A stretch of DNA of 43,797 nucleotides from Microcoleaceae cyanobacterium bin_387 (GTDB taxonomy: Bacteria > Cyanobacteriota > Cyanobacteriia > Cyanobacteriales > Microcoleaceae). The notes beneath the pieces were generated by a model. It saw only the letters and a list, made by a program, of their open reading frames with translations. It made no database searches and was not told the DNA's origin. The translations under genes were made by a program, and so were the position numbers. Positions 1-43,797 of the stretch are shown here, in pieces; positions within the stretch are counted from its first letter, which is position 1; every line of letters starts with the position of its first letter. The stretch lies in contig JBBITB010000001.1 of the NCBI GenBank assembly GCA_037440985.1, positions 1 through 43,797 of the forward strand, given 5' to 3'.

Positions 1-57
1 AGGGGAGCTTAAAAATTATCTCTGCCCTTGCTCAGGGGAGCTTAAAAATTATCTCCC
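1..57. repeat. Short tandem direct repeat, aggggagcttaaaaattatctc occurring twice (1-22 and 36-57), followed by C/G-tract element
   Basis: Exact 22-mer seen twice 35 bp apart at the window start. It lies downstream of the 3' end of the WD40 gene. Adjacent tccccccc...gggggg tracts resemble the family at 21165 and 36343. Confidence 0.6.
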
Positions 58-179
58 CCCTTTATAAGGGGGGCTGGGGGGGATCGTAACTCGACTATTT
101 TTCTAACTAGCAACTTCGGTTAACTTGTTGTTTGTGGTAGTGACTTTAGTCACAAATACTCAGAATTTATCCGTTTTTT

Positions 180-2414
180 TCAAACATCCCGTAATTGTAG
201 AAAATGAACTCGTCCTGATGTTTCTCCCACGACAACAATTTTACCATTGGGCGCGATCGCGCAGCATTTTAACATACTCTCACCAGTCCAAGTTGCGATT
301 TCTTGACGGCGGGATAAATCCCAAACTTTGAGGGTATTGTCATCAGAAACCGAAATCAGAATATTTCCTTTTGTTGCAATGGAAGTAACCGCGTCTTGGT
401 GACCGATGAGGGTAAAAAGTTCCCTTTTATTTTCCCAATTCCAAACTTTAATTGTGCGATCGCGGGAGCCAGAAATCAACAATTGACCATCACTGCTAAG
501 GGCGACCGAATTGACATCATGGGTATGACCTTTCAAGCTATAATTATTCGAGCCTTTGACTAATTTAAAGACATCTTTCCATACCCCCTTTCCCCCAGGA
601 ATGTCGGAAATATTAATCATTTGATTACTCGTTCCTGAAATAATTTTTTTGCCATCGGATGTAATTACTAAAGAACGAATGCCATGATAATAATCATCGC
701 TTAAACTACAGATTTCTTTTTGGGTATCACGATCCCAAATTTTTAATGTATTATCTCCAGAAGCGGAAATAATTTGTTTGCCATTAGGAGTAACAACCAC
801 GACATTGACCCAATCTTGATGACCTGTCAACGTCCCTACTTTTTCTCCAGTTTCCCCATTCCAAATTTTAATTGTCCTGTCCCCAGACCCGGAAATAATC
901 TCTTTACTATCAGGAGTTAATGTTACCGATTTCACCCAATCACTATGGGATTTTACAGTGAAAAGTTCCTCACAATTTTCTAAATTCCAAACGTTGATCG
1001 TGCCATCTCCAGAACCGGAAATTACCCGTTTACCATCTCCGCTAATTACCACAGAATTAACACATTCAGAATGGCCTTGACAACGTAAAGTTTCGCCTTC
1101 AATATAATCTTGAAGATTCCATAGTTTAATGGATTTATCTGAAGAACCAGATAGGACCATATTTCCATCAGGAGTCATGGCAACCGTATTCACCGGTGCG
1201 ATATGATCAACCAGAGTAAATAATTCTTGACCTGTGGATAAATCCCATACTTTGAGAGTATTATCATTAGACGCAGAAATCACTTTTGTGCCATCAGGAG
1301 TTACCCATACATCATTAATATAGGCATTGTGACCTTGCCAAGTGGAAATTAATTGTCGAGTCTCTAAATTCCAAACTTTTAGACTCTGATCCCAAGAACA
1401 GGAAATCACTTGTTTTCCATCAGGGGTAATTGATAAACCTTTGACCCATTCTGTGTGACCGGAAAGACTAAAAAGTTCCTTTCCTGTCTCCAAATTCCAG
1501 ACTTTTAAGGTTTTATCTCCCGATCCTGAAATCAATCGTTGTCCATCGGGATGAACCGCGAGGGCTTGGACAAATCCACTATGACCTTTTAAAGTTAAAA
1601 GTCGCTCCCCTGTTTCTAAATTCCAAACTTTAATTGTCCCATCCCAAGAACCCGAAACAATGCGGGTTCCATCCACCGTTACCGCGACAGTTTCAACGGC
1701 AAAAGGTTCACCGCCAATTGTGAATAATTCTGACCCATTTTCTAAATCCCAAACTTTTAAGGTCTCATCCCAAGCGCCTGAAATTCCACGTTTCCCATCC
1801 GGGGTAATCGCGACAGCATTAATATAACTTCGATGACCCTCTAAGGTGAAAATTACATCTCCTGTTGCTAAATCCCAAACTTTTAATGTTTGATCTGAAC
1901 TTCCTGAAATTGCTCGTGTGCCATCGGGCGCTACCGCGATCGATTGTACCCAATCTCGATGACCCTTCCAAGTTTGTAATAACCGACTACCAGGAGGAGT
2001 TAGACTAGGATTTAAGGGTTCAATCGTGAGATTTTCGCTCTCTCTTGCTTGTTGAAGTAATTTCTGAATTTCTGGTTCAGAAAATGACATTAATCGACCT
2101 AATAATTGTGCCGGAAGTTGTTTTTTATCTTCCTTTAAAATATGCACTGATAATCTAATTGCGCTTTGAATTATTCTCAGAATTTTACTTTGCTCGAACA
2201 TCAAATTATCGGCGAAATCATAATCCTTTATTAATTTGTATGCTCCGACCTTTTCTAATTTAGCTTCGATAAAGGTATAATCGGTGAGAAGATGATATAA
2301 TTTATCGGGTTCTGTTTGGGCTAACTGATGAGGCAAGCTTTCTAGTAGCTGGCAGAGTTGGGGTTCCGATAACTGTTCAGGTAGCCAATCAAAAGATTTT
2401 TGAAAATCACTCAT
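180..2414 (-). CDS. WD40-repeat protein (about 14 WD repeats, i.e. two 7-bladed propellers) with a 130-aa N-terminal alpha-helical region
   Basis: 744-aa ORF. Residues from about 140 onward are back-to-back WD40 units with GH...(S/A)xSxDxT(I/L)K(V/L)W(N/D) signatures repeated about 14 times. The N-terminal 130 aa are non-repeat and helical. Start is ATG at 2414. Confidence 0.85.
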   Translation of the reverse strand: MSDFQKSFDWLPEQLSEPQLCQLLESLPHQLAQTEPDKLYHLLTDYTFIEAKLEKVGAYKLIKDYDFADNLMFEQSKILRIIQSAIRLSVHILKEDKKQLPAQLLGRLMSFSEPEIQKLLQQARESENLTIEPLNPSLTPPGSRLLQTWKGHRDWVQSIAVAPDGTRAISGSSDQTLKVWDLATGDVIFTLEGHRSYINAVAITPDGKRGISGAWDETLKVWDLENGSELFTIGGEPFAVETVAVTVDGTRIVSGSWDGTIKVWNLETGERLLTLKGHSGFVQALAVHPDGQRLISGSGDKTLKVWNLETGKELFSLSGHTEWVKGLSITPDGKQVISCSWDQSLKVWNLETRQLISTWQGHNAYINDVWVTPDGTKVISASNDNTLKVWDLSTGQELFTLVDHIAPVNTVAMTPDGNMVLSGSSDKSIKLWNLQDYIEGETLRCQGHSECVNSVVISGDGKRVISGSGDGTINVWNLENCEELFTVKSHSDWVKSVTLTPDSKEIISGSGDRTIKIWNGETGEKVGTLTGHQDWVNVVVVTPNGKQIISASGDNTLKIWDRDTQKEICSLSDDYYHGIRSLVITSDGKKIISGTSNQMINISDIPGGKGVWKDVFKLVKGSNNYSLKGHTHDVNSVALSSDGQLLISGSRDRTIKVWNWENKRELFTLIGHQDAVTSIATKGNILISVSDDNTLKVWDLSRRQEIATWTGESMLKCCAIAPNGKIVVVGETSGRVHFLQLRDV

Positions 2415-3280
2415 AATTGAAGGATTATGGCAAAAAGATAGTGGATTGTTTATGATACCCTGTCAGAGATATTGCTGCAATGATCTCGATCAAGACGTGG
2501 GAGAGAGTAACGACCAGGCAGAAAACCCCCGAAAGTTATCCTAATTGGGTGAGGATACCTGTTTGATCGGGTTGAGCTTTATAAATTGTTACTTTCTGAT
2601 GTCCTTTACATCCCTGTCTAATATTATAACTTACGAATTACCCTGAGCAGCATCCGAGACAAAATGAAACATTTTTTCAGATATAGCAATCCTAAATAGA
2701 TTGTGAGAGTTTGGGACTGAGGGTGTCTTGCTCCCTTGCTCCAAAACCATTTGCGAGGGAGATGCTCCCACTCCTATTATTAAGATTAAATCTGTTACGA
2801 CTGATCTAATATGGCTCTATTTTCCCTATGTCATTGGGCAATATATAGTCTTCAATTTCCTTTTCGTCTATACCTTCTTTGTCCTGCCATTCAAATTTTA
2901 TCCCAAGGATATTCTTGACTTTCTACAAAGGTTATTTATTCGTTATTTTTTTCCAAATTCAAGGGCAGGAGCAAGGATTTTTTTTTACTTATAGCGCTGA
3001 TTTATGGGGGAATTGGTACTCGGATACTTTCCTTTACTGTGACATATTAACTAATGGGTAAGTTCCGATGAATAATCTTTAAAGTTTTGACATTTGACTT
3101 CTGTCAGCTTGATCGGATCTTTATCATCCGTCTTCGGTGAAGTTATCCCCCGGCTTTAAATAGATATTTCTTATTGCTCCTGTATTATGGTCAAATTTAA
3201 AATAGATAATCTCTCTCATAACATCAGGAAAATGGGTAAAGTTTCACGATATTTTTGTCATTAGACATCTCCAAAAATTA

Positions 3281-3437
3281 CTGTAGGGTAGGCTAGGGAG
3301 CATCTCAAAGAAGCAAAAAAAACTGATAGGGGCACGGCAGTGCCGTGCCCGTACTTGAGGTAGCCTGTGCGGAGCATCAGAGCATCCCCCTCTCTAGGGA
3401 TCTAATAGGGCACGAGACGCTCCCACAGCCAATTTAG
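3281..3437. repeat. Dispersed intergenic repeat, family A copy (gggagcatctcaaagaagcaaaaaaaactg ... ggtagcctgtgcggagcatcagagc ... gagacgctccc), also containing a cacggcagtgccgtg palindrome
   Basis: Shares segments of at least 25 bp with 21349-21460, and gggagcgaga(c/t)gctc motifs with 15266-15376 and 19446-19526. Begins with the ctgtagggtaggct motif that is also found at 28622 and 39873. Confidence 0.6.
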
Positions 3438-3620
3438 ACAAATGAGTTAAACTGACGTAGATTTGTGACAGTTAAATGATCTGTCTTTGCCAAAAATTCT
3501 CAGTGTTGATGGGATATTTGCAATAGACGATACAGTTATGATTAATGGCGGAATCTTGATCGCGGCAAAAATAAATGTCCCACTATTGCCATTGGGGAGT
3601 AGATTAACAATAAAGAAACT

Positions 3621-4925
3621 TTAGAGACTTCTTTGAGGCAAAGTGAAATAAAAAGTAGCTCCTGCACCTAATTCTGATTCCACCCAGATTTTACCCCCAT
3701 GACGTGCTAAAATTTTTTGACAGATCGCGAGTCCGATTCCTGTACCCGAATATTCCTCTTGAGTATGGAGACGCTGAAAAATTTGAAAAATACGTGAAAA
3801 GTGCCTAGAATCAATACCTATGCCGTTATCTCGAACTGCGAATAGACTATAGTCATTTTCATGGATGCAAGTAATCTCAATGACAGGGGGTTCATCCCTA
3901 TGATACTTAATAGCATTGCTAATCAAATTTTGAAACAGTTGTACTAATTGAGAATTATCGCCCATCACCACGGGCATCATACTATAGATAATAGATGCTT
4001 TATTTTTCTGAATCACTCCTTGGAGATTAGCCATTACTTCTTCTAATATACGATTACAATCACATACCTCAAACTTTTGCCCCCTACTACTAACGCGTGA
4101 ATATTCTAGCAAATCATCGATCAATTTTTGCATTCGACTCGCTCCCTTCACAATTTTTTGAATAAATTGATGAGCCTTCGCGTCCAAGTTATCTTTATCA
4201 CGTTCTTGTAAGAGTTGTGCATAATTCGCGATCGTTGCCAGAGGCGCCTGTAAATCGTGAGAAGCAATAGAAGCAAATTGCTCTAATTCTGCATTAGAGC
4301 GGGCTAATTCCTGATTCGTTTTTTGTAGAGCTAATTCGGCTCGTTGTCGTTCACTAATTTCTTTTTGCAATAAAATATTTTGTTCCTGCAAAGTTTTTTC
4401 CACAGCCAAACGACTATTAATTTCCTGTTGCAATAAAATATTCTGATCCTGCAAAGTTTTTTCCACAGCCAAACGACTATTAATTTCCTGTTGCAGTAAA
4501 ACATTTTGTTCTCTCAACTGCATTTGTAACCGTCTTAGCACCAGTTGATTTTCTATTCTTGCTAAAACTTCTTCGACTTGAAATGGTTTACTGATATAAT
4601 CAACAGCCCCTAATGTAAATGCTTTAATCTTATCAAAAACTTCATCTTTGGCACTTAAAAAAATCACCGGAATTTCGCGTGTTTTCTGATCCTCTTTCAA
4701 TTTTTGACAAACTTCATATCCATCCATTTGAGGCATCATAATATCCAATAAAACCAAATCAGGTGCTTTGGTTTGTACTGCTCTCAATGCCATTTGCCCA
4801 TTGAGTACAGCCCGACATTGATAGCCACGTTCGCTCAATAATGTAGATAACAAACGCAGATTTTCCGGTTTATCATCAACAACTAAAATATTTCCCTGAA
4901 AAGACAATTCTTGTTCCTTATTCAT
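3621..4925 (-). CDS. Response-regulator / histidine-kinase fusion: N-terminal REC domain, coiled-coil linker, HisKA and HATPase_c
   Basis: The REC domain has the motifs DD...D(LLDIMMP)...K(ISKP). The H-box is ASIASHDLQAPL. The C-terminal region shows N/G1/G2 ATP-lid motifs (NAIKY, DNGIGID, GTGIGLAI). The ORF track starts at TTG 4931. The first ATG is at 4925 (MNKEQ...) and overlaps the upstream gene's TAA as ATGAATAA. Confidence 0.85.
   Translation of the reverse strand: MNKEQELSFQGNILVVDDKPENLRLLSTLLSERGYQCRAVLNGQMALRAVQTKAPDLVLLDIMMPQMDGYEVCQKLKEDQKTREIPVIFLSAKDEVFDKIKAFTLGAVDYISKPFQVEEVLARIENQLVLRRLQMQLREQNVLLQQEINSRLAVEKTLQDQNILLQQEINSRLAVEKTLQEQNILLQKEISERQRAELALQKTNQELARSNAELEQFASIASHDLQAPLATIANYAQLLQERDKDNLDAKAHQFIQKIVKGASRMQKLIDDLLEYSRVSSRGQKFEVCDCNRILEEVMANLQGVIQKNKASIIYSMMPVVMGDNSQLVQLFQNLISNAIKYHRDEPPVIEITCIHENDYSLFAVRDNGIGIDSRHFSRIFQIFQRLHTQEEYSGTGIGLAICQKILARHGGKIWVESELGAGATFYFTLPQRSL
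4368..4493. repeat. 63-bp in-frame tandem duplication inside the REC-HK gene (2 full copies plus a diverged partial third copy to about 4520)
   Basis: Copy 1 is 4368-4430, caataaaatattttgttcctgcaaagttttttccacagccaaacgactattaatttcctgttg. Copy 2 is 4431-4493 and differs at 2 positions. The encoded 21-aa unit is NILLQQEINSRLAVEKTLQ(D/E)Q, three heptads, sitting in the REC-to-HisKA linker. Confidence 0.8.
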
Positions 4926-7599
4926 AATCAATAAATTTTTCTGTTAAATCGGTAATTTTATCAAAGCGAAACTCTGTTACCCAAGTTTTGAGTAAATCCA
5001 TCAAATCTGAAAATTGGGGGGGGATTTCTAAGGTAAGTTCCCCAATTATTTGATCATCGGCGGCAAGGGCTCCATTATGGAGAGCCTTCACCCACCCCGG
5101 AGGCATTTCTTTGAGGATATCTAGTATTTTTTCATTGCTAGGAGTGTGATCAGAGGAAAATTCAGCACTGGTTTCTAGTGTGACATTTTCATAGAGATAT
5201 TTGACTCCTAAATGCTCACTCATTTTGGATAAAAGGATATCTTCTTGAAAGGGCTTGGAGACTAAATCGTCACAACCTGCGGCAAATACCAGATGTCTTT
5301 CTTCATCGAGAGCACTCGCGGTTAAAGCAATAATAATAGTATCATGACCTTTCGGTAAACCTCTAATTGATTTGGTGGCTTCATAGCCATCCATCACAGG
5401 CATTCGCATATCCATCCAAATTAAATGGGGTTTCCAATTTTCCCATATTTTGACACCCACTGCTCCATTTTCTGCTTCTTTTACTTCAAAACCAATACTG
5501 GAAAGTAATTTAACTAACAATTGCCGACTTTCCCAACGATCTTCTACCACTAAGATACGATATTGTGTTTGATCGGGTACTAATCCGATCACTCGTTGTG
5601 GTTTTTCTGGTGATGAAATCCCCCTGGATTCGACTAATTGCACTTTGACATCAAAGGAGAAAATTGTTCCTTTTCCCAAGGTACTCTCAACCGCGATCGT
5701 GCCTCCCATCAATTCAATAAATTTGCGACTAATCGGTAAACCCAGTCCCGTACCCGATTGAGAGATACGCCCGGATTCTGTTTGGGCAAAAGGTTCAAAT
5801 AAAAGATGTAATTCATCTTGGGCAATTCCCATCCCTGTATCTTCTATTTCCCACAAAATAAATTTTTCTTTGGGATTCTCTGTAGGGCGACTAGAGATAC
5901 GGATAGTGACATTTCCCCTTTCGGTAAATTTAATAGCATTACCGAGGATATTAATTAAAACTTGACGCAATTTACTTTCATCAATTTCCACATATTGAGG
6001 AACTTGGGAACTCATATTAAAGCGCAATTGTAGTCCTTTTCCCTTGGCTTTGAGATGAAACATCTCTTCTAAGCTATCGAGAAGTTCATAGAGATCAATG
6101 TGTTTAGGATTGATCGTTAACCGTCCGGCTTCTATTTTGGAAAGTTCTAAAACTTCATTAATTAATCCTAATAAATGTTGACCACTATTGCTAATAATTC
6201 TGACATATTCTTGGATTTCAGAAGACAGGGAAGCATGACGAGACATCAGTTGAGTAAATCCCAGAATGGCATTGAGGGGGGTTCTCAATTCGTGGCTCAT
6301 ATTTGCGAGAAATTCACTTTTCGCTTTATTGGCAGCATCCGCGGCGTCTTTGGCTTTTTTAATCGCGTCTTCTGCTTGTTTGCGTGTGGTAATATCCGTG
6401 ACACGCACCAGATTAATTATTTGCCCTGCAACATAGATTTGTTTAGTCGCTAAATTTCCCCAAAAAGGCTTCCCTTTTTTCGTTAAATACTCTACTTCTC
6501 TACTGCCAAATCCCTGATTTTCTCTCTCTGTAATCGGCGGACAATCCTCTTCGAGACAAGAGTTGCTAGAGCGAGTCACTCCTTCAAGATTGAGTAAGTC
6601 TTCTTTACTCTCTGCTTCAAACATTTCGACGGCTCGACGGTTGCAATCCTGAATTAATAATGTGTCTGGGTTGACGAGGAAAATGGCATCGGCTGATTCA
6701 TTGAAAATCGAAGAAAGTAAGTCTTTACTCCTAATTATTTCTGTTTCAGCTTTTTTGCGATCACTAATATCCTGACTGACACAAATAATACAAGTTTCCC
6801 CAGCAATTTCAATCAAGTCTGCTGATAACAAAAGGGTACGAATATCTCCTGATTTTTGGCGAAACTGAAATTCATGGTTTCGCACAATTCCCTTTTGATT
6901 TAAGACTTGATAAAAATTCGTGGGTTCCCCTTGATTTAACCAACCGGGTAAATTTTGTGAACTCTGTTCGAGCAAGTCTTCAGGAGTATAACCTGTCAGT
7001 TGTATAAAGGCTTCGTTTACTTCAATGAAAGCACCATCTTTCACTCGATTAATTGAAATGGGATTGGGGGAAGAGCGAAACGCGATCGCGAATTTTTCCT
7101 CGGATAGGCGTAAGGCAGATGTACGTTGTTCAACTAAATTTTCTAATTCTTCATTTAATTTCTGGAGTTGAATATTTTGTTCTGCGAATTGCCTTTCTAA
7201 AAAATAACTATGGACAGCTTCTTTGACAGTTAAGCGTAAATCTTCAATTTGCCAAGGTTTAGCTATATAGCGATAAAGTCTCGCGTACTTAATCGCATTC
7301 CCAATCGCTTCTAAATCCGCTTGCCCTGTCAGTAAAATATTCAGAGTCTTCGGGGTAATTTGATGGATTTTTCTGAGTAATTCATCCCCTTTGATTTGGG
7401 GCATAATATAATCACTAATTACTAAAGCTATTTCATAATTTTCTTCTAATAAATCTCTGAGTACCTCTAAGGCTTCTTCAGCTCCTTCCGCCGTTTCAAT
7501 CATATATTCATTTTCCAGAGTCGTCTTCAATTCAATTCTGAGACTCTCTAGGATCGTCGGTTCATCATCGACACAAAGAATAACGGTTTTTTTCTTCAT
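4918..7599 (-). CDS. Hybrid sensor histidine kinase: REC, PAS, PAS, HisKA, HATPase_c, REC, then an unassigned C-terminal domain of about 95 aa
   Basis: 893 aa. The N-terminal REC begins ILCVDDE...DYIMPQ. The H-box is NMSHELRTPLNAILGF, followed by HATPase motifs GNAIKFT, DTGMGI, GTGLGL. A second REC follows (ILVVEDRW...DMRMPVMDG...K). ATG at 7599 has the SD gaggtaaaaaa upstream. Confidence 0.85.
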   Translation of the reverse strand: MKKKTVILCVDDEPTILESLRIELKTTLENEYMIETAEGAEEALEVLRDLLEENYEIALVISDYIMPQIKGDELLRKIHQITPKTLNILLTGQADLEAIGNAIKYARLYRYIAKPWQIEDLRLTVKEAVHSYFLERQFAEQNIQLQKLNEELENLVEQRTSALRLSEEKFAIAFRSSPNPISINRVKDGAFIEVNEAFIQLTGYTPEDLLEQSSQNLPGWLNQGEPTNFYQVLNQKGIVRNHEFQFRQKSGDIRTLLLSADLIEIAGETCIICVSQDISDRKKAETEIIRSKDLLSSIFNESADAIFLVNPDTLLIQDCNRRAVEMFEAESKEDLLNLEGVTRSSNSCLEEDCPPITERENQGFGSREVEYLTKKGKPFWGNLATKQIYVAGQIINLVRVTDITTRKQAEDAIKKAKDAADAANKAKSEFLANMSHELRTPLNAILGFTQLMSRHASLSSEIQEYVRIISNSGQHLLGLINEVLELSKIEAGRLTINPKHIDLYELLDSLEEMFHLKAKGKGLQLRFNMSSQVPQYVEIDESKLRQVLINILGNAIKFTERGNVTIRISSRPTENPKEKFILWEIEDTGMGIAQDELHLLFEPFAQTESGRISQSGTGLGLPISRKFIELMGGTIAVESTLGKGTIFSFDVKVQLVESRGISSPEKPQRVIGLVPDQTQYRILVVEDRWESRQLLVKLLSSIGFEVKEAENGAVGVKIWENWKPHLIWMDMRMPVMDGYEATKSIRGLPKGHDTIIIALTASALDEERHLVFAAGCDDLVSKPFQEDILLSKMSEHLGVKYLYENVTLETSAEFSSDHTPSNEKILDILKEMPPGWVKALHNGALAADDQIIGELTLEIPPQFSDLMDLLKTWVTEFRFDKITDLTEKFIDYE

Positions 7600-7647
7600 T
7601 TTTTTACCTCTGGTCGATCCACTTAATACCTAAAAATTAGTGTTTTT

Positions 7648-8043
7648 TTACACTGTTTCTAAACCCGATTTTATTGTGTCAATTAATTCGTTGCTATCCC
7701 AGGGTTTGTAGAGACAGCGGTAAAGATTTGCTTCATTTACTACCCGTTCAATCGCCTCTGCATCAGCTTGGCCTGTTAACATAACTTTGACAATATTAGG
7801 GTATTTTTGATGAACTCTAATCAGAAATTCATCTCCCTTAATTCCGGGCATTAACCAGTCGGAAACTATTACTAAAATATCATTGCTTTCTTCTTCTATT
7901 TCATCAATGATTTCTAAGGCTTCATCGGCACTTTCAGCAAATTCATAAAAATAAGCCTCACCAAATTCTTTTTTTAGTTGAATTTTTAAGCTATTTAAAA
8001 CGACAGATTCATCATCTACACATAAAATTATTGGTTTAGACAT
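7648..8043 (-). CDS. Single-domain CheY-like response regulator
   Basis: 131 aa (ILCVDDE ... VSDWLMPGIKG ... LYKP). It is paralogous to the N-terminal REC of the 893-aa kinase. SD aaggag lies upstream of ATG 8043. Confidence 0.8.
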   Translation of the reverse strand: MSKPIILCVDDESVVLNSLKIQLKKEFGEAYFYEFAESADEALEIIDEIEEESNDILVIVSDWLMPGIKGDEFLIRVHQKYPNIVKVMLTGQADAEAIERVVNEANLYRCLYKPWDSNELIDTIKSGLETV

Positions 8044-8107
8044 TGGGCTTCACTCCTTTTTTTATTCTGAATTTAACTAGCAACTTCATGCCATAATATG
8101 ACAAAAA

Positions 8108-8344
8108 TTATGGTATGATTTGCTCATGTGTAAAGAGTCGTACATCATCATCCACTAGATAGTTATCATGGATGGGAGTTACACCATAAATAGTGCAACC
8201 CGTACCAAATAGCACCGGATCAAGGACAATCGGGATACCCGTAAAAAATGGCCCACGAAGACCGAAAATCCCTGGGATACAGTCGCGATCGCCAGATGAG
8301 GGACAAACTACTTCCCACCCCATAAATTTACATATTTGTATCAA
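8108..8344 (-). CDS. Hypothetical small protein (78 aa), family not recognised
   Basis: This ORF lies between the CBS-kinase and the CheY gene, all on one strand. Its composition is more GC-rich than the flanking AT-rich spacers. No recognisable motifs. Confidence 0.25.
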   Translation of the reverse strand: MIQICKFMGWEVVCPSSGDRDCIPGIFGLRGPFFTGIPIVLDPVLFGTGCTIYGVTPIHDNYLVDDDVRLFTHEQIIP

Positions 8345-8428
8345 CCTTAAAATGAAATCAGATAAGATGATTGTACCCTGACCATTACAGAGTCCTCTTA
8401 CAGCTTCCTATTATATCATCAATGTTGC

Positions 8429-10465
8429 TTAATTATCTGTTTTGGGGAGAAATATGGAAAAAGTGGTTTGGCCGGGTTGGCTATCTACTTCTATTTTCCC
8501 TCCATGTTTATCAATAATTTTCTTGACAATTTGTAAACCTAAGCCACTACCTTCCCCTGCTGGTTTAGTGGTAAAATAAGGTTGAAAAATTTTGGGTAAA
8601 ATCTCTGGGGGTATTCCTTTACCATTATCAATAACACTCACTATTATATTTTCCTCTTGCTGAGTTACCTCTATTTTCAAAATTCCTTGATAGTTCATCG
8701 CGTGTAAGGAATTATGGAGTAAATTTGTCCAAACTTGATTGAGTTCATCGGGATAACATAAAATATCGGGTACGTTGGGGTCATAATATTTGATAATTTC
8801 AATGCCATGCTTCAGTTGATTATGATAAAGGGTTAATACTGTTTCAATGCCTTCACGAATGTTTGCGATTTCTTTTTGCTCTGAATGATTCCGTCGGATA
8901 AATTTTTTTAAGGCTAATACGATTTTTGCTGCTCTTTCTGTGGCATTAATAATATTTCGGGTACTTTGCTGTAAACTGACTAATTCATAAACTCGTTCGA
9001 GTATATTGAGGCTGTTTATATCTTGAAAAAAACGCCCGTACTTTTGCTCGTCCGATATTTCATAAATACCCATGTCAACAAGCAGTTCTGCGATTTCGTC
9101 ACTTTCGGTAATATTTTTTTCTTCTAAAACTGTAATTAATTCGCGTTTTATCTGTCGTTTTTCTTTGCTGGATAAATTATTATATTCAGTTTTTGCTTGT
9201 TTCAATAAATATTGAAACACTTGATAATTTTCCGCTGAAATGTCACGAAAAAAACTAGGTAAATCTTGGGTGATTGAACTTAAAATATTATCAATGTTGT
9301 GGACGGAAGAACGCAACGCGGCTAAAGGATTATTGATTTCATGGGTTACTCCTGCAATCAGTTGTCCAAGGGCAGCCATTTTTTCAGAGTGGATTAAGTC
9401 TTGTTGTGTGCTTTGGAGATGCTCCAAAGTTTGTTGTAATTCTTGATTTTTTGATGCTAAGATGGCGTTGGTTTCTGTTAGTTCTAATGTGCGTTGTTTA
9501 ACTTGTTCTTCTAATAATTTATTAAGTTCGCGTAACTTTTCTTCTGCAATTGCACGTTGTTTTACTTCCTGTTCCATTTGGGAATTAACCGTGATTAATT
9601 CTTCAGTTTTGGCGTTGATGCTTTGCTGTAAAATTTGCACCGTTGTGTACATTTCTATGGGATCTAAAGCATGGAGAATACTGGTTTGGGTCAAAATTCC
9701 GGCTAAATATCCCTTTTGATCAACTACTACTAAGCGACGAATATTATTGTCTTGCATTATTTGATGGGCTTGCCAGAGAGTAAAATCCAGTTTCGCGGGT
9801 AACAATGGACTACTCATTACTTTTTCGGCTTGAGTCTGATGCAGATCCATTTGGGAGAGTTTAAATTTGACGATATCTCTTTCTGTAATAATGCCCAGGG
9901 GGATGATTTTTCCATCATTTTTGGTTTCGCCAATAACGATACAGCTTTTACGATGGATAGTCATTTGTTGGGTTACTTCAAAGACAGATAGGTTTTTTGA
10001 GGCTGTTATGACATTTTTCGAGCTGATAATTTCACCTACGCGTCGCATTTTGAGTAAATCCGTGGCTTTGAGGACTTGTCGCACGCTTTGAGGGGTAATA
10101 ATTCCGATGATATTTTTCTCTGAGTCAAGGATGGGGAGGTGACGAATCTGGGAGGAGCGTAGGAGGGATAAAACGGAGAAGATATCCCCGGCTTCTTCTA
10201 GGGTAAGCGCGATGACATTAGTTGTCATTATTTGGGAGATGGGGATACCTTCTAAGGGCATTTGATAGAAGGTAATTTTGACGATATCTCTTTCTGTCAA
10301 AATGCCCAGAAGTTTTTGCTCTTCGCTAATGAGAATATAACTGGAATGATTTTCGCTCATTCGCCCGATCGCGTCTAGTATGGGGGTATTGGGGGAAACA
10401 AGAAGGGGACCACGGGTAATGGCGTTTTCGAGTAAATTAGAGTTTTCTGGAAGAGATTCTGACAT
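8429..10465 (-). CDS. CBS-domain sensor histidine kinase (two CBS pairs, coiled coil, HisKA, HATPase_c)
   Basis: 678 aa. The N-terminal half has four CBS-like units (GILTERDIV, IGIITPQSV, GIITERDIV, GILTQTSIL). The H-box is THEINNPLAAL. The C-terminal ATP-binding motifs are HNSLHA, DNGKGIP, GSGLGL. Confidence 0.8.
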   Translation of the reverse strand: MSESLPENSNLLENAITRGPLLVSPNTPILDAIGRMSENHSSYILISEEQKLLGILTERDIVKITFYQMPLEGIPISQIMTTNVIALTLEEAGDIFSVLSLLRSSQIRHLPILDSEKNIIGIITPQSVRQVLKATDLLKMRRVGEIISSKNVITASKNLSVFEVTQQMTIHRKSCIVIGETKNDGKIIPLGIITERDIVKFKLSQMDLHQTQAEKVMSSPLLPAKLDFTLWQAHQIMQDNNIRRLVVVDQKGYLAGILTQTSILHALDPIEMYTTVQILQQSINAKTEELITVNSQMEQEVKQRAIAEEKLRELNKLLEEQVKQRTLELTETNAILASKNQELQQTLEHLQSTQQDLIHSEKMAALGQLIAGVTHEINNPLAALRSSVHNIDNILSSITQDLPSFFRDISAENYQVFQYLLKQAKTEYNNLSSKEKRQIKRELITVLEEKNITESDEIAELLVDMGIYEISDEQKYGRFFQDINSLNILERVYELVSLQQSTRNIINATERAAKIVLALKKFIRRNHSEQKEIANIREGIETVLTLYHNQLKHGIEIIKYYDPNVPDILCYPDELNQVWTNLLHNSLHAMNYQGILKIEVTQQEENIIVSVIDNGKGIPPEILPKIFQPYFTTKPAGEGSGLGLQIVKKIIDKHGGKIEVDSQPGQTTFSIFLPKTDN

Positions 10466-10594
10466 AATTTATGGTTAAAGTAGTGATGGGATTGGCGGGT
10501 GTTTTTGATCCTTGGATATAGTTGAGATTATTTCCCTGAGAAACTAGGTTTCTTGACAGATAGTAACCTCGATAATTAATCGTGGAAATTGCAG

Positions 10595-10622
10595 AAACCC
10601 GGTTTTTGGAAAAAACCGGGTT
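10595..10622. terminator. Palindromic hairpin aaacccggtttttggaaaaaaccgggtt downstream of the NTPase gene (possible terminator)
   Basis: Perfect 12-bp inverted repeat with T/A runs, 35 bp beyond the stop of the minus-strand gene that ends at 10657. Confidence 0.35.
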
Positions 10623-10656
10623 GATGTGGGGAATTTATCGGTAAGATCCCTGGAGT

Positions 10657-12942
10657 TTAATCGGCTCGCATCCACCGGAAAAAAGACGCGATGGCGCGAT
10701 CAATAAAACTATAGGGTTTTTCCTCACTTAATTTCCGTTGTACTCTTTCACGTTGCCATTCCAATTCTGTAATTAACATTTCTCCCTGTTGATTACGCAG
10801 GACTATTGCTAAATAATCATGGCTGATTTGATAGTAATCAAAAGGTAGAGAAGGGATCACAGAAATAATGCCCGCTTCGCTCAAAATATCGAGGACTAAA
10901 TCCAATTTATTCGCTTCTCCGGCTAAATCAAAGGCAAGTTCATCACGAGTTTTCATGACACGAGAGCCATTTTCATTGGTGAGTAAAAATAACACTAATC
11001 GGGCTGTCCGTTCATTTAGTCTTCCACAGTTGCTAATCACATCATCGAAGAAATTTTTGATCAAAACTCGTTTGGGAGATTCTCCTAATTTGTGGTAATT
11101 TTCTATCGTGGTAATGCCTGACTTTTGCAACTGAGAACCTAACAGTTGCAACGCGATCGGTGCCACCGTATCCATTTCATCCCATAATTCCATCATTACG
11201 CGATCGAGTAATTCGGGATCTAAAATAAATTGGGTGCGATGGGTTAACTTTTCCATCAGATGTCGGGCATGGCTAAATTGTAAATTACCTAAATAATAAC
11301 GAATCTCTTTCGACAATAAATCATTGTTAATACTGTCCAGATTTGTACAGCGTTCACATTCTAATAAATAATGTAACGCGTCACTACGAATTGACAAGAT
11401 CATTTTGAGGGAATCCTGTTGTAAACAAAACTCGAAGAAGTCATAAAATATTCTTCTGGTAGAACGGTTTCTCCCCAAAAAGAAATCCTCGAATTGATCA
11501 AAAATCAGGAGAATTAAATGGTTTTGACTGGTCAACTCTTCGATGGTATTTTCTACATCTTTCACTGATAAAAAGTTCCCTCCCTCTGGAACTTCTGAGG
11601 TAGGAGAATTTCTTTTTAATTGTCTGTATAGGTCTCTTACCCAATCTCTGTAATTACTGACTGTTACCATCACTAAAGGAGTTTCCGTGAACCCCTCTGT
11701 TGATGATTGGGATAAAAGAGGAATTAATCCGGCTTGTAGTAAAGAAGTTTTCCCAACCCCTGATTCTCCATGCAATACTGTCAATTTTTTTTGGGGATCT
11801 TTGACCCGTTCTACTAAGGCATCGACATCGCTGCGGCGACCGGAGTCTTCTATTTCTAGCGCGATCTTCGCGGGGGAAGATTTATTAATAATCAGAGGAG
11901 ATAGGGGCGAAATACCAATAAAAGAATTGCGACCATACTGATATTTAATCATCCTCTCTTTCTGATAAATACGGAAGGCTTCCCGATACTCATCTTGGTC
12001 GAAGTACAGCTTTTGTAAAGCTTTTAATATCTGTAGATAAATCTGTAATTCTTGTTTAGGATCTGTTTTAGCTAGGGCATCTTCCAATTCTTTAACAGTG
12101 GATTGCCATTGATGAAATTCTTGACGAGATTCGGCTACCAGAATAGCATAAGAACTCTGACTATCTGTTTCCTCTAATTGGGATTGGGTTTGAATCGCGA
12201 GTGCTAATTCCGCGAGTTGACTGGCATGAGCCCATTTAGAATTGTGCATCGCGGCTTCTGCTAAAAAGCCATAGTCTTGAGCTAATTGACTTTCGGAACC
12301 ATAGGTGATATGTAAATTTAAGGCTTTTTGGGCGAGACTTTGCAAGTCTTCCCATAAAGATAAATGCTGTAATACTTCTCCCTGTTGATTAATAAATTTA
12401 GAGACTAAATCTTCACGCCCTGCTTCTTGGCAAATGTCTAAACATTGCTGGAAATACTGTTTGGCATCTTTCCAGTGAATTACGGTTTCTTGCGTTGGCT
12501 CTAAAACTCCTAAGCGATAGTGACACAAACCGATATGAAAGAATAAAATTGCTAACCATTCTAATGTAGTCTGTGACACGGAATGTTGTGGAGAACCCTT
12601 GCTTTTTGACTTGGATTCTTTCGGCTGCCAGAATATCAAAGTTTTTTGATAATGAGCTAACGCGTCTTTAATTTCATCGCGACTATAGCACTCTCGCCCT
12701 CGCATAAATTCTAAATTTGCTTTGAGTTGAGGTTCTAATTCATGCTGATGTCGTAGTAAATCGCGAATAACTGCCTGTAGTGTTTGATAATCAATGTCTC
12801 CCAAAATGTCGGAATTGGGGAGAAAAGTGGGTGTCTGGGGATCTAAAATGTTCCCCAGAATCTCTGTAATACTTTGCTTGAGAAAATTCACTAACCCAGG
12901 TGTATCCACGGGTATATATTCTGGTTGGTTTGTATCTGCCAT
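10657..12942 (-). CDS. STAND-class P-loop NTPase (nSTAND/AAA_16-like) with an N-terminal TPR-like helical domain of about 380 aa
   Basis: 761 aa. Walker A is LTVLHGESGVGKTSLLQAGLIPLL near aa 385-410. Walker B is LLIFDQFEDFF about 80 aa later. Both match the GxSGxGKS/TSLLxAGL and hhhhDQFEE signatures of STAND NTPases. After the NTPase there is an alpha-helical region of about 300 aa but no WD40/TPR repeat array. The N-terminal 380 aa are helical and TPR-like. Confidence 0.75.
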   Translation of the reverse strand: MADTNQPEYIPVDTPGLVNFLKQSITEILGNILDPQTPTFLPNSDILGDIDYQTLQAVIRDLLRHQHELEPQLKANLEFMRGRECYSRDEIKDALAHYQKTLIFWQPKESKSKSKGSPQHSVSQTTLEWLAILFFHIGLCHYRLGVLEPTQETVIHWKDAKQYFQQCLDICQEAGREDLVSKFINQQGEVLQHLSLWEDLQSLAQKALNLHITYGSESQLAQDYGFLAEAAMHNSKWAHASQLAELALAIQTQSQLEETDSQSSYAILVAESRQEFHQWQSTVKELEDALAKTDPKQELQIYLQILKALQKLYFDQDEYREAFRIYQKERMIKYQYGRNSFIGISPLSPLIINKSSPAKIALEIEDSGRRSDVDALVERVKDPQKKLTVLHGESGVGKTSLLQAGLIPLLSQSSTEGFTETPLVMVTVSNYRDWVRDLYRQLKRNSPTSEVPEGGNFLSVKDVENTIEELTSQNHLILLIFDQFEDFFLGRNRSTRRIFYDFFEFCLQQDSLKMILSIRSDALHYLLECERCTNLDSINNDLLSKEIRYYLGNLQFSHARHLMEKLTHRTQFILDPELLDRVMMELWDEMDTVAPIALQLLGSQLQKSGITTIENYHKLGESPKRVLIKNFFDDVISNCGRLNERTARLVLFLLTNENGSRVMKTRDELAFDLAGEANKLDLVLDILSEAGIISVIPSLPFDYYQISHDYLAIVLRNQQGEMLITELEWQRERVQRKLSEEKPYSFIDRAIASFFRWMRAD

Positions 12943-13155
12943 TGCCCTAACCTACTTTTGACAAAACTGTTAATATAATCATTTTAGATTGTAGATTTAA
13001 GATTAAGCCCAGAACTTTCTGTCGCACTACTCTCAAATCTTGTCTCCAAAATTTTTTCTTCTTCATCAAGAATTGATGTTTTGGCCGATTTCACCCGAAA
13101 TCTAGCTTGATGGAGCTTGACTGGGCAAGTATTTTGGCTTATTTCTTCTCTTGAT

Positions 13156-13791
13156 TTATTTGGTTCCGTAGAGGCGATCACCTGCATCTCCTAATCCTGG
13201 TATTATATACCCATATTCGTCGAGATGTTCATCAATGGCCGCGGTATAAATTGGGACATCGGGGTGTTGTTCATGGAAATGTTTAATACCCTCTGGAGCG
13301 GCCAATAAGCATAAAAACTTAATGGATTGAGGACTGACTTCTTTGAGTCGATCTACGGCCGCGATCGCGGAGTTTCCCGTTGCCAACATCGGATCGACAA
13401 TTAAAACATCCCTTTGATCAATATCATAGGGCAGTTTAAAATAATATTCTATCGTGAGCAAGGTGGTGGGATCTCGGTATAATCCGATATGTCCGACACG
13501 CGCAGAGGGTATTAATTCTATGATACCATCTAAAAGTCCCTGACCCGCCCGCATAATCGAAACTATTACCATTTTCTTTTCCGTTGCTAAGATGGGGGCA
13601 TTCATTGTCGCGACTGGAGTTTCTATTTTTTCATATTTTAATGGTAAATCTCTGGTGACTTCATAAGCTAGTAACATCCCTATTTCTTTGAGCAATTGTC
13701 TAAAAAGCGCGGTACTTGTTTTCTTTTGCCGTATCAGGGTTAATTTATGTTGTACTAAGGGATGTTCAATCACGGTTACTTGATTTTTCAT
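13156..13791 (-). CDS. upp: Uracil phosphoribosyltransferase
   Basis: [21 protein letters not shown]..., MRAGQGL, and the PRPP-binding loop [13 protein letters not shown]. The start is the ATG at 13791, which aligns with the E. coli Upp N-terminus. The ORF track extends to 13818. Confidence 0.85.
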
Positions 13792-13856
13792 TCTCTTTGA
13801 GATTTGAGGTTTTCGCATTGCTCAACGCGATCGGATAATAACACATTCTGTCTTTG

Positions 13857-15101
13857 TTAAAATACTGTCCCATCACTTTCCATCGGAAGGGGGGGAATGC
13901 CCCCTTGTCTTAATTCCTGGGCTATTTGTCGTCCGGCTTGCCAAGTTCCCCCTTCTAAAATTTTGACTATTGGTAATTCTGACTCATTTAAATTTAATTT
14001 CTCGCGGATTTTTTCGGCGATTTTATCTAATAAAATTACCGTTAAGGCTCGCCATTCTACTATTATTTCCGAAGAGGGCGAATGACTTATTACTAACTGA
14101 TTCGGATCTGAGATTTGTATTAATCCCATATCCATACATAAACCTCCATTACGATATTCTGGTAAACCGGTTAATTCTTCTAAGTTCATCACCTCTAATC
14201 CCATTTCATTTAAGGGTTCTACAAGAGAGTAGGTTAACCATTGTGATAATTTATGAAAGGGAATATATTCATCAGCAATGTTATCACTTTTTAAAGGGGA
14301 ATATTTGCCAATATCTCCTAATTTGACACCAAATAGTTCAAAACTTCCTGGCCAAATTTCTCCAAATCCTTTTAAGATGGCATTTAAGACTTCTGAAGCA
14401 CGAATCGTTTTGAGTCCCGAAAATCTCGTTTCTTGTAAATGACGGGCTAAATAACCCGGACGTGGGTTTTCTTCATTGCCAAATAATAAGGGATATTCTC
14501 TTAATACTCTACCCAGATTTTGTAATAATTTTAGTCGTCCTTCTAATCCAATGATTTGATTTTCTGAATTTATTTGAAATCCCTGGGTAAGTTTTTCTAG
14601 GGTGAATTTTTGTAATTTTTGGGCATCTACTTGATAGGGAAAATCGGGATTACTGGAAAAATATCCTTGACAAAACATTCGGAATGTGCTAATAGCTAAT
14701 CCTTCAGAACGATGATAAGTATTACCGGATTCTTTTTCGTAATATTGCCAATTGGGTCCGGCTCCGGCATCGAGTAAAACGCTAATAATGACTAAATCAA
14801 ATTTAGATTTAGCTCGGTCGATCGCGCTCAGATGTGCTAAGGCTTGATGAAGTTCTTGAAGTCTGGGGATATGATCAATTTCAAAGTGTCGCCAACGACT
14901 ATGAAAGGGTATTTCTAAACTGGGATATTGTTGTTCTATGATTTTGATGACATAATCGGTTGTTTTGTCTAATTGACTTAAGTCCAGTTGAAAGTATTTT
15001 AGTCGATTTTTCTCGCCTAATTGAAAGACGCGATCGCATTGTTGTCTAATCGCGTGGGGACTTCTCAAATAGGCAATTGTTTCTAATTCTAAATTGTTCA
15101 T
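13857..15101 (-). CDS. Conserved hypothetical protein of about 414 aa, possibly DUF1688 / URC4-like family
   Basis: The full-length ORF is tightly linked to upp, 38-65 bp upstream on the same strand. Its size and the fungal/bacterial URC4-URC6(upp) linkage suggest DUF1688. The family assignment comes from memory and is not verified. Confidence 0.5.
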   Translation of the reverse strand: MNNLELETIAYLRSPHAIRQQCDRVFQLGEKNRLKYFQLDLSQLDKTTDYVIKIIEQQYPSLEIPFHSRWRHFEIDHIPRLQELHQALAHLSAIDRAKSKFDLVIISVLLDAGAGPNWQYYEKESGNTYHRSEGLAISTFRMFCQGYFSSNPDFPYQVDAQKLQKFTLEKLTQGFQINSENQIIGLEGRLKLLQNLGRVLREYPLLFGNEENPRPGYLARHLQETRFSGLKTIRASEVLNAILKGFGEIWPGSFELFGVKLGDIGKYSPLKSDNIADEYIPFHKLSQWLTYSLVEPLNEMGLEVMNLEELTGLPEYRNGGLCMDMGLIQISDPNQLVISHSPSSEIIVEWRALTVILLDKIAEKIREKLNLNESELPIVKILEGGTWQAGRQIAQELRQGGIPPLPMESDGTVF

Positions 15102-15265
15102 AACAAGTCAATATACCTGATATTATGGTAGTGTTTTTTTATTTTTTAACCACAAAGGCACAGAGGACACAGAGGAAAGAAATCTCGTATTACCATAAAG
15201 GCACTAAGGTACGAAGAAAGGAAAGAAAAGAGAGGGAAAATGTGGTAAATCCACCGGTTTTCTGA

Positions 15266-15376
15266 GGGAGCATCTCCTAATTGTAAATTGGTAATGGGAG
15301 CGTCTCCCTCCCTAGGGAGCTAATAGGGAGCGAGATGCTCCGACTACAATTTTTTGGGCAAATTTGAAATGCTCCC
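15266..15376. repeat. Dispersed intergenic repeat, family A copy (gggagcatctcc ... ttgtaaattgg ... gggagcgagatgctcc)
   Basis: Shares ttgtaaattgg plus the gggagcgaga(c/t)gctc core with 19446-19526. It is preceded at 15153-15215 by accacaaaggcacagaggacacagagg, which recurs at 31110-31150. Confidence 0.55.
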
Positions 15377-15582
15377 GTTTCTGATGGTAGGTAAACCATT
15401 AACTTGAGTCGTTAACAAAAGAAACCTGGTTTCTCGGCCTCTACACTTGGTGGGTTGACTTGATGGGAAAAGTCATCAAATATTGATTATGGCACGATCG
15501 CGAGCCAAAAAAGGTCATGATCGCGAGAAGTTTAGTCTACAATAAACAAAAGTTTTTTGACAGAAAAGATCAGGAGCAATTT

Positions 15583-16836
15583 ATGAGCCCAGAAACCCTA
15601 GTAAAAACACCTACGACACAGGAGGTATCAAATCCCTTTAGTGCGGAAAGCTTCAATAGTCATGTAATGACAACTTATGGACGGTTTCCCATTGCCCTAG
15701 AAAAGGGGAAGGGCTGTCGTGTCTGGGATACAGAGGGACGGGAATATTTAGATTTTGTCGCGGGAATTGCCACTTGTACCCTGGGGCACGCCCATCCCGC
15801 GATGATTGAAGCGGTGACGCGACAAATTCAAACCCTTCATCATGTTTCTAATCTTTATTATGTCCCTGTTCAAGGGGATTTGGCACAATGGTTGACGGAG
15901 CATTCTTGTGCGGATAAAGTTTTCTTTTGTAATTCTGGCGCGGAGGCTAATGAAGGGGCAATTAAGTTAGCCCGGAAGTATGCCCATGAAAAGTTAAATA
16001 TTGAAAATCCTGTCATTATTACTGCTCTTGCTAGTTTTCATGGTCGCACTTTAGCGACTATTACGGCTACGGGACAACCGAAATATCAAAAGGGTTTTAG
16101 TCCTTTAATGCCCGGTTTTCATTATGTTTCTTATAATGATATTGATGCTTTAGAAAACGCGATCGCGGATTTAGATAAAAATGAGCGTCAAGTTGCCGCG
16201 ATTATGTTAGAAGCGTTACAGGGAGAGGGGGGAGTACGTCCGGGTGATGTGGCTTATTTTAAACGGGTGCGAGAAATTTGTGATGAAAAGGGGATTTTAT
16301 TAATCCTTGATGAAGTGCAAGTCGGCATGGGGCGCAGTGGGAAATATTGGGGTTATGAAAATTTAGGAATTGAACCGGATATTTTTACTTCAGCTAAAGG
16401 TTTAGGAGGGGGGATTCCCATCGGTGCAACCCTTTGTAAGTCATTTTGTGATGTGTTTGAACCCGGAAGTCATGCCAGTACCTTTGGGGGAAATCCTTTC
16501 GCGTGTGCGGTAGCTTTGGCCGTTTGTCAAACTTTAGAGAAAGAAAATTTGTTAAATAATGTTCAGGAACGCGGGGAACAATTACGGACAGGTTTACACG
16601 CGATCGCGTCTCAATATCCTGATCTTATTGCTGATGTGCGGGGATGGGGTTTAATTAATGGGATGGAGATTAAAGAAGATGTCGCGTTAACCTCTTCTGA
16701 TGTAGTTAATTCGGCGATTAAAGCAGGAGTGTTATTAGTTCCCGCGGGACCCAAGGTGTTACGTTTTGTACCCCCTTTAATTGTCACGGCAGCAGAAGTT
16801 GATGAAGCCTTAAATGCCGTTGAAAAGGCATTGTAG
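15583..16836 (+). CDS. argD: Acetylornithine aminotransferase (class-III PLP aminotransferase)
   Basis: Key motifs are GRFPIALEKGKGCRVWDTEGREYLDF, LILDEVQVGMGRSGK and the PLP lysine context FTSAKGLGGG. ATG 15583 has the SD caggag. The ORF track begins at 15517. Confidence 0.85.
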   Translation: MSPETLVKTPTTQEVSNPFSAESFNSHVMTTYGRFPIALEKGKGCRVWDTEGREYLDFVAGIATCTLGHAHPAMIEAVTRQIQTLHHVSNLYYVPVQGDLAQWLTEHSCADKVFFCNSGAEANEGAIKLARKYAHEKLNIENPVIITALASFHGRTLATITATGQPKYQKGFSPLMPGFHYVSYNDIDALENAIADLDKNERQVAAIMLEALQGEGGVRPGDVAYFKRVREICDEKGILLILDEVQVGMGRSGKYWGYENLGIEPDIFTSAKGLGGGIPIGATLCKSFCDVFEPGSHASTFGGNPFACAVALAVCQTLEKENLLNNVQERGEQLRTGLHAIASQYPDLIADVRGWGLINGMEIKEDVALTSSDVVNSAIKAGVLLVPAGPKVLRFVPPLIVTAAEVDEALNAVEKAL

Positions 16837-17041
16837 GAGCGGGTTCACCGAAATTTCTCCCACCCACAAATAACCTCCATAAACCCGCCCCAAACTAAGG
16901 ATGAAACGGGGTGGGTTTTCCGCCTTGTCTGTTTGGTAGCACAGATATTGGTGAACCTGCCCCGACATTCTTTTCTCTGTCTCCTTTTTGGTGATACTTT
17001 TACTAAAAGTGATATTTTTGTCAGTTTTTCGGCAAATGATA

Positions 17042-17923
17042 TTACCAACTTTGTTCTTGCATTGCTAATAATTCAGGAACCGTTACAAAGTGATAACCTT
17101 GCTCTTTTAATCCCTTAATCATATCAGGTAACGCGGCAATAGTACGAGCGCGATCGCCTCCTCCATCGTGCATTAAAACAATCGCACCCGGTTTCGCTCC
17201 TGTTACAACATTTCTGGTAAAAGCTTCCGGTTTTGCCTTGGGATCTGTATCCGCGGAAGTTAAAGACCACATGATAATACCATATTTTTCTTGTTTGGCA
17301 ATTGACGCGACACCATTATCTAATATCCCACCAGGCGGACGAAATAAAAATGTTTTAACTCCTGTAGTTTTATAGATTAATTCCGCATTTCGATTCACTT
17401 CACTCGCGGCTGTGGCTTGATCCATTGAAGCATAAGAATGACTGAAAGTGTGATTGCCGATCGCGTGTCCTTGGGCGACGACTTTTTTCGCGATCTCAGG
17501 AGACTTTTCTACGGAGGTTCCCACCCAGAAAAAAGTCGCTTTCACATTATTTTTCTGGAAAATATCTAACATGGCTTCTGTCGTTTTTGGCCAGGGACCA
17601 TCATCAACCGTTAAAGCAATTACTTTTTCAGGATTCTTTAATTTTCCTTCATAAATACGCGTCCCTTGTAAAGATTCGGGAACCCGAAAAGTTAGACGCT
17701 CCTCTTGGGGTTTTAAGACTTCAATAAGTTGACTCAATGCCTCATTCAGTTTCAGGCTTGATTCGGTAAATTTACCCACATTCTCTAATGGTGGATTCGT
17801 GGAAATCGTTTTTTCCTTAAGAGATTCGTTCCTCGCATCAAAGGGTTTTTGATTGACCAAAAATACGGCACTCCCTGTAATTAAAGAAAGCGCGATCGTG
17901 CTGATTTTCCATTTGAGTAGCAT
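17042..17923 (-). CDS. Polysaccharide deacetylase (NodB-homology domain) with N-terminal membrane anchor
   Basis: NodB motifs are ALTVDDGPW, ATFFWVG, HAIGNHTFSH and LFRPPGG. The N-terminus is hydrophobic. Confidence 0.8.
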   Translation of the reverse strand: MLLKWKISTIALSLITGSAVFLVNQKPFDARNESLKEKTISTNPPLENVGKFTESSLKLNEALSQLIEVLKPQEERLTFRVPESLQGTRIYEGKLKNPEKVIALTVDDGPWPKTTEAMLDIFQKNNVKATFFWVGTSVEKSPEIAKKVVAQGHAIGNHTFSHSYASMDQATAASEVNRNAELIYKTTGVKTFLFRPPGGILDNGVASIAKQEKYGIIMWSLTSADTDPKAKPEAFTRNVVTGAKPGAIVLMHDGGGDRARTIAALPDMIKGLKEQGYHFVTVPELLAMQEQSW

Positions 17924-18107
17924 GGGTTTGATTATTGACTGAGACTATCCATACAAAACATTATCATAACCATGACGTAAGCGCCATAAACACCCCCACC
18001 AAAGAAACCGGGTTTGTTGGCATAAACGCGATAAAAAACTGGAGTCACCATTAACTCCAGTTTATCTCAAGACAAATAATGTGATTTAAAAAGCAACCCA
18101 TCCCAAA

Positions 18108-18479
18108 TTAATCGGTAACTTCTAAATCAGGATTTTTACAGAAGTCAAATTTTGCGGGTTCAGTCATTGTACCATCCTCATATCCTATTTTAATCCATTG
18201 GACACAAGCTTCGTGATTTGTATGTTCTCCCCAAACCATTTCGTCTGTTGTACCGGGCTGGATCGTTTTAGTGAGAGAAAAATAACCCCAGTCTTGGCCA
18301 TTCTCAGATACTAATACCTGTGTCACAGCGCGAGAGGACTTATTGTCAATTGTAAATTTAAATTCTCTTGCTTGGGCAGAGGTTGTCAAAATTGAGACAA
18401 AACTCATAGTCGCCATTGCCGTAGTTGCCGCAGCCTTTAACAAACTTTTATTCACGATATTCTCCTTATTTGGGGACAC
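18108..18479 (-). CDS. Hypothetical secreted protein (signal peptide ...SFVSILTTSAQA)
   Basis: 123-aa ORF with a cleavable signal-like N-terminus. No recognised domain. Confidence 0.5.
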   Translation of the reverse strand: MSPNKENIVNKSLLKAAATTAMATMSFVSILTTSAQAREFKFTIDNKSSRAVTQVLVSENGQDWGYFSLTKTIQPGTTDEMVWGEHTNHEACVQWIKIGYEDGTMTEPAKFDFCKNPDLEVTD

Positions 18480-18722
18480 AGGGAACCTTGAGCCTTTTTT
18501 TCGGTTCTAACAAAGATATTACTGTAAGTGAATACCAAATCAGGAATTTTATAATATATTTATACTTGTTGGCAATATCTTAGTCTATGATAGATAATAT
18601 CGTTAATTAGGATGTCATCAACAGGACTGAGGCTGATAGATAGCATAACCGGGGCAATACTCCCAAAATCACCCTATAGGTCGACTTAATGCGTAAATTA
18701 TGATCGCAAAGGAGTTAAAATA

Positions 18723-19181
18723 ATGAAATTAGCAGAAGCCTTAATATTAAGAGCTGATCGTCAAAAACGCGTGGAACAATTACGGCAACGTCTTACCCGC
18801 GCTGCGAGAGTGCAAGAAGGGGAAACACCTCCCGAAAATCCCCAAGAATTAATGGCTGAATTGGATGAAATTATCAATGAAATCACTACTTTAATTAAAC
18901 GGATTAACAAAACTAACGCACATACCCATTTAGCCGATCATCTCACCCTGGCTGATGCTTTAGCTAACAGAGATACACTCTTATTAAAGCGTAATGTTTA
19001 TAATGCTCTAGTGGAGACGGCAGCCTATCGTCAAGATCGTTATAGTCTCTCTGAAATTAAATTTGTTAGTACCGTTAATGTCGCCCTTATTCAAGCCCAA
19101 GTCGATCAAATTTCTCGACAATATCGCGAGTTAGATACTAAAATACAAGAGGCTAACTGGAAAACTGAATTACTTGATTAA
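18723..19181 (+). CDS. Conserved hypothetical helical protein, possibly DIP1984/septicolysin-like family
   Basis: 152 aa. It begins MKLAEALILRADRQKRVEQL. The SD aaggag lies upstream of ATG 18723. The family call is from memory and has low certainty. Confidence 0.45.
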   Translation: MKLAEALILRADRQKRVEQLRQRLTRAARVQEGETPPENPQELMAELDEIINEITTLIKRINKTNAHTHLADHLTLADALANRDTLLLKRNVYNALVETAAYRQDRYSLSEIKFVSTVNVALIQAQVDQISRQYRELDTKIQEANWKTELLD

Positions 19182-19190
19182 TCCTCTCAT

Positions 19191-19286
19191 CTGTAGGTTG
19201 GGTTGAGTCATTTGTAGTCATCTGTAGGTTGGGTTGAGGCACGAAACCCAACATCTTCACTAGGTTAAGTATACCTCAACCCAACT
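19191..19286. repeat. Hairpin repeat family B (taggttgggttgag ... aaacccaac), two adjacent units
   Basis: ctgtaggttgggttgag occurs twice, followed by cacgaaacccaacatcttcac and taggttaagtata...caacccaac. The same units occur at 27493-27520, 30189-30250 and 35915-35946. Confidence 0.6.
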
Positions 19287-19315
19287 TACCAAAAAAGCGT
19301 TGCACATTCGTGGAA

Positions 19316-19650
19316 TGAGCCAGTAGTAGTATTGTGTAGGTGGGCTTTAATTATCCTATTTCTTGTGATAGAATTAGATGAGATGGTTGATTAAACCCAA
19401 CCTCGTTAAGTATTGTGTAGGTGGGGTTTAATTATCCCATTTCTTGGGAGCCTCTCAAGGTTGTAAATTGGCCGTGGGAGCGAGACGCTCTCACTAGAGT
19501 TTTTGGGCTTCTTTGAGAGGCTCCCCATTTCTTCTGATATAATTAGAGAGTGGATTCAATCTAACCTACTTCATTAATCTATAGGTGGGGTTTAATTATC
19601 CCATTTCTTCTAATATAATTAAAGGGTAGATTCAACCAAACCTACTGAAT
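19316..19650. repeat. Nested cluster of MITE-like repeats: three units of family C (taggtgggg/ctttaattatcc(c/t)atttctt ... ataattaga/aag ... gattcaa.c.aacctac) with a family A palindromic element (19446-19526) embedded
   Basis: Near-identical 30-40-bp units start at about 19328, 19407 and 19578. gggagcctctcaa ... ttgagaggctccc at 19446-19526 forms a terminal inverted repeat. Confidence 0.6.
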
Positions 19651-19913
19651 TAAGCCTGAATTGAGCTAGTTGGTAGCCAAGACAATAGAGGCGAGCACGT
19701 CCCCCCAATTGGGTTAAGTTGGAATGCGATTCTCAACAAATCGCCTTCGCCATAAGGGGCTATGGCAAATCTTATCACAAATAATGCCTAGTATTGTCAC
19801 ATCTGTACGGGGTATTGTTACTGTTACTACCTAGTGCTGATCTATTTATTGGTGAGGGTGGGCTTGGGGATTTTAGCTCAATTTTTGTTTAATTATTCAC
19901 TCCAATACTTTCT

Positions 19914-20813
19914 CTATTTTGATGGTAAGGTTTCGGGGAGTTTTACGGGTTCATGATTCCCATATTTTTTATACAGTATGATATAATCTCCTTTCGCGAT
20001 CACTTGGCTTAATCCTTTATTAATTTCCTCAACAGTTTTTGAATCTTTTGGGAACGCGATCGCGTAATATTTATCCGTTGGTATTTCCGCGACTATCTTA
20101 ATTCCTGTCAAACCTTTACCCATTGCGAATAATAGCATGGGAGTCTCATTAAGAATGGCATCTACTTTCCCCTGAGACAAGGCTTCTAAGACTTCTTTAT
20201 TTGTCGGAAATGTTTTCACTTTAACATTGGGGAGATTTTTGGCGATTTCCGCGGCAAGTGTACCATTTTCTACCCCAAGTGTCTTTCCTTTGAGCGTTTC
20301 TATATTTTCGATCGTCTTATTTTTTTCGGAAACTGCGAGGGCGAACTTTATGTGAAAATAGGGACGAGAAAATGTGACAATTTTCTGCCGCTCAGGAGTA
20401 ACAGTAATAACACTAATAACCCCATTAATTTTTCCCGTTTGTAAAGAAGGTAAGAGACTATCAACGGGTAACTTTTGATACTCCACCTTATAACCCGATT
20501 CCGACGCGATCGCGTCCATTACATCAATATCAAACCCCTTAAGTTTACCACTTTTGCCATAATAAGTAAAAGGAGGTAAATCCCCAGAGGTTCCTATTTT
20601 TAGAGGTTTGAGGGACGTGGGAGGAGTGGAAATCTTAGGAGAAGTCACACTGGGAGAAACAGAAGGTTTTTCCGGTTTCTGACTCTCACAAGCCACCAGA
20701 AGCAAACAAGCACCGAAACCTAAAGCAACATGACGTAAAAAGCGCGATCGCGTAAACAAAGCCATCGGAGTTAAAAATAAATGTTCATTTTTCATGTTAA
20801 CATGAATCATCAA
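19914..20813 (-). CDS. Periplasmic substrate-binding lipoprotein of a polar amino-acid ABC transporter (SBP_bac_3 family)
   Basis: Family-3 SBP motifs: KIGTSGDLPPFTY, GFDIDV, TVTPERQKIVTFSRPY, VDAILNE. A lipobox-like LLLVAC is present. The real start is probably the internal Met (MALFTRS...). Confidence 0.8.
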   Translation of the reverse strand: MMIHVNMKNEHLFLTPMALFTRSRFLRHVALGFGACLLLVACESQKPEKPSVSPSVTSPKISTPPTSLKPLKIGTSGDLPPFTYYGKSGKLKGFDIDVMDAIASESGYKVEYQKLPVDSLLPSLQTGKINGVISVITVTPERQKIVTFSRPYFHIKFALAVSEKNKTIENIETLKGKTLGVENGTLAAEIAKNLPNVKVKTFPTNKEVLEALSQGKVDAILNETPMLLFAMGKGLTGIKIVAEIPTDKYYAIAFPKDSKTVEEINKGLSQVIAKGDYIILYKKYGNHEPVKLPETLPSK

Positions 20814-20939
20814 GTCAGATACTCACCAGGAACAAAAAAACAAGAAAAATCTTAATCCCATATTTTTCTTGTTGTCTTTGTCCCTTGGTGGCGACACAGA
20901 AAAACAGAGTGAAACAGTCACATAAAGGAGGGATAAAAA

Positions 20940-21110
20940 ATGACAATTCCTATTGAATGGACACCGGAAGCCGAAAATAAACTCAAAGAAATTCCTTTTT
21001 TTGTTCGTCCCGGTGCGCGTAAGAAAATAGAAAAATATGCCCAAGAGTTAGGCATTACTAAAATAACCGTTGAATTGTACGATCAAGCCAAACAAAAATT
21101 TGGTTCTTAA
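20940..21110 (+). CDS. Small (56 aa) PCP_red-domain protein (homologous to the protochlorophyllide reductase 57 kD subunit C-terminal domain)
   Basis: It translates to MTIPIEWTPEAENKLKEIPFFVRPGARKKIEKYAQELGITKITVELYDQAKQKFGS. A perfect SD aaggaggg lies 8 nt upstream. The ORF track missed it because it is under 60 aa, and the track reports an antisense ORF at 20823-21044 in its place. Confidence 0.6.
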   Translation: MTIPIEWTPEAENKLKEIPFFVRPGARKKIEKYAQELGITKITVELYDQAKQKFGS

Positions 21111-21164
21111 TAAACTTTTTCAACATGAAGTTAAATAATACAGCACTTTTCGATATTATGAGGT

Positions 21165-21245
21165 ACGTTAGATCCCCCCTAGCCCCCCTTCCCAAGGGGG
21201 GGACAAAGTCCCCCTTCGATCGGGGGATTTAGGGGGATCAAGATG
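21165..21245. repeat. C/G-tract repeat family D (ccccccctagccccccc...gggggggacaaagtcccccttcgatcgggggatttagggggatc)
   Basis: Shares cccccctagcc and alternating C7/G7 tracts with 36343-36400 and 56-88. Confidence 0.55.
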
Positions 21246-21348
21246 TACTGCATAGCAGAGGAAACTGCTGTAACTCACTAATTGATTAACTTTTTTCTCA
21301 ATTAGTGAGTTATTTTAACCAGTTATAGACAAACCTTAATAAATTTTT

Positions 21349-21460
21349 CTAGGGAGCCTCTCAAAGAAGCCAAAAAAACTGTAGTGGGTTGGGGTAGCCT
21401 GTGGGGAACATCAGAGCGGCTCCCTATTAGATCCCGCCGGGAGCCGCTCTCACTACCAAT
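21349..21460. repeat. Dispersed intergenic repeat, family A copy
   Basis: gggagcctctcaaagaagccaaaaaaactg and ggtagcctgtggggaacatcagagc match 3296-3380. gggagccgctctcac is also present. Confidence 0.6.
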
Positions 21461-21512
21461 TTATAAAAATAAGATCCTCTCTTTTTCTAGGCTCAATCAG
21501 ACCAAGAAAATT

Positions 21513-22661
21513 TTATTTAACTAGCTTTACTGGTATAATTTCTGTAGGAATTTCTATGGTAAAAATAGAACCATTCGGCTTATTAGCATCTACGGAAATT
21601 TTTCCCCCATGAGCTTCAACCGCCATTTGACAAAAAGCTAATCCTAGTCCCGTCTGAGAAACGCCACTGATGATATTTCCTATTTCATACTTTTCAAATA
21701 TTTTTTGTTTTACTTCTTCACTGATACCCCGTCCCTGATCCTTGACTTGAATTTTTATTGTTGATGAAGAAGTATATTCAATAATAAATGTAACTTGACT
21801 ATTTTCGGGTGAGAATTTAAACGCGTTAGAAAGTAAATTATCCATCACACGCCGCAATAAGATTTCATCGATCCGAACCGCGTAATTAGGTTCCGGTAAA
21901 TTCGTCACAAAATCAATTTTTTTCTGTATCGCGATCGCGTGAAAATCTTGCCTAACTGCATTACTCAATAGAGAAAGATCAACCTCAGTTAGATTAAGTA
22001 AAAATTTACCCGCTTCTAATTTTGCCATCATCAAAAGACTATCAATCAAAGATTGTAAACGATTGGCAGATTGAGAGATTGTTTGCAGCTTGTTAAGCTG
22101 TTTTTCTTCCAAATTAGTCCGTTTCAACATTTCGGAAGACATCATAATAACTGTGAGAGGATTACGCAAATCATGGACAACCATATTAGACATATCTTGA
22201 CGCAATTGTAGGGACACTGCTTGTTTTTCTAATAAAGCTTCTTTTTCCTTTACCAGAGACTCCAGGGCATCATGTTGTTGCTTAATTCGTAACATAGAGC
22301 GCACCCGTGCCCGCAATTCCACGGGACTAACAGGTTTACTAATAAAATCATCAGCCCCCGTGTTTAAAGCACGAGCTAAATCTTCTTTACTATTAAGATC
22401 CGTCACCATAACAATCGGAATATAACACCAAATGGGATGGGCTTTAATCTGACGACAAACCTCTATTCCATCCATTTCTGGCATCATTACATCAAGTAAA
22501 ATTACATCCGGTTGAGATGTCTCTAAAAAGACGAGGGCTTCTTCACCACTGGTAGCATAATTTAACTCATAACCCTCTGTAAAAAGGATAAATTCGATCA
22601 CATCAAAATTATTTTGTTCATCATCTACGACTAAGACTGAATGATTGCTATCTTTTCTCAT
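21513..22661 (-). CDS. Response-regulator / histidine-kinase fusion (REC, HisKA, HATPase_c), paralogous in architecture to 3621-4925
   Basis: The REC has VLVVDDE...LLDVMMPEMDG...SKP. The H-box is VVHDLRNPLTVI. ATP-binding motifs are NAFKFS, DQGRGI, GLGLAF. The ORF track starts at GTG 22670. The first ATG at 22661 overlaps the upstream kinase's stop by 14 nt. Confidence 0.85.
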   Translation of the reverse strand: MRKDSNHSVLVVDDEQNNFDVIEFILFTEGYELNYATSGEEALVFLETSQPDVILLDVMMPEMDGIEVCRQIKAHPIWCYIPIVMVTDLNSKEDLARALNTGADDFISKPVSPVELRARVRSMLRIKQQHDALESLVKEKEALLEKQAVSLQLRQDMSNMVVHDLRNPLTVIMMSSEMLKRTNLEEKQLNKLQTISQSANRLQSLIDSLLMMAKLEAGKFLLNLTEVDLSLLSNAVRQDFHAIAIQKKIDFVTNLPEPNYAVRIDEILLRRVMDNLLSNAFKFSPENSQVTFIIEYTSSSTIKIQVKDQGRGISEEVKQKIFEKYEIGNIISGVSQTGLGLAFCQMAVEAHGGKISVDANKPNGSIFTIEIPTEIIPVKLVK

Positions 22662-25600
22662 TAATTTCACTCCTATTTAATAAGTGCTGTATTAAATTCA
22701 ACAAAATTTTCCCGCGAACAGGTTTAGTTAAATATTCATTAGCCCCCGCGTCTAAACACTTTTCGCGATCGTCGGACATTGCTAATGCCGTCAAGGCAAT
22801 AATGGGAACATGGGATAACGCCGGATCTTCGCGAATTGTACGGATCGCGGTTAATCCATCCATTTTGGGCATTAAAATATCCATCAGAATTAACTGAGGT
22901 TTTTGGCTTTTCGCTAATTCCACAGCCTCTAACCCATTTTTAGCTAAGATAAATTGATATCCATGATTGAGAAAATAAGCCATGAGAGTATCAATATTCT
23001 CGTCATTATCTTCTGCGATAAGAATCTTGGGTGCAGAGGGATGGGATACTGATTCTGGAACTAAAACTAAGTCGATCGCGGGAGTCTTTTCGTCACACCA
23101 GATCTGGTTGAGAGCCCGTTTAAACTCTTCACGCGAAAAAGGTTTAACCAGATACTCACGAGCGCCCTGAGACAATCCCATTGCTCGTTCATCGACTACA
23201 GATACAATCAAGACAGGGATATCTTTAGTTTGAGGATTAGCCTGAAATTGGGCAAGAATCTCCCAACCAGAAATAGAGGGAAGTTCAATATCAAGAATGA
23301 TCAGAGAAGGTGAAAGCTCTAATGCAAACTCCAAAGCGCGATCGCCCACCGGATAAATTATCCCTTGCATCCCCAATTCATAGAGATAACGAGTGATTTG
23401 TTCCGCGGCACTACTAGAGTCCTCAATCACCAAAACTTGAGAATTTTCCAAGGGATATTGACAATGAGATGCCAGAGATAAATTAACGGGTGTTGGATGT
23501 GGAATCGCTCTTTTCAAAGGCAAGATCACCGTAAAACAACTACCTTTACCCACCTCACTCTCCAGACTAACACTACCATCATGTAATTCGGCAATGCGAC
23601 GCACTAAAGCTAATCCTAAACCTGTCCCAGAATAGTTTCGAGTCAAGCTGCTGTCAACTTGGACAAACGCTTGAAACAATTTACCGATATCATCAGGGGC
23701 AATACCAATTCCCGTATCTTTAACGCGGAAACTAATGGTTTTGGCTAGCTTGTCTGCTTCCACTTCCAGCATCACCCGCCCCCCATGAGGAGTGAATTTA
23801 ACCGCGTTATTGAGCAAGTTGAGCAATACCTGACGCATTCTGCGCTCATCAACAATCACCTCACCAATTTCCTTCGGCACGTTAGATTTAATTTGGATAT
23901 TTTTTTGATTTGCCTGCTGTTTGACAAAGGTGAGACTACTATCACAAAGATGGGACACTGAAACGGATTGTAATTCCAATTCCACTTTACCAGATTCTAT
24001 CTTCGATAGATCAAGAATATCGTTAATTAATTCCAATAAATGACGACCACTTTTTTCGATCGTTGTCAGGGCTTTTTTCTGTCTATCTGTCAGAGGCGCG
24101 TAAACTTCTTCGAGTAAAACTTCTGACATTCCCAAAATGGCATTGAGAGGCGTTCGTAATTCGTGACTCATATTCGCGAGAAACTCATCCTTAAGACGGG
24201 TGGCACGGGCAAGTTGCGCGTTAGTGAGGAGCAATTGTTCATTCGTGTCGCGTAAAGCCGCGGTACGTTGTTCGACTCGGACTTCTAATTCAGAGTTTAA
24301 TTGTTGTAAAGCCTCCTGAGCCTGTTTGCGCTCTGTAATGTCTCGCAAAATCACTGTAAATATAACTTCTTCCCCTATTTCCAGTTTAGAAATAGAAGCT
24401 TCGGAGGGAAATTCTTTACCATCTTTACGAAGCCCCAGAACTTCACGGTTTTCTCCCATATAACGAGTGCTTCCATAAACATCCCCAAAGTTACGGATGT
24501 GTTGTTTATGGGCAGCAAGAAATCGTTGAGGTAAGAGCATATCAAGGGGTTTACCCAAAATTTCCCCACTGCGATAACCAAATATTTTTTCTGCACCTTG
24601 GTTAAATAGAATTATTCGTTGCTGTTCATCAACGGAAATAATCGCGTCTTTTGCTATTTCTAGTATCCCCGCAAAACGCGCTTGGGAAATTCGTAAAGCT
24701 TCTTCCGCGTATATCCTATCTGTGACATCTTCCGCGACACCACAAATCCGATAAACTTTTCCGGTTTGATCAATGATAGGAACACTACTATCATAAATCC
24801 AACGAATAGAGCCATCAGGCCTAATGATCCGATATTCCTGTTGAGTTACTTCTCCTTGCATTTGACGTTGAAGGGCGGCAAAGACACCCTCTTGATCTTC
24901 TGGATGAATGGAGTTTATAAAAGATTTTGGCTGTTGATAGACACTCTGACAGGTACGTTGCCAGATCCTTTCGTACCCCGGACTAACGTAGAGCATTTCA
25001 AAGGGTTCAACATGGGATAAATAGAATACTTCATGGATATTTTCGGCTAATTGGCGGAAGCGTTCTTCACTTTCTCGGAGCGCGGTTTCGGCTTGTGAAC
25101 GTTCGATCTTAGCCCGGATAGAAAAAATACCATAACTGAGATTATCCGCGAGTTCTTTTAATAGTTCGATTTCTTCCCTTTGAAAAGTATTGCATTCTTC
25201 CGCGTAAATATTAAGGGATGCAAAAGCTTTTCCTAAATGATCTTTTAAAGCTATGGAAATCATGGATTGATAACCCCGTTTTCTGGCTTCTTCTCGCCAT
25301 AGTAAAAAATTGGTATCTGTTTCGATATTTGTGATAATGTAGGGTTTTCCAGTGCGAATTGCTGTACCACAGGGGCCTTGTCCTCTTTCTGTATCAGCCC
25401 AAGTAAGATCTAGGGATTCTAAATAGCCATCTTCATAACCAAACTGGGCAAATACTTTGACCCTTTTGTTTTCATCTTCTTCGCGATAACCTACCCAAGC
25501 TAAACGATAACCTCCGACTTCTACAATTAGCTGACAAATGGTTTGAAGGAGGGTTTTTTCTTCTTTACTATGCACCAGAGCATCGTTACACAGACTTATC

Positions 25601-27201
25601 ATCCGTAGTGATCGATTGCTTTTCTGTAATTGTTTTTGGGTGAGTTGGTGTTGTTCGAGTTCTCGTTGAGATTTTTCATAGGCTTCAACTTGTTGAATGT
25701 GAATCGCGATTTGGACTGATAATTTATCTAGTAAATCTAATTCGGAGGGATGCCATTGACGAGGTGCTTCACATTGATGGGCAATTAGTAACCCCCAAAG
25801 TTCTTCTTTAACGATAATTGGTACTACTAAATTGGCTTGAACTTGAAATTTCTCTAATAATTGAATATGACACTGGCTCATGCCGGAATTATGGATATCA
25901 GAAGTGGCTTTTTTACACTCAAAAAAATTGTGTGTTTTCTGATATTTTTCTAAACAGATATCTTTGATTTGTGATCCCAATGCTTTTTTCCATCCTTCTC
26001 TTACTGATTCCGCGATAATACTGCCATTTTTATCGAGAGAGTCGAATTGATAGACTAAAACGCGATCGCATTTTAAAAATGCTCTCACTTCTGTTACAAT
26101 TGTATTAAGAGTTTCTTCTCTTTGGAGGGAGGAGCGAATCCGTGACGCGATCGCGCTTAAAAGTTCTTCCCGTTCGGCTTGGCTTTTCAGTTCGGCTGTA
26201 CGTTTTTTGACCTGTTCTCCGAGGTGTTTTTTTTGACTGTTCAACAAAGCAAATTTATCCTTTTCTAATTGCTTAACTTGAGATTGTAAAATCTCGATAC
26301 TTTGATACATTTCTCGGGGTGCTATAACTTGTAATAAACTGGTTTGAGTAACAATACCAACTAATTCTCCCCTATTATTTGTTACTACTAATCGTTGTAT
26401 CCGTCGCTTTTGCATTTGTTGATGGGCAACCCAGAGACTTGTTTCTGAATGCAAAGAAAATAGGGGATAACTCATTACAGTAGTCGCGTCAGTTGCTTTC
26501 ATATTGACGTGGAGAGCTTGCAATTGTACAATGTCTTTTTCTGTAATAATCCCGACAGGATTTAAGGGGGAATTTTCTTCGACAATGACGATACAACTGA
26601 CTCGATATTGTGTCATTAATTGGACTATTTCGAGGACTGTCGCGTTGCCGGGTGCATGAATCACTTGGGCATTCATCACTTCTGACACTTGCCGGCATTT
26701 GAGTAAATCTACTAATTCTAGGGTTTGACGGATACTCTGTGGGGTGACAATTCCAATGGGATGATTAAGCTCATCGACAATGGGTAAATGGCGAATTTTA
26801 TATTGGCGTAATAGGTTGAGCGGGGCAAAGATTTCGGTAAAATCTGTGAGTTTGAGGGTGAGCACTGGAGATGTCATTACTTCGCCTACCGTCACAGCCG
26901 TGAGGTTTTTTCCCTGGGCTGCTAATTTGACGATATCTCTTTGTGTGACAATGCCTAAGATTTCCTCCCCTCCCATGACAAAAACACAGCCTGCTGACTC
27001 TTCTGATATTTGGTAGTAGGGATTTATGGCACTGAGTAATGAGTCTTGGGTAATCAATGATAGCTCACAGGTATTTACCCTGGCTTGACTGATTAAAATG
27101 ATCACTTCTGTTAATGCTATGTCAGGAGTGACAAGGGGCGGCAGAGGCGCGATCGCGTGTTTGGGATCAAATCCCCCAGCAGTTTGAGAAATCTTTTCCA
27201 T
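22648..27201 (-). CDS. Giant (1517 aa) multi-sensor hybrid histidine kinase: 4 CBS, GAF, 3 PAS, HisKA, HATPase_c, REC, REC
   Basis: CBS motifs are GIVTQRDIV, IGIVTPQSI, GIITEKDIV, GIVTQTSLL. A GAF-like region (LVYQFD...) is followed by PAS units containing a DVTDR(I/K)... element. The H-box is NMSHELRTPLNAILG. HATPase motifs are NNAVKFT, DTGIGI, GTGLGL. Two C-terminal REC domains follow (VLVIEDS...DIELPSISG; ILIAEDN...DILMPKMDG...LTKP). Confidence 0.9.
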   Translation of the reverse strand: MEKISQTAGGFDPKHAIAPLPPLVTPDIALTEVIILISQARVNTCELSLITQDSLLSAINPYYQISEESAGCVFVMGGEEILGIVTQRDIVKLAAQGKNLTAVTVGEVMTSPVLTLKLTDFTEIFAPLNLLRQYKIRHLPIVDELNHPIGIVTPQSIRQTLELVDLLKCRQVSEVMNAQVIHAPGNATVLEIVQLMTQYRVSCIVIVEENSPLNPVGIITEKDIVQLQALHVNMKATDATTVMSYPLFSLHSETSLWVAHQQMQKRRIQRLVVTNNRGELVGIVTQTSLLQVIAPREMYQSIEILQSQVKQLEKDKFALLNSQKKHLGEQVKKRTAELKSQAEREELLSAIASRIRSSLQREETLNTIVTEVRAFLKCDRVLVYQFDSLDKNGSIIAESVREGWKKALGSQIKDICLEKYQKTHNFFECKKATSDIHNSGMSQCHIQLLEKFQVQANLVVPIIVKEELWGLLIAHQCEAPRQWHPSELDLLDKLSVQIAIHIQQVEAYEKSQRELEQHQLTQKQLQKSNRSLRMISLCNDALVHSKEEKTLLQTICQLIVEVGGYRLAWVGYREEDENKRVKVFAQFGYEDGYLESLDLTWADTERGQGPCGTAIRTGKPYIITNIETDTNFLLWREEARKRGYQSMISIALKDHLGKAFASLNIYAEECNTFQREEIELLKELADNLSYGIFSIRAKIERSQAETALRESEERFRQLAENIHEVFYLSHVEPFEMLYVSPGYERIWQRTCQSVYQQPKSFINSIHPEDQEGVFAALQRQMQGEVTQQEYRIIRPDGSIRWIYDSSVPIIDQTGKVYRICGVAEDVTDRIYAEEALRISQARFAGILEIAKDAIISVDEQQRIILFNQGAEKIFGYRSGEILGKPLDMLLPQRFLAAHKQHIRNFGDVYGSTRYMGENREVLGLRKDGKEFPSEASISKLEIGEEVIFTVILRDITERKQAQEALQQLNSELEVRVEQRTAALRDTNEQLLLTNAQLARATRLKDEFLANMSHELRTPLNAILGMSEVLLEEVYAPLTDRQKKALTTIEKSGRHLLELINDILDLSKIESGKVELELQSVSVSHLCDSSLTFVKQQANQKNIQIKSNVPKEIGEVIVDERRMRQVLLNLLNNAVKFTPHGGRVMLEVEADKLAKTISFRVKDTGIGIAPDDIGKLFQAFVQVDSSLTRNYSGTGLGLALVRRIAELHDGSVSLESEVGKGSCFTVILPLKRAIPHPTPVNLSLASHCQYPLENSQVLVIEDSSSAAEQITRYLYELGMQGIIYPVGDRALEFALELSPSLIILDIELPSISGWEILAQFQANPQTKDIPVLIVSVVDERAMGLSQGAREYLVKPFSREEFKRALNQIWCDEKTPAIDLVLVPESVSHPSAPKILIAEDNDENIDTLMAYFLNHGYQFILAKNGLEAVELAKSQKPQLILMDILMPKMDGLTAIRTIREDPALSHVPIIALTALAMSDDREKCLDAGANEYLTKPVRGKILLNLIQHLLNRSEINEKR

Positions 27202-27330
27202 ATTTATCTTCAGACTATATAATAAGATTTTTTTTTATGGCATTCTTCTTAACTATTATAAATTCGATTAGTATGAATTGGCAATTTTTTGGGTAAATCC
27301 TGAAATATTGAAGACTTGATCGAGGGTTTG

Positions 27331-27391
27331 TTCGGTTAACACTTACGTTTGTCAATCTATTAATTAAGATATTTCGGTTAACACTTACGTT
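27331..27391 (+). promoter_or_regulatory. Two exact copies of ttcggttaacacttacgtt spaced 42 bp apart, 130-190 bp upstream of the giant kinase gene. Candidate operator or tandem transcription-factor sites.
   Basis: The exact 19-mer occurs at 27331-27349 and 27373-27391. Each contains the palindrome gttaac. A chance 19-mer repeat in 44 kb is not expected. Confidence 0.35.
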
Positions 27392-27597
27392 GATATTGTT
27401 ATTGCAAATAAAAATGAGACGCGTTAAATCTAGCTTCTTATTACTGTGACTGTTTTTTTCATTTCTCAATATACGTTGAAATGACTATCATTCGTAGGTT
27501 GGGTTGAGCGTAGCGAAACCCAACCTATCGGGACTTAGACAAAAAACTAGGGAAAAAAGGGCACAAAGCCTTTTTTCGTATTTTTCCTACAAAAAAT

Positions 27598-27660
27598 CTG
27601 TAGGGACACGGCAGTGCCGTGTCCCTACCTTTAAGGCACTGCCGTGTCCCTACTTTAAGG
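27598..27660. repeat. Tandem palindromic units (gggacacggcagtgccgtgtccctac ... ggcactgccgtgtccctac), related to cacggcagtgccgtg in the 3281-3437 repeat
   Basis: This perfect palindrome core, cacggcagtgccgtg, appears here twice and once at 3326-3344. Family-B hairpin 27493-27520 lies just upstream. Confidence 0.55.
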
Positions 27661-27695
27661 TATTATATAACCTGTCTTACTCTAATTTATTTCTT

Positions 27696-28793
27696 TTACA
27701 ATGAATATAAAATTAAAGTGCCTTGTTGAGGTATTTTACCATTTTTATTCTGCTCAAATCGCCAATGTTGTTTAAATTTATTGAGAAAATTTTGACCTAA
27801 AATTCCATCTATTTCTAAGAATTTAAGAATGGAACTATCTAAGATGATCACTTCTAATTTATTAAGTTTTTTCTCACCTAATTTAACTTCTGCCAGTTGT
27901 GTGAGTTTTGCCGATTCTAAACCACAAAATCCTTCGACATTAATATCTTTCATCTGAGGGGGCGTGAGCGCGAGTTTTTGGGCGACTTGGGGGGACATAA
28001 AAATACTTTCTGCCCCTGTATCTAATAAAAAAGTAAAAGGACCTTTACCATTTATTTCGACTTGGGCTAACATGACTCCTAATTTTCCTTGCAAAGGAAT
28101 CGCGTTATTACGTTGTTTTGTGGGTAACTCGGAAGGAGGTAATAATTGAATATTCGCTTGAGTCGGATCAATAATTACATCAAATTTACTTAATAAATCC
28201 ATCCCAAAAACTCCTGATATATCATTAGGAATCGCGGTATTTGCTAATTCTAAAACACTTAAATTATCAATATTAATAGACTTATTTTTGAGAGTAGGTA
28301 AACGATGTAAAATCGCCTGAAAATTGGGACAACTATTACCCGCGACAGCATAATCTAAACGATCGCGACTGATGGAGGTTCCCTGAAGCCCCAATTTTTG
28401 GATCAAAGGGGAACCCACCATCGTTGTTACGGCTCCAGTATCGACTAAAAAACGTCCTGATACTGTCCCCACTTGGAAATCCAAGGTCCATAATAACCCC
28501 CCGGAAAGTAAATAAAGGGGTAAAGTTTCTGCCCCGGAGACTTGGGGACGGGGTAATTCTAAATCTTTGAGTCGAACGATCGCGTGAGTGCGAGGATTTG
28601 ATATCATTAGACATCTCGATAAACTACTGTAGGGTAAGTCTCCTATCTGCCATTGCTCCCGTTTTTGGGAGATGTTTGTTGTTACTGCCCAAGGTGGGGA
28701 TTTTGCCGACACGGGCGATATCAGAAAACTTCCCACGGAGGATAAGGAAAAGAGAAAAAAAGTCGCGATCGTTCCCCAAAATTCCATAATCAA
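27696..28793 (-). CDS. Secreted two-domain retropepsin-like (clan AA) aspartic protease
   Basis: 365 aa. The N-terminus is a signal peptide. There are two D(T/S)G active-site motifs in duplicated lobes: FLVDTGAVTTMVGSPLIQKLGL near aa 118 and FLLDTGAESIFMSPQVAQKLAL near aa 258. The two-lobed arrangement resembles pepsin. Confidence 0.7.
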   Translation of the reverse strand: MIMEFWGTIATFFLFSLSSVGSFLISPVSAKSPPWAVTTNISQKREQWQIGDLPYSSLSRCLMISNPRTHAIVRLKDLELPRPQVSGAETLPLYLLSGGLLWTLDFQVGTVSGRFLVDTGAVTTMVGSPLIQKLGLQGTSISRDRLDYAVAGNSCPNFQAILHRLPTLKNKSINIDNLSVLELANTAIPNDISGVFGMDLLSKFDVIIDPTQANIQLLPPSELPTKQRNNAIPLQGKLGVMLAQVEINGKGPFTFLLDTGAESIFMSPQVAQKLALTPPQMKDINVEGFCGLESAKLTQLAEVKLGEKKLNKLEVIILDSSILKFLEIDGILGQNFLNKFKQHWRFEQNKNGKIPQQGTLILYSL

Positions 28794-28826
28794 TTACACT
28801 GATAGAAAACTACTTATTTAACTATA

Positions 28827-29402
28827 ATGCCACGAATTAAAGAAATTTTGACCTTTTGGTTTGGTGAAGAGGATGATCTCAATTATGGTAAACCTCGTCA
28901 AGAATGGTTTACCACAAATCCTGAATTTGACGAAAGAACGCGATCGCACTTTCTTTGGGATTATGAATTAGCCGCGACGGGACATTTAGATACTTGGCAA
29001 GAATCACCACAAAGCTGTTTAGCCTTAATCATACTACTTGATCAATTTCCGCGTAATATGTTTCGCGGTACACCCCAAGCCTTTGCCACTGATGCCCGTG
29101 CTTTAGCCGTAGCCCAAAACGCGATCGAACATAAATTTGATCAAAAATTATTACCCGTGCAGAAGTGGTTTATCTATCTCCCCTTTGAACACAGTGAAAA
29201 CTTAGAACATCAGCATCAAAGTGTCGCACTATTTCAACAACTTAACGACGACTCCGATAGTGAACCCGCGATCAATAGTGCTACTCAACATTTAGAAATT
29301 ATCAAAAAATTTGGCAGATTTCCCCATCGCAATCAAATCTTAGGACGAGAAAGCACTCCCGCAGAAATCGAATTTCTCAAACTTCCCCATTCTCGCTTTT
29401 AA
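28827..29402 (+). CDS. DUF924 family protein
   Basis: Hallmark motifs are ILTFWFG, WF, FLWDYELAATG, SPQSCLALIILLDQFPRNMFRG and WFIYLPFEHSE. Confidence 0.8.
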   Translation: MPRIKEILTFWFGEEDDLNYGKPRQEWFTTNPEFDERTRSHFLWDYELAATGHLDTWQESPQSCLALIILLDQFPRNMFRGTPQAFATDARALAVAQNAIEHKFDQKLLPVQKWFIYLPFEHSENLEHQHQSVALFQQLNDDSDSEPAINSATQHLEIIKKFGRFPHRNQILGRESTPAEIEFLKLPHSRF

Positions 29403-29442
29403 TACCCTGGGGAAAAATCTCTGCACTCTCTTGAAACTAACA

Positions 29443-29471
29443 AAAAACCACCGTGATTCGGTGGCTTTTCT
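29443..29471. terminator. Bidirectional rho-independent terminator between convergent genes (aaaaaaccaccgtgattcggtggcttttc)
   Basis: A GC-rich 7-bp stem, ccaccg/cggtgg, is flanked by an A-run on the 5' side and a T-run on the 3' side. It sits between the DUF924 gene (+) and the 29498-30025 gene (-). Confidence 0.55.
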
Positions 29472-29497
29472 GACGAAAATTCAGTCTAACAAATAAC

Positions 29498-30025
29498 TTA
29501 CCAAAGACCTCTAACTGGCGCGGCAGGAGTTACAGAATTCGTGGGCGCTGCGGGTTCTGGGGGAGGAGGAGTCATCGGAACGCTACGAGGCACAGGAGTG
29601 GTTAGAGGACGAGCTGGGATCAGAGGACGTACAGGAGTGGTTTGACTTTGAGTACGAGTCACCGTCAGGTTCCGAACCGCGGTCGTCGCGACCACCTTCG
29701 CATTAGAAAGAACCACTAACTGCTGCACAACGTCAGAATTGGCAAGATACGTCACTTTGATTTTCATGCCCGGTACAAGACCTGCAATACCCTGAACTCG
29801 TCTGTTAATTCTGAGGGTTCTAAAGGGGGCAGTGGCTTCTTCAATCGTCACTACATCTCCGACAATGCTTCTGACAAAACCAATAAAAGTGGTGTAATTA
29901 GCCGTTGAAGACGAGGCTTGCGCGACTTCAATTGTCGGGTTTGCCAACGCGGGAGATACTAAACCCCCACCCACAAGCACAGACAGCAGCGCGCCTGTTA
30001 ATAATTGTTTTTTGTGAATACCCAT
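29498..30025 (-). CDS. Hypothetical secreted protein with Pro/Thr-rich C-terminal tail
   Basis: 175 aa. Signal peptide LLSVLVGGGLVSPALA. The C-terminus is proline-rich (PVRPLIPARPLTTPVPRSVPMTPPPPEPAAP). Confidence 0.5.
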   Translation of the reverse strand: MGIHKKQLLTGALLSVLVGGGLVSPALANPTIEVAQASSSTANYTTFIGFVRSIVGDVVTIEEATAPFRTLRINRRVQGIAGLVPGMKIKVTYLANSDVVQQLVVLSNAKVVATTAVRNLTVTRTQSQTTPVRPLIPARPLTTPVPRSVPMTPPPPEPAAPTNSVTPAAPVRGLW

Positions 30026-30188
30026 TGTTACTTACCCCGCAAGTATTATCAAAGCAAGCATTATATCACTTGTTTGAATTTAGAGACCAATATACTCTAT
30101 TTTTGATGCAACTCTGATGAGATAATCCCTGTCAAGACCCATGACACCTTATTTCTGGGTTCAATCTATGATTTCCGATTCACAGATT

Positions 30189-30250
30189 GGTAGGTTGGGT
30201 TCAGACACCAAACCCAACATCTTCAAGGGGTTAAGTATCGTTCAACCCAA
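30189..30250. repeat. Hairpin repeat family B copy (taggttgggttcagacaccaaacccaacatcttcaaggggttaagtatcgttcaacccaag)
   Basis: Almost identical in layout to 19222-19286. Confidence 0.6.
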
Positions 30251-30419
30251 GGGACAAAAAATCACGAAGGTATTGATTAAGAAACCGGATTTCTCAATCT
30301 ACCTGAGAAGTTAGGTTAATATAGTGAGTCAGTATCTTTCTGTGTCTGGGATACATTCCCTTTCACCAAACAAATAGATAAAAATTAATTTTTGAGGATT
30401 TTTTTTCGGTTGTAATTCA

Positions 30420-31058
30420 GTGGAGACGACGATCGTGTGCAGTAAATCTTTCTCTCAAAGGTTATTTGGTATTAGTTTCATTACAGCCTTGCTGTGTTTG
30501 GGTGTTAACCCCCAGGTAAGGGCTGTTCCCACAACGACATCTACTCCCAGAGCTACTATCGAGCAACAGAATGCTCCTTTAAGCTTTTTGGATAAACCCC
30601 AATTACCTCCTCTAGGGGATGGCTCAAAATTTATTCCCCTCGATCCCATTACTCCCGTTAAACCCGCCGAAGATGTGCGTTTAGTGATTCGACTTAAGGA
30701 TCGTCGTGTTTATGTTTATCGTCAAAATGACGTTCAAACCAGTTTCCCGATCGCGGTGGGTAAGGCGGGATGGGAAACTCCTACGGGTAAATTTAAAGTT
30801 ATTCAAAAGATTAAAAATCCTAGTTGGGAACATCCTTGGACCGGTGAAGTTGTTCCATCGGGGCCTGATAATCCTTTAGGTACTCGTTGGATTGGATTTT
30901 GGACTGATGGTAAAAATGTGATTGGTTTTCATGGTACTCCTAATGAGGAATCTGTTGGTAGAGCCGCGTCTCATGGTTGTGTGAGAATGTTTGATAAGGA
31001 TGTTCAAGTCTTATTTGAAAAGGTGGATGTTGGCACTCCTGTCATCGTTGAACCCTAA
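30420..31058 (+). CDS. L,D-transpeptidase (YkuD domain) with signal peptide
   Basis: YkuD motifs are FPIAVGKAGWETPTGKF, GFHGT, and the catalytic SHGCVRM. Confidence 0.85.
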   Translation: METTIVCSKSFSQRLFGISFITALLCLGVNPQVRAVPTTTSTPRATIEQQNAPLSFLDKPQLPPLGDGSKFIPLDPITPVKPAEDVRLVIRLKDRRVYVYRQNDVQTSFPIAVGKAGWETPTGKFKVIQKIKNPSWEHPWTGEVVPSGPDNPLGTRWIGFWTDGKNVIGFHGTPNEESVGRAASHGCVRMFDKDVQVLFEKVDVGTPVIVEP

Positions 31059-31067
31059 TTATTATAA

Positions 31068-31150
31068 GGAAGAAGGAAGAGGGAAGAAGGAAGAAGGAAG
31101 AGGGAACAATTAATTAACCACAAAGGCACAGAGGCACAAAGGAAGAGGCA
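31068..31150. repeat. Purine-rich tandem hexamer run (ggaaga/ggaagag repeated about 6 times) followed by a copy of accacaaaggcacagaggcacaaagg
   Basis: Seen directly in the sequence. The second part recurs at 15153-15215. Confidence 0.6.
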
Positions 31151-31293
31151 AGAGGGGAGAAAGGGACAGGTGATTAGGATGTTTTATTGAATTTCTTTTC
31201 ACCTGTCACCGGGAAGAAACTCGGTTTCTCTCCTCTTCTTGCCATAAATCACGATTTTTGTACTCATAAAGATAGTTTCTGCATCAATCAATC

Positions 31294-31548
31294 TTATTTA
31301 TATTTGAGTTTCATCCCTAAAATCGCAAAATTGAGAATCAGTGTCACTAAGTTAGCTATCACAATAATAATATCTTGACGCAAAATTCCGTAAAGAAACC
31401 ACAGGAATATACCACTTAAAAATGTTATTAGCATTGATAGTGATACATCTTTCGCGGATCTCGTTTTCCATGTTCTCAACATTTGAGGCAAAAACGCGAT
31501 CGTTGTTAAAGTCGCGGCCGAAAATCCTAAGAGATTAATAAAATTCAT
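31294..31548 (-). CDS. SemiSWEET / PQ-loop family sugar transporter (about 84 aa, 3 TM)
   Basis: The PQ-loop motif is AFLPQMLRTWKT, followed by two further hydrophobic helices. The likely start is the ATG at 31548 (MNFINLLG...), which has the SD gggagagggta. The ORF track extends to 31584. Confidence 0.7.
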   Translation of the reverse strand: MNFINLLGFSAATLTTIAFLPQMLRTWKTRSAKDVSLSMLITFLSGIFLWFLYGILRQDIIIVIANLVTLILNFAILGMKLKYK

Positions 31549-31923
31549 TACCCTCTCCCGCTCAAATTTACAATAGACGGACAATTATCTGTGAAAGACA
31601 TTACCGTAATTTCACCAAAACGGCAAGTTTTCTCTGATAATTTTTATTGTTTTTTTATTTTTACTGATTCCTCTTTTCCCTAAAAAATTGACTTTTCGTG
31701 GGGAAGATGAAACGGAAAAGACTGCCAAAATATTCCTGATTTTTGATGAAGCACGATCGCGCTTCTTTTCCAGTCACCCATCACTAAAAAAAGGGACTAA
31801 CCTTGTGCATCCCATCAGGATTTAGGAGTATTTTTGTCTGGTTTTGAGCTATTTATTTAACCGCAGATGAACGCAGATGAACACAGATTTTTATACTTAT
31901 TCTGTCCGATAACTAACAGATTT

Positions 31924-33834
31924 TCATCCCTGTTCCCTGAATTTCCATAATTTGATCGTTTGATCATTACTACCACTGGCAATTATGCCTTTATAGCTCG
32001 CGATACAATTAACGGAATCTGTGTGGCCTAAAAGTATTGCTATCTCATTACCGTTATTGACATCCCATAATTTAATTGTTTTATCCCAACTACCACTAAT
32101 TAGTATTTCTCCATCTACCGAAAAAGTCAGCGCTGAAACTACCCACGGATGTCCTGATAAAATGCGGATGCACTGCCAGGATACAATATCCCAAAGACGA
32201 ATCGTTCGATCTTCTCCTGCCGTTGCCAACCATTTGCCATTGGGACTAAACGCGATCGCTCTGACAGACGCGGTATGTCCTCTCAAAGTATAAATTGATT
32301 CCAATGTACTCAGATTCCATATTTTCACGGTGGAATCCTGACTGGCACTCGCGAAAATCGGTTGACTCTCAATTTTGAGACTGTGTGGGCTAAACGCGAG
32401 GGCTGTTACCGCTAAGATATGTCCCTGAAGTGAGGCGAGTATTTCTCCCGTCTGAGCATCCCAGAGATTAATGGTTTTGTCGGAACTACCACTGGCAAGC
32501 ATTTCCCCATTGGGGCTATAGATTACCACATTAACGGTATGTTTATGGCCTGTTAAGGTTTGAATAATACTGCCTGTTTGGATATCCCAGAGGTTAATGG
32601 TGGGATCGCGACTGCCGCTGGCGAGGATATTTTGCGCCGTCGGATGAAACGCGATCGACTTCACAAATTGACTATGGCCTTGCAAAATCAAGCTTTGTTG
32701 CCCCGTATCTATCTCCCATAGCCGAATTGTCTTGTCATCACTTGCACTCGCGAGAAGCTTGCCATCGGACGCGATCGTGACCGCGTTAACACTTGCAAAT
32801 AAACCATGATGTCCTACTAGGGTAGCATAACATCTCCACAAAGGTGATTTTTGTGATAGTTTCGTTTCTCCCTTTGTCATAGAAATGCTCCTTTTCTTGC
32901 CACCAATTTTCTCAATCTCCGTAATGACTTCCTCCGCACAAGAGAATCTTTCCTTGAGATCATAGGCAATCATGCGATCAAGCAATTGAGTTAACTGTTG
33001 ATGTTTTAGCCCTTCATGAGCATTGATAGCATCGGGCAAACAATAATTCTGCCATGTTGATCGGTGATCAATGAAATCAAACAAATTGAAGGGATGAATG
33101 CCCGTGAGGAGATGAATACAAGTCACTCCTAAACTATAGAGATCACTGGCAAACACCGGTTTACCTCTCAGTTGTTCTGGCGCGGCATAGGCAGGACTAC
33201 CGATCGCGCTTGAGGATTCCAGGGCGATTATTGTCGTCGGAAGTATTGCCACACCAATATCCACTAAAACCAAATCAGCTAAAATATCCCCGCGTTGAGA
33301 AGACTCCAGAGAAACTCGACAAATAATATTTTCAGGCTTGATATCACCATGAATCACGCCACAAAGATGAAGCCACTGAATCACGGGCAGCAGACTGGAC
33401 AAAATTTGCCAGACTTCCTTGACATTAAATGTACCCTTTTGGGCTAAAACCGTGGCTAAATTCTCCCCAGAAATGTACTCACGCACCCGATAGAGAACAC
33501 CATCTTGCACAAATTGATCGCGCACCAAGGGAATTTGAGAAGACAGTCCCAATTCCCCTCCCTCAAATCCCCGCGGTAAGGGAGTTTGGATATCTTGGGA
33601 GTTACCCCAGAATTGTTTGATCACGCAAAGACGGGTAGGGGATTGAGCGCGATCGATCGCGAGAAAAGTCCGAGCCAACCCTCCCTGCCCCAGTAATCTG
33701 ATCGCATGATAGCGTTCGGCTAATAATAAAGGATGGCCACAATTGTTACAGAATCGGTTAACCTCTGGATTTTGCGACTCCCCACAGTTGGGATTAAAAC
33801 AACAGATGTTGATATTAGTGAGTTTGTGATTCAT
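31924..33834 (-). CDS. Ser/Thr protein kinase with N-terminal zinc ribbon and C-terminal 7-bladed WD40 propeller
   Basis: CxxC...CxxC is at the N-terminus (CCFNPNCG...CNNCG). Kinase subdomains are GQGGLARTF, VIKQF, HGDIKPENI, DIG and SPAYAAPE. It is followed by 7 WD40 units. The likely start is ATG 33834 (MNHKLTN), which overlaps the flotillin stop by 20 nt. The ORF track start is 33891. Confidence 0.85.
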   Translation of the reverse strand: MNHKLTNINICCFNPNCGESQNPEVNRFCNNCGHPLLLAERYHAIRLLGQGGLARTFLAIDRAQSPTRLCVIKQFWGNSQDIQTPLPRGFEGGELGLSSQIPLVRDQFVQDGVLYRVREYISGENLATVLAQKGTFNVKEVWQILSSLLPVIQWLHLCGVIHGDIKPENIICRVSLESSQRGDILADLVLVDIGVAILPTTIIALESSSAIGSPAYAAPEQLRGKPVFASDLYSLGVTCIHLLTGIHPFNLFDFIDHRSTWQNYCLPDAINAHEGLKHQQLTQLLDRMIAYDLKERFSCAEEVITEIEKIGGKKRSISMTKGETKLSQKSPLWRCYATLVGHHGLFASVNAVTIASDGKLLASASDDKTIRLWEIDTGQQSLILQGHSQFVKSIAFHPTAQNILASGSRDPTINLWDIQTGSIIQTLTGHKHTVNVVIYSPNGEMLASGSSDKTINLWDAQTGEILASLQGHILAVTALAFSPHSLKIESQPIFASASQDSTVKIWNLSTLESIYTLRGHTASVRAIAFSPNGKWLATAGEDRTIRLWDIVSWQCIRILSGHPWVVSALTFSVDGEILISGSWDKTIKLWDVNNGNEIAILLGHTDSVNCIASYKGIIASGSNDQTIKLWKFREQG

Positions 33835-35803
33835 CCACAATTTCCCCTTGAAGCACCGTAGGGGGATTACTATTGCCATTATTTTCCTCAATGGCAGGTG
33901 TTTGATTCCACAAGAACATTCCCATCACAGCATCCAATAAGCCAGAACCATTGCTACCACTAACAGCAACATCAGGAACCACTCGCACCTGGCGATCGCC
34001 AATCACCTGCATTAGTTGTAATGCCGTGTAAGCCTGACTACCAAGGGCATTTACCCCAGCTTTATAGGCATCGGCTTTGGCATCTCCCGTCAGACGAATG
34101 GACTCCGCTTCACCATTAGCCTGTTCGATCGCGGCTGCGGCTTGGAGTTTAGCAATATTAACACCTTGTTCCGCTGTCACCACTTCTTTTTGAATATCAG
34201 CCAATGCCGTTTCTCGCACCAATTCTTGACGCTGAGTTTGGGCAGTGCGCTGAGTCATATAAGTCTTTTCTTGTTCTTCCGCGATCTTGCGATCGGTCAA
34301 TGTTTGCATTAACTCAGGAGGAGGTGTAATTAAACCAATTAGGGTATCAACGGCCTGGACATCATAAGCCCGTAATGCCTGACGCACATATTCCGCGGCC
34401 TCCGCCTGACGCTCACTCCGCGCAGTGAGAAAATCGAGGATGGTGTATTCCTGAGCCGAGTTGCGGAAGTAGTTGCCCACAATCGGACGCAACACCTGAT
34501 CGACCAGATTTTGCATCGAACCTAAACGCGAAATCACCTTGGGTGCATCCATTGAGCCCACATGGATGATTTGGAACACCTCCAGATCAAAGGTGAAGCC
34601 ATCAAAGGAAAGCAATTTGAGAGCAGAGAGAGAGGAATCGTATCCATGTTCTCCTTGAAAGCGAGAAGTGAAATTGAGTACAATGTTGGTGGTAGGAACC
34701 AGTTCCACTTTCATAATTTTGGTGTTCAGGGGATGTTTACCCGCCTGTAACGACTCAATCCAAACGCCCTTATCTCCCCGACTGACTAGATTGCCGTGGG
34801 TAAAGGAGTCGCCGCTGACATCTCCATGGGATTGCCCTACATAGGAAATCACTACTCCCACATACCCGATCGGTACTTCCGTCATCGGCACTTGTTCCAC
34901 CTGCACAAACCAGGGGTTGAGATTCCATGAGCCAGAGAGCATTACTTGTTCCTGTAAGCCTCTGCGTCCACCTCCATTGATAAAAGTCTGAGCATTCTGA
35001 AAGTTTTCGTGACCTGAGATCACTGGACCGGCAATTTCTCCTTCTTCTATAGGCATTCCATCCCGGGTGGTGACAATTCCTACGCGATCGGGTTTAATTG
35101 AATAAACCCTGAGTTGCTCTGCTGTCATACCATGTGTGGTGGCATTGCGTGATGTAATGACTGTAAACAAAGCTGTGTTGATGCGATAGGTCCCTGTCGT
35201 CAGTACGGGTAACTGTCGCCCTTTTTCACCGTGGTTGATGAGAAATTTGCGGGCATTCTGGAAGTTTTCGCTCTCTACGACTTTGCCTAAAATACGATTG
35301 GGTGGAATTGAGGCGCCATCGTTCGCGATAATGAGTCCGATTTCATCCTGGGGAATAATGATGACTGACTCTTTGTGTACGTTGTACTGCCAGGGAAAGT
35401 AGCCAAAGTGCCAACCCGGAGGCAGAGTATCGGCTTGCAAACCTGCTTCTCCATTGAGCGCGATCAGTCTTCCCGCAAGGAGACTTTTTGAGGAGAATTT
35501 TTTGGTGACAATTCCGACTTCGCGATCGGCAATTACGATCAAACCCGCCACCCAGCCAACCTTGGGTAGAAAGATGAGGATGAGTATCACAGTCCCCAGA
35601 GGATACACCCATACTGGGAAGTCAGGGATCTGAGCTTGTACCAGTTGTATATCCTGCTGTTGAATAGATGGGGAATTGCTTTGAGAGGGATTGGTTTTTG
35701 GAGTCTGGGCTGTGGCTGGTGTTGCCACAGTTGTTATCACATTTGCTAGTACAAAGGATAGAGTCAGCGGCAAAAAATGTCGCAGAAACTTTAATTTCAT
35801 CAT
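33815..35803 (-). CDS. Flotillin-like SPFH/band-7 membrane protein
   Basis: 662 aa. An N-terminal signal/TM segment is followed by a second TM (VWVYPLGTVILILIFLP...). The SPFH-like core is followed by an Ala/Glu-rich coiled-coil tail (IAKLQAAAAIEQANGEAESIRLTGDAKADAYKAG) that is typical of flotillins. ATG 35803 has the SD gaggaaa. Confidence 0.7.
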   Translation of the reverse strand: MMKLKFLRHFLPLTLSFVLANVITTVATPATAQTPKTNPSQSNSPSIQQQDIQLVQAQIPDFPVWVYPLGTVILILIFLPKVGWVAGLIVIADREVGIVTKKFSSKSLLAGRLIALNGEAGLQADTLPPGWHFGYFPWQYNVHKESVIIIPQDEIGLIIANDGASIPPNRILGKVVESENFQNARKFLINHGEKGRQLPVLTTGTYRINTALFTVITSRNATTHGMTAEQLRVYSIKPDRVGIVTTRDGMPIEEGEIAGPVISGHENFQNAQTFINGGGRRGLQEQVMLSGSWNLNPWFVQVEQVPMTEVPIGYVGVVISYVGQSHGDVSGDSFTHGNLVSRGDKGVWIESLQAGKHPLNTKIMKVELVPTTNIVLNFTSRFQGEHGYDSSLSALKLLSFDGFTFDLEVFQIIHVGSMDAPKVISRLGSMQNLVDQVLRPIVGNYFRNSAQEYTILDFLTARSERQAEAAEYVRQALRAYDVQAVDTLIGLITPPPELMQTLTDRKIAEEQEKTYMTQRTAQTQRQELVRETALADIQKEVVTAEQGVNIAKLQAAAAIEQANGEAESIRLTGDAKADAYKAGVNALGSQAYTALQLMQVIGDRQVRVVPDVAVSGSNGSGLLDAVMGMFLWNQTPAIEENNGNSNPPTVLQGEIVDESQTH

Positions 35804-36270
35804 GGTTTTATTTCCTCATTAATAATCAAAACTTCGACTTGCCGTAACTGATACATCTCAAGGTGCTTTAGCTCCGATTAATTAGGCCAATGGAAAAAAG
35901 TTTGGTTACAGTGGTGTTGGGTTTTACTACGTTCAACCCAACCTACTGTTGCGTCACTTTTCCGAAACGATATGAATAAATGTTTTCCTCAATCATAACG
36001 TTATCTCTTGGAATGGGAAAATTCTTGCCGTTTCCCTGTTTCTATTGGCTTTTCTCTGGGATTTTTAATAATTATCTTAAACGTTATATAACTTTACATT
36101 TTGTCAACAGATAGAGCGGTTTGTTGTTGGCGGCTATGGCAGACCTCTCTTCTACAAGGAGAGCTTGGATATCACAAAATCATTAAAAAGTCAATATTTT
36201 CTGAAAAAATATAGCAATCCGAAACTATAACAGATTTAGGATTGCTATAGGACTATATATTTTGTATTTG

Positions 36271-36319
36271 AGTCGGTTTTAACCGACTTTTGCTATTAGA
36301 CAGGGACTTAAGTCCCTGA
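36271..36319. repeat. Hairpin repeat family H (agtcggttttaaccgact ... cagggacttaagtccctg), immediately 3' of the psb operon
   Basis: Two perfect short palindromes. A second copy at 38865-38915 is in the same orientation on the other side of the rubA-ycf48-psbEFLJ cluster. Confidence 0.6.
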
Positions 36320-36421
36320 GGGATTGTGGAAGAATGAAACAGCCAACCCCCCTAGCCTCCCCTGTTGGGGGGGTTGGGGGGGTTGGGAAGGTTAGGGGTA
36401 TCAAAATAATAGGAAACTTCC

Positions 36422-36541
36422 TTAGAGAGAAGAACCCAAACCCGCGTAAGCGCCGTAGAAGAAAATACCAAGAATAGTCAAAGCACCAAGTCCCGCGACA
36501 GTAGCAACAATCCACAAAGGAATTCGGCCTGATTGCAGCAC
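36422..36541 (-). CDS. psbJ: Photosystem II reaction-centre protein J
   Basis: Translation is (M)[38 protein letters not shown], 39 aa, from GTG 36541 with the SD aagagg 7 nt upstream. The ORF track missed it because it is under 60 aa. A spurious ORF at 36279-36590 overlaps it. Confidence 0.85.
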
Positions 36542-36595
36542 AATTTTTACCTCTTACTTCAAAAACACAACCAAAGAAAAATTCAATCAAAATGT

Positions 36596-36660
36596 TTTAG
36601 ATTTGAGATTTTAGACTTTAGATATTTGTATATAGAATCTAAAATCTAAAATCCTGACAT
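36596..36660. other. Strong imperfect stem-loop (gattttagactttagatat / atatagaatctaaaatc) in an unusually long (140 bp) psbL-psbJ spacer
   Basis: The inverted repeat was read directly. tagattt/aaatcta motifs are iterated about 6 times within 36590-36680. Confidence 0.55.
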
Positions 36661-36681
36661 CTAAAATCGTCCCAGTACCAA

Positions 36682-36804
36682 TTAGTTAAAGAAATAACTG
36701 GAAAAGAGAACACCGAGGACAAAAACAAGTAAAAGCCCCAAATAGAGAGAAGTCCGATTTAACTCCACTGGTTGATTATTTGGGTTGGGAGCACGTTCTG
36801 GCAT
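36682..36804 (-). CDS. psbL: Photosystem II reaction-centre protein L
   Basis: Translation is [40 protein letters not shown] (40 aa). It starts 9 nt after the psbF stop. The ORF track missed it. Confidence 0.9.
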
Positions 36805-36813
36805 GATATTCTC

Positions 36814-36948
36814 CTATCGTTGAACAAATTGCATGGCCGCGATCGCGCCCAGGAAGAAAATAGTAGGAACCGCGAGGGTATGAACAGCCAACCATCTCAC
36901 CGTAAAAATCGGATAAGAAATGGGCTCATTCGGGGTTCTGCTCGTCAT
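36814..36948 (-). CDS. psbF: Cytochrome b559 beta subunit
   Basis: Translation is [44 protein letters not shown] (44 aa), 20 nt downstream of psbE. The ORF track missed it. Confidence 0.9.
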
Positions 36949-36968
36949 CTTGTCAAACTCCTTTTCAA

Positions 36969-37217
36969 TTACTTAGCAATGAAATCTTTGATTTGGTTTT
37001 TGGATTCAAAGCGATTAGAGACAATGGGAACCTGTTCACGCGTTTGAGTAAAATACTCATTGGGGCGAGGGGTTCCAAAAGCATCATAAGCCAGGCCTGT
37101 ACTCACAAACAACCAACCCGCGATAAATAACGCGGGGATGGTGATGCTGTGGATCACCCAGTAACGAATACTTGTAATAATGTCACCAAACGGACGTTCA
37201 CCTGTGCTACCCGACAT
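36969..37217 (-). CDS. psbE: Cytochrome b559 alpha subunit
   Basis: 82 aa, [37 protein letters not shown]... The SD gaaggagg lies 7 nt upstream of ATG 37217. Confidence 0.92.
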
Positions 37218-37266
37218 TGATAGTCCTCCTTCAACAACAGCACTGAGTCTAAATTCGATTCTACTA

Positions 37267-38325
37267 TTAAGCGGCTTGCGTTGATCCCTGATATTTCAGC
37301 AGAATTCCATTTTGGCCAATAATGAAACCTTGCTCAGGTGTCAAAAACAAAATTTTGTACAAATTCGCGGGGACATTTTCCACATCCCTGTCTTTTTGCC
37401 AAGTTTTGCCCCCATCGACACTGGAAAGTAAATTACCACTACCCCCCGCAACCCATATTTCATTGGGAGTACGATAGGCTAAATCTAATAATCCCCAACT
37501 CGCAGCGCGATCGGGTTTAAAGGGTTTGCCCCATTCTGCCAAATTTTCGGGATCGCTAAATTGGACCTGGCCTCCGCGTTCCAACATCCATAACCGTCCA
37601 TCCAAACCAAAGCCCATGCTTTGCAGACGGCGAGAACTATTGCGGTTATAGGGATTCCAGTTATTTTGCCCCGGTTCCCAGATCGCGTAAAAACTCCCTT
37701 GAGAGGATACCGCGATATATTTCCCATCGGCAGAGCGAGTGATATTGCGAACTACCCCAAACGCGTCTTCGACTAAGGCTTTCCAAGTCTTTCCGCCATC
37801 TATGGTTTTATAGATCGCGCCCACATCCGTTGTTAATTCCGCGCTATGGGGAGCAATAGCCGCGATCGAACTGGGAGAGCCTGGTAATTTACTACTAAGA
37901 GGAATACGATTCCAAGACTTGCCCTGATCTTCGGTATGTAAGATCAGCCCAGGCTGTCCCACAATCCAACCTTCATCACCCGAAAAACTAATGGATGAAA
38001 GACGATAACGGGGATCATCCAGATCCAAACCTACTTGTTTCCAAGTATTTCCGGCATCGTTCGTTTCAAATAAAGTCGCCTCACTACCAACTAACCAACC
38101 ATGTTGAGAGTTACCAGTAAAGGCCAAATCTAACAAATTCGCCTTAGTGGGCAAAGTAATAACTTGCCAGGGGTTAGAACTTGTTGAGGGAATAGTGCTG
38201 CATCCCATACACAATAAAAGAACAGCACTTAATAAAATCGTAAATCGCTTCCAGAACTTCACAATTTTTTTACTGTAAACCGTACAAACTAAGTAACAAC
38301 AGGAACCCAAGGGCCAAGCCACCAA
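37267..38325 (-). CDS. ycf48: Photosystem II stability/assembly factor Ycf48 (HCF136), a BNR-like beta-propeller lipoprotein
   Basis: [10 protein letters not shown]..., repeated G(G/N)xTW(K/Q) blade motifs, and a lipoprotein-like signal (...[16 protein letters not shown]). ATG 38325 would overlap rubA by 56 nt. The alternative GTG at 38262, 8 nt after the rubA stop, gives a cleaner signal peptide. Confidence 0.85.
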
Positions 38326-38605
38326 AAATTAGCAAATTTTTTTGGGAAGCCGTTAAATTATTAACGCCCAAACCATAACCCAGATTTTCCTTAAATCCAG
38401 AGGGACCCTCATTCGCACCAATATTTTTAAATTGGGCTTTCGGAGAACTACAAACCGGACATCGCCATTTCTGGGGGATGTCCTCAAAAGCTGTTCCAGG
38501 GGTAATATTTCCCTGGGAATAACCCTCTTTTGGTTCGTAAATATAACCACAGGCTTGACAGACATATCTGTCTAGCTCTTGTACTTCAGTGGTGTGATCG
38601 CTCAT
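38270..38605 (-). CDS. rubA: Membrane-anchored rubredoxin (RubA)
   Basis: MSDHTTEVQELDRYVCQACGYIYEP...WRCPVCSSPK has two CxxC rubredoxin knuckles and a C-terminal TM helix ([20 protein letters not shown]). The ORF track's extra 70 N-terminal residues start at GTG and are rejected. Confidence 0.85.
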   Translation of the reverse strand: MSDHTTEVQELDRYVCQACGYIYEPKEGYSQGNITPGTAFEDIPQKWRCPVCSSPKAQFKNIGANEGPSGFKENLGYGLGVNNLTASQKNLLIFGGLALGFLLLLSLYGLQ

Positions 38606-38864
38606 ATTCCAATAAGAGAGCCCATAATGTCTGACTACAATCGGGGTTTTACTGGTTTTCCATTGGCAAAAACCCCTTTTTCCTAGGATACCACAAGGGA
38701 TTGGCATGAAAACCCCCGTTTCGCGCTCCTCCCTCACCCCCTCAAAAAGCAAAGCCGTTTTATTCTCACCCAAAAGTCCTACTGTAGTTACTGTACCGAA
38801 ATCTTTGATACCCACGCAAAAATAAGATAAACCCGCCCCATCCTCTACTCAAATACTAATTCCC

Positions 38865-38915
38865 AGTCGGTTTTAACCTATTTTTCCGATGAGTCACAGA
38901 CTTTAGTCCCTGACA
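38865..38915. repeat. Hairpin repeat family H copy (agtcggttttaacc ... cagactttagtccctgacag)
   Basis: Matches 36271-36319. It lies between the CobA-like gene and rubA. Confidence 0.6.
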
Positions 38916-38996
38916 GATGAGCGCGATCGTGTCCTAAACAGCCCAGCCCTAAAAAAAAGGGTGGACTGGCCAAAAAGGGCAAACAATGAATATAAA

Positions 38997-39605
38997 TTAA
39001 GGTCGATGACTGCGACGAATTTCTGTAATTTGATCCGCGATTTGTAACAAAGAAGAAGGCATTTCCGGCCCTGTCAAAATAATATCAATATGACGAGGAC
39101 AATTTTGCAACATTTCCAACACTTCCCCCTCTGGAATTAAACCCAAATTAATCGCGACACTTAACTCGTCTAAAACCACAAGAGAATAACGCCCTTGTAA
39201 AATAACATCCCTCGTCCACTCCCACAAACTCCGTAGAGATTGCATTTGTCCCTCATCCAAATGGGGAGTATCAATACAACGGGGAAGATCACAACGAATC
39301 CAGTCCAAATATTCCCCTAATCTCACCGGATGCTCCACCCCTTGACAAATACCTCCCTTCAGAAACTGCACCACTAATACCGGAGTCCCATGTCCCGCGA
39401 TCCGAAGGGCCTGGGCCATCACACTGGTAAAAAAAGTGCGTTGGGTAGAGGTAAACACCTGTACCAATCCTTCAACGGTATAAGGAAGTGTGGAGGCAAA
39501 ATTGAGGGTAGGGGTTTCTAACTGGGCAACCATAAGGCTTTTCTGTTGTTGTGACAAGTTTGATGAGTGAATCTTATCTTGCCATAATTTTAGCTTCTTT
39601 GACAA
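38997..39605 (-). CDS. CobA/BtuR (corrinoid adenosyltransferase)-like protein with degenerate P-loop
   Basis: Aligns by eye with E. coli BtuR: VQVFTSTQRTFFTSVMAQALRIAGHGTPVLVVQFLKGG matches [36 protein letters not shown], and LVVLDELSVAI...IDIILTGPEMP matches MVVLDELTYMV...TVIITGRGCH. The Walker A sequence [10 protein letters not shown] is replaced by STQRTFFTSV. Confidence 0.7.
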   Translation of the reverse strand: MSKKLKLWQDKIHSSNLSQQQKSLMVAQLETPTLNFASTLPYTVEGLVQVFTSTQRTFFTSVMAQALRIAGHGTPVLVVQFLKGGICQGVEHPVRLGEYLDWIRCDLPRCIDTPHLDEGQMQSLRSLWEWTRDVILQGRYSLVVLDELSVAINLGLIPEGEVLEMLQNCPRHIDIILTGPEMPSSLLQIADQITEIRRSHRP

Positions 39606-39977
39606 TATATAGCGTAGAAATGGGCTTTCTGCCCCAATAAAACACTAAATCTAGCCCCCTCTCTTGGTAAGAAGTGATGGAAAGGCGCACATATCACAAT
39701 CTCAGTGAGAAACCCCCGATCTTCCAGTAAAATTAAGAATGTTTAAATCGTCTGGAAAACAATACCTTCGCCAACAACGATAAAACACCCAACATCCCTA
39801 GTCTGTAGGGGCGGTGGATGGTGCGATCGCGCCCTACAGAAGGTGAAGCTATACTAGAGACATATCCACAAACTACTGTAGGGTAGGCTAATCCTGCCTT
39901 TGATCTGATTTTGGGGTGATGTCTTAGGAAAGCGGGTTTCTTTGCGTAAGTCCTAAAAGTAACAGTGAGATGAAATA

Positions 39978-41198
39978 ATGAAATCTATCCCTCGTATAGA
40001 ATATCTCAAAGTGCAAAATTATCGCGCTTTACATAATCTCGAACTCAAAAATCTTACCCCCTTAACCGTCTTTTTGGGGCCCAATGGCAGCGGAAAATCA
40101 ACGATTTTTGATGTCTTCGCTTTCCTGTCTGAATGTTTCACCGAAAGCCTCAGAAAAGCATGGGATAGACGGGGCAGATTTAGAGAATTACGCACCAGAG
40201 ATAGTGACGGCTGCATCATCATTGAATTAAAATATCGAGAGACATCCAAATCGCCTTTAATCACCTATCATCTCGCCATAGATGAGGAAAATAATCGTCC
40301 CTATATTGCTGAAGAATGGCTACATTGGAGAAGAGGCAATCAAGGTAAACCTTTTCGCTTTTTAGACTTCAGAAAAGGCGAAGGACAAGTCATTAGTGGC
40401 ACAACTCCTGATAAGGAAGAAGGCGAAAGGATTATCGAACAACTAGCATCACCTGAATTATTAGCAGTAAATACATTAGGACAATTTGCCAAACATCCCC
40501 GCGTTAGTGCCTTAAGACGTTTTATTACAGGTTGGTATTTATCCTATTTAACTGCGGATCATACTCGCAGTCTTCCCGAAGCAGGGGCCCAGGAAAGATT
40601 ATCTCCTACTGGTGACAATTTACCCAATGTTATCCAATACCTAAAAGAACAACATCCCCAACGGTTAGAAGAAATACTAAAAACCCTTTCTAATCGTATT
40701 CCACGCCTCGAAAAAGTCGAAGCTTCTATTATGCAGGATGGCAGACTTTTGTTGGAAATTAAAGATGCTCCGTTTTCTCATCCGATTCTGGCAAAGTTTG
40801 CCTCTGATGGTACATTAAAACTCTTAGCTTATCTGACAGTATTATTTGACCCGACTCCCCCGCAATTAGTGGGAATAGAAGAACCAGAAAATCATTTACA
40901 TCCGCGTTTATTACCTCAACTTGCCGAAGAATGTCGTTCGGCTTCTGCTAATACTCAATTAATGGTAACAACCCATTCCCCCTTTTTTGTCGATAGTTTA
41001 AAACCAGAGGAATTATGGGTATTATATCGAGATTTAAAAGGCTTTACCCAAGCTAAAAGAACCGCAGATATGCCCGGAGTTAAAGAATTTATGAATCAGG
41101 GTGCATTACTTGGTTCGCTGTGGATGGAAGATTTTTTTGATGTGGGAAATCCTCTTAAAAATTCTGGTGTTCCTCAATCGTTCACAGCTAAAAATTAA
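39978..41198 (+). CDS. ABC-type ATPase of the OLD/AAA_21-AAA_15 family (RecF/SMC-like)
   Basis: Walker A is [17 protein letters not shown] near aa 30-45. The Q-loop region follows. The Walker B/D-loop is [13 protein letters not shown]. The H-loop is [12 protein letters not shown]. There is a long insert between the two ATPase halves, typical of OLD/AriA/GajA-like ATPases. Confidence 0.8.
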
Positions 41199-41204
41199 GA
41201 GGAG

Positions 41205-41837
41205 GTGAGTATTTTGCATCTTGAGTTTTTAGTAGAAGAAGCATCCCTAGAATCAGCTTTAACCTATCTTTTACCCAAAATCCTGCCATCCACTTTTACC
41301 TTTAGAATTCATGCTTTCCGAGGTAAACCAGATTTACTGAATAAATTGCCTGACCGTTTAAACGGTTATCGAGCATGGCTTCCGTGTGATTGGAAAATTG
41401 TTATTTTAATAGATGAAGATCGAGAAGATTGTCTAAAATTAAAAAACGAACTAGAAAATAAGGCAATCTGGGCTGGCTTCATCACTAAATCTTCCTGCAA
41501 AAATGAGAAGTTATTTGAAATTTTAAATAGAATTGTAGTTGAAGAATTAGAAGCGTGGTTTTTCGGCGATGTTGAGGCAATTTGTCAAGCTTATCCTAAA
41601 GTTTCTCCCAATTTAGCTAATCAAGAATCATATCGCGATCCTGATGCAATTAAGGGTGGAACGTGGGAAGCATTAGAAAGAGTCTTACAAAAAGCAGGAT
41701 ATCATCAGGGGGGACTAGAAAAATACAAAGCTTCTCGCGACATCTCTCAATATATGAATCCTCAATTAAATCGCTCTAAAAGTTTTCAAGTATTTTATCA
41801 AAGTTTATTAGAAATCATTAATAGTGAGGAGGTATAG
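41205..41837 (+). CDS. Small TOPRIM-like protein (DUF4276-like), putative nuclease partner of the upstream ATPase
   Basis: It starts 6 nt after the ATPase stop. The probable real start is TTG 41214, which has the SD gaggagg 8 nt upstream. The N-terminus HLEFLVEEASLESAL matches a TOPRIM strand-1 Glu (hhhVEGxxE). VILIDEDRED at about aa 65-74 is a DxD motif. Confidence 0.55.
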   Translation: MSILHLEFLVEEASLESALTYLLPKILPSTFTFRIHAFRGKPDLLNKLPDRLNGYRAWLPCDWKIVILIDEDREDCLKLKNELENKAIWAGFITKSSCKNEKLFEILNRIVVEELEAWFFGDVEAICQAYPKVSPNLANQESYRDPDAIKGGTWEALERVLQKAGYHQGGLEKYKASRDISQYMNPQLNRSKSFQVFYQSLLEIINSEEV

Positions 41838-41845
41838 CAGTCCTA

Positions 41846-41935
41846 AATAGGTTGTAAGAAAATAGTGGCTTAAATGCTTACGGTAGGGGCAATTCATGAA
41901 TTGCCCCTACCACGAATCATTTAGGATTGCTATAT
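41846..41935. repeat. MITE-like element with terminal inverted repeats (agtcctaaatagg ... catttaggattgc) and a perfect internal palindrome ggtaggggcaattcatgaattgcccctacc
   Basis: taggattgctata also occurs at 36236-36250 and, inverted, at 2683-2700. The internal hairpin could also serve as a terminator for the ATPase/TOPRIM operon. Confidence 0.45.
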
Positions 41936-42247
41936 AATCAATTTGCAGTCCTGAAACTTTTGTCTGAAATGATAAAAAAGTTTCAATAAAGTTTTTTTTC
42001 TGTAATACAAATTGGTAATTAATGCGATCGCGCTAATCCTGTCGGTATGATATCATCTCACAGTATTATTGTCGTTTTTTGGGGTGGGTTCACCTGTATT
42101 ATGGTTATTGGTGAACCGACCTATAGGATTTTTGTTCTATTAAAGCAGGAGAATTTTTATGTTTTATAGGAATAAAAAAAGTATTTCTTACTCCTATTTC
42201 TGGAAATAATGAAATCATTTCCAGAGAAGAACATTTTTATTTCTATT

Positions 42248-42790
42248 CTATTTATGCTCTCCTTTACTAACTTCCGCTGCCATGTCTTCTAAGGATTGTT
42301 GTTCTAAAAAGTGTTTTCTGCGACTAGAAACTGTTTGTTCTGGATCAATGCCTTCAAAGGTGGGAGGAAGCCACACACGAATCACTAATAACATCCCTAA
42401 TGCTAACAAAAATGCCGCGGTGGATAATATCTGTACCCAAGAGGTTTCTAATACACCCCGCACAATCACTTCTCGTAATACTGAAACGAGGGCGACTTCT
42501 ACCGCGACACCAATTGATACCCGTTGCTCTTGTAAGTAAATAATTAAAAGTCGGAATAATTCCACCAGTATTAATAAAAAGAGAATATCCGCGGTGACTT
42601 GTTGAAAATTGAGGGGCGGTAACAGTGAAACGAACATATCTCGGATCTGAATTACCATGAAGGCAAATAAACCGATACAAAGGGAAATTACGATTAAGTC
42701 TTGAATTGTCTCTAGTGTCCGAACAACCCAGGTGAGATTGATCCAAGGCTCTGAGTTTGTTGAGCGATGATGGCTTAACTTTTCTTGCAT
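42248..42790 (-). CDS. Integral membrane protein, PsiE-like (phosphate-starvation-inducible E family)
   Basis: 180 aa with 4 TM helices. The segment ADILFLLILVELFRLLIIYLQ...VALVSVLREVIV parallels E. coli PsiE [23 protein letters not shown]...ITAIVRLII. Confidence 0.45.
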   Translation of the reverse strand: MQEKLSHHRSTNSEPWINLTWVVRTLETIQDLIVISLCIGLFAFMVIQIRDMFVSLLPPLNFQQVTADILFLLILVELFRLLIIYLQEQRVSIGVAVEVALVSVLREVIVRGVLETSWVQILSTAAFLLALGMLLVIRVWLPPTFEGIDPEQTVSSRRKHFLEQQSLEDMAAEVSKGEHK

Positions 42791-43067
42791 GGCTGGCTCC
42801 TTTTTTTCACTAGAGCCTAGCTTATCTTAACTCTCACTTATACTTCAATAGGTTTTATATTTAAAAAAATTATGATAGAGATGAGAATGTGACAGGAGTT
42901 AATCCCCGATCGCGCCTAGCCCGAAGGTCACAAGTAGTTTACAATGACTTTAATGTAAAGATTTATTGACAGACAGGTAAACCCTCATGTCAGAGGATGC
43001 AAGGAATCTTAATGATCCGAGCTCACCTGTCGAGTCTATCGAAAAAACTAAGAGAGGATCGAACACA

Positions 43068-43670
43068 ATGGCATTTGAACTGCCTTCTTTACCTTTTGCC
43101 GACAATGCTTTGGAGTCCTCTGGGATGTCCGCGAAGACTTTCTCTTTCCATCATGGCAAGCATCACGCGGCTTATGTGACGAACCTGAATAATTTGATCA
43201 AGGATACTCCCTTGGCCGATAAGTCTCTCGAAGATATCGTTAAAGCAACCTACAACGATCCCTCTAAAGTGGGTGTCTTCAATAACGCGGCTCAAGTGTG
43301 GAATCACACGTTTTTCTGGAATTCCCTCAAAGCGGGTGGCGGTGGAGCTCCCACAGGTGCTTTAGCTGAGAAAATTAATGCGGATTTTGGCAGCTTTGAG
43401 AAGTTCAAGGAAGATTTTAAGGCCGCGGCTACTACCCAATTTGGCAGTGGTTGGGCTTGGTTGGTTTTGGATAATGGCACTCTGAAAGTGACTAAAACCG
43501 CAAACGCGGAAACTCCGATCGCGATCGGGCAAACTCCTTTATTAACTTTGGATGTGTGGGAACACGCGTATTATCTGGATTTCCAAAATGCTCGTCCGGG
43601 TTACATTGCTAATTTCCTCGATAAATTGGCTAACTGGGACTTTGCCGCGGCAAACTTCGCCAAGGCCTAA
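43068..43670 (+). CDS. sodB: Iron superoxide dismutase
   Basis: MAFELPSLPF...HHGKHHAAYV...AAQVWNHTFFW (Fe-type signature) ...DVWEHAYY. ATG 43068 has the SD agagagga. The ORF track's 27-aa N-terminal extension from 42987 is rejected. Confidence 0.9.
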   Translation: MAFELPSLPFADNALESSGMSAKTFSFHHGKHHAAYVTNLNNLIKDTPLADKSLEDIVKATYNDPSKVGVFNNAAQVWNHTFFWNSLKAGGGGAPTGALAEKINADFGSFEKFKEDFKAAATTQFGSGWAWLVLDNGTLKVTKTANAETPIAIGQTPLLTLDVWEHAYYLDFQNARPGYIANFLDKLANWDFAAANFAKA

Positions 43671-43702
43671 ACTCTTTACTTTCTAGGTTTGGTGCTTATC
43701 CC

Positions 43703-43740
43703 AGAAACCGGGTTTCTTCAAGAAACCCGGTTTCTTTTTT
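43703..43740 (+). terminator. Rho-independent terminator of sodB (gaaaccgggtttcttcaagaaacccggtttctttttt)
   Basis: 11-bp GC-rich stem, then T7, 33 nt after the sodB stop. Confidence 0.7.
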
Positions 43741-43743
43741 GGG

Positions 43744-43797
43744 AAAGGCCCCAATCCCTAGCCCCAATCCCTAGTCCCCAATCCCTAGCCCCCAATC
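43744..43797. repeat. Tandem 13-14-nt repeat (cc)ccaatccctag(c/t)c, at least 4 units, running off the window end
   Basis: ccccaatccctagcc ccaatccctagtc cccaatccctagcc cccaatc was read directly. Confidence 0.6.

What the first reader, a model, noticed from the sequence alone, without database searches (positions are those of the whole stretch)
10657..12942. Solitary STAND-type NTPase with inverted architecture (N-terminal TPR-like solenoid, C-terminal NTPase, no repeat sensor array)
The Walker A (GESGVGKTSLLQAGLIPLL) and Walker B (LLIFDQFEDFF) motifs are the diagnostic pair of the NACHT/nSTAND clade of conflict-system NTPases. Canonical members carry an N-terminal effector and C-terminal TPR/WD40 sensor repeats. 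Here the TPR-like helices are N-terminal, there is no recognisable effector, and the protein ends about 300 aa after the P-loop. The gene sits alone downstream of upp. The window also holds a WD40 protein at 180-2414 whose 130-aa N-terminal helical region looks like a post-NTPase linker but has no NTPase of its own. Together these could be a rearranged or split STAND signalling system, or a regulatory NTPase, but the link is speculative.
Basis: partly seen in the sequence, partly recalled or inferred. Interest (0 to 1): 0.65.

Follow-up and report, generated by a model that had tools for sequence, protein, structure and literature searches.

The report
Stripped-down solitary cyanobacterial STAND ATPase
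This gene encodes an intact molecular-switch ATPase of the STAND/NLR type that keeps only a peptide-binding-like helical domain, the ATPase core and a short amphipathic tail; it is the minimal, stand-alone relative of a widespread family of giant two-gene cyanobacterial proteins, and it is not a split partner of the nearby WD40 gene.

Summary
ORF 10657..12942 (-) encodes a 761-aa protein. Its C-terminal half is a bona fide nSTAND1 STAND NTPase: Pfam 91 bits against a cut-off of 27, with intact Walker A, Walker B and the winged-helix histidine. Its N-terminal half is a confidently modelled TPR solenoid resembling LGN, KLC and Rap/NprR. There is no effector domain and no C-terminal repeat array.

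The word "inverted" is misleading. The TPR-then-NTPase order is constant across a large family of filamentous cyanobacteria. Its usual members are 1550-2070-aa giants that also carry an N-terminal pseudo-AAA+ domain, a predicted transmembrane helix and a C-terminal WD40 array (rarely GUN4, TPR or pseudo-kinase). They sit behind a conserved ~440-aa partner NTPase gene. The window protein belongs to one clade that lacks all four additions and ends in an amphipathic helix.

It is chromosomal and under purifying selection (dN/dS 0.19). Its most conserved segment is a TPR hairpin. It has no recurrent defence neighbours.

The WD40 ORF at 180..2414 is an NTPase-less Apaf-1-type fragment of a different STAND lineage, and its proximity is not conserved, so the split-system idea is rejected. 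A weak recurring adjacency to two-component signalling genes is the best functional lead.

Verdict: a new variant of a known kind, of moderate interest.

The parts
10657..12942 (-). Complete gene for the 761-aa short-form TPR-nSTAND1 STAND NTPase (stop codon 10657-10659)
   Evidence: ORF listing. About 47 complete short-form members of 724-764 aa seen, ending at the same residue except the Okeania group, which ends about 26-30 aa earlier. dN/dS 0.19 against the 94%-identical relative in L001.
11938..12903 (-). N-terminal TPR-like helical solenoid, aa 14-335
12175..12327 (-). Nearly invariant TPR hairpin, aa 206-256 (HITYGSESQLAQDYGFLAEAAMHNSKWAHASQLAELALAIQTQS); the family hallmark
   Evidence: It has the lowest column entropy of the whole protein: windows 223-237 and 239-253 score 0.38 and 0.47 bits, against 0.48-0.49 for the Walker motifs. 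28 of 51 columns are at least 90% conserved. DYGFLAEA was one of the two peptide patterns (with I[FL]DQFEE[FL]) that together retrieved 454 confirmed relatives in species-representative genomes. dN/dS is 0.08.
10810..11841 (-). nSTAND1 NTPase module (NOD), aa 368-711: P-loop domain ~370-555, helical domain 556-653, winged helix 654-712
   Evidence: Pfam PF20703 at 91.1 bits, covering profile positions 18-340 of 379. AF2 topology. Structural matches to PAB2304, Apaf-1 and Cdc6/ORC.
11746..11769 (-). Walker A, G392-E-S-G-V-G-K-T399
   Evidence: Read directly from the sequence. G392, G395, G397 and K398 are invariant among the aligned short-form members.
11485..11511 (-). Walker B, L478-L-I-F-D-Q-F-E-D486
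   Evidence: Read directly from the sequence. D482, Q483 and F484 are invariant even in the 99-sequence alignment that includes distant nSTAND1 proteins.
10810..10824 (-). Winged-helix motif S-H708-D-Y-L, with an invariant histidine in the position of the MHD-type histidine of other STANDs
   Evidence: H708, Y710 and L711 are invariant. The equivalence to the MHD histidine is inferred from its position at the end of the winged helix and was not verified on coordinates.
10723..10818 (-). Long C-terminal helix, aa 709-740, shared with the giants (where it leads into the TM segment)
   Evidence: AF2 helix 709-740. Alignments with giants extend to about aa 742. The giants' linker consensus continues into a hydrophobic 19-mer.
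10660..10719 (-). Short-form-specific amphipathic tail, aa 742-761 (KPYSFIDRAIASFFRWMRAD)
   Evidence: Conserved among most aligned short-form members as EKPNSFxDRAIxSVFRWMRxD; the Okeania group lacks it. Hydrophobic moment 0.68, rank 3 of 744 windows. No TM-grade hydrophobicity. dN/dS 0.08 for aa 713-761. The AF2 helix 746-760 has low confidence.

Best explanation
The gene encodes a functional, free-standing STAND (NLR-type) nucleotide switch reduced to three parts:
- a peptide-binding-type TPR solenoid;
- a complete nSTAND1 NTPase module (P-loop domain, helical domain, winged helix);
- a long helix ending in an amphipathic tail.

It is the minimal member of a family specific to filamentous cyanobacteria. 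The usual members of that family are giant proteins, predicted to span the membrane, encoded behind a partner NTPase gene.

Shown:
- domain identities and intact catalytic motifs;
- absence of an effector, a repeat sensor, a TM segment and the partner gene;
- a single short-form clade;
- purifying selection;
- chromosomal, non-defence context.

Inferred mechanism:
- Like other STANDs, it rests as an ADP-bound closed monomer and assembles into an oligomer on nucleotide exchange.
- The trigger, or the thing recruited, is a conserved cellular partner or peptide bound by the invariant TPR hairpin, not a variable invader molecule.
- With no enzymatic domain, its output is scaffolding: the oligomer brings bound partners together.
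- This probably happens at a membrane surface reached through the amphipathic tail, which sits where the giants have their transmembrane helix.

I therefore read it as a regulatory or signalling ATPase rather than a classical anti-phage sensor. The recurrent sensor-kinase and response-regulator neighbours are the most plausible pathway.
For: Identity:
- nSTAND1 at 91 bits.
- Walker A, Walker B and the winged-helix histidine are invariant.
- Confident AF2 model matching Apaf-1, PAB2304 and Cdc6 for the NOD, and LGN, KLC, NprR, Rap and PlcR for the TPR.

Minimal architecture within a giant family:
- The N-module of the giants has an AAA+ fold without a P-loop.
- 146 of 199 extended members carry a TM-like segment.
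- The partner NTPase lies directly upstream in 47 of 66 giant loci. It is absent from the window and from the eight short-form loci tested for it.

Functional and constrained:
- dN/dS is 0.19 overall, 0.17 for the TPR and 0.08 for the tail, within the range of neighbouring housekeeping genes.
- Length is conserved across genera at 41-46% identity.
- The short forms make one clade.

Fixed rather than variable binding surface: the TPR hairpin at 206-256 is the most conserved segment of the protein.

Non-defence context:
- Neighbours are housekeeping and differ between lineages.
- No defence system recurs within 5 kb.
- Short forms are absent from plasmids and phages.
- Both criteria used by PMC13581612 to call a STAND clade defence-associated are unmet.

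Membrane hint: the tail is amphipathic and ends where the giants' TM helix begins.

Signalling hint:
- A two-component gene lies directly next to the short form in 3 of about 8 independent contexts.
- An orthologous HK-core and RR pair (50% and 61% identity) is still linked at +6.5 kb in Capilliphycus and Limnoraphis.
- Two family members carry a fused kinase-like domain.
Against: - No biochemical or genetic data exist for any member.
- Oligomerisation, nucleotide dependence, the TPR ligand and membrane binding are all inferred.
- The model coordinates and PAE were not available. I could not see whether the invariant hairpin faces the TPR groove or packs on the NTPase, in which case it would be an autoinhibitory interface rather than a partner site.
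- The tail is modelled with low confidence.
- nSTAND1 was defined within predicted counter-invader systems (PMC8195603). The giants occur on megaplasmids beside toxin-antitoxin, integrase and NACHT genes, so a conflict role for the family is quite possible.
- The kinase adjacency is statistically weak (crude P 0.01-0.04, post hoc), involves non-orthologous kinases on either side, and is not significant within +-10 kb.
- The dN/dS rests on a single close pair.
Confidence: 0.5

Rival explanations
1. It is an NLR-like conflict or anti-phage sensor. The N-terminal TPR recognises an invader protein, ATP-driven oligomerisation follows, and an effector encoded elsewhere, or a toxic activity of the oligomer itself, kills or arrests the cell.
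For: - nSTAND1 was defined in predicted counter-invader systems of multicellular bacteria (PMC8195603; PMC10907252).
- TPR-like repeats are the commonest sensors of defence STANDs (PMC13581612).
- Giant paralogues are multi-copy and lie on megaplasmids next to TA modules, integrases and a NACHT gene.
- One short-form locus (L095) is followed by a glycosyltransferase with a weak GT4-conflict match.
- L002 has PIN, Uma2 and a Cas1 fragment 4-6 kb away.
Against: - There is no effector domain and no adaptor (EAD or Death-like) domain.
- No defence system recurs within 5 kb in eight short-form loci scanned with PADLOC and Pfam or in the further loci examined.
- The presumed sensor contains the most conserved segment of the protein and evolves under purifying selection. 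This is the opposite of diversifying sensors.
- Vertical inheritance with residual synteny.
- No plasmid or phage copies of the short form.
Confidence: 0.2
2. It is an accessory ATPase of a two-component phosphorelay. The short form binds or scaffolds the neighbouring sensor kinase and response regulator (CBS-HK 8429..10465 and RR 7648..8043 in the window) and gates their signalling by nucleotide-dependent assembly. This is a specific version of the regulatory reading.
For: - The gene is on the same strand as, and 191 bp upstream of, CBS-HK, RR, hybrid HK and RR-HK in the window and in L001.
- An RR-domain gene lies directly downstream in the 59% relative L092.
- PAS-HK and RR-HK lie directly downstream in L089.
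- A GAF/HATPase protein lies directly upstream in Okeania and Dapis.
- An orthologous kinase core (50%) and RR (61%) are still linked at +6.5 kb in Capilliphycus and Limnoraphis.
- A PatA-RR/CheW/MCP/CheA cluster lies 2 kb downstream in Planktothrix.
- Family members P0254 and P0352 are fused to a kinase-like domain.
Against: - Two-component genes are very abundant in these genomes (6 of about 29 ORFs in this window).
- Within +-10 kb the association is not significant. Direct adjacency gives only P 0.01-0.04, post hoc.
- The adjacent kinases are not orthologous to one another, apart from the window and Lyngbya-group pair, and they lie on different sides.
- The fused kinase-like domains have lost the phospho-acceptor histidine and do not resemble the CBS-HK.
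- L002, L005, L007, L090 and L095 have no adjacent two-component gene.
Confidence: 0.2
3. It is a modulator or decoy of the giant paralogues. Lacking the pseudo-ATPase, TM and WD40 parts, it co-assembles through the shared TPR-NOD core with giant family members encoded elsewhere in the genome, and either caps or primes their oligomers. Truncated NLRs in plants behave this way.
For: - It shares the whole TPR-NOD core, including the invariant hairpin, with the giants at 35-42% identity.
- Stand-alone copies of other family modules exist, for example an N-module-only ORF in L067 and TPR-only proteins P0246, P0250, P0340 and P0365. The family does shed modules as separate proteins.
Against: - In the lists retrieved, genera with short forms (Planktothrix, Lyngbya, Limnoraphis, Capilliphycus, Okeania, Dapis) contributed no giants, and genera with giants contributed no short forms. 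This suggests replacement rather than coexistence, but the lists are truncated and this was not tested on whole genomes.
- The short forms are a separate deep clade.
Confidence: 0.08
4. It is half of a split STAND system whose sensor is the WD40 protein at 180..2414.
For: - The WD40 ORF has a post-NTPase helical domain but no NTPase.
- Its size (744 aa) is close to the giants' C-terminal extension of about 700-760 aa.
- An orthologue (41% identity, including the N-terminus) lies 3 kb from the short form in Okeania SIO3B5.
Against: - The WD40 ORF's N-terminus is an Apaf-1-type HD2. In 101 of 120 relatives it aligns after NB-ARC/NACHT domains.
- It has no similarity to this family's linker, by BLAST, phmmer or a linker profile.
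- NTPase-less versions occur independently elsewhere.
- Co-localisation is absent in the syntenic Okeania SIO1I7 and Dapis loci and in all other contexts.
- In the window, four unrelated genes and 8 kb separate the two.
Confidence: 0.02

Closest known systems
nSTAND1 clade of STAND NTPases (Pfam PF20703; defined by Kaur, Iyer, Burroughs and Aravind, eLife 2021, PMC8195603)
   Same: The NTPase module matches the family profile far above threshold over 323 of 379 positions. It has the same DQFEE-type Walker B and the same NBD, helical domain and winged-helix order.
   Different: Described nSTAND1 proteins carry N-terminal effectors or adaptor domains (EAD8/EAD10, trypsin, TIR) and C-terminal sensors (FGE/CLec, WD40) in conflict-type neighbourhoods. 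This protein has neither, has a TPR solenoid N-terminal to the NTPase, and sits among housekeeping genes.
Giant cyanobacterial proteins (pseudo-AAA+, TPR, nSTAND1, TM, WD40) with an upstream partner NTPase, e.g. WP_159402664.1 of Nostoc sp. ATCC 53789 pNsp_c and WP_012167062.1 of Acaryochloris marina pREB2. They are uncharacterised and auto-annotated as 'ribosome assembly protein 4' or 'WD repeat-containing protein'.
   Same: They share the TPR solenoid with the DYGFLAEAA hairpin, the nSTAND1 module and the following long helix, at 35-42% identity over about 95% of the query.
   Different: The window protein lacks four things: the ~140-aa pseudo-ATPase N-module, the TM segment and the 700-760-aa WD40 array, and the operonic ~440-aa partner NTPase. 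Instead it has a unique amphipathic tail.
Apaf-1 / CED-4 type AP-ATPases and archaeal PAB2304 (solved STAND and STAND-like structures)
   Same: The fold of the NOD module is the same: Foldseek E 2e-7 to 2qen, and 1.7e-6 to 5e-5 for Apaf-1 entries 5juy, 1z6t and 3shf. The expected mode of action, nucleotide-gated oligomerisation, is the same.
   Different: Sequence identity is about 12-16%. Apaf-1 has an N-terminal CARD and C-terminal WD40 sensors, and no solved STAND in the hit lists has a TPR solenoid N-terminal to the NOD.
Peptide-binding TPR modules: LGN/Pins, kinesin light chain, and the RNPP receptors Rap, NprR and PlcR
   Different: No cognate peptide gene is conserved upstream. The TPR is fused to an NTPase rather than to a phosphatase or DNA-binding output. 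The binding groove and ligand are unknown.
Bacterial STAND transcription regulators (MalT, AfsR/SARP-type with a helical BTAD domain N-terminal to the NOD)
   Same: They are precedents, from established knowledge, for non-immune STANDs and for a helical repeat-like domain preceding the NTPase. PMC13581612 notes that non-defence STAND clades, including regulators, are interspersed with defence clades.
   Different: No DNA-binding domain was detected here, and there was no sequence match to MalT or AfsR families in any search.

Membership tests
STAND NTPase, nSTAND1 clade (PF20703) | Match to the family profile above the curated threshold | tested here: met
   91.1 bits against 27.1, E 1.5e-25, aa 368-711. 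Relatives are named nSTAND1 domain-containing NTPase by NCBI and UniRef.
STAND NTPase, nSTAND1 clade (PF20703) | Intact Walker A (GxxxxGK[ST]) and Walker B (hhhhD followed by acidic residues) | tested here: met
   GESGVGKT at 392-399 and LLIFDQFED at 478-486. The key residues are invariant in 46- and 99-sequence alignments.
STAND NTPase, nSTAND1 clade (PF20703) | Tripartite NOD: P-loop domain, helical domain and winged helix, with a conserved histidine | tested here: met
   AF2 topology. Matches to Apaf-1, PAB2304 and Cdc6/ORC. H708 is invariant. Its contact with the nucleotide is inferred.
STAND NTPase, canonical NLR-like architecture | C-terminal superstructure-forming repeat array acting as sensor | tested here: not met
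   The protein ends 50 aa after the winged helix. The downstream gap of 191 bp encodes nothing.
STAND NTPase, canonical NLR-like architecture | N-terminal effector or effector-associated adaptor domain | tested here: not met
   Pfam, NCBIfam and PADLOC find none. The N-terminus is a TPR solenoid.
STAND NTPase (functional definition) | Nucleotide-dependent oligomerisation | not testable with these tools
   Needs purified protein (SEC-MALS or cryo-EM, with and without ATP/ADP).
Defence-associated STAND clade (criteria of PMC13581612) | Known defence genes enriched within 5 kb | tested here: not met
   53 neighbouring ORFs from eight short-form loci gave only scattered single-domain PADLOC hits and no recurring system. 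The window and further short-form loci have housekeeping or signalling neighbours. The sample is small, so no formal binomial test against the paper's null of 0.0153 was run.
Defence-associated STAND clade (criteria of PMC13581612) | Immune-type effector domain fused to the STAND | tested here: not met
   None found in the query or in the aligned short-form members.
Tetratricopeptide repeat (TPR) domain | Sequence match to a TPR family above threshold | tested here: not met
   Query: TPR_12 at 15.9 bits against 30.1. The equivalent region of paralogues does pass: P0082 at 55 bits and P0059 at 33 bits.
Tetratricopeptide repeat (TPR) domain | Right-handed solenoid of antiparallel helix pairs | tested here: met
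   [not shown]
Giant two-gene TPR-nSTAND1 system of filamentous cyanobacteria | TPR with the DYGFLAEAA hairpin followed by nSTAND1 | tested here: met
Giant two-gene TPR-nSTAND1 system of filamentous cyanobacteria | N-terminal pseudo-AAA+ module, TM segment, C-terminal WD40 (or GUN4/TPR) array, upstream partner NTPase gene | tested here: not met
   All four are absent from the query and the window. The N-module HMM finds nothing in window ORFs of 100 aa or more. There is no TM-grade segment, no extension, and no partner homologue among window ORFs of 100 aa or more.
Split STAND with the WD40 ORF 180..2414 | WD40 ORF derived from, or matching, this family's post-NTPase region | tested here: not met
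   Its N-terminus is APAF1_C and aligns after NB-ARC/NACHT in 101 of 120 relatives. The linker profile matches only its WD40 repeats.
Split STAND with the WD40 ORF 180..2414 | Conserved co-localisation of the two genes | tested here: not met
   Seen only in the window/L001 lineage and in L010, and absent in L086, L087 and the other contexts.

The most novel reading that the evidence does not exclude
The short form is a soluble or peripheral-membrane regulator that evolved from a transmembrane, two-gene STAND receptor system. It has been re-wired to a two-component phosphorelay: its invariant TPR hairpin binds a host sensor kinase or response regulator, and ATP-driven assembly gates signalling. 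This would be a first case of an NLR-type switch serving as an accessory of histidine-kinase signalling, and an example of an immune-like receptor family domesticated for housekeeping regulation in multicellular cyanobacteria.
Probability: 0.15. Interest if true: 0.7.

Novelty: new variant of a known kind. Interest (0 to 1): 0.45.

Why it matters
STAND/NLR proteins are usually understood as three parts: sensor, switch and effector. Here a lineage of filamentous cyanobacteria keeps, under purifying selection, a version with the switch plus one TPR module and nothing else. This raises the question of what a bare NLR-type switch can do.

If it is regulatory, it documents a functional shift out of a conflict-type family and offers a small, soluble, tractable entry point (761 aa, against 1600-2000 aa) for biochemistry of the whole family.

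The comparison also exposed features of the giants that I did not find described in the papers I could search:
- a conserved partner NTPase gene;
- an N-terminal pseudo-AAA+ domain;
- a predicted TM helix that would put the NTPase and the WD40 array on opposite sides of a membrane.

Those features would make the giants candidate transmembrane STAND receptors, which is testable.

Tried and rejected
1. Split system with the WD40 ORF. Rejected on homology and on lack of conserved linkage. The single Okeania co-localisation (L010) looked promising but is not shared by the syntenic L086 and L087.

2. Decayed NTPase upstream of the WD40 ORF. tblastn and ORF listing of 2300-3700 found nothing.

3. 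RNPP-like cognate peptide gene upstream of the short form. A 36-aa ORF is called in L001 and is present in the window. However, all three substitutions between the two are non-synonymous, and no similar ORF exists in the other short-form loci.

4. Rosetta-stone link from the kinase fusions P0254 and P0352 to the adjacent CBS-HK. The fused domains lack the phospho-acceptor histidine and do not match the CBS-HK.

5. A word-indexed homologue search with the 152-aa N-terminus of the WD40 ORF returned nothing. This was a wasted search. The full-length search was swamped by WD40 repeats but could be mined afterwards.

6. Sequence search of the giants' N-module against the PDB gave nothing. Only the fold search identified it as AAA+-like.

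7. Pseudogene or decay reading. Rejected by dN/dS and by conserved length.

8. Housekeeping AAA+ (DnaA, RuvB, DnaC, as some source annotations say). Rejected: the only family above threshold is nSTAND1 (plus generic AAA_22), and NCBIfam gives no housekeeping equivalog.

9. Promoter and terminator scans of 10300-13300 were uninformative.

11. The polarity of the architecture change (loss or gain of the termini) could not be resolved, because the midpoint root falls between short and long forms.


Full report
1. THE OBSERVATION

The window has an ORF at exactly 10657..12942 on the minus strand, encoding 761 aa.

Pfam assigns aa 368-711 to nSTAND1 (PF20703) with E=1.5e-25 and 91.1 bits, against a gathering score of 27.1. 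The match covers profile positions 18-340 of 379. AAA_16, NACHT, NB-ARC and other STAND-related families are weak secondary hits. NCBIfam finds no housekeeping equivalog. PADLOC gives only P-loop-level matches.

The flanking gaps are too short to hide lost domains: 213 bp to upp upstream and 191 bp to a CBS-domain histidine kinase downstream.

2. ANATOMY

A 99-sequence alignment gave an AlphaFold2 model with mean pLDDT 86.5 and pTM 0.76.
- aa 14-335: 14 helices arranged as hairpins.
- aa 370-555: an alpha/beta P-loop domain.
- aa 556-653: a helical domain.
- aa 654-712: a winged helix.
- aa 709-740: one long helix.
- aa 742-761: a low-confidence terminal helix.

In the query itself, TPR Pfam models stay below threshold. 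They pass in the equivalent region of paralogues.

Among 43 short-form members (the three closest relatives excluded), the most conserved stretch of the whole protein is not the P-loop. It is one TPR hairpin, aa 206-256 (…AQDYGFLAEAAMHxSKWAHAxQLAELALAIQxQS). Column entropy there is 0.38-0.47 bits, against 0.48-0.49 for Walker B and Walker A.

H708 in the winged helix (SHDYL) is invariant. I take it to be the counterpart of the MHD-type histidine of other STANDs, which is an inference from its position.

The last 20 residues (KPYSFIDRAIASFFRWMRAD) are conserved in most aligned short-form members; the Okeania group ends before them. They form one of the three most amphipathic 18-residue windows of the protein, with hydrophobic moment 0.68.

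3. THE FAMILY, AND WHY "INVERTED" IS THE WRONG WORD

A homologue search found short-form relatives of 725-764 aa at 41-46% identity (59% for the closest distinct relative, P0006, and 89-94% for near-identical ones), nearly all covering at least 94% of the query. They come from Planktothrix, Limnoraphis, Capilliphycus, Dapis, Okeania and Microcoleaceae MAGs; Lyngbya was added by the genome scan. It also found many longer proteins that cover 90-97% of the query and extend at both ends.

In species-representative genomes, more than 454 confirmed relatives were found, all in cyanobacteria and mostly filamentous ones. The usual form there is a giant of 1550-2070 aa.

An exhaustive phmmer search with the TPR half alone found 629 representative clusters.
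- Where the match begins near the query's N-terminus, it starts at about residue 150 of a 900-2000-aa protein.
- Only two listed clusters are of the short type.

So the order TPR then nSTAND1 is the constant core of this family, and the window protein is that core alone. The giants add four things.

(a) An N-terminal module of about 140 aa.
- It has no Pfam or PDB sequence match.
- It lacks a P-loop: LILARCNY stands where GxxxxGK[ST] would be. It is therefore a pseudo-ATPase.

(b) A strongly hydrophobic 19-residue segment.
- Its median Kyte-Doolittle score is 1.97.
- It starts a median of 18 residues after the position equivalent to query residue 742.
- It is present in 146 of 199 extended members.
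- If it is a single transmembrane helix, the NTPase and the C-terminal array lie on opposite sides of a membrane. This rests on hydrophobicity alone.

(c) A variable C-terminal module: WD40 in 115 of 241 members examined, GUN4 in 5, a classical TPR array in 2, and a histidine-kinase-like domain without the phospho-acceptor histidine in 2.

(d) A conserved upstream gene for a STAND/KAP-like P-loop NTPase of about 440 aa.
- It lies directly upstream in 47 of 66 giant loci with enough sequence, and within 0.4-2 kb in about a dozen more.
- It often overlaps the giant's start codon.
- It is 48-71% identical to the two reference partner proteins.

None of these four features is present in the query, in the 43.8-kb window, or in the short-form loci tested for them.

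In a neighbour-joining tree of the shared core, the short forms make one clade, with the window protein as its deepest branch. The midpoint root lies between short and long forms, so I cannot say whether the ends were lost or gained.

4. IS IT ALIVE, AND WHERE DOES IT LIVE?

Against the 94%-identical relative in L001, dN/dS is 0.19 overall:
- 0.17 for the TPR;
- 0.08 for the invariant hairpin;
- 0.05 for the winged helix;
- 0.08 for the C-terminal helix and tail.

These values fall within the range of upp, DUF1688, the CBS kinase and the response regulator next door, which span 0.00-0.28.

Short-form genes were examined in about eight independent genomic contexts. The neighbours are mostly housekeeping and differ between lineages:
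- DUF1688 and upp;
- D-Ala-D-Ala ligase;
- a solute-binding protein and an acetyltransferase;
- urease;
- an epimerase.

Residual synteny is visible. DUF1688-upp is kept in the 59% relative L092, and DUF1688 is kept in L007. This pattern is expected for a vertically inherited chromosomal gene.

A PADLOC and Pfam scan of 53 neighbouring ORFs within 5 kb in eight loci found no recurring defence system. tblastn finds only giants on cyanobacterial megaplasmids and nothing meaningful in phages.

The 2026 survey of prokaryotic STANDs called a clade defence-associated if defence genes were enriched within 5 kb or if immune effectors were fused. Only 198 of 589 clades qualified (PMC13581612). By both criteria the short-form clade does not qualify, on this small sample.

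5. THE WD40 ORF AND THE SPLIT-SYSTEM IDEA

The 744-aa ORF at 180..2414 has about 12 WD40 repeats. Its first ~130 residues match the APAF-1 helical domain (PF17908, 27 bits against 22.8).

But the linker belongs to another lineage. In 101 of the ORF's 120 best relatives, this region aligns at positions 330-700, behind NB-ARC/NACHT/TIR-type N-termini.

It shows no similarity to the linker of the TPR-nSTAND1 giants, by BLAST, by phmmer or by a profile of that linker. The profile matches only the WD40 repeats. No NTPase remnant lies in the 1.2-kb gap upstream of the ORF.

An orthologue of the WD40 ORF does lie 3 kb from the short form in Okeania SIO3B5. However, the syntenic loci of Okeania SIO1I7 and Dapis lack it, as do all other contexts (and others). 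I reject the split-system reading.

6. HOW IT MOST LIKELY WORKS

Shown:
- a complete, conserved STAND switch with intact catalytic motifs;
- a TPR solenoid of the peptide-binding type with a fixed hairpin, not a variable one;
- an amphipathic tail at the position where the giants enter the membrane;
- no enzymatic domain.

Inferred:
- The protein cycles between an ADP-bound closed monomer and an ATP-bound oligomer, as established for Apaf-1, MalT and Avs proteins.
- The TPR hairpin either binds a conserved cellular partner or clamps the NTPase in cis.
- The output is scaffolding of bound partners, probably at a membrane surface.

I give this regulatory-scaffold reading a confidence of 0.5.

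The most concrete lead for the partner is two-component signalling.
- A sensor kinase or receiver-domain gene is the immediate neighbour in 3 of about 8 contexts. These are the window/L001/L092 lineage, L089, and the Okeania/Dapis lineage.
- A kinase core 50% identical to the window's CBS kinase, followed by a response regulator 61% identical to the window's RR131, is still linked at +6.5 kb in Capilliphycus and Limnoraphis.
- Two family members carry fused kinase-like domains.

The statistics are weak. Direct adjacency gives a crude binomial P of 0.01-0.04, post hoc, and the association is not significant within +-10 kb, because these genomes are crowded with such genes. I keep this as a separate hypothesis at 0.2.

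The conflict-sensor rival (0.2) rests on three things: the origin of nSTAND1 in predicted counter-invader systems, the plasmid and TA/integrase context of some giants, and one GT4-conflict-like neighbour. Against it stand the invariant "sensor", the purifying selection, and the absence of an effector and of defence neighbours.

A decoy or modulator role towards the giants (0.08) could not be tested, because I could not search whole genomes for coexistence.

7. COMPARISON WITH WHAT IS KNOWN, AND NOVELTY

The protein is a member of the nSTAND1 clade by every sequence and fold criterion tested. It fails the two architectural features of canonical NLR-like STANDs, namely the effector and the C-terminal repeat sensor. 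It also fails all four accessory features of its own giant relatives.

NCBI and UniRef already label several relatives "nSTAND1 domain-containing NTPase". I found no paper describing this cyanobacterial subfamily, its short form, the partner gene, the pseudo-ATPase module or the TM segment. The literature search covers open-access text only.

I therefore class the finding as a new variant of a known kind, with interest 0.45. It is a tidy, conserved example of a bare NLR-type switch, and a tractable handle on an uncharacterised family, but it has no demonstrated function.

8. LIMITS
- There are no coordinates or PAE for the models.
- dN/dS comes from one pair.
- The neighbourhood sample is small.
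- TM prediction is by hydrophobicity only.
- The tree is neighbour-joining with a midpoint root.
- Coexistence of short and giant forms in one genome was not tested.
- The source organism is not among the species representatives. The best match there is 44%. The closest relatives are metagenomic Microcoleaceae-type sequences.

Noticed in passing
L084 6897-8246 and 8455-13989; L085 7244-8554 and 8551-14043; 47 of 66 giant loci among L008-L083: The giant relatives of the window protein sit in a conserved two-gene operon behind a ~440-aa STAND/KAP-like P-loop NTPase. That partner is 48-71% identical to the two reference partner proteins and often overlaps the giant's start codon. It has only borderline Pfam matches and no convincing PADLOC system. 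I did not find it described in the papers searched.
   Followed up: partly
Giants in L008-L083 and P0241-P0383, about 18 aa after the position equivalent to query aa 742: 146 of 199 extended family members have a TM-grade hydrophobic 19-mer (median Kyte-Doolittle 1.97) between the winged helix and coiled helix and the WD40 array. This would place the NTPase and WD40 on opposite sides of a membrane. It rests on hydrophobicity only.
   Followed up: partly
[not shown]
   Followed up: partly
window 180-2414 (-) and the 1.2-kb gap 2415-3620: A 744-aa protein made of an Apaf-1-type helical domain (HD2) plus about 12 WD40 repeats, with no NTPase. Similar NTPase-less versions exist elsewhere (P0228, P0214, P0141, P0123, P0200, P0178, and an 836-aa orthologue in Okeania L010). 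The 1.2 kb upstream holds no ORF longer than 88 aa and no NTPase remnant.
   Followed up: partly
window 7648-10465 (-); L003 18881-20805; L093 18741-20665: The kinase core of the CBS histidine kinase and the 131-aa response regulator downstream of the STAND gene have orthologues (50% and 61% identity) that are still linked, 6.5 kb downstream, to the short-form gene in Capilliphycus and Limnoraphis. In those genomes the kinase carries a receiver domain instead of CBS domains.
   Followed up: partly
P0254 (aa ~890-1124) and P0352: Two family members carry a C-terminal HisKA plus HATPase_c domain in place of WD40. The phospho-acceptor histidine is replaced (YNFRTPL and YQLRTPV), so these are pseudo-kinase domains.
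   Followed up: partly
L003, L006, L012, L093 (two genes upstream of the short form); P0059, P0060, P0066, P0067: GUN4, a porphyrin-binding domain, appears twice around this family. It is the C-terminal module of some giants. It is also part of a Ser/Thr kinase-GUN4 protein two genes upstream of the short form in the Lyngbya/Limnoraphis/Capilliphycus group. This may be coincidence.
   Followed up: no
L095 12320-13468: In one metagenomic short-form locus, the gene is followed 25 bp downstream by a glycosyltransferase with a weak match to the GT4-conflict family, which has been proposed as an effector of counter-invader STAND systems.
   Followed up: no
window 39978-41837 (+): An adjacent pair: an AAA_21/AAA_15 ATPase (406 aa) and a DUF4276 protein (210 aa). 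This arrangement is reminiscent of two-gene ATPase plus Toprim-like defence pairs. It was not examined further.
   Followed up: no
window 31924-35803 (-): A Ser/Thr kinase-WD40 protein (655 aa) whose start overlaps by 77 bp the end of a 662-aa SPFH/Band 7 protein. It is another WD40 signalling protein in the same window.
   Followed up: no
window 21513-27201 (-) and 27696-28793 (-): A 1517-aa hybrid kinase (CBS, GAF, PAS, HK and receiver) with an RR-HK downstream. Just upstream of the hybrid kinase on the same strand lies a 365-aa protein with a retropepsin-like aspartyl protease domain.
   Followed up: no
whole window: No species-representative genome (GTDB r232 set) has a relative of the STAND protein closer than 44% identity. 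The closest sequences (89-94%) are from JGI metagenomes and Microcoleaceae MAG fragments, so the source organism appears to be unrepresented among species representatives.
   Followed up: partly

Follow-up and report, generated by a model that had tools for sequence, protein, structure and literature searches.

Salmonella CobA (PDB 1G5R/1G64/4HUT) represents the ATP:cob(I)alamin adenosyltransferases of the CobA/CobO/BtuR type. The ATP-binding Walker A loop is 97-100% conserved in the 65 genuine CobA representatives compared here, whereas it is absent in 39/39 representatives of a degenerate class. Members of this class belong to NF005648 (PRK07414), a curated NCBIfam family without an assigned function, and many databases still label them as cob(I)alamin adenosyltransferase. 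The family name ('P-loop NTPase family protein') is itself misleading, the P-loop being gone. A literature search with the family names, slr0260, COG2109, and NrdR plus adenosyltransferase found no functional study of the family. A maintained CobA-fold module lacking Walker A also occurs in tandem CobA proteins (NF005647/PRK07413; cyanophage PSS2 CobO), although in those proteins it is joined to an active module, while in the DNA described here it stands alone and would, from profile scores, have an independent origin.

The second system with which the present locus can be compared is the NrdR regulon, whose operators (nrdAB, nrdJ, nrdDG, nrdHIEF) are made up of a pair of 16-bp boxes that are partly palindromic. 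Each box has six key positions, C4, A6, A8, T9, T11 and G13, and binding across species has been reported (PMC13584703). Spacers of 24-27 bp are functional, and the boxes are set an integer number of helical turns apart, with 15-16 or 24-27 bp between them (PMC12051234). NrdR has been reported in model cyanobacteria (bioRxiv 10.64898/2026.06.09.731130). NrdR regulons mostly comprise ribonucleotide reductase (RNR) genes (PMC2808921).

The window, that is, the whole stretch of 43,797 nucleotides analysed from contig JBBITB010000001.1 of Microcoleaceae cyanobacterium bin_387, contains an intact open reading frame (ORF) at 38997..39605 on the minus strand, which encodes 202 aa from a TTG codon at 39605. 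The true start is almost certainly the ATG at 39533, because orthologues are 178 aa long and begin with MVAQLE. The coding sequence predicted from orthologue length and the profile match is 38997..39533 (minus strand; 178 aa, MVAQLE...RSHRP). Positions 1-178 of the 178 of the NF005648 profile align to residues 25-202 of the 202-aa ORF, and nucleotide similarity to the loci of the next-nearest relatives (L089/L090) is confined to exactly 38997-39533. The segment 39534..39605 on the same strand would belong to the 5' leader and was taken into the mechanically called ORF by mistake, and the TTG 'start' lies inside an NrdR-like box.

Profile and structure matches indicate that the window protein is a cyanobacterial paralogue of the CobA/CobO/BtuR fold and a member of NF005648, a family curated but uncharacterised. 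As the sequence-only reading had claimed, it is a CobA/BtuR homologue: over residues ~21-176 it matches PF02572 (CobA_CobO_BtuR; E=1.4e-28; 100.6 bits, where the cutoff is 25.7) up to about profile position 157/172, it matches the Salmonella CobA structures 1g5r/4hut (E~4e-11; ~25% identity to Salmonella CobA), and it contains the motifs AGHGTPVLVVQFLKGG and LVVLDELSVAI. It falls short of the cutoffs of the cobA equivalog TIGR00708 (80.1 versus 167.75) and of NF004637 (87.7 versus 185), and matches NF005648 over its full length with 298.2 bits (cutoff 248). A Pfam match to ELP6 (E=0.24) is not significant. The AF2 model (pLDDT 87) is predicted to have a RecA-like alpha/beta fold, with CobA 4hut/1g64 as the top Foldseek matches (TM 0.70, E~1e-10). 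The homology search retrieved 1687 homologues; the family spans from Nostocales to Prochlorococcus, and orthologues are 69-98% identical. The cobO of cyanophage PSS2 is the only phage homologue, with 25% identity. The dN/dS ratio of the family is 0.04-0.13, a sequence-based estimate by which strong purifying selection is shown. The claim that the gene is maintained and not decaying is borne out by the number of homologues, the NF005648 score and this ratio, and a decaying pseudogene or a frameshift artefact is ruled out by the family-wide conservation of the loop described below together with the low dN/dS.

In place of the CobA Walker A loop the window protein has FTSTQRTFFTSV, whose codons were located at 39420..39455 (minus strand) by alignment to Salmonella CobA and within the class. 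STQRTFFT lies opposite GNGKGKTT of Salmonella CobA, which agrees with the replacement by STQRTFFTSV noted earlier; the accompanying statement that no Gly, Lys or Thr/Ser is in register holds for the G-K-T core, which has become T-F-F, but not for the second Thr of KTT, which is retained (FFT). In place of K39 there is a conserved Arg. In the alignment with other cyanobacteria proposed in the same reading, the degenerate loop proved common to all NF005648-class members compared; it is variable except for the Arg, and GxGKGKTT of CobA corresponds to T-x-x-R-x-F/x in the family. In genuine CobA (n=65), conservation is 91-100% at positions G36, G38, K39, G40, K41, T42, T43, G47, E73 and R161 and at the C-terminal K-H-P. 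The degenerate class (n=39) has lost them, E73 being replaced by V/P, R161 by P and G47 by A; T159 is lost or weakened. The NF005648 family lacks the C-terminal ~15 residues, among them the invariant K-H-P, and the window protein terminates before this motif. Since nearly all CobA-invariant catalytic positions are lost, ATP:corrinoid adenosyltransferase activity of the window protein is very unlikely.

Other features of the fold have been kept. Equivalents of R51, Q63, G72, D127 and G160 are present, as are the AGxG...VxxxQFxKG and hhhLDE motifs; the Walker-B-like strand LVVLDE is encoded at 39165..39182 (minus strand), and within the family its Asp is retained (in at least 90% of members) and its Glu usually so. 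The family also has a conserved set of its own. In an alignment of 52 members, G49, W78 and W104 are invariant and are accompanied by KGG-x-QG, R80, D122, G155 and P159; the window protein has every one of these residues. Of this set, KGG-x-QG, W78, R80, W104 and P159, together with a conserved N-terminal M-V/I-A-Q peptide, distinguish the family from CobA. In the model, the conserved residues lie in loops after beta-strands, which corresponds to the ligand-binding face of CobA. A conserved Cys-x4-Cys (RCDLPRC) was considered as a metal site and rejected, either Cys being missing in several subfamilies.

Gene order was compared in non-redundant loci that extend at least 1.5 kb downstream (n=134) or upstream (n=131), and neighbours were identified by Pfam. 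The set of close relatives is mostly Nostocales, and the following frequencies partly reflect shared ancestry: dcd is found within 1 kb on the same strand in 83/134 loci, dcd or a dCMP deaminase gene downstream in 109/134, any dTMP-synthesis gene in 112/134, a divergent rph (RNase PH) upstream in 108/131 and an adenylate kinase (ADK)-like gene in 100/131. The usual downstream order begins with a gene for dCTP deaminase, whose start codon often overlaps the preceding stop codon, or with one for dCMP deaminase, and continues with thyX or a thyA-like gene. The L089/L090 loci (77% identity) show the standard order of rph/adk-like, CobA paralogue and dcd. In Prochlorococcus MIT 1341, dcd is immediately downstream with overlapping stop and start codons and is followed by thyX, with rph divergent. 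Immediate downstream dcd is also found in Ca. Synechococcus spongiarum and in the distant members P0124, P0135 and P0127, the last with a 4-nt overlap and divergent rph. Among the most divergent members examined, about half (P0142, P0139, P0130, P0143, P0164, P0133) are not beside dcd. An obligate physical partnership with Dcd is disfavoured, because the CobA paralogue persists where dCMP deaminase replaces dcd. From these gene orders, the ancestral place of the gene was probably the first position of a unit with dcd in an island of dUMP/dTMP-synthesis genes, with rph and the ADK-like gene running divergently. No cob gene was found in ~155 neighbourhoods of the CobA paralogue.

Unlike other NF005648 members, the window gene lacks the usual rph/ADK-like genes upstream and dcd downstream, although its structure is the same. 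Upstream lies a divergent pair encoding an AAA_21 ATPase and a DUF4276 protein (39978..41837, plus strand), a candidate defence system (HEC-01 A/B in PADLOC), which fills the slot of the adenylate-kinase-like and RNase PH genes of other cyanobacteria; no remnants of dcd, adk or rph were found in the flanks within the window. Downstream, on the same strand, are rubA (38270-38605), ycf48 (ORF 37267-38325), psbE, psbF, psbL and psbJ (36422..38605, minus strand). The photosystem II (PSII) cluster is present as the sequence-only reading described, but not directly adjoining, a gap of 391 bp separating the stop codon of the CobA-paralogue gene from the start of rubA. Nor is this position shared with other cyanobacteria as that reading had envisaged: rubA is downstream in 2/134 loci (L001 and L087), both ~98% identical to the window and essentially of the same species. 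When 80 loci from genomes and 80 from metagenomes were searched by tblastn with RubA, Ycf48 and PsbE/F/L/J, rubA/ycf48/psbEFLJ were absent within 4-5 kb in all but these two, and a connection in function with the PSII assembly cluster is not supported. As far as gene order can tell, the rubA-ycf48-psbEFLJ adjacency is a lineage-specific rearrangement, a local accident found downstream in the window lineage only. The gene's own operator would have stayed in place when the ancestral flanks on both sides were swapped, for a candidate defence pair upstream and the PSII cluster downstream.

This putative operator consists of two NrdR-like boxes. The proximal box 2 (ACGCTATATATTGTCA on the gene strand) at 39600..39615 (minus strand) matches C4, A6, A8, T9, T11 and G13, and 12 consecutive bases of it are the same as in box 1 of E. 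coli nrdEF (TTGCTATATATTGTGT; sequence from PMC13584703). The distal box 1 (GGGCTAGATTTAGTGT on the gene strand) at 39642..39657 (minus strand) has all six key positions as well and starts 124 nt upstream of the ATG at 39533. The predicted pair matches 12/12 key positions, and its 26-bp spacer (39616..39641) belongs to the 'long' NrdR class of 24-27 bp, with four helical turns between the box centres. A search of the 43.8-kb window for the strict 12-position pattern gave a single hit, at 39603-39654, compared with an expectation of 0.02. Inner half-sites that match exactly (TAG[TC]G[TC]-N25-27-AC[AG]CTA) were found in 36/148 upstream regions and in 0/3139 background windows, and their spacer is 26 bp in 30 pairs and 27 bp in six. 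In upstream regions of the 60-90% identity class, only 41/137 score at least 10/12 key positions. The box pair is also found upstream of distant Prochlorococcus members (L081, L083, L085, L167, L169). When 55 distinct elements are combined into a consensus, conservation is 76-95% at the non-anchored positions A6, A8 and T9 of box 1 and A8, T9 and T11 of box 2. Many Nostocales elements are weak at the outermost key positions (C4 of box 1, 11%; G13 of box 2, 56%), and, unlike in described NrdR operators, good conservation in many relatives is limited to the inner half-sites and the central A-AT-T. The paired boxes look like a candidate NrdR operator conserved in distant lineages, although the gene downstream of it is not an RNR gene. 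The element was also considered as an RNA hairpin, which is disfavoured; the fixed 26-bp spacing, the variable spacer sequence and the NrdR-box match favour a DNA operator. No known RNA, including a cobalamin riboswitch, was matched by Rfam in 36000-40200 at E<=0.1. Neither nrdR nor an RNR gene was found in the window or in the compared loci.

On balance, and with modest confidence, the gene is considered to encode a non-adenosylating binding protein under NrdR control, with a function in deoxynucleotide supply (dC to dU to dT). At high dATP, NrdR would repress the CobA-paralogue gene together with ribonucleotide reductase. The protein would work by binding and not by catalysis, as its genomic context suggests, presumably through the remodelled face of the former active site (the KGG-x-QG loop, W78, R80, D122, G155 and P159), and the tethered N-terminal M-V/I-A-Q peptide may take part in binding. 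Its role would be that of an accessory or regulator of the deoxycytidine-to-deoxyuridine-to-thymidine branch, most likely touching Dcd. The NrdR-type operator, the translational coupling to dcd and the thymidylate island, in which analogous enzymes are interchangeable, point to deoxynucleotide supply.

Alternatively, the protein might bind a corrinoid (pseudocobalamin or AdoCbl) and, without adenosylating it, deliver it to the class II RNR NrdJ or hold it for that enzyme, as a member of the NrdR regulon, an unlikely reading on the whole but one that would explain the place of a CobA paralogue in that regulon. Descent from a corrinoid-binding enzyme and the conserved residues on the CobA ligand-binding face are consistent with such an escort, and so is the NrdR-type operator, since RNR genes otherwise make up most of the NrdR regulons (PMC2808921). 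The picocyanobacterial RNRs retrieved are named adenosylcobalamin-dependent ribonucleoside-triphosphate reductases, by which dCTP and then Dcd would be a natural route, and cyanophage PSS2 carries a class II-type RNR, thioredoxin and cobO together. However, no RNR gene adjoins the CobA paralogue in ~155 loci, a cobalamin riboswitch is missing, the positions of Salmonella Phe91/Trp93 are R and I in the window protein, and the C-terminal segment is absent. As to RNR genes elsewhere, the nrdJ copy of Synechococcus SYN20 (found via the PSS2 RNR; one locus only) lies in a phage-like island and lacks the boxes, and the RNR of P-SSP7, whose adjoining gene is annotated as a class Ia beta subunit, was left out of the comparison.

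It is improbable that the protein is still an enzyme, with adenosyltransferase activity or a nucleotide activity in the dC-dU-dT branch that depends on non-canonical nucleotide binding in place of Walker A. The Walker-B Asp (usually with Glu), the conserved Arg at K39, the strong conservation of the former active-site face and the first position in an operon with nucleotide enzymes would fit such an activity, and RecA-fold thymidine kinases are the second-best Foldseek neighbours of the model, though only at E~1e-4 and TM~0.5. Bulky hydrophobic residues have nevertheless replaced G-K-T, the loop varies apart from its Arg, and E73, R161 and the KHP tail are gone. We know of no NTP-using enzyme of the RecA fold without a P-loop.

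Slightly less probable still is an inactive partner subunit that forms a heterodimer with a genuine CobA/CobO in cobalamin adenosylation. Salmonella CobA is reportedly a homodimer in its structures, with each N-terminus over the partner's active site. The heterodimer would be analogous to tandem CobA proteins in which the N-domain is degenerate and the C-domain intact, a common type (P0150, P0157, P0170 and others), and the 382-aa tandem type NF005647 weakly matches residues 122-201 of the 202-aa ORF. The tandem degenerate N-domains, however, score higher with the genuine-CobA profile than with the NF005648-class profile, which argues for independent losses; an origin of the family from these domains is likewise unsupported by the profile scores. 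Neighbourhoods of the family are without cob genes, and fusions to MeaB, CysG-like, CbiX and ferredoxin domains are found in genuine CobA only, with no such B12-related fusion in the NF005648 class. An NrdR-type operator and coupling to dcd would not be expected of a subunit for B12 synthesis. A tetrapyrrole- or corrinoid-binding factor working with the rubA-ycf48-psbEFLJ cluster in PSII assembly is very improbable: the shared strand and the 391-bp distance to rubA hold for the window and its 98%-identical relatives, whereas relatives at 77% identity and all others lack this adjacency, the CobA paralogue has its own operator, and the literature search gave no link of such a protein to PSII.

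This CobA paralogue is listed as cob(I)alamin adenosyltransferase in thousands of cyanobacterial genomes. This annotation is almost certainly wrong for NF005648 members, and it inflates the completeness of the B12 pathway inferred in metagenomic surveys. The locus also illustrates how little the presence of a well-known cluster next door in one genome says about function. The CobA paralogue probably does something important, because it is retained in streamlined Prochlorococcus and in a sponge-symbiont Synechococcus. Were it a corrinoid escort, cofactor supply would be coupled to dNTP demand and to the co-transcribed dCTP to dUTP to dTMP branch. If its control by NrdR is true, NrdR has a conserved, previously unrecognised target other than RNR genes, and if its role in deoxynucleotide supply is true, cyanobacteria would own an unrecognised accessory factor in dNTP/dTTP synthesis.

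An intact minus-strand ORF at 38997-39605 (202 aa from a TTG codon) had been described from the sequence alone as encoding a CobA-like protein that has lost its P-loop, and this is borne out: the product matches PF02572 (CobA_CobO_BtuR) in Pfam (E=1.4e-28) and the Salmonella CobA structures 1g5r/4hut (E~4e-11), with the P-loop stretch of the enzyme aligned to FTSTQRTFFTSV, and it keeps the AGHG..VLVVQFLKGG and LVVLDE motifs. The further claim that the loop is fully degenerate stands for the G-K-T core, which has become T-F-F, but the KTT triad still has its second Thr, and a conserved Arg has taken the place of K39. The start also has to be moved. ATG at 39533 is almost certainly the real start because the close homologues are all 178 aa and all begin with MVAQLE; TTG at 39605 would be too far upstream. 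Residues 25-202 of the 202-aa ORF are the exact span of the NCBIfam profile match, nucleotide likeness to the nearest non-conspecific relatives is confined exactly to 38997-39533, and the TTG falls within a predicted upstream operator box.

The protein scores 298 bits with the NCBIfam equivalog NF005648/PRK07414 ('P-loop NTPase family protein'; curated cutoff 248), while its score with the genuine cobA model is far under the cutoff (80 vs 167.75). This family is already catalogued in NCBIfam but widely carries the wrong annotation of cob(I)alamin adenosyltransferase, and a literature search found no functional study of it. There are 1687 homologues in a large database, the best-ranked all being cyanobacterial proteins of 178 aa with the same loop. 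Cluster representatives from an exhaustive search fall into two classes, genuine CobA with TG-x-GKGKTT and a divergent class with T-x-x-R-x-F-x-x instead, which takes in Prochlorococcus and Ca. Synechococcus spongiarum; all family members have the degenerate loop. In a comparison of 39 degenerate with 65 genuine CobA representatives, the class of the window protein lacks essentially all genuine-CobA invariants (the whole P-loop, G47, E73, R161 and the C-terminal K-H-P) and retains a core equivalent to R51, Q63, G72, D127 and G160. It has a new conserved set, in which G49, W78 and W104 are invariant and KGG-x-QG, R80, D122, G155 and P159 are conserved in at least 90%. The dN/dS ratio is 0.04-0.13 over six comparisons, and the family is under strong purifying selection. 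The idea of a maintained pseudo-enzyme is upheld by the curated family, the common loop and these ratios: the window gene is a maintained CobA-fold paralogue without the ATP-binding apparatus, and not a decaying gene.

In the AF2 model (pLDDT 87), most of the newly conserved residues lie at the C-terminal ends of β-strands or in the loops after them, a face that may correspond to the ligand-binding face of the ancestral enzyme. Foldseek gives CobA as the best match (TM 0.70), followed at a distance by RecA-fold thymidine kinases and RecA. Residues 1-15 are disordered in the model, yet they open with a conserved M-V/I-A-Q motif. The peptide M-V/I-A-Q-(L/I/P) is present in nearly all non-picocyanobacterial members (family alignment A1; representatives P0121-P0144), the window copy occupying positions 1-6 (39516-39533) of the 178-aa protein, and is followed by a disordered linker of variable length, up to about 60 low-complexity residues in some members. 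One subclade (P0125, P0127, P0128, P0132 and P0134) has long C-terminal low-complexity tails ending in a conserved I/L-x-I-P-G-L/I/F. Both terminal motifs look like tethered short docking motifs.

Downstream of the gene on the same strand lie RubA (rubredoxin), Ycf48, PsbE, PsbF, PsbL and PsbJ, as the sequence-only reading had stated. The association with PSII that this suggested did not survive a survey of 80 genome and 80 metagenome loci. The arrangement occurs only in the window and in two relatives of about 98% identity (L001 and L087), that is, in 2 of the 134 non-redundant loci whose downstream sequence is long enough, and the nearest other relatives (L089/L090, 77% identity) already have the standard arrangement. 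A PSII-related reading is effectively excluded by this comparative context; the PSII neighbourhood is a local accident, and the gene is an ordinary NF005648 member in an unusual, rearranged location. On its other side, an AAA_21/AAA_15 ATPase (406 aa) and a DUF4276 protein (210 aa) on the plus strand (39978-41837) match HEC-01 A and B, a PADLOC candidate defence system (E=9e-175 and 3e-94), and fill the slot held elsewhere in cyanobacteria by ADK-like and RNase PH genes, which suggests that an inserted defence island contributed to the rearrangement here. A search of the window flanks found no trace of the ancestral neighbours. Signalling and STAND-type genes abound in the region 180-35803, including those for two WD40-repeat proteins (one bearing a Ser/Thr kinase domain), an nSTAND1 NTPase, an SPFH/Band 7 protein and several hybrid histidine kinases, among them a 1517-aa CBS-GAF-PAS protein; 27696-28793 encodes a protein whose domains are aspartyl proteases of the retroviral type.

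The conserved position of the gene is first in a dcd unit within a thymidylate island, as seen from neighbours identified by ORF clustering and confirmed by Pfam. A same-strand dCTP deaminase gene lies within 1 kb in 83/134 non-redundant loci (median gap about 66 bp), and either this gene or a convergent dCMP deaminase in 109/134; farther downstream, 69/134 have ThyX or else a ThyA-like protein that bears a pterin-binding domain. In the non-redundant loci that extend 1.5 kb or more upstream, the divergent neighbours are an adenylate-kinase-family gene (100/131) and RNase PH (108/131). All these close-relative counts are inflated by the predominance of Nostocales. Analogous enzymes are swapped in situ while the CobA-like gene remains: across L002-L166, dCTP deaminase alternates with dCMP deaminase, and ThyX with a 498-aa ThyA-like protein bearing the pterin-binding DUF4346 domain. 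Some loci have unusually long dcd (about 487 vs 199 aa) or thyX (about 703 vs 240 aa) frames, as at L025:5727-7187 (+) and L030:6251-8359 (-), possibly owing to insertions such as inteins. dcd is also directly 3' of five divergent members: in Prochlorococcus MIT 1341, where the stop and start codons overlap, thyX comes after dcd and rph is divergent; in Ca. S. spongiarum, with an overlap of 14 nt; in P0124 and P0135; and in P0127, again with divergent rph, the overlap being 4 nt. The link with dcd is recurrent and probably ancient, but not universal, because six further divergent members are in unrelated contexts.

Alignment of the upstream regions reveals TAGTGT-N26-ACRCTA with constant spacing, roughly 113-135 nt upstream of the ATG, and both blocks, widened to 16 bp, fit NrdR boxes. 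These are 16-mers, partially palindromic, in which C4, A6, A8, T9, T11 and G13 are the six highly conserved positions (PMC13584703); they are usually spaced by 15-16 bp, although spacers of 24-27 bp function too and most streptococci naturally have 25-26 bp (PMC12051234). In the window, predicted box 1 (GGGCTAGATTTAGTGT, 39642-39657) and box 2 (ACGCTATATATTGTCA, 39600-39615) match 12/12 key positions across a 26-bp spacer, and box 2 has 12 consecutive bases in common with box 1 of E. coli nrdEF. Both strands of the 43.8-kb window together contain a single instance of the strict pattern (0.02 expected). The exact inner half-site pair is present in 36/148 non-redundant upstream regions against 0/3139 background windows, and a key-position score of at least 11/12 in 28/148 against 25/3121, the latter count being inflated by a conserved RNase PH coding stretch. 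This stretch, TTCCCAAATGTTGATT-N26-CAGCCACATCTTCGAT, scores 11/12 in many Nostocales (e.g. L015:3266-3323) and is probably a chance resemblance kept by coding constraint. In a 55-element consensus, the non-anchoring positions A6, A8 and T9 of box 1 and A8, T9 and T11 of box 2 are 76-95% conserved, while the outermost are weak (box 1 C4 11%, box 2 G13 56%). The pair also precedes the distant members L081, L083, L085, L167 and L169, some no longer beside dcd, and in the first (Prochlorococcus) it reads ACACTACCTATAGTGT-26-CCGCTAGATTTCTTGT; this NrdR-type box pair stays with the gene through rearrangements. In the window lineage the spacer (39616-39641) has its own small inverted repeat, GGGC-AGAAA-GCCC, which is missing in other lineages, where TTGACT is frequent. 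NrdR is reported in model cyanobacteria (bioRxiv 10.64898/2026.06.09.731130), and no link of NrdR with a CobA-like gene was found in the literature search.

Many cyanobacteria use an AdoCbl-dependent class II RNR. An escort of corrinoid to this enzyme would fit the CobA ancestry and the putative NrdR regulon, but it is unlikely, as RNR adjacency is completely absent and the C-terminal segment and the Phe91/Trp93 positions are lost. No RNR or nrdR gene was found within the fetched loci. The one cyanobacterial nrdJ fetched, an AdoCbl-dependent RNR copy in Synechococcus sp. SYN20 (L174, CP047959.1 1272514-1281117) that is 64% identical to the cyanophage PSS2 enzyme, lies in a phage-like island among small hypothetical genes, beside a gene of sigma-70-like type. 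It has no NrdR-like boxes upstream and resembles a copy from a prophage or island rather than the housekeeping nrdJ. PSS2 itself carries a 344-aa cobO (L173:23802-24836), a single-subunit (class II-type) RNR and thioredoxin. A role as inactive partner of genuine CobO is less likely: many two-domain CobA proteins (P0150, P0157, P0170, P0181, P0196, P0242 and P0249 in the representative search) offer a precedent, since their C-terminal domain has an intact GxGKGK(S/T)T and the P-loop of their N-terminal domain is degenerate, but the gene is without cob context and profile scores point to an origin independent of these dead domains. A residual non-canonical enzyme is also less likely.

New here are the list of catalytic residues lost across the family, the linkage to dcd and the thymidylate island from Nostocales to Prochlorococcus, and the NrdR-type operator. 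The gene would be a putative member of the NrdR (dATP/ATP-sensing) regulon, and its product may bind rather than catalyse, its place being the nucleotide branch that runs from dC through dU to dT, where it would most plausibly work alongside Dcd.

Follow-up and report, generated by a model that had tools for sequence, protein, structure and literature searches.

The question raised by this locus is whether two adjoining genes of a Microcoleaceae cyanobacterium encode an anti-phage system and, if so, which one. An initial annotation of the window (the whole 43.8-kb stretch of 43,797 nt that was analyzed) had described them as an ABC ATPase gene coupled to a small TOPRIM-like gene, forming a candidate defence module that resembles split OLD, PARIS, or AbiL. 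Both ORFs, termed here A and B, are present on the plus strand where that annotation had located them, and their features are as follows.

39978–41198, plus strand: gene A, HEC-01A-type ABC ATPase, 406 aa (AAA_21, AAA_15, and PADLOC matches)
40077–40103, plus strand: Walker A of A, GPNGSGKST, G34–T42, with K40 as the Walker A lysine
S276–K281 of A, plus strand: signature SDGTxK (alignment of homologues)
40878–40892, plus strand: Walker B/catalytic E301–E302 of A, in LVGIEEPE / EEPEN (alignment with PtuA)
40974–40976, plus strand: H-loop H333 of A, in TTHSP (alignment of homologues)
41201–41205, plus strand: Shine-Dalgarno GGAGG for gene B, 3 nt past the A stop and 8 nt before the TTG (read from the sequence)
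41214–41837, plus strand: gene B, HEC-01B-type DUF4276 protein, predicted nuclease of TOPRIM fold, 207 aa (profile matches, fold model)
41235–41237, plus strand: predicted metal-site residue E8 of B, in LEFLVEE
41412–41420, plus strand: predicted metal-site residues D67-E-D69 of B, in ILIDEDRED
41544–41552, plus strand: predicted metal-site residues E111/E113 of B

The ATPase assignment of A was borne out by Pfam. AAA_21 (PF13304) matched over its whole length (profile positions 1–304 of 304) with an E-value of 2.5e-30 (107 bits; cut-off, 27), and AAA_15 matched with 1.3e-21. The Walker A motif, the SDGTxK signature, EEPEN, and H333 are invariant in nine homologues (lowest identity 36%), and E301 and E302 line up with the D-E of PtuA. 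Among the motifs first proposed for A, Walker A K40, Walker B, and the H-loop thus stand, whereas HLHP, although present in A, is replaced by QLYP or GLYH in distant homologues and is therefore not a family-wide catalytic motif. The similarity of A to Rad50/SMC/RecF heads is weak and at the motif level, and A matches phrog_4747, a PHROG of unassigned function. A is an ABC ATPase and belongs to the AAA_15/21 clade (OLD/PtuA/AriA-like).

The stop codon of A (TAA) is at 41196–41198, and B has two in-frame starts, GTG 41205 and TTG 41214. The former had been chosen initially; it is indeed in frame, and a ribosome-binding site is present at the A/B junction. The PADLOC profile alignment begins at residue 4 of the GTG form, a separate gene call gave 207 aa, and distant B homologues begin with M-H-[LFI]-E; consequently, TTG 41214 is the best predicted start, giving a protein of 207 aa and a 15-nt gap after A on the same strand. 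The junction sequence TAAGAGGAGGTGAGYATTTTGCAT is conserved in locus L002.

B was matched by Pfam DUF4276 (PF14103) at 2.7e-26 (93.5 bits; cut-off, 30.2; profile positions 1–191 of 192), a family already assigned to TOPRIM in the literature (PMC12065111). E8, D67, and D69, the conserved Glu and DxD recognized at the outset, are invariant in alignments of 8 and of 85 sequences, and E111 is also invariant in the homologue alignments. The fold model of B (pLDDT 87.8, pTM 0.85) has the TOPRIM three-layer α/β architecture with a four-stranded core, in which E8 follows strand 1 and the DxD is at the end of strand 3. The solved structures nearest to the model are the C-terminal regions of OLD nucleases, followed by AriB and GajA. 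A profile of eight B sequences gave no meaningful match in the PDB, and no PHROG family matched B; the TOPRIM relationship is detected only by fold comparison. The B family comprises roughly 1,350 clusters; its 150 best representatives are stand-alone proteins of about 200 aa, none long enough for an ATPase. Both the DUF4276 similarity and the TOPRIM fold were therefore found, and B is a small DUF4276 protein with the fold and acidic triad of a metal-dependent TOPRIM nuclease.

In PADLOC, A matched the HEC-01A model PDLC04182 at 8.8e-175 (579.5 bits; residues 5–391, profile positions 2–404 of 406), and B matched the HEC-01B model PDLC04202 at 3.2e-94 (312.7 bits; profile positions 1–202 of 204). 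At E ≤ 1, only HEC-01-named PADLOC models matched B. These E-values, like those of 2.5e-30 for AAA_21 and 2.7e-26 for DUF4276, indicate that the matches of A and B are not due to chance. With both proteins matching near full length and the genes adjacent on the same strand, the pair belongs to PADLOC HEC-01 and is a standard member of this already catalogued candidate anti-phage system. The profile searches proposed initially returned the AAA_21/AAA_15 and DUF4276 matches that had been anticipated, and the name HEC-01 came from PADLOC.

HEC-01 (Hma-embedded candidate 01) was described as an ABC ATPase with a TOPRIM protein by Payne et al. (2024, bioRxiv 10.1101/2024.01.29.577857), and its predicted TOPRIM fold and conserved OLD-like metal site were published in the same study. 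Their HEC-01 gave no protection in E. coli against their phage panel. In a later cold-seep study, one two-gene HEC-01 representative protected E. coli B against one or more of the phages T7, T5, and T4. In view of the negative panel of Payne et al., anti-phage defence is demonstrated for at most one HEC-01 representative, and not for the PDLC04182/PDLC04202 subfamily. Pairs of an ATPase and DUF4276 are also present in the AAA15/21 tree of the PARIS paper (PMC11464382).

We propose that the locus is probably a stand-alone HEC-01 module, in which A serves as an ATPase sensor/regulator and B as a putative TOPRIM nuclease, with a defence function assigned by analogy. As in OLD/Gabija and PARIS, from which this scheme is inferred, A and B would form a complex with A as the sensor and regulator. 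On sensing foreign nucleic acid or a cue of infection, A would license B to cut. The substrate of B may be DNA or RNA (tRNA), and its cleavage would either destroy the invader or arrest the cell (abortive infection).

The surroundings of the pair are as initially described, between the PSII assembly cluster and sodB: psbE/F/L, ycf48, rubredoxin, and cobO lie to the left, and a psiE-like gene and Fe-SOD to the right. Pfam annotation of 20 of the larger ORFs of the window, together with the identities of the immediate neighbours, gave only signalling, WD40, STAND, and housekeeping proteins, and no restriction-modification (R-M), Hma, or other recognized defence gene was among them.

The DNA homology to the Microcoleus-type copies spans exactly 39977–41836, from the A start codon to the B stop codon, with 88% identity. 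Against these copies, the dS of the pair is 0.40–0.54, whereas the synonymous sites of the adjacent cobO are saturated against Microcoleus-named loci. The dS far below that of cobO and the similarity ending exactly at the ORF ends indicate horizontal acquisition, and the A–B cassette has thus moved horizontally. GC3 is 0.30 in A and 0.25 in B versus 0.38–0.49 in the neighbours. The dN/dS values against the Microcoleus-type orthologues (~0.10 for A and 0.20–0.23 for B) are low, and both genes are therefore under purifying selection. In other cyanobacteria, the pair was present in none of 80 loci with cobO and 80 with psiE, and comparison with these loci defined no insertion boundary. Among the 80 cobO loci, only L012 is closely related (98%), and the contig carrying it stops ~200 nt past cobO. 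Exact-protein matches of cobO and psiE were only on contigs of one sample, which are broken at the 30-nt palindrome (41882–41911), and a metagenome scan with psiE gave no relative above ~80%. The sodB–psiE adjacency was found in 15 of the 80 psiE loci, with A/B, cobO, and rubA in none of them.

The intergenic regions on both sides of the cassette contain repeats.

39805–39837, unstranded: GTAGGG...CCCTAC hairpin with HIP1 (GCGATCGC) in the loop, between the divergent genes cobO and A, 141 nt 5′ of the A start
39853–39885, plus strand: dispersed repeat of intergenic DNA (AGACATCTCC..AAACTACTGTAGGGTA), one copy, 5′ of A in the same spacer
41833–41934, unstranded: MITE-like nested hairpin of 102 nt, abutting/overlapping the B stop codon (inverted repeats, fold energy)
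41833–41848 and 41919–41934, unstranded: 16-nt terminal inverted repeats of the MITE-like element
41882–41911, unstranded: perfect 30-nt palindrome, the core of the MITE-like element

The first two account for the repeat-rich spacer noted previously at 39800–39900. The MITE-like element, reported at 41846–41935, is real, with a corrected extent of 41833–41934. Its fold is strong (ΔG −51.3 kcal/mol, z −7.6), and that of the spacer (39790–39905) has ΔG −39 and z −2.0. The terminal arm of the MITE-like element occurs in four copies in the window versus 0.05 expected, and the GTAGGG...CCCTAC hairpin pattern occurs three times versus 0.02 expected; the dispersed repeat family (D11) has copies at 3258, 28604, and 39853. 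The MITE-like element is missing downstream of the Microcoleus-type A–B copies and lies outside the transferred cassette. It is possibly a 3′ RNA-stabilizing or terminator structure. A 14-nt direct repeat (GAAATAATGAAATC, 39972 and 42203) was rejected as a target-site duplication, because it is only marginally unusual (24 of 1,000 shuffles) and its left copy contains the start codon of A. When the whole window was searched with Rfam (gathering thresholds) and for tRNAs, no match was obtained, and a promoter and terminator scan was at the background level. The cassette is bracketed by two of the three GTAGGG...CCCTAC hairpins, which, with the MITE-like element at the B stop, hints at hairpin/REP-associated capture. 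An extended scenario, which we consider quite unlikely, is that filamentous-cyanobacterial HEC-01 is an autonomous bare two-ORF mobile cassette, with repeat-rich intergenic landing, hairpin/REP-associated capture, and no R-M/Hma partner, and that it would act through a minimal TOPRIM RNase/DNase of 207 aa, released as in PARIS.

The A-then-B adjacency is obligatory across phyla: A is immediately 5′ of B in all 14 loci examined, which represent 12 independent contexts, and the gap between the genes ranges from −4 to +15 nt. The two genes are thus co-conserved, a point on which the initial reading had made its interpretation depend. Near relatives (64–85% identity) are spread across phyla. In the Microcoleus-type genomes, the pair occupies one fixed locus (4/4 loci) with a permease, sigma-70, and gyrA as neighbours, and 75–82% identity to B is shared by 18 or more named proteins of Microcoleus/Tychonema. 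Both in the window and in the Microcoleus-type genomes, the pair stands alone amid housekeeping genes, which counts against defence; so does the fixed Microcoleus-type locus, since defence genes typically have a patchier distribution.

Other contexts bear on what the pair does. Two independent type I R-M operons contain it between hsdS and hsdR (hsdM-DUF262-hsdS-DUF4433-macro-A-B-hsdR and hsdM-hsdS-A-B-hsdR), and this arrangement suggests an accessory module that would not defend by itself but would tune or support a system of the type I R-M, Hma, or MADS-like kind, the solitary copy being an orphan or serving an R-M encoded elsewhere in the genome. The first discovery of HEC-01 embedded in Hma systems and the lack of defence by stand-alone HEC-01 (both bioRxiv 10.1101/2024.01.29.577857) are in line with such a role, as are Mad3 and Mad4, which are accessory MADS components not reliably detected in every MADS system. 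However, 10 of the 12 independent loci lack an adjacent R-M, no R-M gene is among the annotated ORFs of the window, purifying selection on the solitary cyanobacterial copies is clear, and the two-gene construct of the cold-seep study was protective by itself in E. coli B. We therefore regard an accessory role as unlikely.

The pair is also found on a conjugative plasmid, on pSYSM beside toxin–antitoxin (TA) and Dnd-associated genes, and in late-region slots of prophages (Q antiterminator-A-B-lysis). The plasmid copies, the TA neighbours, and the horizontal transfer as a bare two-ORF unit are what would be expected of a TA-like addiction or selfish cassette, in which B would be a toxic nuclease restrained by A, and which would persist and spread since its loss is harmful, with no need for immunity. 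The labels of related proteins have the same flavour: Pfam AAA_21 is annotated as "putative AbiEii toxin, Type IV TA system," and AriA is named "antitoxin" in the PDB. This mechanism overlaps with that of abortive-infection defence, so that the two may both hold, and the fixed chromosomal site in the Microcoleus-type genomes is explicable without addiction; we find the addiction reading very unlikely. A housekeeping repair or processing pair (SbcCD/Rad50-Mre11-like or RNase M5-like), kept in filamentous cyanobacteria for a cellular role, is highly improbable: the housekeeping neighbours here (PSII assembly, cobO, sodB) and in Microcoleus-type genomes, the stable locus in the latter, and the weak motif-level resemblance of A to Rad50/SMC/RecF heads fit it, but the horizontal acquisition, the absence from the cobO and psiE loci of other cyanobacteria, the scatter of near relatives across phyla, and the homologues inside R-M operons and prophage moron slots argue against it.

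As a probable stand-alone HEC-01 module, the locus demonstrates that a sequence-only reading can recover a genuine candidate immune module, one that PADLOC flags automatically. What value it retains is that of a clean test case, provided by nature, for HEC-01, the mechanism and activity of which are unsettled: it is stand-alone, horizontally acquired, and under purifying selection, its ATPase and TOPRIM sites are intact, and it has no R-M partner. This copy is suitable for asking whether two genes are enough for defence, what the target of B is, and what cue A responds to. It also extends the known habitats of HEC-01 to the chromosomes of cyanobacteria and to a locus widely retained in Microcoleus.

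In comparison with the known systems, the locus is an ATPase + TOPRIM pair and is not itself PARIS, AbiL, RloA/RloB, or MADS. In MADS, Mad3 is an ATPase of the AAA_21 type, Mad4 has been reported to be homologous to DUF4276 (PMC12065111), and deletion of Mad3/Mad4 weakens MADS defence in P. aeruginosa. MADS identity was rejected, as A reached 124.4 bits where the MAD3 equivalog of NCBIfam requires 420; on PADLOC mad3 it scored 74 bits versus 579 on HEC-01A. Pfam annotation of 20 of the larger window ORFs and the identities of the neighbours gave no candidates for the mandatory mad6–8. AbiL (AbiLi/AbiLii) and RloA/RloB likewise combine an ATPase with a small TOPRIM-superfamily partner, often in or beside R-M loci, and A has a weak AbiLi match (86 bits). 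However, the partner there is of the RloB family (PF13707), which B did not match at E ≤ 1 in Pfam, leading to rejection of this identity, and RloA-type ATPases are larger than A.

PARIS was rejected because B has no DUF4435 match at E ≤ 1 in Pfam. AriB is a DUF4435 protein of 305 aa (PDB ID: 8v46_D), whereas B is a DUF4276 protein of 207 aa. A resembles the solved AriA at the motif level only (E = 0.004 with the single sequence and 5e-6 with the profile), and the 102 and 86 bits of A on the PADLOC AriA models come from the same coordinates, with profile lengths near-identical to those of generic AAA_21/AAA_15. PARIS features a hexameric scaffold, Ocr-type triggering, and tRNA cleavage, of which the sequences and the fold model of B gave no sign. 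OLD nucleases (P2 Old, class 1–4; GajA of Gabija) carry the ATPase and TOPRIM in one chain; A and B are two proteins encoded by two ORFs with a stop codon between them, and OLD identity was rejected on this ground. Gabija differs further in that no UvrD/GajB-like helicase partner accompanies A–B. The published HEC-01 is Hma-embedded, whereas the present copy is a solitary chromosomal cyanobacterial cassette with no Hma or R-M. The order of an AAA_21 ABC ATPase followed by a DUF4276/TOPRIM protein is common to both, and the published fold and metal site are reproduced here.

Both ORFs described in the initial annotation were present on the + strand in an ORF check of the window. The first encodes the ABC ATPase (A), in which the Walker A motif GPNGSGKST (with Lys40), the ABC signature SDGTLK, LVGIEEPEN, and TTHSP were read directly from the sequence. 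The second encodes its DUF4276/TOPRIM partner (B).

39978-41198, +, A, 406 aa
41196-41198, +, TAA stop codon of A
41201-41205, +, GGAGG, Shine–Dalgarno sequence of B, after the TAA of A

The in-frame starts of B 3′ of the stop codon of A are GTG 41205 and TTG 41214. The ORF had been given a start at 41205 and a length of about 205 aa, but three lines of evidence favor TTG 41214 and a 207-aa product: the alignment to the PADLOC HEC-01B profile begins at the TTG-encoded residue, an independent gene call on an identical public contig gave 207 aa, and distant homologues have the N terminus M-H-[LFI]-E. With this start, the gap between A and B is 15 nt and the Shine–Dalgarno sequence is 8 nt upstream of B; translational coupling can reasonably be inferred from this arrangement.

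The module is a standard member of the catalogued candidate anti-phage system HEC-01. In PADLOC, A matched the HEC-01A model PDLC04182 (8.8e-175, 579 bits, 2-404/406), and B matched the HEC-01B model PDLC04202 (3.2e-94, 313 bits, 1-202/204), with only HEC-01-named models at E ≤ 1. The PADLOC models of AriA, AbiLi, mad3, and PtuA scored 5 to 8 times below HEC-01A on A. The anticipated Pfam matches were also found: AAA_21 (2.5e-30, entire 304-position profile) and AAA_15 for A, and DUF4276 (2.7e-26, profile positions 1-191 of 192) as the sole match of B at E ≤ 1. In NCBIfam, the best match of A was MAD3 (124 bits, under the cut-off of 420), and B had none. PDLC04144, labeled HEC-01B, matches the ATPase (391 bits), and PDLC04143, labeled HEC-01A, matches B (99 bits); one PADLOC subfamily, perhaps of reversed gene order, thus seems to have its A and B labels exchanged.

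The Glu and DxD attributed to a TOPRIM site in B are intact. Glu8, Ser11, Asp67, Asp69, Glu111, Glu113, and Trp115 are invariant in an eight-homologue alignment (down to 32% identity), and Glu8, Asp67, Asp69, and Glu111 remain so among 85 sequences. The AlphaFold2 model from the latter alignment (pLDDT 87.8, pTM 0.85) has a core of alternating strands and helices, in which Glu8 immediately follows strand 1 (2-7), Asp67-x-Asp69 lies where strand 3 (60-67) ends, and Glu111/Glu113 follow strand 4 (103-108). Its top Foldseek match was the C-terminal region of Xanthomonas OLD (E 1.5e-3, prob 1.00), whereas a search of the PDB by sequence alone found nothing for B. The ATPase site of A is likewise intact. 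Across nine homologues (down to 36% identity), the invariant residues are Gly34, Gly37, Gly39, Lys40, Ser41, and Thr42 (Walker A region), Ser276, Asp277, Gly278, Thr279, and Lys281 (signature region), Glu301, Glu302, Pro303, Glu304, and Asn305, and Thr332 and His333. Of the motifs cited initially, HLHP varies in distant homologues. In the alignment with PtuA, Glu301 takes the place of the Walker B Asp and Glu302 that of the catalytic Glu; therefore, the A family has Glu where the Walker B Asp is usual.

The pairing is strict: A is immediately 5′ of B in all 14 B-containing loci (12 independent contexts), and in the loci examined the two genes overlap by up to 4 nt or are separated by up to 15 nt. 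The A/B identities drop in parallel (93/80, 66/48, 65/52, 41/34, 38/33, 40/32, and 36/28%). Together with PADLOC, Pfam, and the predicted fold, this co-conservation bears out the original reading of an ATPase/TOPRIM candidate defense pair. At 50% identity, the B family comprises 1,353 clusters with E ≤ 1e-3 (696 with E ≤ 1e-10); the 150 best-matching members typically have about 200 aa, and an ATPase would fit into none of them. The contexts, several of them of defense type, are as follows.

Meiothermus plasmid: hsdM-DUF262-hsdS-DUF4433-macro-A-B-hsdR
IMG/VR contig L092: hsdM-hsdS-A-B-hsdR
Rahnella prophage and IMG/VR contig L094: antiterminator Q-A-B-lysis genes
Pseudomonas conjugative plasmid: T4SS genes on one side, MobF relaxase on the other
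Synechocystis pSYSM: adjoining TA and Dnd-associated genes
Pseudanabaena plasmid
Faecal phage contig
Microcoleus-type chromosomes: permease-A-B-sigma70 every time

B-family members sharing 64-85% identity with the Meiothermus copy come from Planctomycetota, Acidobacteriota, Pseudomonadota, Cyanobacteriota, and Armatimonadota. As rival readings, the pair might be an accessory module of R-M systems or an addiction cassette; no R-M, Hma, or MADS genes were found within the window, where Pfam annotation covered 20 of the larger ORFs and the immediate neighbors of the pair were identified. In the four fetched Microcoleus-type loci, named from the similarity of B to named Microcoleus proteins, the order thioredoxin reductase-permease-A-B-sigma70-MalK-like-gyrA is fixed (4/4), an unusually stable position for a candidate defense system. 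B shares 75-82% identity with at least 18 named Microcoleus/Tychonema proteins.

The cassette lies here between psbEFL-ycf48-rubA-cobO and psiE-sodB. Its DNA is 88% identical to the Microcoleus-type loci over 1,860 nt, exactly 39977-41836, from the ATG of A through the stop codon of B, and both flanks are unrelated. The dS is 0.40-0.54, whereas adjoining cobO has reached saturation in comparisons with Microcoleus-named loci and with other genera (identity at third positions 0.39-0.45; dS not computable or > 2.4). The dN/dS values against the Microcoleus-type orthologues are 0.10 (A) and 0.20-0.23 (B). A has a GC3 of 0.30 and B one of 0.25, lower than in the five neighboring genes (0.38-0.49), although still within the range of all window genes. 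These features together argue that the cassette was exchanged horizontally well after the lineages split and is maintained by selection; the timing is qualitative because the yardstick is a single housekeeping gene. A housekeeping repair or processing pair is the weakest reading because of this transfer signature and the contexts of the homologues.

The MITE-like element and the hairpin/repeat-rich spacer noted on either side of the cassette were recovered by inverted repeats, folding, and repeat copies.

41833-41934, complete 102-nt MITE-like element, overlapping the stop codon of B
2682-2699, +, solo terminal arm TATAGCAATCCTAAAT
36232-36249, -, solo terminal arm TATAGCAATCCTAAAT
39805-39837, HIP1-containing GTAGGG...CCCTAC hairpin, spacer upstream of A
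27600-27628 and 41883-41910, GTAGGG...CCCTAC palindromic hairpins, intergenic
3326-3354, near copy of this hairpin
3258-3290, 28604-28636, and 39853-39885 (the last in the spacer upstream of A), dispersed intergenic repeat TCATTAGACATCTCC..AAACTACTGTAGGGTA, 79-100% identity

The complete element (dG -51 kcal/mol, z -7.6) is bounded by 16-nt terminal inverted repeats and contains a perfect 30-nt palindrome, at which public short-read assemblies break; its arm occurs four times in the window (0.05 expected). The three hairpins (0.02 expected) are all intergenic, and two bracket the cassette, an association spotted post hoc. An exact 14-nt direct repeat, GAAATAATGAAATC, lies at 39972-39985 and 42203-42216, either side of the cassette (any such repeat in 24 of 1,000 shuffles), and is probably not a target-site duplication because the left copy contains the start codon of A.

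Besides hybrid histidine kinases and WD40 proteins, the window encodes housekeeping proteins and, 27 kb from the cassette, an nSTAND1 NTPase. STAND NTPases are often conflict or signaling proteins.

10657-12942, -, nSTAND1 (novel STAND NTPase 1) protein, 761 aa, adjoining a CBS-histidine kinase gene
180-2414 and 31924-33891, both -, large WD40-repeat proteins, one of 744 aa with 12 repeats, the other of 655 aa with a Ser/Thr protein kinase domain at the N terminus; repeats visible in DNA with a 126-nt period
4355-4480, 63-nt tandem duplication (94% identical) in response-regulator/histidine-kinase gene 3621-4931; would be in-frame (21 aa)
19224-19653 and 30190-30261, intergenic repeat cluster; a 72-nt unit common to 19224 and 30190 (82%), and three units of about 68-80 nt in 19297-19653
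2415-3620, about 1.2 kb lacking any ORF of ≥100 aa, rich in repeat copies (TIR arm, dispersed repeat, hairpins)
27696-28793, -, retroviral-type aspartyl protease domain (gag-asp_proteas, 3e-26) in a protein of 365 aa

For the candidate defense pair, we propose by analogy with OLD/Gabija and PARIS that A may bind and regulate B, and that a phage-derived cue or ATP turnover would license B for DNA or RNA cleavage. Our literature search found no mechanistic study of HEC-01, and the value of this clean, partner-less, horizontally acquired copy lies in that question. HEC-01, which pairs an ABC ATPase with a TOPRIM partner, was discovered inside Hma systems; an OLD-like metal site was predicted for HEC-01B, and no defense was observed in E. 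coli against the tested phage panel (Payne et al., bioRxiv 10.1101/2024.01.29.577857). A cold-seep study reports protection of E. coli B by one representative against one or more of the phages T7, T5, and T4.

By profile, the closest solved relatives of A are class 1 OLD (3.4e-12), an "AAA family ATPase" (9n69), PtuA, retron ATPases, and AriA (5e-6); each of these matches is restricted to the nucleotide-binding motifs and their surroundings. The TOPRIM character of DUF4276 has been published: DUF4276 and RloB were placed in the TOPRIM superfamily, and Mad4 was termed a DUF4276 homologue (Menshen paper, PMC12065111). The AAA15/21 tree of the PARIS study contains DUF4276-partnered ATPases (MADS3-4) (PMC11464382). 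In MADS, deletion of mad3 and mad4 lowered defense, and the detection model treats both as accessory.
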